The notes beneath the pieces are model-generated. The model saw only the letters and a program-made list of their open reading frames with translations, ran no database searches and was not told the DNA's origin. A DNA stretch of 48,706 nucleotides, filler included, from Jimgerdemannia flammicorona (lineage: Eukaryota), in the NCBI GenBank assembly GCA_003990765.1. It is 2 parts of 2 records of this genome, joined end to end, with 100 filler letters (N's around TTAATTAATTAA, not from the genome) between each part and the next. Parts side by side here need not be neighbours in the genome. Positions count along the whole stretch, not along the records: positions 1 to 24,305 come from RBNJ01000992.1; positions 24,406 to 48,706 come from RBNJ01000993.1. One strand, written 5' to 3'. This document shows, piece after piece, positions 1 through 48,706 of this stretch. Both the position numbers and the translations under genes were made by a program. How positions within the stretch are numbered: the first letter of the stretch is position 1; the number at the start of each line of letters is the position of its first letter.

Positions 1-696
1 AAAAAGGGCACCTGATCAATTGAGAAAGGGTGGGTAGTTGCAAAGAAGCCTACGGAACAGGTTTACGTGATCACGTTACTCGATAATAACATTGTGGAGG
101 TGTTCATTGATTTTTTTTTTTTTTCTGTATGGGCCAGATCAAGGTCAAGGTATTAATAGAGTGCGAGGGGAGCCTTTCCGGAGTCGCTGGTCGCACGCGA
201 GATGACGAGAGGTCCCCACGGGCAGTCCCTTGTGTGCCCTCGAGACGCACGGCCAGTTTTGCATGGTTCGCAAGAGCCACTTCTAATGTTGGACTGGTGT
301 AACTGGGCATTTGCCGCATTGGAGCGTCGGGCGGACCACGGATCCAATCAGACCCATGAGCCGATGTGAACCGGCGGCGTGTTTTGCAGATTACAGAAAC
401 CAACCTCCTGCCTTCTCGTCGACTTATTGCTATCCAACCCGTTCTGCGTGCCCTTAACCTTCCCTCTCTCTCTCTTTCGTAACGAGCCGCACCCCTCTCC
501 TCCTCCCCCCCGAAATACTTGAGCGTCTCCCCACACACTGACTGGCCTCGATAAGAACCGCTCGGCAGTCCCCTCACACACTCTTTTGACAACACCCTCA
601 TCTTTAATACCTCCCTCCCCATTAATCATTCGAGAGCATCTCGATTCACACTCGCCTTCTCATCCTTTTTAACGTAACGAAACGAAAACAAATATA

Positions 697-1836
<1,140 letters not shown>

Positions 1837-3263
1837 TGGATGACAGAGGACGTCCGACGAGGTCTTTGTATCGGCGGAGAGAGGAGGGAAGGTGGGGAGG
1901 AAGTGTGTGAACAAATGCTCCGTGTTACGAGGAGACAACGGATACGTGGGCATAGTGGAGGAAAGAGATAGCGTACTCTTAGATCGACAGATCACGTACC
2001 GCTTCGTACCGCTATGCGCGATTCCAGCGTCCGGTTTCTATTCCTGGTGCGGCTCTCAAAATCCCTAAATTAAATTTCATGGTGGAGACGGTGTGATGTT
2101 TTTTATTTTTTTTCTTACACCTTTTTTTTTTTTTTTTCTTGTTTGTCCGGTTTGTTGCCTATTTTACATTTGGCCTATTTCTTCCTCCAACGTATAATTC
2201 GTTTTGTTTCTCACCATGGAATATTCTCGATCCTACATCCCACTATCGACGACACGCCTCTCTTTACATCGAGATACATATCCCTCTCAGAAACTTAATT
2301 TCCTACGACTCATTGATTACTTATATTAACCTTAAAAGGGATAATTGTTTGTATTGTTATCGAGAAAAAAGTTCTCGTCCATTTTTCGTACATCCTTTGA
2401 GGTTAGTATTTATACCTACATGCCTTTAGGTTATATATATCTGATTCACATGTTCTCTTTGGGCTTGACGGCTTTTCATTCTATGATGTTCACTTTGTAT
2501 GTGGGTTAGTTGATATGTGGGCTCAGCGTTGTCCACATTCTTCATACGACCGGTACGCCTGGAAATTTCACGTTTCTGGGCCATTGTCCGAGAGTTAGGA
2601 TGTCCCGGTCGCACTTGCCTATAGGAATGCTGACAAGGTAATGGGCAATAGTTCAGTATTGGTTGGTGCTTGGTGTCGTTGGATAGATAAACTTGCGGGG
2701 TAACAAAGTAATAAATATATAATAGCAACCAATTATTAAATATGAGACTTTGTCGTAATGCATTGCTACTTTTAATACCATCCGGCCAACCATAATCGAG
2801 CCTTCAATCATAGGTTTCCTTTTCCGTGATGTGATCTCGATCGGCCTTCTCGCATGTACAAAGACATGGTCAAAAGAAAGAAAGATGCTAAACTGCGAGC
2901 TCCGATTCGGGTTTGGTTTCCCGTATTGCCGTATCGATTGAATATACAAGCACTGTTCGACTGAGTAGTAAATTATCGGCCTCTACGGAGATTAATGCGC
3001 GCGCCCGAGAGGTGTGTATAAACATTGCAAGAACGTGGTTGCGGATGGAAACCACGTGGTCGGATACCATTACACGGAAATGAGCAAATGAGCACCTAAT
3101 TGCGGAAAATTTTAAACTGCGTCTATACACAAATAAGTCAAACAAATGCACGTATCATCCCTTTTCCCCTCAACGCATTGAGGCAGTACATCCGTCCTTC
3201 TACTCCCACCCCCACCCCTCCCCCGCCCTCCCACCAACCTCCCTTTGAACCCGTAAGCATCAC

Positions 3264-3575
3264 ATGGCGGCCGTCGCGAATTCACTCCCCACAAACCCTG
3301 AACCGAAAGCCTCAGGATGGATGCCCTCTCCTCCACCGCGGTTGGTTACCAAGGTCAGCAAGGAGATAAAGCCGAAGCGCAGCACGGCGTCGCTAGTTGA
3401 AGCCAGGCCGACACCGGCACCCTCGCAAGCGGTCGCAGCACACCAGAGCTGGACCTCTGGTCAGCACCTCAAGGACGATGACAACTTGCCCTTGGGGATT
3501 TTGAAAGAGATGTGGCAGATCCGACAAGGAGGCTGGGAATTGAACGTGCGAGAGGGACTTCAGGTTGATGTGTAG
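3264..3575 (+). CDS. Possible small Pro-rich hypothetical protein or gene remnant (103 aa)
   Basis: ATG-initiated ORF after a pyrimidine-rich leader; contains DDDNLPLG, a short motif seen in disordered fungal proteins. No recognisable domain. Confidence 0.3.
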   Translation: MAAVANSLPTNPEPKASGWMPSPPPRLVTKVSKEIKPKRSTASLVEARPTPAPSQAVAAHQSWTSGQHLKDDDNLPLGILKEMWQIRQGGWELNVREGLQVDV

Positions 3576-5432
3576 AAGAGTCTTTTCTGCAATGTACATA
3601 TTCCCTCCTGTACTCCTACATATTGTGCTTGGAGCTTACGATTAGAGCGTAGAGTAGTAAACAGCTGTAATTACCCCCCCTAATATTTGACCAATTTCCA
3701 ATTGATTGAGTGCCTTCTAGATGCAATCCCAAGCCACACATCCTTATCTTCTGCGATGACCACCGAGCGTCCCTTCCCCCCTTATCAAAACGTACATTCA
3801 GTACGGGTACTATGCCGAGGCCATATCCCTCCCCGTACTCCTTCAGCGCCTCCCGCTCTGACACTTTGTCACCTTCATTCACTCATGAACTATCCTCCGT
3901 CCTCCACCTTCGCCAACGACCTCCTGGCATTCCACATTGCTTCCCAACATCACACTTGATTCGAGCATGTCCACGACGAGCTGAATACCTGTACTGCCGA
4001 CGCCCGAGATCGTTGCGTGCAGGAAGGTCACGCGGCAGCTAGGGAGGCGTCGTATGCGAAGTGTTTGTTAGGAGCGCGTTGGGTAAGGGGATGTTTGGCG
4101 CCGAGGGGTTCGAAGAGGTCGTCGATCTAGAGATACGCTTGGTGGAGGCTGACAAAGGTCAAAGTTGAAGTGAGAAGAGGGTCATGGAGAGAGGTGTTGA
4201 AACGGGGACACTTTCTCGCTGGAAGAGTGGAGGACTACGCTAATCCGGCGGAACACGAGGATAGTGACGATGACCTCGGGGATTGAAACTGTGGTGGTAA
4301 GTCGTGATGATGGTCGGGTTACGGGAACGGAGCTTGGATGGCACGTAGGTTTCGTCTTAATGCAGGGATGGGTCGTGGCCCCATAGGATGTTTGCGCGGC
4401 GTAGACGAGCGGTGCGTTGGTTTTGATGCTGGCTATGACGATGACTTGGTAGCGTGTTCGTATTGCAAGCAACGAAAAAGCCAGCCGTGTTTGAGAAAAC
4501 TAATACAGTATTGTAAACTTTCCTTCCTCTCTGGTGTCGATGGGAATCACACTGCGGGTTTCATTCGTGTACGTCCAACAGTGGTTTCAATGGTGCTTTA
4601 ATTTATGTTAAAGTTGAAAGTCGGCTATCGTACGCGCGGGGTTTTTCCCTTCACAAATTTTGGTATGCAGATAAGTGATAATCATGTGGGTAAGATTAAA
4701 AATGGTGTCGAAATTGCGTGGATATTAATCTTACACATGTCGTGCCCCACCCGGCCCATTGGATCCATCCCAAACTACAGAGTCTATTGTACCCAGTCAG
4801 CTGGTTCACGATTTCGAGCGAGAGGAACTCGAGGCGGATCTCACCCAGTAGTTTGGTTATTGTCCCCCCCCCCAGCAGTACGCTACCCATCTCGGTCTTC
4901 GGCCTATAGCGCCGTCTACGCCATTTGGTTGTAGACCGGCAGAATCATCACGAAGGACGACTTCAACAGGAATGCCTCGATATCCTCCAGGAGAGGGACT
5001 TGCGTGTAGTTACGAGGCTTAAAGTCGCCTAGAGCCAAACACGAGATGCTGTCCAGGTTTGGCCAGGACGGACGAGGCGAGAAGGTAAAAGGATGAATTA
5101 AGTGTTGAGGTAGTTGTGAGGCCCAAAACGTGAGAGGGGCAATTGTGGTTGTGATTGTGAAACTTGCGGAAACTTGCGGTTGCGGTTGGCCATGATGTAG
5201 TGCATGGAGCAGACGAGGGTGGAACCCCAAACTCGATTTCGTGGTAGACGACGAAGTCGCAAGTGGCTCCGTTAGGGGTTCATCACGGATCGGAGCAGAG
5301 CAGCCACAACGCGGTTGGTTTTCAAGATGATGGTGAAGATGACTGGTTGTTGATTGGAAGTCGATTTCTATATACAGGCAAACGGTCGGCATAACAAGAA
5401 CCGTTCTACTCACACATCCCATCCTCAATCCA

Positions 5433-7657
5433 TCACTCTACTGCATCCTTCATCCCACCGCACGTTAGGCAGACTATCTTCTCGCAAAGTTCCGGTCCGG
5501 GACACGCTATCGCATAAAAAGTGAAGCAACGCAATATAATATAACGAAAATCAAATTAGTGTATGAAAATTAGGCGAGCACATAAATTAGATGAGCAACA
5601 TGTTATACAAATACATGAAGGCATGGGAAGAAAAAGCAAAATGGCATAGAATGCTCACGTTCTTTCTTCGGTGTCTTCGTCAGCCCTTGCTTGGGCCTCG
5701 TTCCCGCCCCTAACCCCGTCACCGCGACTCCCTGTACCCCTGACGGAACAACCATCGTCTCCGTACCAACAGTTGCCGGATTCCACAATTCGAGCCTGGG
5801 TTTCTTGGCCACGGACGTGTACTTGGGCTTCGAGGGTAGTCCAACTTTACGCTTGTGCGAAGCGGAGACGAGAGTCGAAGCTTCACGTATCGATTTCGAT
5901 GCTGTCGGCGTGGGTAGGATGCATGGCGTGTGAGGAAGAAAGGAGACTTTCGGCAGTGACAGGGCGGGTGAAACACAAGGTGTGGGCGTAACGGGTACTC
6001 TCGCGTTGTGTTGGACATACTCCTGTCTCCCGGTAACCGACTTATTTCCATTACCCTCCCGAGCCACCCGCGTCTCGCTCGCCGACACCGTAGTCTCCTT
6101 CCGCATCAGCTCTTTCTTTTTACCTACCCAACCGTCGCTCTTTTCCTCTGTTGCCTCGACGCGTGCACCGTTCAAGAGCACGCCAAACGGCCATCTCGTT
6201 TCCTTCGCCGTGGCCGAGATCATCTTCGGCGCCATGGGCGGTATCCTAGGCTTCGAGTGTACACGGCTGCGGACAGTTTGCGGTGATAGTGCGTGGAGGG
6301 CGTCCTCCGATTCCACTTTTATCTCGCATGTAGCCGTTGTTGATTTGTCCGACCGGTGACCTTTCACGAGCGCGTCCGCGCCCGTCTCCTTATCGTTTTC
6401 AATGCGTACATGCTCCTTCGCCGCATAATGTCCATCCTCCTGCGCGAGTTCCTCGACCTTCTTCGTCACCGCCACCGCGCTTTCCTCCTCTTGCCCTATT
6501 TCTTCCCGTCCCAGCGTGCTTTGTCTTTTCGATTTCTTCTCCCTTTCCTTCTCGATCTCCGCGGCCCTCTGTGACAACCCTTTCATCCATTCCTTCCGCA
6601 CTATCTCGACCTCGGGCGTACTTCGTGGGTTCCTCCGAGACAATTGCATGTCGACCGGCTGCGGGGTCGGTGAGTTGGTAACGCCCCTTTTCTCGACGGA
6701 TGGGGTGACATGTTTGGTCGGTTCCGAGATCGCTGGTAGCGGTGTTGGCGTGTTCGCTTTGGGTTTCAACACGGAGATTTTCATTAGGGCGGAGGATGGT
6801 GTCGGCGGTCGGCTAGGACGAAGATAGGAGGCATCGTCGTTGTTTTCGTGTTTTATGTGGCGGGGCAACAACACGAGACTATCCTTGGGTGCCCGTACTC
6901 CTACCGATGTTCGCGACAGATTGTCTGCTAAAGCCCACTTCTTTCGGTTACTGCTAGGTTCGCCCTTCTCGTACCTTTTCGGCAACCGACGCTGTCTCTC
7001 AATGACATTGTCCTCTCCTTCGATTCGCCACATTTCTGCATTCGCCCTGAACGATTCCACAACTTCGCGCTCTGAAGCCACGTGCTTCGTGGTCGCGGGA
7101 CACGAACCCGGCACGTACTTGTACTTAAGCTTCCGGTTCGAGGTTGCGGAACACGACCCTGGCACGTACTTGTACTTAAGCTTCTGCTTCGTGGGCGACG
7201 GTGTTTTATTCGTCGTCGTAGTCGTGACCATCGCCTTCAAAAACACGCGCGTCGACGACAGCAGCTCTTCGAACGCGTCGTCATCGTACCGCACCTCGTC
7301 GCTCCGCTCGTCGAACTCGCTCTCGTCTACGGGCACCCAAGTCACGACATTCTGCTCTTCCTCCCCGAACTCATCCGGCTTATTATCCAATTCCTCCCAT
7401 TTAACCTCCTCTTCCTGCTCCTCTGCTTCCTCTTTGGGCCTCGGCCAATGCTGGACCGTGGAACCAATGTACTTGACGCCTTTGGTACCCCTTACGTGCC
7501 CCCTGTCGACGACGATCTCTCCGGTGGCCAGGTCGATCTCGTCAGTGGCGTCGCCCCAGTCAAACCCGTAGCGCTCAATGATGTCCTCCCAAACGGACTT
7601 GAGACGTAGCTGGGACTGTAGTCGAAGAACCTGGGTATCGGCTGTTTGTCTCTTCAT
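5433..7657 (-). CDS. SCM3: Scm3/HJURP-family CENP-A chaperone, 2 exons, ~690 aa, with C-terminal Cys4 motif
   Basis: N-terminal LRLQSQLRLKSVWEDIIERYGFDWGDATDEIDLATGEIVVDRGHVRG matches the Scm3 domain pattern (RLKS.(W/F)E.I..KYG.....DEIDL.TGEIVV..GH). Exon 1 7657-5659, intron GTGAGC...GATAG (5658-5507), exon 2 5506-5433 gives PCPGPELCEKIVCLTCGGMKDAVE*. Confidence 0.85.
7091..7184 (-). repeat. 51-bp-period intragenic duplication in Scm3
   Basis: Encodes KLKYKYVPGSC(S/P)AT twice; GGCACGTACTTGTACTTAAGCTTC is repeated 51 bp apart. Confidence 0.9.
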
Positions 7658-7706
7658 TGTCGTGGAGTGTGCAGCATTGTTTGTTTGGGTAAGAAAAGCT
7701 GGTACG

Positions 7707-7714
7707 TGACGTCA
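7707..7714. promoter_or_regulatory. CRE/ATF palindrome TGACGTCA 50 bp upstream of the Scm3 ATG
   Basis: Perfect TGACGTCA; function not demonstrable from sequence. Confidence 0.3.
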
Positions 7715-8533
7715 TCACGCTATTGTCGGAATTAGTATTCGATCAACGATCTCGACTTTTATGGGAAAAAGCCAAGCAACTTGTCGACAACAAGATTGCC
7801 GATGCAAATATGGGATGGTTGTTTTTCCTTAAGTAGCGATGATCGTGCTGCGTCCGAAAGTATGCCGAACATAGTAGAGAATGTCGGCACGGATGGTTTG
7901 AGTCGGGCATCAATAGATAATATTAGCCATTGCCCACCCGACAAAGCCCGAAGGTTCAATGGACATTGTTTTGCTCAGAACCCCCCCCCCAGCCCACCCC
8001 TCTTCATTGGCATTCCTGCCATCTTAGTTCTCATGCATGTCACCATCTCGGTCTTGTGCTTGATACCATCTGTCCCTGTACTCATGGTTGTCTTGATCCT
8101 TGCGTTCGTCATCATTATAGAGCCCCAAAAAATCAACAGGATGACAAGACACATAAATTCAGATATATTCCGAGAAGATTGAAGTGTGTATTGTTCACTA
8201 TAAAATAAAATAATAATAATAATTGTAAACCCTAAAATAGATATCTTTTTCACGTACGTTTTACTACCATCTAAATGTCCTTCTTTCATATAGTGTGTGC
8301 TAACGACCGATTCGTGGCCATGTTTTGCAGCTGGATATCCTATTAAATTTACAATATCATAAATCGCATTACCCGAATTTTATGTTCAAACCTTCCACTT
8401 TAAATAAAGATTGCTATGTTTCCATATTAAAACTTTCTAATGGCTTGTCTCGAAACTCTGGTAATCTAATAGAGGCCTAGCTTACACTTCCATCTGTGCG
8501 CCACATGCCCATTGCCTCACTGCCTCGCCAGCC

Positions 8534-9258
8534 ATGCAATCTGCTATTCCCACCATCTTCAATAGACACAACCCTTTCAAAGTTGCGGGCCCTATCTTCG
8601 CCAGCCTGCATATCAGTGATTTCTTCCGTACCATGGAATGTTCTCAATGGTCAAACATCACCGCCTACTGCGCGTTTCGTGGTCAAAATTGCAGCTTTCT
8701 TGTTCCTGACCTGGAACAGACTGTCTACAAGACTTTGGAAGTGATTGTACAGTGTACTCGCCTTGGAAAGGCGAACATGACCTATGCTAAGCGGCTCCTA
8801 GCACAATCCTTTATTTCTTCGAGGATGTGTGCTGCCAGTTTGATAAAGATTCAAGCGGGCCCGTAACCAACTTTTTGCAAGCGAACGTGCCGAAGAATTG
8901 GTAACCGCTTACTTCGCCAACTGAAACGAATCCAGCGAGGCCGACGGCAGCGAGAAAAGCAGCGAGGCTGACAGCAGTGAGGACAGCAACGAGACTGATG
9001 GCAGTGAGACCGACGGTAGCGAGACTGACGGTACCAATAGTAATGTAAAGCTGGCACCCACTCTATCATGCCGAATATTCCATCCGTAACAGTTTGAACG
9101 ACGTGTTCGACTTCAAGGATAAGACTTTGGTAAATAGTGTGGCTCGCCTATTGTCGCGTGCCGACAGAAGGTACGAAAATATCAGAAGCAGCTACGCAAT
9201 GCCAAGTCTATTCACAAAATGCCGCAAGCTCAAAGACAGTAGTAATCAGTCCGGATGA
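8534..9258 (+). pseudogene. Fragmented hypothetical protein gene with acidic Ser/Glu/Thr/Asp repeat
   Basis: ORF 8534-8866 (MQSAIPTIF...FFRTMECSQWSNITAYCAF...), then separate frames encoding NESSEADGSEKSSEADSSEDSNETDGSETDGSETDG (15-bp repeats, ~8933-9033) and LYHAEYSIRNSLNDVFDFKDK...; the pieces are broken by stops and frameshifts. Confidence 0.35.
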
Positions 9259-9355
9259 ATTCGATCCGGTTCAACACGCGGAACTTGAGGAAATATACAG
9301 CAATTTGTAAGTCCGGGATCTAGCTACAATACGTCAATAATTCCTAAAGTAATAT

Positions 9356-12300
9356 TCATGGAATCTGACTACGATACATTGAGAAACGCTCAATATTTTC
9401 TAAAGTCAGCTTGGCCGGCGACACCCCGAGCAAGTTATCTCGCGGATCGTTGAGGAATGTGCGGAGCTGCGTGGAGTATTCCTGCGTTTTAAATTTTGGG
9501 ATAACGGTATTAAACCTTGCATTAATCACGGCTAATAGACAATCGCCGACCCAAGTAGAGAATTCTCTGGACAAACCTTCTCCTCTTTTCCCATCCTCTT
9601 CATCTCCTTTTCCTTCTCGGCCTCACTTTCGTCGCGCTGCTGCATGGTCGCGTAGCGACGATAGGCGAAGGTCAGAAGATTGGTACCGACGACCAGCTTG
9701 ACGGCTATAAGGCTATACATGTGTATTCGGTAGAAGACAGATTTTACAACACGATCGGATTAACATACAACGAAACATCCCAAGGCATCTTGCCAACCGC
9801 ACACACAGGTTCAAACACTATACTTTTTTGACTTACCATGCACCAAATATCGCGAACGCACCCCCCCACACCAAGACGCTCCATATTCTTCTCCCCCATT
9901 CGAACACGACAGGCCATCTGTTGATCCACTCAAACACGAGCGCTCCCGATATTCCGCTCTGCGCAATCGATACAATAATTTCCTCTAACATGGAACCCGG
10001 AGTTGGGGTGGCCGGGTCCGGGGTGGGAAAGGCCATGGGCTCCAGCGGGTATGAGGAGGTGGGCGGAGAGGAGTGAGGTTGTATCATGTAGAAGGTTTGG
10101 ACCATTATGCGGATAACCTCTCGTGGAGAAGTGTATAGGGCAAGGACGAGGGGGATTAATGGGTTGATACAATCAGGAGAAGCACGATCGGGTATGGGTA
10201 CATTTGAACTCACTACGCATGCAAGTGGCAAGGCTGGAAACCCGATCCGCCGCGACACCATTGGTGATTGATCCACGAATGTCTGCAGCATATATGTTTC
10301 AATTACAATGAGGAAGCAGCCTAATAAATCCAACCTTACAACTCTTCGGCTCACTTCATAACTAAGTATACACACCACCAATTAAAAGAATAAGTCCTCA
10401 CATTTCGTACTTACATTTTTCCTCCCACCCGCTCTTCCCGGACTCCCAACGACCAAGTCCTTGCACAACACGTCAATGTACTTCTCGTACACGCTCGGTC
10501 GAATCTGGTTGAACTTTGTGATGAAAGCGTGCTTGAGCCAGTCGACCACAAGCTCAGACACGATGACCATGACGACAGGTGTGAGAAGGGAGTCAAAGGT
10601 CGTGGCCGGCAGCTTGAAGAGGGGGACGAATGTGGAAGGCAGAATGGAGAAAGGGGAGGGCGGCGAGTCGGACAGTTCGATAACGTTGCGGACGGTAATG
10701 AGGAAGAGGAAGATGGATTGTTGAAAGCGCTCAACAATGTCTATGGGTTGTTGGAAACGGGAGAGTAGGATGGGATGATTAGGATGTTTGACTTCTTGCT
10801 CGCATCGATGAAATGCACTGGCCACATGGAATCATGGCATCAATTAGCGGTGCGGCGTCTTCCGTTTCGCTAAACTCACCGCTGCAGCTCAACTGGAATA
10901 AATTCTCCCGTTCAAACTTTTTGAACACAGAGGCCTTGATTTCGACGAATTGGTTCGAAATCAGCAGCGTGAGCAAGGCGTTTGAGTAGAAATTAATCGC
11001 CACGTTCAGAGTCACCATCTGAAAGAACAACACCATGGTATGCGTAACTAAATATTACGGAGATAAGGTAATCGGATCAAGTCAAGGATGAACATGACAA
11101 CAATTCGAGAAAGACCCGGAGTGACTTGACTGGCAGAATTCACGAGATTATCTTCTTCCAATTTGCACGAAACCATACGAAAGGATACGCATATACCCCA
11201 ATGCCAGACAAAAGAACGTCACGGGCCGCAGATGCTTATGGTGATGACTCCCATCTTCATCCTCATCCCTCGCCTGATCGCCGAGCGTTGACTTGGAAAA
11301 CAGGGCGTCGAGAATATCTGTTCCAAACGAGCAGCACAGACGGTCACAAATCTGCGTGAGAGAAAATCAGTTAAGTGGAGCAATGTTTTGTTAAAAACAA
11401 ATCTGGTCATGACTCGGTGAATATAGTAGTAAGACATGCTAAAAATGCCGAAATGGTTACCTCTAATACGTTGAAGATCACATAGAGCTTGATAACTGCT
11501 TGACCGCGAATGGAATGGTACATGCGCGAGGTATCAACATGTCCCATGGCTAGACACGTGACTAAGACTAGGATGCCTTTGAGAAGGTCACATTTCTGTG
11601 ACGATTTGAGCTGGCTGGATAACCGATTCAAGTCAGGAGCCAAAGCAACGTACGCAGGAGTCGGAGGTGAACGGGTCATAGAAGCCATGGAGGCTCGAGA
11701 GAACCCCTCAACGTACCTTCTCTCGGCTCGCCCTTTCCACCATGCGTTAGCGTCCCTGGCGGTGTTGCGCGAGAGGTAGAAGAGTGCGATGGTGAATCGC
11801 ATCGGGAGGATGGTGAAGGTGTACAGAAAGGAGTCAAGGCAAACAAAGTAGCCAAAGAGCAAGAGCTAAAACGGTTTGGTGTGAGAAGAAAAACATAAAA
11901 CGGGTTCAATAAAAGAATAATCGAATAAGGTCGGTTAATGGTGCGAGAAAAGAAGGGTAGGTATAGCCGTGTGGGGGAGCATGACATGAAAAGGAATCTT
12001 CGCTTTGTCTGGATCCTAAACGATTTGACCTGGATAAATATTTGTTTCATTCCTTGCCCTCATACACACCAGAACACATCCTGCCACTCCATCCATCCAT
12101 CCATGCTACTCTTACAAAATCATGCTTCCCCCCGCCCTTCGTTGCCCGCTCTCATCCTCTTCCGTGTACCGTGCCATTTACCCTAGTATCGCTTATCAAT
12201 GCCTCCCAAATTCCAACCCAATCGCAACCACCACCCACCCCGCAAGACCAACCTTCTCAATCGCCGCTGGCACTCCCAAAAAGTTTGTGACCCTCTCCCT

Positions 12301-13569
12301 CTTCAGCTCCTGCTGCGCGTCGAAGTCCGACGCCATCAATTCGTCCCTGAGATAATCCCATATTGTGAAGGTCGGTATTTCCGTGTGTTGCGCGGCCATG
12401 AGTGGCGTGACTGGTTTGATATTGGCGGCGGAGATGGTGGGAGGTGGGATTTCCGTCTCCGTGACCGGTTTTGGCGGAGGTATAGGAACAGTCGTCTGAG
12501 TCTCTGCCGTTGTGGAATCCAGGTCCGGATTGACGTACGGGAGAGCGGTGGGGGGATCAGAGGGGCTCGGGCGGCGCTGAACGTGAAGGGATGGAGGCGC
12601 GGAGGAATTTGGCGATGCGTCCGCAGATGCGGGTATCGAGTAGGATCGATATCGGGCTGTGTTTGGAGCCGAAGTAGAGAGTCGCATGGTGGAAATGGGT
12701 TCTTGTGTGGAGAGAGTGGTAGTTGTATCGGTTTCGGGAGCGGTAATAAAGGAAACAGAAGGGACATCTTCCGATTCTTCTTCAGGACGTTCAAGGACAG
12801 TCGTGAGTTCATGCGACTCTGGCGATATGGGGGGGACAAGTTGATCAGTTGAGAGCGAGGAAAGAGAGGTGATGGGGAGAGAGTGTTCTATAGGATGGAA
12901 AGAATCAACAGAGGTGTGTCGATTAAGTTTATTGTCAGTCTTAGCATCTGACCCCGTGGGTGCACTCGCCTCGGTATTGTACGAAAATGACGGGGAAACG
13001 GGCGTTGGGGGCAAGCTTCCCGTGGCCCTCATGACCGGGGTGACGACGATGGAGCTGGTGGAGGTACTTGGACTGACAGTGAGAGGCGTCCCTGGTGGCG
13101 TGGGATGGCCGGCCTTACTCTTTCGTTTCCGCCGGGCCGTGGTCGGGGATACACGTGGGGAAGTGTTTGGCGAGCCGTCTTCGATGGTGGTTTTGTATCG
13201 TTGTGCGTTTGAAGAGTCGAGCAACGCAAAAGCATTGGCAGTTGTTGCCGGGAGACTGGATGAAGTCGAGAGTTTGGGCGAAGGACGGGTTTTGCTTAGG
13301 CCCGAGGAGGAGGAAGAAGTAGGTGGGGTTCTGGGAATTGGCGAAGATATGGAAGCTGATGGGACGAGTCGCGGGGAATTAAAGGAGGTTGGCGGGGAGG
13401 CTGTGTCAGAAAGTGATTTTGCGTCTGACTCGATGTCGGACACGCTGTGCTGACGGCTCTTGCGCCGTTGGCGGTGATGGGAGGGTTGGAAACCGTCGAG
13501 ATCGTCCGGCCATTGCGGTGGAAGGAGAATGGTTGGTCCCACGGGGTGTTCAGGAGGTGTTGAGGTCAT
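9356..13569 (-). CDS. TAPT1/Emp65 (DUF747) ER multi-pass membrane protein, 10 exons
   Basis: Exons 13569(or 13809)-12253, 11865-11717, 11614-11461, 11351-11189, 11047-10880, 10740-10415, 10282-10214, 10117-9837, 9712-9577 and 9481-9356. Family motifs: RERVTNFLGVPAAIEKLLLFGYFVCLDSFLYTFTILP, MYHSIRGQAVIKLYVIFNVLEICDRL, TLNVAINFYSNALLTLLISNQFVEIKASVFKKF, DIVERF, ELVVDWLKHAFITKFN, RRIGFPALPL, LENIERFSM. Confidence 0.93.
11048..11188 (-). other. U12-type GT-AG intron, TAPT1/Emp65 intron 4
   Basis: Minus-strand 5' splice site GTATCCTTTCG at 11188; branch TCCTTGAC (11088-11081); 3' TTTAG ending at 11048; phase 1; removing it restores LGYM-L-THTMVLFFQ. Confidence 0.85.
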
Positions 13570-14414
13570 GACGGGAGGAGGGATGCAGACGCGTTGTGGG
13601 TGGATTGGAGTGGATTGGATGAATTTATAAGGGAAAACGCTGTCGTGTGACTGTCTCGTGAACGTGGCAATCCAGTTCTGGGTGGGTGGCTTGGATGGAT
13701 GGGACGGCCGCTGTCTCGACGTGTTCGAGTGTCGTCCCACCACCATCTTATTCATGGAAGCAGTGAGCCCTCTATGGGGATATCGGTCATTGAATGTATT
13801 TGGCGTCATTTCTGCGGAAGGGTGCTAATTTCATTGACAATCGAAATTCGCATGAAGGTAACAACGGCCCAATTGATTCCGAAATTGGAATTGTTCCTAC
13901 TTCAGAAGTATTTTACCTCGTGTATAATTATCTAAAAATAATATTACAAAAGCTCTAGCCAATATATTTTGATAAAAACCGGCTCTGAACTAAAACCCCA
14001 TAAATCTAGTGACACGCGGTAAACCTCTTCAAGATGACCTTGCCAAAATTGTAAGGCACTGAAACACTCAAGACTAGCCTCGTAAGGGCACGGGTGGTGG
14101 AACTTATAGTGCCCAATGATGCTTCCGCTTTTTTTCTGTTCTTTGAATTTCATAGATCGAACCACTATTAATACTCCTTTCGATCCTTTCCCCATTTTTG
14201 CTAGCTCATAACCTATCACTCACCCGACCGCGACACTGGTACAGGTCTTTAAAAATAGTGGACATCTTGTTGACGTCGATCATCAAGGAAACGAGAGGCA
14301 GCCCTGGTATATATGTTTGAAAGCATCCCCATTTCGTCCAGATTATAAAAAACGTAGTTTATTCTTTCTATGGAGGACATTTTAGCTTATCTAAGCATTA
14401 TTATTTTGTCATAA

Positions 14415-16173
14415 CTACTTTGAGGTGAATTTGGCGCGGGAGAGGTTAATCTGCTTGACGTTGATCTTTGTCTCGATAACGAACCGAATGCTCCCGACCG
14501 ACTCCTCCTCCTTCTTCGGCTCCGAGAGGATGCTAATCCCAGTATTAGTCTTCTTGACGACACCACGATTTGAGGAAATCACGCCAGAGTTGGCGGGCAA
14601 AGTCAGTGACCAGTTCTTCTTGATGGGCACCTTGCCAGCGACCACCCGGATTTCGAACGCCGAGGTATCCTTCTTGGTCAAGGTTAGCCCCGCGACCAGG
14701 ACTTTGTAATTGCCCATATCATTGACGCTGCCACCCACAGGGTTGCGAATAAATTGGTTCGTGTTGACGGTCGATGAATTATGCTGGCTGACCACCCGCA
14801 TTGCGACAGACGCGCTGCATTTACCATTAAAGCTGGCAGCGGGGTCGCAACCTGTACCACAATGGTCAGAGCTCGACCCGCAGTAGCCAAATTGCGAGCA
14901 GCATGGGCTACTGGACGGGCACACGGCGCCTTGGTTCGGGCAAGAGTGGGCCGCCGCGGTGCCGCTGACACAGATTACTTGGCCAATAGCGAGATTTGCG
15001 CAGTTAGAGTCGATCGAAGGATTCCACTGGACTAGCTGATTCCAAGGCGAAATTCCGAATTTAGTGGCAATTTTGGAACAGGTATCCCCACTTTGAACCG
15101 TGTACTTCGTGCAGCCTGTTGTAGGAGGAGGAGGAGAAGGCGTAGACGAACAGGAACCGAGGGCGTTCTTGAAATTTTGCAGGTAGTTGACGCCGTTCTC
15201 GGTGTTCGCATACGAGTATGCGTCATCCCAGGTGCCACCGCCGCCGAAGGACTGTGGCCATTGCTTTTGCTGTCACATTGCAGGGTTAAAGTCAACACGT
15301 TAGCGGTTGTGGGTAGGCATTGAAACTCAGAGGGATCAAATTAAAAACTCACAATCGCCGCGACATTGGTTCGCACTTCACTAAATTGCATGTAACCATG
15401 GCCAGCTGCGGCCGGGCTTCCTGGCAGACCATAGACAAGCTTGACATTGGGGTTTTTGGAGTTGAAATCATTCTGCTCAGATTGCCTCGCCCAAGAATCC
15501 CACCAGCCCCATCTATTCAGAGTGTCCGGTCCGTCGAAGCCAGGGTTGTTATAGAATTGAATAAATGCAATATCCATCCATGCGTTTTTGAGGAAGTCAG
15601 GTGTAACCTGTTATTTTTGAGAAATTGGCACTAGTTATTATCAGTGTCCGAGGTAGCTTTTCTATAAACTACTATATAACGCACCTGATACTGAGATTCG
15701 ATGGGTTCAGGCTGGGGCGCCGAAGAAATGAGATACTTCTTGCTTTGGTCAGTGGCGTAGAGTGCACGGAGCTTGGTAGTGAAATCGCCCCAGTATGGTG
15801 GATCGTGGTTCTCAATGTCCAAGTCAACGCCGTCAAACTTGACGCCAGCGCCGAAAGGGCGGTTGCCATTGCCACCCTAACCAAAGCCAAAACGTCTGTG
15901 AATATGGATATGGTCGGAATGACCATGAGGTCAACATTATGCGTGACTTACCAGATATGCGTCCCACATCTTCTGGGCGAAGTCCTGGGCATCTCCAGCC
16001 GAACTGAAGATGATGTCGCCGGTCTGACCGCCGATAGAAATCAGAACCGTTTTTCCAAGGCCCTGGCAATACTTAACATCGTTGCCAATAGCCCCACAAT
16101 CGCCAGTAACAGTGCAGGAGGCGCCACTTCTAATAAAAATGCCAAAGGTGTCAGAACGAGAGGTAAGATGCGG

Positions 16174-16204
<31 letters not shown>

Positions 16205-16557
16205 TTCTAATAGGAGCACAACCTCAGTCCATCAACTCACCCCTGGAAAATCGGTTGACCATTTGAATCTCTATGAGGAATAAAGGTCTGAATGAAGACA
16301 TCAGTGTAGGCGTTCTCGTTGTCGCAGAAAGACTTTAGATTCTGGCCATTGGGTGCACCGCTGTTGCCATGATATGCCAAACATTGTTGGTGCAGGCGGA
16401 CTGGAATGCAATGCGATTGCGGCGATTAATATTACACAATAACAGGCGTTAAATCAAACAAGGAGCAATTGCGCAGACTACTTACGTTCTAGCCGGTTTG
16501 GGCGAGCTCGAGGAGTGTAGCGGCCAAAGCGCCGAGGAAGAAAGCGGTTCTGGCCAT
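14415..16557 (-). pseudogene. Class III (group B-like) GH18 chitinase + LysM + hevein/CBM18 + C-terminal beta-rich domain; 5' end disrupted
   Basis: Exons 16557-16486, 16400-16241, 16129-15952, 15876-15685, 15607-15353 and 15269-14415. Signal peptide MARTAFFLGALAATLL; KTVLISIGG; RPFG; catalytic FDGVDLDIE; IQFYNN; LysM CTKYTVQSGDTCSKIA...WNPSIDSNCANLAIGQVICVS; hevein CPSSSPCCSQFGYCGSSSDHCGTGC. In-frame TAG at 16491-16489 and exon 2 is one nt short. Confidence 0.85.
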
Positions 16558-16908
16558 AGGTTGCAAGGAGGAGATTCTTTGAGTAGGAAGTGAGGACCCA
16601 AAAGATGGTCTGATCCACCAGCTTTATACATGAAAACGACAGTCTTGTAATATCCGAGCAAAGGAGAATGATGCCTCTGTGTCCAGCCGAGATTGCAATT
16701 GATTTACAGGATGTATCGTCTGTCTCTTGATCGGTTGGTGTCTACAGCCGCACATGAATCTCAGCCGCACAAGCTAGCTTGAAATTAAATTGTCATTCAA
16801 GCCTAAACCAATTCTCAGGTAGATGAGGCTTCGTTACATGCAACATCTGCGGCTATATTAAAATTTTGGTCGTTTGCAATTTTTCGAGACGTTAAAAATT
16901 AGAAAATC

Positions 16909-17853
16909 AGAATGTATGCGATTGAGGCGTGCCTAACAGTTCACAGTTGAATAATTATGAACAAGATCCCTCACAGTATAACACTGATTCAAATTCCGAG
17001 AAAATATCTATATTAGGAAACTCAAGCGGGACTTGTATACAAATGTTCTCGACAAAGGCCAAAGTTAATAAGCATCGGAGAACTAGCCGTGAACGCCGAT
17101 TCATACATTTTGTGGACAGGAGAATTAGCCCGTGCGCGCCGATCCATACGCATCCGAACAAAAAAAGGCAGCAAGACTCTTCAGCAATGTCATTTATTGG
17201 AGGAATCTTTAAAGTTAGAGAACAACTATCACCATGTAATTATAATTTCAGAGTATGCACACACACGGCCCTTGAGAGCGGTGGCTGTGCCTCTGTAACC
17301 AGATATAAGAATGAACGCAGATTATTAAGAGACTATTACGTTTTTGGTGTGGGGGGAAGCACTGTGGGGTAATAGTAACACAGAATGGAATCAAAAAACT
17401 CAGTCACAATAGTAAGACTCATCGAGCGAGCAGCCGACGTGAGCGGGTATGATGGTGGCCTCGGTAATCCGCCGTAGAATGTGTGCGAATGAGGCGTGCC
17501 TAACAGTTCACAGTTGAATAATTATGTACAAGATCCCTCGCAATATGACGATTTAAATTCCAAGAAAATATCTATATTAGGAAACTCAAGTGGACTAGTA
17601 ATTATATATACATTCGGAGAATTAGCCTTGAACGCCGACTCATACATTTTGTGGACAGGAGAACTAGCCCGTGCGCGCCGATCCATACACGTCCGAACAA
17701 AAAAGGCAGCAAGACTCTTCAGCAATGTCATTTATTGGAGGAATCTTTAAAGTTAGAAACCAACTATTGCCATGTAATTATGATTTCAGAATATGCACTA
17801 TTACGTTTTTGGTGTGCGGGGGAGCGGGGGGCCACTGTGGGGGGTAATAGTAA
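16909..17853. repeat. Direct duplication, period 567 bp (copies ~16909-17378 and ~17476-17853)
   Basis: Both copies start AGAATGT(A/G)TGCGA(T/A)TGAGGCGTGCCTAACAGTTCACAGTTGAATAATTATG and end GGGGTAATAGTAA, with internal indels; CpGs are retained. Confidence 0.9.
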
Positions 17854-17869
17854 TGAAAAACTCAACCCA

Positions 17870-19910
17870 CTACTGTCTCTATCTAGGATCACTGTTTATC
17901 ACATGTATTTTCTAACTTAATCTTCACCAGCTTTCTTGAGTATCTTCTTGTATTGTATTGCCAAGAAGGTAGTAATCTGGGTCTTGCTTGCAGGCTTGTC
18001 TGACTAAATGGTAATGTTAGCTCTATCTTAAAGTAAGATAACTTTGTTCTTACATCAATCAATCAATCTATAGATTTTAATATATTAGCTAGGGTTTTTC
18101 TAAGATCAGATTATGATCTCCTAGTGATGTGATCTTGAAGTTTACTTATTCAGTATTTCTGAATCTTGATGGAAGGTTTGGCAGCAATTGACTCAATAGA
18201 ATATAGTATACTATCAGTAGTAACTACTCTATTATTCTTGAATATAAGTTTGATAAGAATCTTAAGATTTTTGATAAGATTCTGATTGATAAAGTTTTTA
18301 GCTACTCTTTTATCTAATCTTTTTCTTAACCAAACCTTTGAAAATAAGTATAGCTTGAGCTCAGTTTTTTAATAAATTTGCTACTTAATCTAGAAAGTTC
18401 TAGTAGGCCTAAAGTAGCTTAAAGAGATACTTATAGGTTTAAGTAGTCTTGAAAAAAATAAGCTAAGTTTTATTTAAGTAGAAAAAGAAGATATTCATAC
18501 AAGATCTGAAAAAAAGATCTAGAAGAATTTTGGAAATAAAGAGAACCCCCAAGAAAACAGTTTTTAACAAAAATAACTAATAGAATTTTACAATATTTTA
18601 AAAGATTCTATAACTAGCTAAGACAAGATACTTAGTGCTAAAAAAAAGACAAGAATATTCTAGTAAAGTTTGGGTATTAAGAGAGGATTTTTAAGCATTT
18701 GAAAAGTGCTAGAACATTGTAAAATATTTAAGAAAAAATAAGAAAAAACTAGAAAAAAGATGCAAAAACATATATACTATAACTAAGATATAATTAAGAA
18801 ATTATTATATCTCTCTTTTCTTAAGAATAAACATTCTCATTAAATTCTAAAATTATATAAAAATAGTTATACTTAACCAAATTTCTTAAACTTATATAAA
18901 CACTATTATGAAGTGTTGACCACTTCATATAAGATATGTAAAAGCTAAAAACTTAGTAGTTAAAAATTCAAACTACTCAGGAAAAACTTTTTATTATTCT
19001 GAGTAAGTTTACTAGTAATAGCTATATTTATATATGAAAGTATATCAAGCTAGTAAGTAGAGACAGAAATATATATTTTGCCTCAAAGTCTTAAATGAGA
19101 TCTTATATATTCTTGAGATTAACTAGTAGTTTTCAAATAATATTATAATCAGAATAGTCTATCTATTTGATCAGATATTCAGATCAATAGTAGCAGATTC
19201 TTTTGTCTAAGATTTTCTTAATCTCATACTCAATATAGTCTTTAATGATTATAGAGATAGAAGACTTGAGAATTTGACTAGAGTAAGATAGTAATTGGTT
19301 TCAGATCTTAAGGTGAGATATACATATAAAAGACTGAGTATATCTATATAATTTTAGATAGCTTGAGATAATAGGAGAATATAGAGCTGTTCTGTAATCT
19401 CAAAGGATCTAATAAACTTAGATTAAAACTTATTTGATAAATAGTTGACTTAAGATTATATCTTGAGATTCTCAGTAGACAATAAGACTTAATCATTAAT
19501 AGTATAGATAATATCATAGTATTTCTTATTAGCATATATACTTTGCTTGATATTATTGGGTCTTTTAAAGATTTATAGTAATAATTTTAAGTATTTTTTT
19601 TTTTTTTTTTTTTTTTTTTAACAGACTCAAAGTCCTGATTTTGAGTATTTTATCTATCTTATTTATAAGGTTCTTAGTAGTAGAGACTTGTATTTGACTG
19701 CTTTTCTAAAAGAAGACTAACTTGTAAAATCTCAAGATCTTGACTATAAAGTAGCCAAAAAGAGAAAAGACTAGTAGATAATTAGACTATATATTATTAT
19801 ATATAGATTAAATAGTGGTCTCAATTATCCTACTTATAAGAAATAGAGTTTTTAAGTATCCATAACAATTTCTTAGTTATATCTTAGTTATAGTATATTT
19901 TTATATCTTT
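17870..19910. mobile_element. Extremely AT-rich decayed repeat relic, family unidentifiable
   Basis: No CpG found in ~2 kb; TAG/CTA/TAA-rich; no intact ORF. Confidence 0.5.
19594..19635 (-). mobile_element. Micro retro-insertion (16-nt 3' end + A26) with TSD
   Basis: T-run 19594-19619 then AACAGACTCAAAGTCC, flanked by TAATTTTAAGTA (19582-19593) and TGATTTTGAGTA (19636-19647), which differ only by G>A. Confidence 0.6.
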
Positions 19911-19912
19911 TC

Positions 19913-22224
19913 TCTTGGATATAGGCAGGGAGTGCTGGAGGAATAAGAGGGTATATATATATTGGACAGGGGGCTTGAGGATGAGAATTGATTGGATTCT
20001 GATGGCCAGTTGCTGGGGCTTGGATGTTTGGAAGTCACTGGAGGTAGAATGGTATCCTTGGTTAAATTATTGGGGGCTTTTAGGACAGAGGCATTTTGGA
20101 GAGAGTGGGGATGGGCCTAGACATTAGTGCCTCAATTTCTCCTTATTAGATGATAAGATCTGGTAGGATGAGTGGGCTGCAGACATTCAACTGAGGGTAG
20201 AGTATTGGAGACAAGAAGGTGCCCCAGTTGGTGTTTGGTAGATATGGATGAAAGAGATGGCCAAGACCTACTGGAGTGAGGCTAGCAAGGAGGCTGGAAA
20301 ACAGAGGAGGCAATAGATGAGATAGGCTTCTAGTAGACTATCTAGACTCTTAGAGGATTGGGCAAGACTGGTAACATTAGAGGGAGAGGAGAATTGGAGA
20401 TCAATGAGGGCAAAAAGGGAGGTTGGCAAACTACAACAGATATTGTGAGAGGAGGAAGAGGTAAAGGTGCAGAGCTTGGCAGCATGGCTCCATTGGCAGG
20501 GTTTAGAAGAAGGGGAGAGACTCTCAAAGTATCTCATAAGAGCCCTTCAGGTGAGAAGGGTGCAGCAAAGGTAAGAGGGGGTGCTTGACTCTGATGGTAT
20601 ACTGGTACATAGTATACAAGATATTCTTGGATCTTTAAAGAAGCATTGAAGTGGATTGTGGAGTGAGAAGGAGAGTGGGGTAGATGCTGATGCTATTGAC
20701 CAAGCATTAGAGGATTGGTACCCCCTATAAGTAGATAGGTTGGGAGACTTGATATTGTCAGTACAGGAAGAGAAGATCTACCAGATTCTTGCCATAACAA
20801 TGCTGGATATAGTGTCTGGAGAGGATGGTTTGCCCTGGGACTTCTGAGAGAAGATGGTGGGGATCCCAGAAGTACTGGGTGAGATGACAACATTGTGTGA
20901 TTTGATTCTACAGACAGGGAGATGGGTGGGGAAATAAGATCTGAGGTTGGTGACATTACTTTACAAGAACAAAAGAAGGTGAGAAAACTGGAAGAACTGG
21001 AGGCTGATTATGCTGCTGGATATGGACAGAAAGTTGGTTACTAAGGTAGTGGTTGTGAGACTACAAAAGGTGGCCCAGTAAGTCTTGGGTGTTGAGTAGA
21101 GGGGCTTTATAGGAGGCCAGCTTATCAGTGATGACACAGCCTGGGTATATGGAGTTATTGAAGAGGTACAAGCTAGTAGATTGGATGGATGCCTGGTCTT
21201 TTTGGACCAGAAGAAGGCTTATAATTGGGTGAGGTGAGTCTGGCTGGCAAAAGTATTAAATAGGACTGGAGTTCCATACCAGTTCAGGTCAGCAATGGTC
21301 AGCCTACTGGAAGAGAGTAGGGCTGCACTCATGTGTAATAGATATAGAGGGGTAGCATTTCCCTCTGGATAGGGGGGTACTCCAGGGAGACCCACTGTCC
21401 CCCATTCTGTATGTCCTTTTCCTGAAACCCCTAATAGATAGAATTAGGCAGAAGATAGTAGGGCTCTCTATCTTTGGCATTGGGTGGAAAGTAGGGGTCT
21501 TTGTAAATGACATGGTAGTTGGACTGAGATCTATTGCTGATGTGGAGGAGCTTAAGAAGACAGTGGAGTGGTATGAGGAGAACTCTGGGGCTAAACTTAA
21601 TTGGCATAAGTGTGAAACAATGGTGCTAGGCAATGGTCTGGTAGGAGGAGAGGTTATTGGAACAATTGTCCCTACTGGTGAGGCAGTATAGTACTTGGAT
21701 ATCTATCTGTCAGTGTATGGGTCAGTTCTACCCAGGCTTTGGTGGGAGCAGCAAGTTGGAATCTGGGAAGAGGCCCTGCAGAGTTGGGGGGGGTTGCCAA
21801 TTATCTCTGTCTCGATTTTGAACATCTACTGGCTGCTGAAGTTATGATATCTGACTTATCATCTAGACTTCTCAGCCTGGGTAGTGAAGAGATTGATGAA
21901 GCTAGCCAAGGGGTGGATCTGGGCTGAAAGAAGGAGTCAGATCAGCTGGAAGGTCTTGTCCTTACTAGTGGTGAGTGGTGAACTTGGGCTGGTTGACTTT
22001 CCAAAAGAGGCTATACTGCTTGAGAGCATGGTGGCTGAAGAGAGCTATGGAGTTGAGAGGGGGAGATTGGGTTCCTCTATTGCAGAAGGTCTGAGAGATG
22101 AGGTCCTCACCAAGAGGCTTGACTGGAGATCTTCTATCTTTGGTTGGCCTTCAAAATACTGAACAATTGTGATACAAAGGCTTCTGGTGGGGGGGTGGCA
22201 GAGGGGGTACACTATATTGGAATT

Positions 22225-22294
<70 letters not shown>

Positions 22295-24305
22295 GAACTC
22301 ATAGTCTTATGGATTTTTATTGGAAGAGAACCTAGACTATATAGGCCAAAACCCGCCCCCACTATCCACCAAACAATATTCCCCTATTAACCTAAGCTAC
22401 TAAATTGTTCAGCAGTCCCACTGCTCCAACTATACCTGTCAAATACTGACTATATTGACCCCAATAATATAGACTAGACTTGTCTGCTCACTAGGGCTGG
22501 ATCATCATTTACACATGAGAGCACACCTATATGTTGGATCTAGCAGCACCAGGACTGAATAAAGAATAGCCCCCCGAACCCCCAAAAAAAGCCTGAGGTA
22601 AAGAAAAAACCCCCCAATCAACCAATAGAGAGCAAAGTAGATTTAAAGCAGATGAGTAAAGGACTTATACATAGCACCTTTCTCAAAGGACTTATACATA
22701 GGCTAGGGCCTGAAAAGATCCCACTTCCACTCCCTGAGCCTGCAGGCCTCGATCATGTTGCCATATCAGCTCTTGATTTCAGTCAGATACTGCCAAATGA
22801 GGAAGGTCCCACTCCCCAAGCCTGCAGGCCTCAATTGTGTTGCCATGTCAGCTCCTGGTTCCAGTTGGGTACAGTCAGGATGCTGGCCCCTGCACCACCC
22901 CACCCCCCACCAGCCAATCGAAAGGCCCTACTGAAATATTGTCCACCCCAGCCCTGATGACTGCCCCCAGTCTGGCACCCCACTAGTTCACCATTATCGC
23001 CCATCCTCCTATCTGTGATAGCCATCTCCCCTCCCATCCTGACAATACCTGAAAAGCAGTTACATATGCCAGAACCACACTTGCCAGGAAGCTCGCCAAA
23101 GCCAGAGGGCCCCACCACAGGCACTGAGGACCTACAGATAACCTACACTGAGCACTTGATGCCCAAGGTTGGCTGACTCTCTATGTAACCTGTGACGCAC
23201 TGAGGCTGTACCTTGTTGACAATAGCAAAAGGAAGAAGGCACCACACCAAAACCGATACACTCCAGATGTAGCCAAAGGTACCAGAAACTACAAAAAAGT
23301 GGAGAAGATACTGATCAGATACTAATAAAGGGGCAACTCATCACTATTGCCCTTCTCTCACTATGCCCATATAGGCACAGCAAACCAACCCAAGGTAGAG
23401 GGGGTACTGTATTGGAATTCATTGGTAGAGAAATGAAGGAGAGGTGGCTTGGGACCTGGCAATATAGAGATGAGACTGAGTATTGCTGGGTAGTATTCCC
23501 TTACTCGAGTTTGACATTAGTAATGGGATAGAATACCAAAGGAGACCAGGTCAGGATCTGTGGCCCAGTGGTTGGTAAGGAGTAGGAATTGGCAAAGAGT
23601 GAGACTAGCATGGTATTTGGGCCTGGAGTGCTGAGGTGAGAAGATGGATACCACTGAAGTACTGAGTGACTTGATGGTATATATTGAGGAGAAATGTAAT
23701 GCTCAACTACCACTCAGGTCACCTTATCAAGAGAGATTGCTTTGACTGTGAGGAGTGCCATAATGTAGGACAGAAAGGAGGATATATGCAGATGCCTGAA
23801 CATTGGCTAAGAGAGTACAAGATACTTAGTGACTTTTGGCAGACTGTTGGAGATCATTTGGGGGTAGGGTGCAGAAGAGTTGGCATGCAGGGGCAGTGGG
23901 AGGATTTGAGGAATAGACTAGTGGGGGGGTGGGAAAGGAATGGCTCACATTAGGCTAGGCTCTGGCTATTTGGGTGGGGTTGGCCAGCCACTGGCTATTT
24001 GTTTTTGAGAATGAGAGGAGACTGGGCTTAGGGACCTTGCTGCAGTAGCATAGCCTTATGGAAGACACCTTAACAGGCTGGTGGCTTGGTTGGAGGTTGC
24101 AGGGTGGTCAGAGGTATCGATTGGTAGAGAAAATCTATAGGCAGAGTGGGGAAAGGGTTGGAGTAGTGGGTAAGAAGATAGTCTTTGATTGAGAGAGAGT
24201 AGAGAGAGACTCTCCTATGGGGATTAGGTAGTGGGAGGAAATACTGTAAACTTATTAATAGACTGGTAATAAATGGTAGAGTCTAAGTGATTATAAATAA
24301 AAAAA
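19913..24305 (+). mobile_element. 5'-truncated, degenerate L1/Tx1-like LINE (ORF2: end of APE, RT, CCHC), copy A
   Basis: MRIDWIL (APE), NWRLIMLLDMDRKLVTK, FLDQKKAY, QGDPLSPILY, VNDMV (decayed ADD), C-terminal CEEC...PEHWLREYK; 3' end AATAAA...TCTAAGTGATTATAAATAAAAAAA runs into the gap. Confidence 0.88.
22227..23393 (-). mobile_element. ~1.1-kb poly(A)-tailed retroposed element without a recognisable ORF (SINE-like or LINE 3' UTR), inserted in LINE A
   Basis: T65 at 22227-22291; AATAAA about 20 nt before the tail on the minus strand; TSD GG(C/T)AGAGGGGGTAC(AC)T(A/G)TATTGGAATTCA at 22197-22226 and 23394-23421; LINE A ORF2 resumes after 23421. Confidence 0.8.
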
Positions 24306-24405
24306 NNNNNNNNNNNNNNNNNNNNNNNNNNNNNNNNNNNNNNNNNNNNTTAATTAATTAANNNNNNNNNNNNNNNNNNNNNNNNNNNNNNNNNNNNNNN
24401 NNNNN
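24306..24405. other. Artificial scaffold spacer: N44-TTAATTAATTAA-N44
   Basis: Exactly 100 bp; TTAATTAATTAA (24350-24361) places stops in all six frames, a known pseudomolecule linker. Contiguity across it is not guaranteed. Confidence 0.95.
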
Positions 24406-25921
24406 AAAAAAAAAAAAAAAAAAAAGAGATTGAAAGTTTTCCATTTATAGGACCCAAGGAGATATCCTCATATTTGTCAACTATACTTTCATCAGAAACA
24501 AGTATTTAAGAATAGAAAATAGAAAAATATTAGTCTAGATTTCTCCAAGTATCAATATAATGAGCAGGGCCACCAAGTTGGATTTTCATTGGAATATAGT
24601 ATTAAAAGGTATTTTACAAATAAGATATCAGATAGTATCTAACAATTAGGCAGAGATGATCAAAGGAAAAGGTGATTAACTTTGTGATACATATTCATAA
24701 TATCTAATAGTAACATTTGTTGAAATTTCAATTAACATTTCAATTTAACTCATAGCCTAAAATTATGGTAGAGATAGAGAGAGAAGATAAAATAGAAGAA
24801 GTGAGAACAATACAACTAATTATAGTAGATAATAAGATAATGAAATTTAAATATATATGTTACAATTAATTATATTTCTTAGGTATTAATATTTTATTAA
24901 ATATTTAGCCTTTCTAGATATATACCTCCTTTACACTAATCTCTGATGAAAAGGATTATATTATAGCTCTGGTTAAAAAAACAAATCTATTCTGCATACC
25001 TGATTTTGTAAAATTTACAGAGATATATCCTGATAAGAAATCTTTACAGAAAGTATTTCCTAGTCAATACAATTCCAATATATCTTCAAAATGATTCAAA
25101 TAAATTCAAAAAATCCACATTATATATAGATCTGTTATTCTACTAGAAGGTCATTGGTGGTATTGACTACTTGCATTTACTAGATAAACAACTATTATAT
25201 TGCAGCCCAAAATATATACTCTTCATAAAAATCATGAGAGCTGGTATGACCTAGTACTTTTAATAGTCAAAGCTTCTATAAAGATCATTCACACCACAGT
25301 GGTACAATATCCAGATAGGATATCACTTATTCATGAGTATCCTTTGGCCATTGGTATAACAGCACTTATATATCTAACTGGTCTACTAAGCAGTTAAGTT
25401 GTAGCTATTGTTAGGTAGCTTGGATGGCTACCTGGCCTCCATATTCAGTGATCCATAACAGATCCATAGCTTATTCTAGGCAAAATGAAGTGCAAATTAT
25501 TACTACCATAGGTAATATCATACACTTTTGTGATTTTGTCCAATAATATAAAGCTAATTTAAATATAATAGTACAAGGTGTCACATTTGATACATCATTT
25601 TATAGGTGTCTTAAATGAGTATACAGAGGCTATACCAGATGTAGCATCTGGTGTATCAATTGGGCTATAGATAACTATAACCAGTGTATTTCTTTTGGAC
25701 AGACTCCACTATATTTACTGATGGATAACTCTAATCAGAGGAGAGCATATCAATACTACAAACAGCACCCACATGATATACTATATAAAATTGATAAATA
25801 TACATTCACATAAGGCATATATATCTATAGATTATAACATATATCTGATTTACTATTACTAACATATGGGGAATATTTTGAGTACTTCAAACAATTTGTG
25901 ACCCAACATCAGATTGGAGAG

Positions 25922-27440
25922 TGTAAGAGGGTTGCTTTTTAGAGTAACTGTTACATAGTTCTGGAGGATTTTCTGGAAGTTCTGGATATTCTGGAAGACT
26001 ATTTTCTTAAGGTCAAGATCAATTTTGTATAGAGTATATCCTCTATGCTTATTGATTTCAAGATCAGGTTGACATCTCAACCAAAGTCCTTTTTCGGACT
26101 AGTTCTGGATGTTCAGGATTTTCCATATTTCAGGAAGTTTAAGAAACTAAGACCAGTTTAGTTGAATTAGCATATCACTACAGACAATACCTAATTAGGA
26201 AATTTCATGATGGGGTTAGGAGTAGGACCTAACAGGAAGCAGATTTACTTAAGAGTAGTTTGTGGGTTATTAAATAGGTTTATTTGCTATTCATGATATT
26301 GCTATACTAGGAGTAGTTGTATGAAGGGATATTGTAGGGAAGTATTCAGGAATGTTCTTATATGTTTGAGTCTGTTCAAGTCTGTTTAAGTCTATTAAGT
26401 CTGAGATTCTGAGGTCTGGAAGAGGGGGTATTTATACTAGTGAGGGGCTATCTAAACTATGCTAGATATAGATATAGCACTTAGTGCCTTGCTGAGTCAG
26501 AATGCAGTCACATAGTACAAATGTAATCTGACATATCAAGAGATCATCTGACTGCTGAGTCAGTTTACAGTCACATCATATAAGACTAATCTAACTATAC
26601 TATAACTGTTAGGCTATCTATAGATTTAGATACTGTCTAGATAGTCTTTGATGACATCACTATTGATGACATCATTGCTGGCAAAGTCTGAGCAGTTTTC
26701 TGACTTCTGATATTATCAGTTTCAAGGTATCATCACTTCTATCTCTTGCAAGATTAAGGCTGTCCTTGGTGGCAGTGGTTGTATAAGGATAACAGGTCTT
26801 GGTTCTCTTTTTTTTTGGCCTGCTGGCATATTTGCGAGAACTGGCCATTCTTATCTAGGGCGAGGGCTCCCAATATTACAGCTGGGGGTTCGAACCTCTT
26901 GGAAATGATATTTTCTGTAATCTGAGGCAATTTCTAGTAGTAATATCTATTACATGGATAGCTTGAGATTGGTTTCGATGATGTTGGCTTTCTTGAGTTC
27001 AGATGAAGCATCTGTTATTCTCCAATAGAGGTGATACAGATAGAGCAAACAGAGTTGTTTAAATGTGTTTTGCTTCTGCTAAGTAATGAGGTCTTGTATA
27101 GTTGTAGTATATCTTGGTCTTGAGTTTGATAAGTGTAGTTCATGAACCCTTGATAGATGAGATAGGGTCCTTCTTGTCTCAGTTTGAGTTTGGTACTTTC
27201 AGTTTCCTTTTGTAATAGTACAGTATACTAAACTAGTTATAGAGGTTCAGAGTTGGTCTTATAGTTATAGTACTTCTTCTGGTATTCTTATATCTTGGCA
27301 GTAGGTTCTCGTGTTTGCTGGCATATTTTGTGTAACCAGATGATCTCTTCAGTAACTTGTTTTATAGTCTTGCATGTGGTTTCCAAATTAGTTCTGAGGA
27401 TGATATGCAATTTTGGTGGCTTAGAGGTTGTACACTTATA
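25922..27440 (-). repeat. 3' LTR (1519 bp)
   Basis: Aligns along its length with 30836-32335; ends CTTATA (C>T of CTTACA); adjacent PPT AAGAAGGGGAGAGT at 27454-27441. Confidence 0.95.
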
Positions 27441-27455
27441 ACTCTCCCCTTCTTA

Positions 27456-30400
27456 GCTTTTGATGTCCTCATCGGAGTCTTCTAATTTGTTCTAGTGTTG
27501 TTGTACCATTTGGATGGTTCTTGTGACTATGTTTGTTGAGGATTTGTTCAACTTTGTACTCTTCTTAGTCATTGATAATGACAGGTACAGGTGGTTCTGT
27601 AGTTTGGTTCAGAAATGTGTCTCAGACCTTCTGGAGTAATGGTCTGATATGGCTGTCAACTTTGGAAAAGTCTTCTTCAGAGTTCTCAGGTTCTCCTTTG
27701 AATGGACAGATGGAGATAATGAAGAGAGGACATTTCTTGGCCAATTTCTTGAGCTATAGCTTGTTGATGTGGGTGATCTTTGATCTGGGGTCACTAGAGC
27801 TAAGTGGGTCCTTTTCACCTTATAGTTTAAAGTTGTGGCATCCTTTCTTGATGGTCAGAGAATGGTTTACCCAATTGATCATGAGGTTTTCTTATTTTAA
27901 CCATGGAGTTCTAAGGATAATTTTATTGTCTAGAAGTGGTATGATCTGGAGGGTAATATGTACTTGGTAGTTACCAATTCAGAAGGGTAGATTGTGGACT
28001 TCCTTACTAATGACATGGGAGGTTCCATCAGCTGTAACAACTGCTTGAGTTTGTTATATCAGAGAGGTGAAGACCTTGAGTCTATTGGCTGTTTCTTCAT
28101 TGATGAAGTTGCCTGAGGCACCACTGTCTATCATAATCTTGACAGGTGCTCAGTTGACAAAAGCTTGAAGTATAAGCAGTTTGTCTGATCCAATGGTAGT
28201 GATTTCAGTTATAGGAGCTTTCCTTCTGTTGGTTCTTCTTTGAGCCAATTCATTGACACAAGAGAAGCAATCATCAATTATTCGGGAAGAGTATATTCCA
28301 ATATCATGGGGGCATCAGCTACTAGGTACATATCTATCTTTGATTTTCTTGTAGAATTATTCTTCTTTGTTCATAGTAGGTTGGACTGGGGCCTTGTTTG
28401 ATGAGCCAAATCCTTTGGATCCTTAGATGGTAGATAGTAGTTCAGGGACTTCCTTGACTATCAGAGTTAACTCAATTTTCTCAAATAGGATCTAGACAAT
28501 GCAGAAACCAATAGAGATCTTGAAGGGTATCCAACTATGGTTTCAGATGAGGACAATAATTTTGCCTGTATAATCTTCATCAATGACTCCTCCTTCTACT
28601 GAGAGTCCTTTCAATGTCAGGTTGCTGTGACAGTATATCCTTCCAATATGTCCTTCAGGGACTTGGATGCTGATTCCTATATAGACTTGCTTGACTTCTT
28701 GGTTGAAAACTGTAGCTTCTTCAGCTGCATACAGGTCATATCTAGCTGCCTTTTGACTTCCTTTGATTGGGGCCTTAGCAGTTTGCCTTAACTTGACAAA
28801 GTCCAGTATTCTGGTTATCAGATTATTGAGGTAGTGTAGAGTAGTAACAGTTGCTCATATTACTATTTGGGGTTTTCAGTTGGGGCAGGCACTGGCCATA
28901 TGTCCTGTCTTTCAGCAATAGAAGCATGCTCCACTTCTTCAAAGTTCATTCCTTTCTCCTTCAGTGAGTTTCTTAAAGGAACTTAGCTGGGTGAGTTCAT
29001 GATTTCTGGGTGTCTATAAGATAGATATTGAGGGAGCTTGGGATGCTTCATGCTTGGGTTCTTCTTTTTTGGTTCAAGTTTTTTTCTTATTGTTGAATTG
29101 TCTTTGGGGCAGAATTGGTCCAGCTGTTAGAATTCACTTGACCATAGTCTTGATTCTTGCCAGGCACTATTGTTGGTGATTGCAACCAACTGGGTGGCCT
29201 TGTTCTCAGATTTTTCTAGTAAGCCATTCAGATAGGGTATTGAATAAATGATCTGCTCTTATACCATTTCATGCTTCATCATTGGCAATATATCTTAGGC
29301 CAATGGTGTTCAGGAGTGACTTGAGTTTCATACAGAAGGTTTTGAATTCTTCTTTACTATGTACATCGAATTTGAGATTATGGAGTTTGACTTGAGATTC
29401 AGTGATTATAGTTTTGCTGCAGTATTGAGCAATCATGAGTTGTTTTAGTCCAGGAGCTGCAGGATGGGCTCCATATTCTAGAGCATTATTTGCTGCATTT
29501 TGGGCAACTACTGTAGGTTGGGTGTCCTATGTGAGGGGTTTTTCAGAAAGGGTTTACCACTATTCTTCAGCAGGTCCTCAGAAGAATATAACAACTCATC
29601 AGACATAGGCTGTAGTAATAGCAAAGAGTTGTTCCAGAGTGTGGTCTTGATTGTTTATTAGAAGGCAGTTAGCAACTTGCTCATTGGTCCATTGATTGGC
29701 CTCAAAGTTGGTGTCAACTACACTAATAAAGCTTTGAACTTCTTGTGCAGTACCATTGAAGGTAGGTAGGCTCAGATTTTTGGTAGATCAGATCTGTTTG
29801 GCTAAGGCAGTAATAGTTGCTGCCATTATGGCTACCTGGGCTGTGAGGTCTAGAATTTGTTGGTTTGCCATATTATTTACTGGAGGTGGTTGGACTGCTG
29901 GTAGTGGTGTTACAGGTACTACTTGAGGTACTGGTGCAGAGTGTAATGGGGTTCTTTGAGTCTGTGTAAGTTGCTGGAGTAATAGTTGTGGGTCTAGAGT
30001 AAGGGCTCAATAGGTAGTTGTCTGTTGCTATATATGTGTGTTCTGGCCTAATGGAGGTGCATCTCCTTCAGTAGTATATCCAGGATCAAATTTACTGAGA
30101 TACTCCTTCTCCTCTTCAGTTTGGTCCCCATATAGTTGGGTTTGCTCAGCATCAAAGTAGACAGAATCAGTTGTATATCTGATTTCAGAAGGACTTAATT
30201 CAAAGTCAAGTTCTGGTTTGGTATTGGTTTCAGGTTCAGGTAGAGCTGTAGCAGGACCTACTTCTGATTCAAGGTCGAGTAGTTGATGAAGAATTTCTCT
30301 TGCTTCTTCTTTAAGAATATGGCAGGCCTTACTGTTCTGGAATTGGTAGTATAATGTGGTCTTGATCCTAGTATGGTGAAAGTCAGTAGAGTTGAGCCAC

Positions 30401-30796
30401 TTGGCTATAGAGGCTTGGGCTTCATGAGGAACTAAGGCTAGAAAGACTGCTGATGGTTGTCCTAGGTTGCTCAGATTTGTGGAGCTGACAAAACTCTTGT
30501 TGAGAAGAGTAAAGAAGGCTTCAATAAGACCTTCTTCATCTTGACTTGCTGGGTATAGTGCAAGGAGTTCAGTAAATAAGGTTTTGCTTATTTGCTAATT
30601 TAACTGGAGTATTTCTTTCTTTGAATGAAGTTTGTCCCACTTATTGCAGATGTGGAGGTCAAATTGTCCTTGTATGTCAGGTTCAATTCTCTCCAGATTG
30701 TCAGATGGTTCAGGATAAATTCCAGTTCAGAGGTTGGGCTTTATACCAACTTGTAGGAATTCTCAGAGGGATTTTGTAGTGGAGATAAGAAAGCAT
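27456..30796 (-). pseudogene. Gag (CCHC knuckle)-dUTPase-aspartic protease-truncated chromodomain polyprotein
   Basis: One frame from the knuckle to the end, broken only by nonsense substitutions: CFYC*KTGHMASACP (28926-28885); dUTPase AARYDLYA / GRIYCHSN / GGVIDEDYTGK / CIV*I / *GSKGFGSS (28800-28399); protease IMIDSGASGNFI (DSG 28128-28120) and IILRTPWL; then PPVPVIIND*EEYKVEQILNKH. No RT, RNase H or integrase core. Confidence 0.9.
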
Positions 30797-30820
30797 CTTG
30801 AAGTGGAATTGGATTGTAAA

Positions 30821-30832
30821 CTACTACTACCA
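30821..30832 (-). promoter_or_regulatory. Primer-binding site (mutated, probably tRNA-iMet type)
   Basis: TGGTAGTAGTAG 3 nt after the 5' LTR; consistent with TGGTAGC... after C>T/G>A changes. Confidence 0.6.
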
Positions 30833-30835
30833 AGT

Positions 30836-32335
30836 TGTAAGAGAATTGCTTTTTAGAGTAGTTCTGGAGGGTTTTCTGGAAGTTCTAGATATTCTAAAAG
30901 ACTGTTTTCTTAAGATCAAGATCAATTTTATATAGAGTACATCCTCTATACTTATTGATTTCAAGATCAGGTTGACATCTCAACCAAAGTCCTTTTCAGA
31001 CTAGTTCTGAATGTTCAGGATTTTCTGTATTTCAGGAAGTTCAAGAAACTAAGACCAGCTTAGTTGAATTGGCATATTGCTACAGACAATATCCAATTAG
31101 GAAATTTCATAATAGGGTTAGAAGTGGGACCTAATAAGGAGCAGATTTACTTAAGAGTAGTTTGTAGGTTATTAAATAGGTTTATTTGCTATTTATAATA
31201 TTGCTATACTAGGAGTAGTTGTATGAAGGGATATTGTGGGGAAGTATTCAGAAATGTTCTTGTATATTTAAGTCTGTTCAAGTCTGTTTAAGTCTATTAA
31301 GTCTGAGATTCTGAGGTCTGGGGGAGGGGGTATTTATACTAGTGAGGGACTATCTGGACTATACTAGATATGGATGTAGCACTTAGTATCTTGCTGAGTC
31401 AGAATGTAGTCACATAGTACAAGTGTGATCTGATATATCAAGAGATCATCTGACTGCTGAGTTAGTTTACAGTCATATCATATAAGACTAATCTAACTAT
31501 ACTATGACTATTAGACTATCTATAGATTTAGATGCTATCTGGGTAGTCTTCAATGATATCACTATTGATGACATCATCACTGGCAAAGTCTGAGCAGTTT
31601 TCTGACTTCTGACATCATCAGTTTCAAGGTGTCATCACTTCTATCTCTTGCAAGATTAAGGCTGTCCTTGGTGGCAGTGGTTGTACAAGGATAACAGATC
31701 TTGGTTCTTTTGACCTACTGGCACATTTGTGAGGACTGACCATCCTTGTTTAGGGTGAGGGCTCCCAATGTCATAGCTGGGGGTTCGAATCTCTTGGAAA
31801 TGATATTTTCTATAATCCAAGACAATTTCTAGTAGTAATATCTGTTATGTGGATGGCTTGAGATTGGTTTTGACAATGTCAGCTTTCTTGAGTTCAGATG
31901 AAGTATCTGTCATTCTCCAACAGAGGTAATATAGATAGAGTGAATAGAGTTGTTCAAATGTGTTTTGCTTCTGCTAAGTAATGAGGTCTTATATAGTCAC
32001 AGTATATCTTGGTCTTGAGTTTGATAAGTGTAGTTCATGAACCCTTGATGGATGAGATAGGGTCCTTCTTATCTTGGTTTGAGTTTGGTACTTTTAGTTT
32101 TCTTTTGTAATAGTACAGTATACCAAACTAATTATAGAGGTTCAGAGGCAGTCTTATGGTTGTGGTACTTCTTCTGGTATTCTTGTATCTTGGCAGTAGG
32201 TTCTCATGTTTGCTGACATATTTTGTGTAACCAGATGATCTCTTCAGTAACTTATTTTATAGTCTTGCATATGGTTTCCAAATTGGTTCTGAGGATGATA
32301 TGCAATTTTAGTAGCTTGGAGGTTGTATACTTACA
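30836..32335 (-). repeat. 5' LTR (1500 bp)
   Basis: TGTAAG at 30836, CTTACA ending at 32335; minus-strand TATAAATACCCC near 31330-31338 (also near 26425-26436 in the other LTR). Confidence 0.95.
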
Positions 32336-32555
32336 GAGAGCTACCTGAAAGCTTCATATAGATAAGGTAGCATACATTTGATTTATGTATCTTTGATATT
32401 CTATACTTTGCGAAGTATACATGGTAGAGATTTCGAAAAAGTCTCTAGGTAACAGACAGACCAATTATGGTATCATCATAGTTAGCAAATACCATACTCT
32501 TCATACATAGTAATGGGGAATTCAAACCTACTATTTACTGAAAAGTACATCAACA

Positions 32556-35500
32556 GATGCTTTTCACTGGTATCATTTGGGTGATACAAGACTCAGACAA
32601 CACTTTTTACAATGTTTTTGATATTCAATAACTATCAACATAAATGGCAACAATTGAACTAGTGAGTGTACTGGCCAGGGGGATAGTGGTACCTTTGGCT
32701 GACAGTAGGTGGGGAGGAGGGGAGATGGTTTGGGGATGCCAGGGGCCTTAATGGCTAGCTGAGGCCCTGGTGGTGGAGAGAGGGGCAGCCTGAGGCAGAG
32801 AGGAGGGGAGAGGTCAACCTTTGCTGACAAGATCAGAATAGGAAAGATGGCCTCTGGTCTGGATGATTGGTTGGGCCTGGGGAAGGCGTCGAGAGCTGCT
32901 GCTGAAGGATAGGGAGGTGTGCCCAGGGGAGTTTCAGGTAGTAGAGGGGGAGCAGGAGTAGGGGCTGGAGATGTGACTATTGATGGGGCTGTGACTGGGG
33001 ATCTGGCAAAAAATCCAGATGTGATGGCAGTTGATAATTCAGGACAGGGGATGGGCATGAGGCCTGGAGACCTGGCAGATGGAGTGACAGGCATGGTGTT
33101 GGCCCCGTTACTCAAGAAGTTGAGGTCAGAATTCATGGTCACAATGAGTTTCAGGGGCTTAGCAGTGATGGTGAGGATGATCTTAGGGCTGGTGGTGTAG
33201 GAGACAAAGAAAGTAGCTTTGGTGAAGTTTTTGAAGGGGAAGGAAGGGGTCAAGATGGGGTTTGAGGAAGAAGATGCCTTGCTGACAGCCTTGGAGAAGG
33301 GGGTGACAGTTGGTGGGGTTGTGGTCCCTATGGCCAGGTACATATACTGAGACCCCCAAGTGGTACAGTTGATAGTGTTGGATCTCCCTATATTGTTGAA
33401 GGAGAGGACTAGAGAGTTGGTTGTAGAGGTAATCAAGGAGTATGGAGAGATTGTAGATGTTGGGTTCAAGGTCTGGGAGGGTATGGAGCTCTGGACTGGT
33501 GATGTCGATGTCAGGATAAGGCTGGCTGGAAAGGAGAATATAGCGAAGATAAGGGACTGGCCAGTGATGCTGAGGTGGGGACTGGTGGAGTGTAAGGTCA
33601 CAAGGGTGAAGAGGACCCAGGAGGAGGAGAAAGACCAGTTGGAGGTTCTGAAGGATCTGAAAGGAGTGGTTGCGAGGAGGAGATTGGCCTGGAAGGAGTT
33701 TGAGGCCAGGATGGTGGTGGGGGAGGTAGATGGGAAGAGGGTCCAGATGGAGAGAGAGACCTGGGAGAAGATGCAGGGAAGGAAAATCCAGAAGGAGCTG
33801 CTGGCGAAGTTGAATAGGGGTAGAGCCAGCAGAAGTGCAGGGGAGGGAGATGTAGGATTGCAGAAGAGTGCCTGGGCTGTGGGGGGTGAAAGGGCCCATA
33901 GTGGGGCTCAGACTGGATTGGAGGAGGAGAGGGAAGGTGGCATGGAGGTAGATGCAGAAATGAGTGAAGATGTATACTCTCAGTATAGTGTCCTGGGTGG
34001 AGCTGAGGGGGAGGAGGAACTGCTGGATGTGCTAGATGAAGAGTAGGATAAGTTAGTGAGGAGGAGTGCTCTGGTGGACCCCAAGGTGGATGGGGGGCAA
34101 ATCATCCAGAGTATGGCAGAGGTGGTGGATGAGGAGAAGTGGATGTGGAAGACCCTGGAAGGGGTAGTGGCAGAGGAGCTGAGGGGAGAGGATTTCAGGG
34201 TTATGGAAGAGAGGTATTGGGAGGAAATCCTACAGGAGGAGAAGGTGTTGAGGAAGATGAGGAACAAGATCCTGATTGTCCTCCTGGAGTTGGTTGAATA
34301 TCAAGTCGATGATCAGAGGGAGGAGGAACTTAGGGGGATTGTGAGTGACCAGGCATTATACTTGTGGAACTCAAGGAAGGGACTGGAGAAGTAGTGCACA
34401 GTCTGCATAGACTACTAGTTAGAGATGGAGGTAGTGGATGGGGTGGAATGTCAGGAAATCTTAGAGATGCTGGATGCTCAGGCTAATGCAGAGGGTGACT
34501 TGGAAGCTGAATGGTGCTTGGATCTGGCTGGGGATGAGATGAGCATGGAATACTAGGCTGGGGTCCCAATTGCAACATTCTTTCAATATGAACAGTATAA
34601 CTAGAATATTCTCTTTGAACATAAATAGGTTATGGGGGGTAGCTAGGAGGAAGTATATATTTGGATGGCTAAAGGGACTGGATGCAGACCTCTTTTTGTT
34701 GCAGGATGTTCATTATGAGACAGATGTGGATTTATAGGATTGGACTAAGAAATGGGGGGGGGGCGGCAGTATGGAGGGGGAGGGTGGGTATTCTCATTCA
34801 GAAAGGGATGGGGGACATTGGAGACATTGGTCATTGGGGGTCTTGGGTGGTGTGGAGAGTGTGGAAGAGGCCTGGATAGGGCTCGTTGACAGTTGAGTCT
34901 TGTTACTGCCCAGCTGAGAGAGGGGAGAGAGTGGATTGGATTTGCAGGTTGAAAGAGTCTGGTGTCTTGGGTGAGGTTGGGTTGGACTGCCTGGGGGGTG
35001 ACTTCAACATGGTATGGGATAAGGAGATGGACAGAACAGATGGAGAGAGAGGTATGTGGAGTGAGAGTAGTGGGTTGGAGGACTGGTTGGAGACAGAGAG
35101 GTTGAGTTCTTTAGTAGACTCAGGAAGACAGTTTTGGGACAATCAGCAGGTATACACTCACTGGGTGATAGGGCTGGGCTCTAGGATTGATTGGGTTTTG
35201 ACAGCAGTGCTGGGGAGTAGATGTCTGGATGGTGCTAGAGGTAGTTTGATATCCATGGTCTGATCACTGGGAGCTGCTAGGAGGGGGGAGGTTTGGGGGA
35301 AGTGAGGATGGGCCTGGATATTGGTGACTAAATTCTGCCTTGTTAGAGGATGGGGTTTTGTGGGAGGATTGGGAAAAGAAGGTTATTGGGAATATTGGAA
35401 GGTGGCAGGAATGAGGCCTGGGAATTGGGGACTACTGGAGGAGACTGAAGGCAAATGCTCAGGGGTATTAGAGGGAAGCAGGGAAAGGAAGGTGTGCTCA

Positions 35501-37929
35501 ATGATGATGGTGGGTGCTGTGGGCCTTGCAGTGTCTGGCAGCACTTATGGGGAGATGGGCAGGTGTGCTAGAAGATGGGGAGGTGACTGACTAGCATATT
35601 GTGAGGATCTGAAAGAAGGTGGAGGAGCTTAAAGGAGTGTTATGAAGAGAGAAGAAGGTGAGGCTACAGGAGATAGTGGCCCAGCTGTGGTAGCAGGGGC
35701 TTGAGGAGGGGGAGAGGCCTACTAGGTTTTTATCATGGTTGTTATAAGTACGATAAATGAAGCAGTGATGGGAGGGAGTCCTGGATGCAAATGGCAAGCT
35801 GGTGGTGAGGACTATAGCGATTCTGGGTTTACTGCGAAACTGTTGGAAGAATCTATGGAGTGAGGAGGAAGGAGGAGTGGATGCTTTGGACATTAAAAAG
35901 CAGCTGGGAGATTGGCACCCAAACCCTGTGATGGGCCTAGGGTCTTTGGGGGACCCAGTGAGTAGAGAGGAAATCTGCAAGGTTGTGGCCTCGATGAGTA
36001 AGGGGATATCTCCAGGGGAGGATGGACTTCTCTGGGATTTTTGGAAGAAGATGGCTGGAGTGAGTGAGGTGCTAGAGGAAATGACTGCTATGTGTGGTGA
36101 GATTCTTCAGTCTGGTACTTGGATAGGGGGCCAGTGTCTAGGGCTAGTCTCCTTGCTCTACAAGAATAAGGGGAGGTGGGAAGATTGGAAGAACTGGCAG
36201 CCAATCATGCTACTTGACATGGACCACAAACTGGTGACAAAGATCTTGGTGATGAGGCTGCAAGGAATCGCTCAGCAAGTGCTTGGTGTGGAGCAGCATG
36301 GATTTGTCAGGGCTGGTTGATTTGTGATGGGACAGCTTGGGTACATAGTGTGATTGAAGGTGCCCGGGCTACAGGGGTGGATGGATAGTTGGTATTTCTG
36401 GATCAGGAGAAGGCATATGATAGAGTGCAGAGAATCTGGCTAGAGGGAGTGCTGAAATGGATTAGTATTCTCCTGGGGTTCTGAGGATCATTGATCAGCC
36501 TCTTGGAGGACAGTCAGGCTATGTTGGTCATCAATGACTATAGGGATGTGGTCTTTCCCCTAGGTCATGGGGTATCACAAGGTGACCCCTTGTTACCCAT
36601 ATTGTATGCCCTCTCCCTGGAGCTCCTACTGGACAGGATTCAGTATTGAATCAGGGGTTTGGACATTCTAGGGATAAATTGGAAGGTGGGGGCCTTTGCT
36701 GATGATATGGTGGTTGGACTGGACTCCTTGGTGGATGTGGGGGAGTTATGGCAGTCTGTGGAATGGTATGAGAGGGGATCTGGTGCTAAACTAAACTGGC
36801 ACAAATGTGAGACTCTAGTGCTGGGTGCTGGAATTATTGGTGGTGATGTAATTGAGATGGTGGTGCCAGCTGGTGAACCAGTGTGTTATTTGGGGATCTA
36901 CTTCTTGGTGTTTGGATCTCTTCTTCCCCATGCATAGTGGAGCCAACAACTTCTGGAGTGGGGAAATGTTCTGCTGTGATGGGGAGGTCAGCATATGTCC
37001 TTAGCTGGAAAGGTGATGGTACTGAATGTGTATTAGATACTAAAGCTGTAGTATGTGGGGTATCATTTGGATTTTCTGACCTGGGTGGTCAGAGGGCTGT
37101 TGAAGATGGCGAGATCATGGATCTGGGGAGGGTAGTGAAGTCAGGTGGGTTGGGAGGTGCTCACACTACCTATGGAAAGAGGTGGGCTGGGTTTAGCTGA
37201 CTTTACTAAGTGGCTTCATTGTTTAAGAGCTTGGTAGTTGAGGAGGGTAAGTGAGCTGAGAGGTCAGGAGTAGGTGCCACTCATGCAGAGGGTGTAGGAG
37301 GTTCAGTATTTCTCTTGTGGTGACTCTGGTAATCTGCTTGCGATGGTGGCCATAGATGGGAGCAAAAGGATACAGTTTACAGGCTTCTGGTGGGGGGTGG
37401 TGGATAGCACTAAGAAAATTGGACTTTGGTGGTAAGGTGATGAAGCAGAGGAGAATTGGGGACCGTGAATGTGGTGGTGGGACAGGCTTCTACTAGGTGG
37501 TGTTCCAGTGGAGGATTTTCAACTTAGAGAGGATATGGAGTATACCCTTGGCTGGGCTCTGGCCATGTAGGTTGGGTTAGCTGGGCATTAGGTATATGTA
37601 TTTGAGGAGAGACAGCAGGTTGGGGTTGGGGACAAGGTGGCATATTAAGAATGGTTATTACTGGACATTTTGAATGGCTGGTAGTAAGGGTGGGGGCCAG
37701 GTAAGGGGAATCACAGGGGTTTAGTGCAGTGTATCTCCCAGAAGAGTGGCAGGAGGATTTGGGTAGTGGGTGACTGGGCTGTGCTCAGGCAGGGGGAGGT
37801 TAAGAGGGGAGGGATGGATCTACAGAGCATTGGTTGAGAGTTTGGGGTGACATTGTATTGTTAGAATTATAGACAGCAGTAATAAAAGGGCAGTCCAAGT
37901 GACTATAAAAAAAAAAAAAAAAAAAAAAA
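32556..37929 (+). mobile_element. Near full-length degenerate L1/Tx1-like LINE, copy B (ORF1 + APE-RT ORF2)
   Basis: TSD AAAAGTACATCAA(C/T)A at 32541-32555 and 37926-37940; poly(A) tail; ORF1 in one frame ~32630-34556; ORF2 from ATG 34588: FSLNINRL...LLQDVH, LGGDFN, SRIDW, SDH, SPGEDGL, NWQPIMLLDMDHK, FLDQEKAYDRV, QGDPL, FADDM. Confidence 0.93.
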
Positions 37930-38511
37930 GTACATCAATATTCAAAATATTGCAAGGGTGAGTAGATATATATGAAATTCAATTCTTACTAGACCTCATG
38001 CTGCTATGTGTAAGCCTTACAATTGCATCACAAGACGAAAACCAAATACTACCAAAAATATAGTTAATATTAGCAAAATTAACAAGCTATGGCATGGAAT
38101 AAGAACAATTACCAGACTGATACCAACTGAATAGGCATATTGCACTATTACAGATATGAGCATAAGCTTGATTGTATATCATTTTTAAATATAAAAGTTT
38201 GATCAGCTTTTGTAACCATTTAATTATTGATAGCTATACTTTACTATTTATCAACATATGTATGTAGTTTATTTATTATATAATATATACCATTTTTTTT
38301 TTTTTTTTTTTTTTTGTTTTATATAATATATTATAAAATAGATTATAATATTAAAACTTGTAAAATTTTATCTTATTAAATACTGAATTAAAATCTATTT
38401 GTCTATCTTTATAAAGCATATATCTTAAAACTGTTACAAACAAATTCTATTATTATTAAACTCTATGAATGTGTTTGCATGACAATGTATTTTATTATTG
38501 TTGTTGACGAT

Positions 38512-39422
38512 TCAGAGTGAATCCGGTAGAACAAATTTTTTCACGATTGATGTAATGTCCAAAGGACAAGGCTCCCTAACACAACGTACACATAATGTAC
38601 ATACAGTATTAAGCCATACCAGTACGCGCCATATCATTATATCATGCAGAATCTCCGTGTTGATGTCATAATTCTCCGTTCGGAAAGTTTCGATAGTTTT
38701 GGAGCATTCGCCGCAAAGCGCACTGAAGAAGGCTCTCTCCACAACCTTCAAAAATTTGTCGAGCTTATAAAGAATGCCAACGTTGTTAAGTCCGCCCCAA
38801 ACCCCATAGAATGTCTTCGTCAGCCGCGAAACAACGCCGATGGTGTCGGAATCATCGCAGATTGCGTATTGTTTTCTCAACCCCCGCCTCAGCCAATCGA
38901 ACTCGCGCACCGCCAACGGGTTGTACTCGCGCACATGCTCTGAGCCTTCTCTCGCAATATGTATCATGCCCCCACGGATGGCGTCAAGAATCGTCGTCAC
39001 GGCTGATCGGATGTCGAATCGTCGCCAATGCCCCGCTCTCGGTCGGTCTGCGCTATCTTGGCTCAGAGTGGTCGATGCCCACGCCGATGTTGGTCTAATC
39101 AAAGGACGCATTCTACTTTGACAGGGTGAAACGAAATTGCGCTGGCCTGCGTCATCGGCGCACGTAACCAAGGACTCAGACCTGCTTGGCGAAGACACGG
39201 TATTCTCGTCTCCGATTGCGACAACGTGATGGGATTCCCGTATGGCCTTAAACTCGAAATTGGTTCGCTTGATTCGGTTCTTGAGGATTTTGCTGCGAGG
39301 TTTTGAGTTGGAGTAATTGCTCGGTAGGCCGGTGAACTGACAGCGGAAGCATCTCTTCCGAAGTGAACCATACAAGGCCCCCTTTTTGCACTGTATATAC
39401 GGATAGATGTATAAAGTAAATT

Positions 39423-39457
<35 letters not shown>

Positions 39458-41240
39458 CATGAGAGGCAATACGAGTAATGATAAACTGAATTACAGCATG
39501 CGCGCTTATACATACAAAATATGACTCCAGTCGAGAAGGTTGACGTAAGGGATGGTGCGGGAATTTGGCCACTGGCACTACGTCCAAGGGCGGAGCGGAT
39601 GTACGTTGAACATTTTCGCAAGGGTACGTAACATTACGTTCAGAGCGGTCGGGCGAAACGATAAAGGCTAAATTTGCGTCCGGAGGCGACGGTGTGTTGG
39701 AAAGCACAGAAGGCGTTAATTGGACGCCGCTCAATTCGTTAAGGTTCCTTATCGCGACACCGTCATCCGCGCCAAGTGTAAAGCCTTCATCCTTCTCCTT
39801 CGCATCGTCCTCCATTTTTTTCTGCCATGCGTGAAGAGCGGCTTCCATGCATTTTGCTCCACATACATGTGTAGGATCACCGAGAGCACAATAACTAAGG
39901 TAGAGGCTGGATGGGTGGGAGATGAGGTTTTGAATATCTCCCTCGTGGCTGTTTACGACAGGTTGACCTGGGAGAGGCGTGGGTATTCCGGTCGATTTTT
40001 CCCTGTCGTCGTGGTTGAACGGTAGAGAGCTGGCGTACTTGTACCGATTGCCGCCCTCGGGAATCCAGCCATCGTCCGTCGTTTCTCGGATGTTGAACGT
40101 GATCGACGAGGATTCCGAGTCGGACGTCCAAATGTCGTCGGCCATCTCCTCGAAGGTGAACCGACTTGACGAACACTCCGACTGGGAGGCCCACGTATCT
40201 TCTGCCGCTTGTTCCATGAATCGATTTGGCGGGCATTCTGACTCCGAAGCCCAGAGATAGTCCGCGGGCTCTTCCAGGGTGAACTGGCTCGACGAGCACT
40301 CCGACTGAGTGAACCAACTGTCGTCTGCGGTTTGTTCCATGAATGGGGTCGCGGCGCCGTCCGATTTGGAGGTCCAGAAATAGTTTGCGATCTCCTCCAT
40401 GGTGAACGGCGTCGAAATGTACTCTGACTCTGAGGTCCCCGTGTCATCTGTTAGCTCGTCGATGGTGAATAGGGTCGATGAGGATTCTGATGAGCAGTAC
40501 GTTGAAATGGCTGAAACGTCAGGGGGAACCACAGCTCGTTCACGTTGAGGTAAAATGGGTAGTGGCATCACCGTGATTTCTGGTATTGGAGCTTTTCGTA
40601 GCGGTAGCTGTGGGACACGGAACTCTCCGCCTCTATTGTGATGTGAGGGTGTGCGTGCTTGTTCGTCGCCGACTTGGCTTTTCCGTGCAAGTAGGTTTGT
40701 TGGTTGCGGTTCGCAGCGCTCGCCAGCCTTAAGACAACGTGCACACGGAACGCCCTGGCATTTCTTTTTTCGCGTGTTGCATGAAGCACATGCGGCTCCA
40801 GTCTTTAGCCTGTCCATAATAATCTTAGTCGCATGGACGCTGCAATGTTTTCTGTTCCGGCATGCGGTGCACTCTTGATGTTTTGCTGGTTTCCGTCTAG
40901 ATGAAGGTGCGGGAGGACGATGCGCGGCGTTGCTGGTGTTGTGGCGATTGGGGGGGTGAACGGAGGGGGTTTCTGAACTCGAGGGCCTATAATAGGTACG
41001 GTCGCTAGAGACGCCGTGGATGCGTTCGTGACGGCGGAGGCTTGGATTGTGTGAAAATGATTTGGGACACTGGGCGCAGGCGAAAGGCTTCGCGTCATGG
41101 GTATTTGGATTCATTTGACTGTCGAATACGTGGTATGCAGGGGTTTCGACGAAATCTCTTAGCAAATCACGGGCGGACGGATGATTAACGAGGGCCATCC
41201 TGTCGAGGGCAGGGTGGGGAGGATCAAGGGGTGTTGGCAT
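38512..41240 (-). CDS. Putative transcription factor: C2H2 finger + Zn(II)2Cys6 cluster + acidic repeat + unknown C-terminal domain, 2 exons, ~867 aa
   Basis: Exon 1 41240-39516, intron GTATGT...TACAG, exon 2 39390-38512 in frame. FACAQCPKSFSHNPSLRRHERIH (C2H2); CTACRNRKHCSVH; ACASCNTRKKKCQGVPCARCLKAGERC (Zn2Cys6). Confidence 0.85.
40063..40494 (-). repeat. Seven 20/21-aa coding repeats with a 123-bp higher-order period
   Basis: Consensus S.SE.SS..FT.EE.ADD.W; TGTTCCATGAAT at 40210 and 40333. Confidence 0.85.
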
Positions 41241-41645
41241 GTGGCTGTTCTGGTGGAGGATGTGGGGTTGGCTGGCTGTTCTGGTGGAGGGGTGGAGGTT
41301 GCGCGGGTGTGAATGTTTTGTTTGGGGTGTTTAAATGGGCCTTGGCGCGTGGCTTGGCCAGGGGTGAACGGGTGCCCAATTTTGGGGACCAGCAACACGT
41401 GCGATAACCCACATAATTAATCCGTAATTTCCCTAAGTGGTGGGAATGAGTTAGTTCCATAACACCGAAAAGGGCTTCCTTCTTTTATATGTCCTCGCGA
41501 CATTAATGGCGTAAATGACCTCAGCTGGCAATTGGCGAAGCGAACAACACAGCTACGCCAAATTCTGGAGACATTGGTGCAAGATTGTGAGTTTGATCAC
41601 ACTCTCAGGAGAACCGAATTCCTGACTCCTCACCTCAACAACCTA

Positions 41646-42660
41646 ATGCCAAACAATGCCCTCCTCGGATCTTCCTCCGGGCTTTGCTTTATTGGCTTTT
41701 AGCTTGCCAACTATAGGTTTGTTAGTGTTAGCTACAGTAACACTCCACATCTTTCGAGCTCCGTACATGTGATGTCTTTGCGGTGGTGGCTTGTGGTATG
41801 CCGATGATGTCACCCGATTAACAAACAGAACACGATACACGTCCACGACAAATTCCGTTTCTTTCGCAATGAGCCACATCACACAATGTACACTCATATC
41901 CATAATCCCCAAGCCCTTTCACCTCCTCCGTCACCTCCGTCCCCTCCATTTGCGAGCAACAGTGAGTCCGAATCTAGTGCCCCAGCCAAAGGCCCTCCTC
42001 ATACATTCATACATCTCAGCCCTCAGAGGCCTATGTCTCGACGCGCACCCCCTCCTGGAGCTATTTAAGGTGACCCCGCACTTGTTCTTCGGAGCTTCTC
42101 CGTCCAGAAGCGCCAAGATGCTCCTCCACATTGCCTCGCAAGTCTCTTTCACGCACCTCTACCTAAGCTGTAGGATAGTGGCATTATGCACCCTGTGGCG
42201 CGTCTCGCATTTCGTCTCCTTCCTCGCCCGCACTGCATCCTCCACCATCACCACCTCGAGATTGAGCGTGGCATCGCCAGGGACTTTGGCGAACCGCGCT
42301 CCAACCACCTCGCCGAGATCGTTCCAGTATTTGCCAGAAATCTCACCGTGCTGACCATTTACGACGTTCAGTTCGACGGCTCCACCATTGAAGCTCTCGC
42401 ACGGTGCGTTGCCATCGAGAAGATCATAATTCAGTCACAGTACCACGAGGGTCTCGTCGAGCTCCTCCGGAGTTGGCCTCTACGATGGCATGAGGAACGG
42501 ACTCGTACACATCAATGAGTTGCTCGTCGCGCCCTCCAGGAGCTGCGCTAACGAGTTGCTCGTCGCGCTCGCTGAGCACTGTCGCGCCCTCCAGGAGCTG
42601 CGCTACCTGCTCCACGAGCGCTATGGCACTCGCCACGTTCCCAACGTCAAGTACTTGTGA
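41646..42660 (+). pseudogene. Frameshifted RNI-like/F-box-type LRR protein remnant
   Basis: Pieces in different frames: LLRHLRPLHL, ARNLTVLTIYDVQFDGSTIEALARCVAIEKIII, ANELLVALAEHCRALQELRYL; local duplication of GAGTTGCTCGTCGCGC / GTCGCGCCCTCCAGGAGCTGCGCT at ~42517-42604. Confidence 0.45.
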
Positions 42661-42975
42661 AATTTTAACATTGTTGGTTTTTCCTACACCGCGGCTAGGA
42701 AATTTTTGTGGTGTGGAACAAGCTGGACATGATCCGATTTGGTTTTGTATGAGACAGAAGGGGAAGAAGACGGAATCCCGGGAGGGGTGTACGACGGGAC
42801 CATGTAAATTCCCCAGACTGGAGGAAGCGAGGGTAATAGCAGCGGCAAAATCGGGGCCATGAGGTCAACGGCGCTTTAAAATTTTATCATAGCAACGGGG
42901 GACATGGACCCTGCACCCAATTCCCGTACAATGTGATATGAGAATCATGATATCATGGATCACATGACCACGGCA

Positions 42976-43106
42976 TGACGTCAAAAATTAAAGCCAAAAA
43001 GGCAAGCGTGGAAATTGGGCGCATACCCCACCATTCCATTCTACGCCTTAGCCCGTTGCGGAAGGAAGAGCGTGCGCCCAGCATCCATCCTGGGAACCTA
43101 TATATA
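42976..43106 (+). promoter_or_regulatory. Probable promoter of the CsbD-like gene: CRE (TGACGTCA 42976-42983) and TATA (TATATAA ~43101)
   Basis: Motifs lie about 185 and 65 bp upstream of ATG 43167. Confidence 0.45.
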
Positions 43107-43166
43107 ATCGACACCCCTTCGCATCCTTCTCTTCCACTAATCACTCAAATTACATCAATTGCAACA

Positions 43167-45072
43167 ATGGCCCCAACACCCAACCCGTAAGTCCTTCAAA
43201 CTCCCTATCATCACTTTGCAAATCATTCAACATTCAACCTGCATCGCATTCTAACACCAACATTGATTCAGCGACTCCGTCCAGGACCATCCCGAGCAGT
43301 CTCCTGTCTCCTTGGAACAATCCCCAGTCTCGTAAGCACTTTCTCAAAGTTCCATCGGCCTCTCCACTACCACCACTCCATCACTCACATCTCTAACCTT
43401 TCAATCCCCCCCCCCCAATAGGAGCTTCAAATTGGTCCCCTCCGTCCCCTCCCCCCCTCTAACCCGCAATACCACCACCACAAGCGAACCCCTCCAGCAC
43501 ACCTCCGACACCAATCCCATCGTCGCTTCAGGCCCGCGCCACCACCGCACCCCCGAATCCACTCCTGACCGCATTACCAGCTCCGCTGAAGCTGAGACTT
43601 CCACACCCGCGAGGAAGGGCAGTATCTTGGGCGCACTCGGGCTGGGCCGCAAGAAACGCGACACGGACCGTCTGCAGGATTCAGGTGAGGATGTTGCCGT
43701 CGGCGGCACGAAATTGGAGGAGCCTGTTGCCACGACGCCAGCAGTGAAGCACGACGAGAATGTCGTCGTCCCTGAGAATACGCATGCCGCGACGGACGCC
43801 AAAACGGGCCCGAAGAGCAACCCAGACGAGATTGTCGCTGAGCCAGCACAGATCCCTCCGTCGGAATCCGTCGTCCCGGCCTCCCCGGTGCCCGCCAAGA
43901 GACGTTCGGTTTGGAATTCGCTCAATATCTTTGGCGGTACTAAGGACGCCCATCACACTAAGCCAGCAACGGAGGAGCACAAGGTCGAGAACACCGCCGC
44001 GGCCGCCGCAGCCGTCGAGGAACACGCCAAGTCCACAGACGAGCAGTCCAAGCCCACAGACGAGCAGTCCAAGCCCACAGACGAGCAGTCCAAGTCCAAG
44101 CCCGAAGAAGACACTAATCCCACGGCCAAGCCTACGGAGCCACCCGCCGACGCCCAATCGCCTACCTCGCAACACTCGCTCATCCCCGCGGAGACTGCGA
44201 CCGAGAAGGATCTCGCACGAGGCGTCGCTGAGCGCGCAAAGGTCGCGGCGAGCGAGACGAAGAAGAAGGGCAGCGGCAGTGGCACGTGGAACCCGCTCAA
44301 GGGAAAGTTTGGAGGAGGGGATAAGAAGGGAGTGAAGGCTGAAACAACCGTTGCTGGTGAGCTTCCCGAGGGGGAGACGACGACCAAGGATCCTGAGGTC
44401 GCTATCCCAGGCGCGGCTGACCCGACCGCCACAACAACGCCCTCAACCACATCGCCCACTCTCAACCCCACCCCCGCTACCGCGGACAAGCCCGCCAACA
44501 ACCCCCTGCTGCACGAGCACGGCGCGTACAAGGACCCGGCAGTGACGGAGCCGATCCGTCGGCAAGAGAAGCTCCAGGGACTGGTTGACACCGTCGTCGG
44601 CAAGGTGCAGTCCGCCGTGGGTGCGCGACGACACGGTGCAGAGAGACAAACGATCGGAAAGGAACGCCTGGCGGAGGCGAAGCGCATCGCAGAGACGGGC
44701 GAGGTGTCCGCCGCCGTGGTGAGGGATGTTCGCGTCACTGGGGTGATGGGAGACCAGACGAGGAAGGGCGAGTTGGGAATAAAGGCGGGGAATAAGCAAG
44801 AAAAGATTGAGGAGGTCAAGCAGGAGGATGCAGAACATGAGAAGCTTGAGAAGGAGGTCGTGCCTGAGGCGGAAGGTGGAACGACTAAGGATGCTGACAA
44901 GGATTTGGTCTACAAGAAGCAGAAGGTCGAGATCCCCAATGCTGAGAACGACGAGTTGTGGGTGAAGACCGAGATCCCCGAGAATAACACCAAGGATGAG
45001 GGAAAGCCCAAGGATGAGGGAAAGAAGCCCGATTATCATGACGCCGCGAGCCTGAGGATCGAGTCGTCGTAA
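43167..45072 (+). CDS. Hydrophilic, largely disordered protein with a CsbD/LEA-like segment, 3 exons, 576 aa
   Basis: Exons 43167-43186, 43272-43331 and 43422-45072 join in frame (GT-AG introns with CTAAC branch points); E/K/T/P/A-rich; EKLQGLVDTVVGKVQSAVG...ERQTIGKERLAEAK resembles the CsbD motif. Confidence 0.8.
44035..44097 (+). repeat. 21-bp tandem repeat x3 (TDEQSKP)
   Basis: ACAGACGAGCAGTCCAAG(C/T)CC three times. Confidence 0.95.
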
Positions 45073-45268
45073 GCGAGGTGGTGGTCGACAAAATGAATGG
45101 TCAATTCTTGTGGGAGTGACGATTATATTTCTGATGTATATAGCATACTTAGCATAAGTTTTAATCCATGGGTATTAATAAAGCACAAATATCATTTTTG
45201 CAAACCTCGAAAATAATTTATTTTCCTTTTCCGGTTAAAGCGATATGCCACAATTGCGTTTTCCAACC

Positions 45269-48261
45269 TCATTCCAAACTCTTCCCCGCCTTCCTAATAA
45301 TTTCGGCGACTTTGCGCACCTCCTCGTTCGCCTTCTCACACTCCCCCGCCTCTGTCAGATCCGCGATCCCAGGGAATGGCTGCACGCCGTACCCCTCCCA
45401 CAGCGCAGGCGCAAGGATGACGTGTTTATACCACGGGCGCCCAGGAAGACCTGTATGTGTGTGCATGTGTGTAAAAGAAATGACGACGCGGAAGCAAAAG
45501 AGAGATGAATAACGAATACTAACCATCCTGATCGATAAACCCGCGTTCGAGTATCATCACCCTCTGATTGACGCTATCCCTCCTCTTCCTCCACTTCTTC
45601 TCTTCTTTCCCACCCTTCCTCTTCCGCTTCTCAAGCTCCTTCCTAACCTCCTCCCTGTCCCTCTCCAACCCGCGCGCCCTCTTCAACATCTCTTCAATGG
45701 CCTCCAGAAGCGGGTTCAGATCGACCCCGTAGGCTACACACAAACCGCGCTCGGATTGTGCGCGTGTGATGGTCTTGTTCAGCATCGCGACGTAAAAAGG
45801 AAGCATATGCGCGTAGTGTGTCGCGTTAAGCGGGAGGAGGGGAGAGTCGGAGAGACGTGCCGTTAAGAGTGACATGATCTGTGGGGAGTGTTTGGGGGAG
45901 GGGGGGAGGAGAGGGTGTGGTTAAAGGTTGGTAGGATGGTAGACGGAGGGAGGAGGGGTGAGGATGGGACGTTCATTACCTTTGTGATAGCGGCGTGGTA
46001 AAAGAACCCAGGGTCGCTCTGCTTGTCCGCCCAGTTGAAGCTATCTACGAGACGGAGAGTGTGTGAGAGTCATTCATCGCAATTATCCAATTGCCTGCAC
46101 CACAAGAGAATAAAAATGAACGCAGAAAACAGAAGGAGCAACCTACCATAATTCGAATGATACACGCCATAGCTCCCGAAAAACCCAATATCAACGCTCG
46201 CGGCGCCCAGATGGTCCAAGAACGCGGTATAATCGCTGCCCGCTCCACCCAGCGGGTAGACCTCGGGTTTCGATAAGTTCATCCCAAGTTGATTGTTCAT
46301 GGTTGCCAACCAGTTCTCGCGGATTGTCCGATTGGGTTGTAGCGGGTCTACCACGAGCGCGGTGACGTTTCGAATAAGGTGCGTGAGTGAGAATGACGCT
46401 GACGCAAGGAAGTGGGGCCCCACTACAGCGACGTCAACATTTATGTAGGCAACGAGGGAGCGCTGGAGGGTCGGGAGGTGGTTTTCGACGAATTCGGTCG
46501 AACCAATTAGGGAGTACTGTTTGGGGGTGGGCGGATGAGTGGAGAAGTCAGAAATAGCGGAGAAAAGGTACGAAAGGAAAGATTCAAGGGATGAAATACG
46601 CTACCTCCTCGGCGTCCCAGGAAGCAAAGAGGATGGTACGACGCGGACGCCAGCCGAACTTGAGCAGGATGCCGAAGCTGCGAACGACCTCGAGGAGGGC
46701 GACGGAACCAGAATTCGGGTCAGCGGCGCCGAAGACCCACTTTGTGCATGGCAAGGTGAAGCGAAATTAGCGTATCAGATCGAACGATTGATATGTGTTT
46801 CCAATTGGCCACTCCCCTCCCAAAACTCACCGCATCTCTATGATTCCCAATGATGACAATCTTATCCGGCTCCTCCCATCCCTCGATCCTGCCGATCACA
46901 TTCCACACGGGTGTGATCTTGTACTCGACCTCATTAACAAGATTAACGAGGGCCTCCGACGGGCCGGTCCAGTATTCGGTGTCGAGGGCGCCACGCCAGC
47001 CATCGTCAGTTAGGTTTGTGCCGGTCCCCACCAACGCGCGCAGGAGCGGAAGGGCGTCGCGGTAGGAGATTGGGAGAGAGGGGATACGTGGGAGAACCTC
47101 TGCGGGGAAGGTTAGTTAAAAGCGAGGTAACATGTACCATTGAATACTACATTAAATACTACATTGAATACTAATATGGTAATAACGCGAACATACGTAC
47201 TGGCTTCGGTGGGGTCGATCCGCGGGGCATCCTTCTCCGCCGCCCAGCCGGGCGTGAGTGGGTCACCAGGGTAGAAGTCGTAGGCCACGGAGCCGCGCTG
47301 GACGGAGGATTCCGGGCGACAGGTACCGGCGGGATATCTAAATTTTGTTTTTTGCTCTGTCAGAGAGAGATCGATGCGGGACGAAGGGAATAGACTATGA
47401 ACTACCGCATATATATATACTCACTTTGGTTTCTGAGCGCATCCATCTTCCGCCGGGTCGCTGTAGATGACGACGCCTGCCGCGCCGCGTAGTTCTGCGG
47501 CACGTACTTTAACCCCGCGGTCGATGTCGCCGTAGTCACCATAGCGAACGAGGATGATGGCACCGGTGACGTTGACGCCTAGGGAGTCGAGGTAGGCGAA
47601 ATCTGCGGGAGTGCCGTAGTTGGCGTATACGAGGCGCGCGGTCACGTTGCCGTTGGCGCTGCAAAATGTGCGGGAGATGGGATGAGCGATGGCACAATGA
47701 TGGTGATTTGCTGAAACGGGGAATGGATAAGAGGACACACCTATACCCATGGAACGTTGGCACGGCGTCCTGCATTTTACTAGTCTCGTCGCCCTCGACC
47801 ACATCCTCCCTCAAACCTGCCTCAAACAACAGCCCCTCTTCCGGCGCCTGCACGACAGCGAGCCTCCTGCTGACTGGATAATTAAGGTAGGGCCAGTACT
47901 CCTGTACCTCCGCCCTGTCGATCCCATACTCCCTGAACTTGTCTCGCGTCCATTCAGCCTGCTGGCGATCGGCTTCGGTACCCGCGACGTGCGCGGTCGA
48001 CGTGTAGTACTTGAGATCGTTGCGCAAGTTCGCCGTCGATGGCAGGTTCAACAGGAGCGTGTCGATGTCTAAGTCCGCGTTTGGTGGCGAGTATAGTGGG
48101 CGGCTGGGACGGCAGTACAGGGCTAGAAGAGAGAGGAAGAAGGCGAGGAGGGCGAGGCGAAGAATGAGAGAACGGCGGGGGTAGGAGACTTTTTCGGGAG
48201 GTAGGGGCAAGGAGACTTTTTCGGGAGGTAGGGACCATAGGTGGGAGTGTTTTTTGGACAT
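45269..48261 (-). CDS. M28 glutamate carboxypeptidase II / Vps70-like type II membrane peptidase (PA + M28 + TfR dimerisation domains), 9 exons
   Basis: Exons 48261-47741, 47658-47425, 47337-47201, 47099-46831, 46739-46605, 46516-46147, 46044-45980, 45878-45524 and 45450-45269. N-terminal [105 protein letters not shown]. Zinc ligands and catalytic Glu are present. Confidence 0.95.
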
Positions 48262-48429
48262 GGTTGTAATGAGCGTGTCTTTGATGAGATGCGTTCGAAG
48301 GCTGAGGGCGCTGAAAAGGGCAAAAAGTTGGATCGGGTAACACCGGTTTCTGTATTTTTTTACATAAATGATGCCCGAACAATGTCACCGTAGGTAAAAC
48401 CCACCCTTCTTGTTCCAATGTACAATTGC

Positions 48430-48706
48430 TGTCATAGCTGTTCTTTCTGGCCTGGTTGTAAGGATTTAAGTCTCTGATGTATAAGATACTGAAGTTTAAA
48501 ATACATTTAAATTATCTATAAAAATAAATAAGCTTAATTATCTTAGTATTAAAATAGTACTTTTAAAAAATAACAAGCTAAATTAAATAAGTTTTTATTT
48601 AATTTAATTTAAAATAATTTAACTAGATACTAATTAATATTATATTTTTTATAATAATTTCTATTACCAAATCTAGTTATTAATTAAGTTTTTTTTTTTT
48701 TTTTTT
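48430..48706. repeat. Start of another AT-rich, CpG-free decayed repeat block
   Basis: Abrupt shift to TA/TAA-rich sequence without CpG about 170 bp upstream of the peptidase ATG. Confidence 0.6.

Follow-up and report, generated by a model that had tools for sequence, protein, structure and literature searches.

Described systems of C-to-T mutation in fungal transposons

RIP in Neurospora crassa and other Pezizomycotina is RID-dependent and has a second branch that depends on DIM-2 and H3K9me. In Neurospora its context order puts CpA first, and its mutations cluster on the same strand. Transposons of Pucciniomycotina, for example Microbotryum, are hypermutated at TpCpG, and CG-methylated transposons lose CpG by decay in many basidiomycetes (those with DNMT1/DNMT5), in animals and in Rhizophagus. 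Fungal mutagenic genome defence is now viewed as an ascomycete, or at most a Dikarya, trait. According to part of PMC8016269, Dim2 of Zymoseptoria tritici promotes C>T mutation in repeats, a process termed "mitotic RIP-like". Where this enzyme is functional, 5mC in TEs follows the order CG (43-61%), CA (10-22%), CC (3-8%) and, far behind, CT (<0.01%), and more than 98% of the Dim2-dependent mutations fall at CA, with CG spared (same part of PMC8016269).

Composite RIP indices give hints of RIP-like mutation beyond Dikarya in Zoophthora radicans (Entomophthorales, Zoopagomycota), as stated in an extract of PMC11105155. For Mucoromycotina, a passage of PMC8647823 that cites another paper states that no RIP signatures had been detected, and a 2025 kingdom-wide screen is said to have met RIP-like k-mer signatures in Ascomycota only (a passage of PMC12543289). 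The passages of PMC9963178 on the enzymes identify DIM-2-like homologues in Endogonales and Glomeromycota, and report RID-1 only from Pezizomycotina. A RIP-like defence is not described in the early-diverging lineage studied here.

The CpG-depleted block and its host

We analysed a window of 48,706 nucleotides, filler included. In a protein search, an exon of its TAPT1 gene matched a Jimgerdemannia flammicorona protein at 99% identity, followed by proteins of Umbelopsis, Bifiguratus and Mucorales (69-81%); Dikarya first appeared at rank 105, with 58% identity. These matches place the host in Endogonales (Jimgerdemannia-like, Mucoromycota). The earlier note had taken it as apparently outside Dikarya, and had named a Pezizomycotina ascomycete as the host that would speak against its reading; TAPT1 gives Endogonales instead. 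The same gene has a U12-like GTATCCTT 5' splice site and a branch-site-like motif, in agreement with the U12 introns claimed for this genome. The J. flammicorona genome is given as ~240 Mb with >77% repeats in part of PMC10386755.

The CpG-depleted transposon block spans 17826..38507 (GC 40.4%) and contains 44 CpG. Its CpG o/e is 0.057, against 1.03 in the left flank (1-17825) and 1.07 in the right one (38508-48706), and every 1-kb bin within it lies between 0.00 and 0.15. Our recount over 17870-38500 (20,631 bp, GC 40.2%) gave exactly the 44 CpG that had been estimated for this interval. The edges against the CpG-rich genes are as sharp as had been claimed, within tens to hundreds of bases. 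On the left, the final CpG is at 17825 and the next only at 21813; on the right, a single CpG at 38036 precedes the dense CpG that starts at 38508. CpA and TpG are slightly in excess over the block (o/e 1.11) and not depleted, and the classical RIP indices therefore miss most of it. For the whole block, TpA/ApT is 0.96 and the substrate index, (CpA+TpG)/(ApC+GpT), is 1.33; both indices are satisfied within the block only at 17826-19950. They are likewise positive at 48001-48706, which is AT-rich, CpG-normal and outside the block, and so they are not specific.

The block reads as a nest of retrotransposons. Its first segment (17826..19950) is AT-rich (26% GC, 0 CpG) and lacks a recognisable coding remnant; no repeat partner was found for it, including in purine/pyrimidine space, and it is possibly an old, heavily mutated relic. 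A 5'-truncated non-LTR (LINE) element follows on the + strand (19951..22227, 1 CpG), with RVT_1 at ~20989-21626, one frameshift within this domain, and 65% identity to 36015-36928 in a second LINE. The CpG-poor segment at 22291..24305 (10 CpG, o/e 0.09), to which we assigned no identity, includes an 82-bp tandem unit (22727-22877). The assembly gap (24306..24405) lies in a poly-A run and consists of 44 N, TTAATTAATTAA and 44 N; the two halves of the block may not be neighbours. Beyond it, an AT-rich segment (24406..25921; 29% GC, 0 CpG) ends in GAGAG, the left target-site duplication (TSD) of an LTR element.

This LTR element lies on the - strand. Its LTRs, in element orientation the 3' LTR at 25922..27440 (6 CpG) and the 5' LTR at 30836..32335 (1 CpG), have TG..CA ends, a purine tract AAGAAGGGGAGAG adjoins the 3' LTR, and the right copy of GAGAG stands directly after the 5' LTR on the + strand (32336-32340). 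The internal region (27441..30835) keeps one frame across all its 1132 codons, encoding in - orientation a gag zf-CCHC (28879-28929), a dUTPase (28399-28779) and an aspartic protease (27841-28191). Together, the LTR ends, 5-bp TSD, in-frame gag and protease and polypurine tract are those of a Ty3/gypsy LTR retrotransposon. The internal region yielded no domain of RT, RNase H or integrase; these look deleted and, judged by domain content, the copy is therefore non-autonomous. By eye only, the tail of the internal region is chromodomain-like. The sense strand is A-rich and G-poor, and the frame carries 27 stops in the 654 codons of 27730-29691.

The second LINE (32600..37930, + strand, 5' end approximate) has RVT_1 at ~36356-36899 and a poly(A) at 37907-37930, and its relatives have Exo_endo_phos and RVT_1. 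G makes up 37% and C 13% of its sense strand; over 460 codons, the RT part is interrupted by 16 in-frame stops, and it contains at least one frameshift. Both this LINE and the LTR element thus bear out the earlier claim of nonsense changes with few indels. An AT-rich spacer (37931..38507; 23% GC, 1 CpG) leads from the poly(A) to the first CpG-rich gene sequence.

Spectrum, direction and context of the mutations

We aligned the LTRs (25922-27440 and 30836-32335) over 1500 columns and found 134 transitions, one transversion and three indel blocks (9.0% divergence). The claim that LTR substitutions are transitions thus holds over the full alignment but for this one transversion. The mutated terminus was also seen (CTTATA in the 3' LTR against CTTACA), whereas the TSD pair CAACA/CAATA, said to be hit as well, was not found as a TSD: both sides read GAGAG, intact. 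As a control we used a tandem duplication on the + strand, 70 bp outside the block, whose two ~350-bp copies (16909-17260 and 17476-17798, together 16909..17798) are similarly divergent (9.3% over 323 aligned positions). These copies differ by 20 transitions and 10 transversions, retain 15 and 13 CpG, and show no avoidance of CpT (7/37). The difference in Ts:Tv between LTR pair and control is highly significant (Fisher P = 9e-8), the strongest counts in this analysis coming from one LTR pair and one element.

Whether a cytosine changed depends on the base 3' of it. With the G/C state taken as ancestral (GC>AT assumed, sites hit in both copies being invisible), the LTR pair has mutated C at 28 of 35 CpG (80%), 74 of 217 CpA (34%), 26 of 126 CpC (21%) and 5 of 229 CpT (2%). 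This corresponds to hit probabilities per copy of 0.67, 0.21, 0.115 and 0.011; CpA and CpC were mutated 10-15 times as often as CpT. The effect of the 3' neighbour is very strong (chi2 = 140, P = 4e-30) and that of the 5' neighbour is not significant (P = 0.15); within CpG, TCG was hit in 11 of 18 cases and ACG, CCG and GCG in 100%. The earlier note had described mostly CpA/TpG>TpA changes plus CpG. CpA is indeed the largest class (74 of the 133 transitions with classifiable context), but per site CpG leads. Non-CpG sites account for 105 of these 133 transitions. Both strands were affected (85 G/A and 49 C/T differences), and under a null that preserves context and composition the mutations form same-strand clusters of moderate strength in each LTR copy (22 runs for 60 mutations, P = 0.048; 24 runs for 74, P = 0.006).

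The direction of change was given by an intact relative, P0122, which carries dUTPase, protease and RVT_1 and is 85% identical to the window copy over 295 residues. Of the 44 amino-acid differences in this comparison, 42 reflect GC>AT change in the window copy (40 single GC>AT, 1 double GC>AT, 1 mixed, 1 AT>GC and 1 transversion), with the nearest codon chosen for each P0122 residue, which slightly favours single changes. Eleven stop codons of the window copy face Q or R in P0122. The contexts were CpA in 22 cases, CpG in 12, CpC in 8 and CpT in 1, i.e., 31 of 43 were non-CpG, and on the sense strand 26 changes are C>T and 17 are G>A, which shows that here, too, neither strand was spared.

Soil metagenome copies of the family gave a similar spectrum. 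Contigs at least 80% alike, from four runs and placed on 25800-30835, have ~9-16 transitions per transversion at their variable places (622:40, 740:80, 708:73 and 507:48), counts that are not independent since places recur across runs, and that may mix species and alleles. Among the best-supported 40 of 1136 variable places, the window has A/T at 32 where the other copies have G/C. Three independent comparisons (LTR pair, intact protein relative, metagenome copies) therefore reveal a mutator that turns C into T and is restricted to the transposon block.

Methylation, duplication and other explanations

Target choice in the block fits the CpN preference of a DIM-2-type enzyme, CG > CA > CC >> CT, if mutation is taken as a proxy for methylation. 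Because the order G > A > C >> T at the 3' base is how a DIM-2-type DNA cytosine-5 methyltransferase reads DNA, we propose that the elements were held in methylated heterochromatin, and give a probability of about 0.6 to a RID-free, methylation-linked hypermutation of transposons by a DIM-2-like enzyme. This enzyme would lay CG and non-CG 5mC, with CG maintained, and methylated or enzyme-engaged cytosines would become thymine, either through spontaneous 5mC deamination with poor repair or through the action of an enzyme, at a rate far above that of ordinary mutation. Elements would then be mutated intensely after integration, on both DNA strands, with the chance of each C set by its 3' base. 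The outcome would resemble RIP (stops, CpG loss, AT drift) in transposons only, sparing adjacent genes and requiring no RID. We infer the involvement of a methyltransferase and of 5mC from the context match and two papers. The per-copy probabilities mirror the rank, and roughly the proportions, of 5mC in Z. tritici as given in part of PMC8016269, and in both cases the changes are TE-confined and more than 95% C>T. However, CpG is hit hardest here and CA there, where enzyme and 5mC were measured; the parallel is therefore with the methylation profile of Z. tritici and not with its mutator.

The locus has much in common with Neurospora RIP: C:G>T:A changes in transposon DNA, on both strands and in same-strand clusters, stop codons, an AT shift and spared adjacent genes (134:1 against 20:10; 42/44). 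A true RIP-like defence would recognise duplications by homology, probably at a premeiotic stage in the zygospore, and a processive enzyme would mutate one strand per episode; LTRs and family copies would be hit as repeats, beyond mere methylation. Slow decay would hardly reach a Ts:Tv of 134:1, the effect ends at the block edges, both LTR copies show same-strand clusters, and CpA>TpA has the highest count of any class in the LTRs and against P0122 (22/43). Yet we consider this doubtful: CpG is preferred (80% against 34% for CpA) and CpT avoided, unlike the Neurospora order, and the classical indices are unmet over most of the block (substrate index 1.33). The 1.5-kb LTR pair was hit whereas the 350-bp tandem duplication beside the block was not, although the latter may be below a length threshold, and intact or less mutated relatives survive (P0122 and the G/C-bearing metagenome copies). 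The host is a mucoromycote, and RID is reported absent beyond Pezizomycotina in the passages of PMC9963178. The >77% repeats of J. flammicorona (part of PMC10386755) also argue against an efficient duplication-triggered system. A homology-triggered RIP-like defence in Endogonales that uses a DIM-2-like methyltransferase and no RID is, in this specific form, a slightly more tentative proposal still.

Passive decay of CG-methylated transposons, through DNMT1/DNMT5-type maintenance and spontaneous 5mC deamination with nothing special outside CpG, is unlikely. It shares with the block the TE-restricted loss of CpG and gain of TpG/CpA (o/e 1.11), as well as genes that look unmethylated, with CpG o/e near 1. 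Many LTR differences are CA/TG pairs, in which a single ancestral CpG mutated on one strand in one LTR and on the other strand in its partner, and the TEs of Rhizophagus irregularis are heavily CG-methylated (part of PMC8647823). The block differs by its large non-CpG component (105/133 and 31/43), where CG-only decay would limit the excess to CpG, and by a strict 3'-neighbour rule in which CpA and CpC far exceed CpT; one transversion in 1500 bp indicates a background too low to supply these changes. As in Microbotryum, repeats of a fungus that is no ascomycete show a CpG-centred, RIP-like C>T bias, but here a 5' T is not required and CpA and CpC are also hit. Compared with Zoophthora, for which an extract of PMC11105155 gives dinucleotide indices only, the evidence in this mucoromycote is alignment-based, directed and context-resolved.

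AID/APOBEC-like deamination of single-stranded cDNA during reverse transcription, before integration, would fit retroelement targets, a dUTPase that could counter cDNA uracil and the A-rich, G-poor sense strand of the LTR element. It is very improbable, since the 5' neighbour is irrelevant and the 3' one dominant, both strands were hit, and the 135 differences between LTRs of one insertion imply changes after integration. That there was no mutator, only native element composition, chance or an assembly artefact, is scarcely credible. The LINEs do have a strong, native-looking G excess and the block spans an artificial-looking gap, but the two LTRs, which started out identical when the element inserted, have diverged by 134:1 against 20:10 in the control, P0122 supplies the direction, and independent public runs contain mutated and less mutated states.

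The earlier suggestion of a RIP-like or methylation-driven defence in an early-diverging lineage stands in its hedged form, given the Endogonales host and the three C>T comparisons. The locus provides alignment-level, directed and context-resolved evidence of an intense, transposon-restricted C-to-T process in Endogonales, with a target rule that points to a specific enzyme class. If the homology-triggered reading were true, DNMT-driven mutation of repeats from C to T would be older than the divergence of Mucoromycota from Dikarya, or would have had two separate origins; the Endogonales process would have escaped surveys that rely on CpA k-mers and RIP indices because CpG>TpG/CpA changes replenish the "substrate" dinucleotides. 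If the process is genome-wide, CpG-led variants can go unnoticed in RIP screens that rely on composition, methyltransferase-linked mutagenesis would have a deeper origin in the fungal tree, and this would help to explain how elements are disabled in a genome of ~240 Mb with >77% repeats (part of PMC10386755).

Composition and content of the CpG-poor block

The window holds a central block nearly free of CpG between two CpG-normal flanks bearing genes. The observed/expected (o/e) CpG ratio is 0.057 in the block (17826–38507), versus 1.03 and 1.07 in the flanks, and per 1-kb bin it is 0.79–1.30 outside and 0.00–0.15 in every bin of 18001–38000. Our recount of the interval 17870–38500 gave exactly the 44 CpG reported in the earlier note. 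At the left edge the final CpG lies at 17825 and the next one at 21813; at the right edge there is a single CpG at 38036, and CpG is dense from 38508 on. [quoted passage not shown] We dropped the classical RIP indices as a discriminator in the window, because the AT-rich stretch at 48001–48706 has normal CpG (o/e 1.22) yet is RIP-positive (TpA/ApT 1.22, substrate index 0.83). RIP calls made only from indices would thus be unreliable in the J. flammicorona genome. The gap at 24306–24405, within a poly-A run, consists of 44 N, TTAATTAATTAA and 44 N. This spacer, palindromic and with stops in all frames, resembles an artificial joiner between contigs, and the window's two halves may therefore not be genomic neighbours.

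The flanks encode a homologue of the CENP-A chaperone Scm3 (5603–7711), a LysM and chitin-binding protein (14415–15272) and a C2H2/Zn2Cys6-like factor (39441–41330), all on the minus strand and with CpG o/e near 1. The Scm3, LysM/chitin-binding and Zn2Cys6 domains are consistent with a fungus. The TAPT1 exon at 10382–10831 (minus strand) has 99% identity to a J. flammicorona protein, followed by matches in Umbelopsis, Bifiguratus and Mucorales (69–81%), and the first Dikarya appear at rank 105 (58%). These matches speak against a Pezizomycotina ascomycete, the host that the earlier note had named as incompatible with its proposal. The TAPT1 (DUF747) intron at 11081–11188 (minus strand) looks U12-type, with the 5' splice site GTATCCTT and the branch-like motifs TCCTTGAC and ACCTTATC upstream of TAG. 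Taken by itself, the U12-like 5' splice motif has 7 matches in the window against 3.6 expected, which is no significant enrichment.

Self-comparison of the window gave one long direct repeat (25922–27438 versus 30836–32333), corresponding to the LTRs of a Ty3/gypsy-like element on the minus strand. The LTR ends are TGTAAG...CTTACA, the left copy terminating in CTTATA in the LTR alignment; a purine tract adjoins the LTR at 27441, and the same 5-bp target-site duplication (GAGAG) is found on both sides of the element. The internal region (minus strand) keeps a single frame across all 1132 codons and contains zf-CCHC, dUTPase and aspartic-protease domains. The domain search found no RT or integrase domain in this region, and the copy is therefore non-autonomous. 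The dUTPase (28399–28779, minus strand, E = 2e-23) lies between gag and protease; given the proposed C-to-T defence, such an enzyme in a retroelement of this genome may merit attention.

Two LINE-type elements on the plus strand carry RVT_1 domains at about 20989–21626 and 36356–36899, the second ending in poly(A) at 37907–37930. Their sense strands (19951–22227 and 32336–37930) are 32–37% G and 13–14% C, with A and T nearly balanced. This extreme G excess is not explained by symmetric C>T change; the elements may be natively so composed, or a strand-biased process may be at work. Translation of the ORF1-like part gives a low-complexity protein rich in G, E, R and W. A 63-nt poly-T (22228–22290) directly follows the first LINE, where poly-A would be expected. 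Further long homopolymers lie at 19597–19620 and 38293–38315, and a T22/A15 junction at 39421–39457 in the CpG-rich flank. The AT-rich segments 17826–19950 and 24406–25921 (26–29% GC, zero CpG) have no recognisable identity. A search for heavily transition-mutated hidden repeats, using 32-mers in purine/pyrimidine space across the window, returned only the already known pairs. None of 27 stop-to-stop ORFs has a transposon domain, because the frames are interrupted by stops.

Mutation spectrum of the LTR pair

The two LTRs (25922–27440 and 30836–32335) differ by 134 transitions and one transversion in 1500 aligned columns. Both LTRs of an element start out identical, and the flanking duplication is unbroken, which means that the differences arose in place. 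We used as a control the tandem duplication just outside the block (16909–17260 versus 17476–17798), which stops about 30 bases short of the last CpG outside it. The control has diverged to a similar extent (9.3% versus 9.0% for the LTR pair), but with 20 transitions and 10 transversions and with its CpGs retained (Fisher P = 9e-8 for the contrast in transitions and transversions). The whole duplication (16909–17798) has a 540-bp period and a 24-bp indel, is CpG-rich and overlaps ORFs without Pfam match.

When the G/C state is assumed to be ancestral, the cytosines differing between the LTRs are 28 of 35 in CpG, 74 of 217 in CpA, 26 of 126 in CpC and 5 of 229 in CpT, a strong effect of the 3' neighbour (chi2 = 140, P = 4e-30). 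The 5' neighbour of the mutated C had no significant effect in the LTR pair (P = 0.15), and no effect of the base two positions 3' of it was seen there. Corrected for sites hit in both copies, the per-copy hit probability is 0.67 for CpG, 0.21 for CpA, 0.115 for CpC and 0.011 for CpT. The control shows no avoidance of CpT (7/37). Both strands were hit (85 G/A and 49 C/T differences), and hits on the same strand are clustered within each LTR copy (P = 0.048 and 0.006 against a simulation aware of context and composition). The evidence comes from a single locus, with one pair of LTRs and a single protein relative.

Direction of change and related copies

That relative, P0122, is an uninterrupted database protein with dUTPase, protease and RT (RVT_1) domains, 85% identical to the window copy of the gypsy-like element over 295 residues. 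Of the 44 differing residues, 40 correspond to a single GC>AT transition in the codon of the window copy, and the other four to one double GC>AT, one mixed path at a CpG, one AT>GC and one transversion. By context, the 43 window-derived changes are 22 in CpA, 12 in CpG, 8 in CpC and one in CpT. The LTR element copy has 27 stops in 654 codons (15 TGA, 6 TAG, 6 TAA). All 11 stops in the stretch aligned with P0122 are opposite Q or R (six CAA/CAG>TAA/TAG, three CGA>TGA, one CGA>TAA and one TGA opposite Q). The best long relatives of the LINE are just 25–30% identical (17 hits), too distant for codon-level direction. The two window LINE copies (65% identity, 188 transitions to 136 transversions) are different old lineages, and therefore uninformative in this respect.

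Parts of the LTR element are present in soil metagenomes and in an organism labelled A (shares of 0.06–0.20); the runs listed with such sequence include neither RNA nor any run of the organism itself. For four runs (X1, X2, X5 and X6; 3885, 868, 536 and 341 contigs), we aligned the contigs of 80% or higher similarity to 25800–30835. The summed tallies of transitions to transversions at variable places were 622:40, 740:80, 708:73 and 507:48, in runs that share variable places, and so are not independent tests, and with contigs possibly from several related fungi. Among the 40 best-supported of 1136 places, 32 have A/T in the window versus G/C in the other copies; six show the opposite arrangement, and the remaining two are A>T. 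Few indels occur among the metagenome differences listed. Short contigs of this family number in the hundreds to thousands in soil metagenomes of several studies, and 451 of those in X1 are at least 99% alike. Depth at the start of the LTR (25968–26303) is about 4–10 times that of the remainder of the element in the runs, which suggests many solo LTRs or related families. In JGI metagenome contigs, P0121 as protein query gave 239 pattern stretches, none confirmed by tblastn, and a 42-nt purine/pyrimidine-degenerate LTR pattern had no matches, hence no additional LTR pairs.

Candidate mechanisms

Native composition or an artefact fails to account for the pattern given the control duplication, the P0122 relative and the independent runs. 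Passive decay under CG-only methylation also fails, because 105 of the 133 LTR transitions that were classified, and 31 of the 43 changes of known direction, are non-CpG and follow a strict context rule. Editing of cDNA is contradicted by the strand symmetry, by the differences between the two LTRs of a single insertion and by the neighbour dependence, which is contrary to it. AID/APOBEC deaminases read the 5' side of the cytosine, and reading of the 3' neighbour is instead the logic of a cytosine-5 methyltransferase.

Against efficient triggering by duplication, as in Neurospora, stand the persistence of intact relatives, the unmutated small duplication beside the block and the more than 77% repeats reported for J. 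flammicorona in a passage of PMC10386755. The C>T conversion itself may be spontaneous deamination of 5mC in a slow-growing fungus whose repair is weak, or it may be enzyme-driven; the extreme excess of transitions and the same-strand clustering favour the latter.

RIP-like signatures are called unique to Ascomycota in a passage of PMC12543289, stated to be undetected in Mucoromycotina or Gigaspora in one of PMC8647823 (citing another paper), and given as absent from chytrids in one of PMC6572847. Early-diverging fungi are described as 6mA-dominated in part of a 2026 review (PMC13297926). For Endogonales and Mucoromycotina, our literature search returned no description of a signature like this. 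It would escape screens based on k-mers or indices, since CpG>TpG/CpA replenishes the CpA/TpG pool and since an AT-rich, CpG-normal stretch of the window scores positive on the indices as well.

The process targets integrated double-stranded copies on both strands, reading the base 3' of the cytosine. According to passages of PMC8016269, Dim2-dependent 5mC in Zymoseptoria tritici transposons reaches 43–61% in CG, 10–22% in CA, 3–8% in CC and less than 0.01% in CT, and Dim2 also increases C>T mutation in repeats. The mutation order in the window (CG > CA > CC >> CT), and roughly its proportions, match these levels. According to part of PMC9963178, a survey of 86 fungal proteomes, Endogonales and Glomeromycota have DIM-2-like homologues, and RID-1 is confined to Pezizomycotina. 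Given the 3'-neighbour logic, the match to Dim2 contexts and the homologues in Endogonales, the best reading is that a DIM-2-like system, whose enzyme we infer, would cause methylation-linked hypermutation of transposons in heterochromatin, with a RIP-like outcome but without RID.

Follow-up and report, generated by a model that had tools for sequence, protein, structure and literature searches.

Surviving CpGs in a decayed transposon island of Jimgerdemannia flammicorona are enriched in TCGA, probably through slower decay of methylated TCG

Introduction

RIP in Ascomycota acts on duplicated DNA in genomes with a RID-type gene; it generates transitions in repeats, prefers CpA (or CpT) and lowers the (CpA+TpG)/(ApC+GpT) index, which is read against set cut-offs. 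TpCpG-targeted hypermutation has been described in Pucciniomycotina (Microbotryum, Puccinia, Melampsora and Rhodotorula), and CpG decay of methylated transposons is reported in Agaricomycotina and Ustilaginomycotina (Horns 2012, PMC3318451). A CpG signature has been linked to a Masc2-like Dnmt1 in fungi (Amselem 2015, PMC4352252). A fungus of the Glomeromycotina, a group related to the host studied here, is reported to carry high CG methylation on its transposons and to express a DNMT1-related enzyme (PMC8647823), and a recent review describes early-diverging fungi as almost free of 5mC.

Flanking bases are known to influence both methylation and decay. Mouse DNMT1 is reported to have flank preferences of almost 100-fold, methylating CCG and ACG well and GCG poorly (Adam et al. 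2020, PMC7381644). Chandra and Gao (2026, PMC13245866) report that methylated CpGs of primates mutate fastest as ACG and slowest as TCG; among their human 4-mers, TCGA has the lowest dyad rate (4.14), followed by GCGA/TCGC (4.73), and upstream and downstream effects are described as largely independent.

Here we analyse a window of 48,706 nucleotides (filler included) from J. flammicorona, joined from parts of RBNJ01000992.1 and RBNJ01000993.1 (assembly GCA_003990765.1). It contains 20 kb of dead transposons, and nearly all CG sites there have been mutated away. As reported for primate methylated CpGs, sites with 5' A are lost fastest and those with 5' T slowest in this island, TCGA is the slowest dyad and the flanks act independently. 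The primate rates are read from polymorphism, whereas the fungal pattern comes from the few sites left once decay was nearly complete, with methylation being inferred.

Results and discussion

The CpG O/E ratio, calculated in 2-kb bins, is 0.00-0.11 across positions 18001-38000 against 0.91-1.31 in the flanks; the depletion has sharp edges, and the neighbouring genes are untouched. All remaining CpGs, each listed with its flanks, fall between 21813 and 38036. With zero CpGs over 17826-21812, the CpG-free island begins earlier than was proposed in a previous, sequence-only reading of this DNA. The (CA+TG)/(AC+GT) ratio is 1.10-1.50 in island blocks versus 1.09-1.11 in the flanks. CpG has been lost selectively, with TpG and CpA as products, and the loss is restricted to repeats while the adjoining genes are spared, both as expected of methylation-driven decay. 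The same concentration of transitions at CpG in repeats, with genes spared, is described for methylated transposons of other fungi. The tandem duplication that serves as internal control has CG in both copies at 10 of 15 CpG columns, and its copies differ by 17 transitions and 10 transversions.

Table 1 Features of the window, with positions counted along the whole stretch.
Feature	Position	Strand	Basis
Tandem duplication, CpGs retained, just outside the island; internal control	16909..17798	+	Pairwise copy comparison
CpG-depleted transposon island with 44 remaining CpGs	17826..38036	.	CpG O/E, CpG positions, context tally
TCGA sites in the island	21813, 22750, 22919, 23506, 24118, 26891, 26976, 29367, 30276, 31786, 32434, 32890, 33506, 34307, 35992		
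Reverse-transcriptase fragment of older element	21356..21688	+	Pfam RVT_1, E = 5e-12
Target-site duplication GAGAG, left copy	25917..25921	.	Read from sequence
Left LTR of intact LTR retrotransposon; 6 CpGs including TTCGAA at 26891	25922..27440	-	Alignment to right LTR; TG..CA ends read
Internal region, about 3.4 kb only	27441..30835	-	Between LTRs
dUTPase-like ORF in internal region	28546-28854	-	Pfam dUTPase, E = 7e-17
Right LTR; single CpG left, TTCGAA at 31786	30836..32335	-	LTR-LTR alignment
Target-site duplication GAGAG, right copy	32336..32340	.	Read from sequence
Second reverse-transcriptase fragment, in G-rich block 32341-38036	36650..36934	+	Pfam RVT_1, E = 1.5e-5, below gathering score

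The island contains an intact LTR retrotransposon, whose sense strand is the minus strand and whose left LTR aligns with 30836-32333 over 1517 bp (89.9% identity). A scan of ORFs of at least 90 aa found no RT in its internal region. The mismatches between the LTRs are almost all transitions (139/150). The sequence-only reading had noticed that the same TTCGAA survives in both LTRs; indeed, the two sites occupy homologous columns. A tRNA relic around this conserved motif was rejected, as an ARAGORN search of the window gave no tRNA.

Our recount of the 44 survivors gave 15 TCGA, 8 other TCG, 14 other CGA and 7 sites in neither context, reproducing the earlier tally exactly, and all 12 positions offered there as examples are TCGA. 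TCGA thus accounts for 34% of survivors. The share of about 1/12 that had been expected is also right: four nulls place it at 8.2-10.5%, or 3.6-4.6 of the 44 sites. The probability of at least 15 TCGA in 44 is 1.2e-6 when the expectation is taken from 1856 flank CpGs (8.2%), 2.5e-6 from island base composition (8.7%), 8.9e-6 from the bases next to TG and CA in the island (9.7%) and 2.3e-5 from island neighbour frequencies, P(T|_C) x P(A|G_) (10.5%). The excess is seen in all three separate transposon blocks, with TCGA shares of 5/11, 5/11 and 5/22.

Such an excess could arise by chance, or the survivors could be new CpGs that arose when TG underwent a T-to-C or CA an A-to-G change. The sample consists of only 44 sites from one window, and the context was chosen after the data had been inspected. 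However, none of 200,000 multinomial draws gave so small a p-value in any of the 16 contexts. New CpGs would take over the neighbours of existing TG and CA dinucleotides in the island, and TTGA and TCAA account for 9.7% of these. AT-to-GC changes are also rare: 40 differences that set the window apart from all aligned contigs of a soil metagenome (run X1) were listed, and of the 36 transitions among them only 4 show G or C on the side of the window. Given the small probabilities under all four nulls, we regard this explanation as extremely improbable.

A 5' T is present at 23 of the 44 sites (52%) and a 3' A at 29 (66%). The product of these marginals predicts 15.2 TCGA, against 15 observed, showing that the two flanks act independently. 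This rules out a palindrome-specific, TCGA-recognising activity and leaves the half-sites as the level at which the excess arises. T-type half-sites make up 52/88 among survivors versus 28% in the flanks, and A-type half-sites 8/88 versus 24%. Decay of the flanks themselves (CCG to TCG through CpC-to-TpC) was rejected as the sole cause, as the deficit is largest in A-type half-sites and transitions cannot convert a 5' A to T.

A half-site Poisson fit, in which 1260 starting CpGs were assumed, gave R(A,C,G,T) = 2.65, 2.26, 1.94, 0.95 (likelihood-ratio chi2(3) = 38.9). Loss rates follow the order ACG > CCG > GCG > TCG, TCG being the slowest by 2-4 fold; the effect size depends on how many CpGs, and in which contexts, are assumed at the start. 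A strand-choice test comparing the flanks of island TG/CA with gene flanks likewise showed that TCG is hit less than CCG (OR 1.56, p = 7e-4); ACG (1.19) and GCG (1.28) lie in the same direction and are not significant. Since an estimated ~97% of the island CpGs are gone, a 2-4 fold rate difference suffices for a 4-fold excess among survivors.

The LTR pair, unlike most of the island, allows survival to be followed from inferable ancestral sites, so that no ancestral composition has to be assumed. Eighteen ancestral CpGs could be inferred, 12 of which are TG/CA discordant, five kept in one copy and one in both. With inferred hidden sites included, TCGA survives at 3/8 copy-sites versus 4/52 for all others (Fisher one-sided p = 0.043); with these left out, the values are 3/6 and 4/30 (p = 0.073). 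At sites hit once, the non-TCG strand was the mutated one in all four informative cases. The TCGA-to-other rate ratio from the LTR pair alone, 0.38, agrees with the 0.37-0.53 obtained from the survivor fit. TCG is not protected outright and is still mostly lost, with about 7 of the 12 doubly mutated LTR CpGs having had a 5' T. Of the earlier proposal that a methylase or deaminase disfavours TCG/CGA flanks, the slower loss of TCG is supported.

These ancestral sites also bear on whether the transposon CpGs were mainly TCG or CGA from the start and survived equally in all contexts, a case that the sequence-only reading had foreseen. A 5' T was present in about 10.5 of the 18 and a 3' A in 8, well above the shares among flank CpGs (28% and 29%), which speaks for such a start. 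Against equal survival, TCGA outlasts other contexts in the LTR pair, where ancestry is known, and accounts for only 1 of 12 fully mutated LTR sites; the excess is also repeated in three blocks that are unrelated to each other. Moreover, a TCG-rich starting set is itself the expected remnant of earlier decay of a like kind. Inherited composition is therefore a very unlikely source of the pattern.

We compared the survivors with the human rates for methylated CpGs. The two dyad classes with the lowest human rates, TCGA (4.1x) and GCGA/TCGC (2.2x), are the two most enriched among island survivors. A model with the human rates fits better, by 9-11 log-likelihood units, than one in which context has no effect. 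The rank correlation with these rates across the 10 dyad classes was only -0.57 (p = 0.08), and in primates TCGA stands at about 0.8 of the mean rate. On their own, the human rates predict 13.5-16% TCGA versus the 34% observed, and the context effect in the island is ~2.4-3.2 times stronger than in human.

We consider it probable that the TCG and CGA survivors reflect slower decay of methylated CG in these contexts, as in primates. The island consists of nested, dead retrotransposons of a fungus in the Endogonales and lost its CpGs through C-to-T transitions, most likely by deamination of CpG-methylated cytosine in silenced repeats; methylation as the cause is what we infer from the pattern of loss. 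The loss rate of each cytosine varies with its 5' neighbour. As a hit on either strand destroys the CpG, TCGA, with a slow half-site on both strands, decays slowest, and near-complete decay turns a modest rate difference into a 4-fold survivor excess. Because the island ranking is that of primate methylated CpGs, the context effect is probably a general property of 5mC mutagenesis, and the step that carries it may be chemistry, T:G repair and/or a DNMT1-type flank preference. The reported DNMT1 preference agrees with the island, where ACG and CCG are lost faster than GCG; those data are for the mouse enzyme, and the comparison covers ACG, CCG and GCG (PMC7381644).

The sequence-only reading had gone further and taken the pattern to indicate a distinct enzyme specificity. 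Its observation that the direction is opposite to that in Pucciniomycotina is borne out: as described there, the island shows C-to-T changes at CpG in repeats that depend on the 5' base, but Pucciniomycotina target TCG (Horns 2012, PMC3318451) whereas the island spares TCG most, with R(T) well below the 1.94-2.65 of the other contexts, under the same assumed starting number. Microbotryum is only a distant comparison, as the host is an Endogonales (Mucoromycotina) fungus: a DUF747 exon with 99% identity to a J. flammicorona protein overturned a first hint of Basidiomycota. For other groups, Horns 2012 and Amselem 2015 report no 5'-neighbour effect outside Pucciniomycotina, whereas the island shows a clear one.

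The strength of the effect relative to human makes a flank preference of a lineage-specific methyltransferase possible; the agent could also be a RIP-like deaminating system that strongly disfavours TCG, a mirror of the Pucciniomycotina system. The flank preferences of mouse DNMT1 show that effects of this size occur at the level of the enzyme, and a second C-to-T process on the same LTRs, with CpA and CpC far above CpT, suggests an active mutator and not passive decay. Against such an enzyme, primates show the same A > C > G > T order and equally independent flanks, so that the direction needs no special enzyme; TCG too is mostly lost; and the size of the effect is built on an assumed starting number and context mix. 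The pattern alone does not point to a distinct enzyme. We therefore hold a lineage-specific enzyme to be doubtful; on present evidence, the island represents an ordinary process in a new lineage, rather than a new enzyme.

The non-CpG transitions between the LTRs comprise 73 of CpA type and 24 of CpC type versus 5 of CpT type, with rough loss estimates of ~88% for CpG, ~16% for CpA, ~11% for CpC and ~1% for CpT. Plain CpG methylation does not predict so many of them, hinting at a broader, possibly RIP-like process. Like ascomycete RIP, the island shows transitions in repeats, CpA-to-TpA changes among them, and TpA/ApT is 0.77-1.14 versus 0.70-0.72 in the flanks. Unlike in RIP, however, the main target is CpG, not CpA, CpA or CpT is not preferred, and the (CpA+TpG)/(ApC+GpT) index is not lowered, but lies above that of the flanks. 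An active, repeat-directed C-to-T mutator in Endogonales, an early-diverging, non-Dikarya group, with the order CpG >> CpA > CpC >> CpT and strongly disfavouring TCG, is unlikely. If true, RIP-like mutation would extend beyond Dikarya, and its flank rule would be the mirror image of TpCpG targeting in Pucciniomycotina. The larger size of the effect, and the CpA and CpC transitions that go with it, merit a genome-wide look.

The island offers indirect evidence that Endogonales transposons carry CpG methylation. The host is a little-studied mycorrhizal fungus of an early-diverging lineage, and its primate-like ranking argues for a very old or physico-chemical basis of the rule that 5mC mutates fast in ACG and slowly in TCG. 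The last CpGs of a decayed repeat may also serve as a sensitive record of a mutator's flank preference, as near-complete decay magnifies small differences.

We also looked for relatives of the island elements. A search of JGI metagenome contigs gave 0 matches to an exact 26-base pattern from the LTR and no relative of a 188-aa ORF of the element (385 pattern matches, none confirmed). Run X1 contains 7% of sampled words from the window. At 80% likeness, 5214 of its short contigs match the transposon part (~25.4-37.9 kb), and none of its contigs match the genes at 37.9-40 kb or the first bin, 24406-24925; the transposon families are highly repeated in this run. Its contigs differ from the window at 1151 places, 945 of them transitions, and only three of the 40 listed differences are at ancestral CpGs. 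Within the window, self-BLAST aligns 20818-21733 with 36015-36928 at 65% identity; this pair of old RT fragments has 5 TG/CA columns only, too few and noisy to be informative. The G-rich block that holds the second fragment has a GC skew of +0.43 to +0.55.

Surviving CpGs favour TCGA

CpG observed/expected per 2-kb bin falls to 0.00–0.11 within 17826–38036, a block of transposons (the island), against 0.91–1.31 in the adjoining bins. The sequence-only reading had started this CpG-poor stretch at 21812; since 17826–21812 is without any CpG, the island begins ~4 kb earlier. Its tally of survivors was reproduced exactly by listing every CpG: 44, comprising 15 TCGA, 8 other TCG, 14 other CGA and 7 in neither context. 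This TCGA excess is genuine and far exceeds what chance would give. The expected share is 8.2% from the contexts of 1856 CpGs in the gene-bearing flanks, 8.7% from island base composition, 9.7% from the bases flanking TG and CA in the island (those that new CpGs would inherit) and 10.5% from island neighbour frequencies, so that P(X≥15) spans 1.2e-6 to 2.3e-5 over the four nulls; none of 200,000 multinomial draws produced a context as extreme as observed. TCGA makes up 5/11, 5/11 and 5/22 of survivors in the three blocks delimited by LTR insertion. Creation of new CpGs at TG or CA cannot explain the bias, TTGA and TCAA making up only 9.7% of those sites.

Loss rate depends on the 5′ neighbour

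A 5′ T is present in 23/44 survivors and a 3′ A in 29/44, marginals that multiply to 15.2 TCGA against the 15 seen, ruling out a palindrome-specific effect and showing that the two flanks act independently. Each strand of a CpG was scored as a separate half-site with its own 5′ neighbour, giving 88 survivor half-sites. TCG-type half-sites constitute 59% of these compared with 28% at flank CpGs, the corresponding values being 19% and ~26% for GCG, 12.5% and ~22% for CCG, and 9% and ~24% for ACG. In a Poisson model where the loss rate of a CpG is the sum of its two half-site rates, context-specific rates fit far better than equal rates (likelihood-ratio χ2(3) = 38.9) and rank by 5′ base as A > C > G > T. 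TCG is slower than the other half-sites 2.0–2.8 fold for an assumed start of 1260 CpGs, and 1.9–4.0 fold across assumed starts of 600–1600. Next to TCGA in enrichment comes GCGA/TCGC (13 survivors, 2.2-fold). That other C-to-T changes had converted the flanks was rejected as an explanation, because the biggest deficit is that of ACG-type half-sites, which transitions cannot convert to TCG.

A test within the LTR pair

The two LTRs of the intact element were identical at insertion, and their comparison needs no assumption about ancestral composition. Transitions account for 139 of the 150 LTR–LTR mismatches. At 12 of the 18 inferable ancestral CpGs, one copy reads TG and the other CA, which means that each copy was hit, but not on the same strand; five are kept in one copy and one, within TTCGAA, in both. 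If as many further sites are assumed to have been hit on the same strand in both copies, and hence to be invisible, TCGA is kept in 3/8 copy-sites versus 4/52 for other contexts (Fisher one-sided p = 0.043), or in 3/6 versus 4/30 without this assumption (p = 0.073). The resulting TCGA rate ratio, 0.38, agrees with the 0.37–0.53 of the survivor fit. The proposal that loss is slower at TCG/CGA is supported.

Strand choice was also informative: at all 4 single-hit LTR sites where just one strand is TCG, the hit fell on the other strand. A cruder island-wide test, comparing TG with CA product frequency per asymmetric context relative to the gene flanks, gave an odds ratio of 1.56 for CCG versus TCG (p = 7e-4); ACG versus TCG (1.19) and GCG versus TCG (1.28) point in the same direction, not significantly. 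TCG is not immune, since ~7/12 of the doubly mutated LTR CpGs have a 5′ T.

We regard inherited composition, or chance, as an improbable source of the excess. Inherited composition is weakened by the LTR test and by the recurrence in three unrelated blocks. The LTR CpGs were already TCG-rich at insertion (~58% 5′ T), a starting point that earlier decay of a like kind would also leave.

The retained TTCGAA sits in GGGTTCGAA(C/T)C at 26886–26896 and 31781–31791, a sequence similar to the T-loop / B-box consensus found in tRNA genes. An ARAGORN search of the whole window returned no tRNA, and the likeness may be due to chance.

Context-dependent decay and known systems

We consider methylation-driven, context-dependent CpG decay the probable explanation of the TCGA excess. 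The island would be, or have been, CpG-methylated; 5mC would deaminate to T on either strand at a rate set by the 5′ neighbour, slowest at TCG; and after ~97% CpG loss the slowest dyad (both strands considered), TCGA, would dominate the remainder. What the sequence shows is the depletion, the predominance of transitions, the ranking by 5′ base and the independence of the two flanks. The context effect itself could arise through the methyltransferase, during deamination or in T:G repair.

Human methylated-CpG mutation rates are available for each 4-mer (Chandra and Gao 2026, PMC13245866): upstream A is most mutagenic, the TCG-context base pair of CCGA:TCGG and GCGA:TCGC is less mutable than its partner, and upstream effects are largely independent of downstream ones. 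Summing strand rates per dyad from these data, TCGA is lowest (4.14) and GCGA/TCGC next (4.73), the same two classes that are most enriched in the island. Left unchanged, with time scaled to observed survival, human rates describe the island better than no context effect by 9–11 log-likelihood units but yield 13.5–16% TCGA versus 34% observed; the best fit multiplies human contrasts by 2.4–3.2. Across the ten dyad classes, ranks correlate at −0.57 (p = 0.08).

This effect size weakly suggests the distinct enzyme specificity put forward in the sequence-only reading, as does a second process, also context-specific, acting on the LTR pair (below). The direction of the bias is explicable without it, however, and we consider a lineage-specific preference marked enough to be called distinct the less likely reading. 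For mouse DNMT1, flank preferences reach nearly 100-fold and go with methylation levels in the genome, CCG and ACG being named as good flanks and GCG as poor (PMC7381644). As the earlier reading stated, the direction is the reverse of that in Pucciniomycotina, where hypermutation targets TpCpG (Horns et al. 2012, PMC3318451), as TCG is spared here; for Agaricomycotina and Ustilaginomycotina, that study reports a general CpG excess only, with no trinucleotide effect.

In the related Glomeromycotina (R. irregularis), transposon CG methylation is high and a DNMT1-related enzyme is expressed (PMC8647823); a 2026 review describes 5mC as near-undetectable overall in early-diverging fungi (PMC13297926). 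The island would represent a known process, decay of putatively methylated CpG according to context, in an Endogonales fungus.

Genomic setting

Features of the window
Feature	Position	Strand	Remarks
Scm3 centromere-protein domain	flank
LysM + chitin-binding protein	flank
Zn2Cys6/C2H2 protein	flank
Arf	flank
PA/TFR-dimer M28-type peptidase	flank		best named match of exon Endogone sp., 47%
DUF747 exon	10385–10831	minus	99% identity to Jimgerdemannia flammicorona protein (NCBI)
Tandem duplication	16909–17260 / 17476–17798		~350 bp (352 bp), GCGCGCCG-rich units; adjoins island's left edge
Reverse-transcriptase fragment	21356–21688
N runs	24306–24349, 24362–24405		2 × 44 N with 12 bases between; read as assembly gap inside island (filler between the two records)
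LTR retrotransposon, structurally intact	25922–32335		TG..CA ends; 5-bp target-site duplication GAGAG
LTRs of retrotransposon	25922–27440, 30836–32335		each ~1.5 kb; mutual identity 89.9%
dUTPase-like ORF of LTR retrotransposon		minus
Reverse-transcriptase fragment	36650–36934

The DUF747 match (next-best: Umbelopsis, Bifiguratus and Mucorales at 77–81%) together with the Endogone peptidase match identifies the host, by protein similarity, as an Endogonales fungus (Mucoromycotina) rather than a basidiomycete.

The tandem duplication, of similar divergence, keeps CpG in both copies at 10/15 sites and shows 17 transitions versus 10 transversions. Duplication alone as the trigger was thus rejected: this copy pair outside the island retains its CpGs, which links the mutator to the island rather than to duplication of that size as such.

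The internal region of the LTR element (27441–30835) spans only ~3.4 kb, and scanning its ORFs of at least 90 aa revealed no reverse transcriptase or integrase; the family may be abundant and non-autonomous or internally deleted. At 17826–20800 the DNA is very AT-rich (GC 25% in 18001–20000) with zero CpG, a domain search of this segment recognised none, and the stretch may derive from an element that is far older and has mutated more completely. Long T runs occur at ~19596–19621 and ~22228–22291, and further repeats could be missing at the N runs. Plus-strand G strongly exceeds C (GC skew +0.40 to +0.55 at 20001–22000 and 32001–38000, AT skew near zero; TG 1689 vs CA 1033 island-wide), a skew that the base composition of the transposons themselves or strand-biased mutation could account for.

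A second transition process and environmental copies

Non-CpG mismatches of the LTR pair comprise ~73 of CA/TA type (CpA to TpA), 24 C-then-C and only 5 C-then-T, from ~190 CpA, ~100 C-then-C and ~240 C-then-T sites per copy. Plain CpG methylation does not predict these CpA/CpC transitions, which could reflect non-CpG methylation or RIP-like activity in an early-diverging fungus.

A soil metagenome (run X1) contains pieces of the island transposon families: 5214 contigs, with 1151 places of difference of which 945 are transitions. At 40 listed positions the window stands apart from all X1 contigs, and there the same pattern appears (11 TG to TA; 10 GG to GA, 5 of these within CTGG). The window carries G or C in only 4/36 transitions among them, which also speaks against the surviving CpGs being new ones. 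No copies of the LTR element were found in JGI metagenome contigs. The X1 contigs are short, with 80–100% likeness over 25446–37925, a summed depth of up to ~1500 over the left LTR and continuous depth across the internal region. At least one environmental sample is thus rich in these transposon families. No X1 contig lies on the neighbouring genes at 37.9–40 kb, where the genome carrying them in that sample either differs or is too thinly covered.
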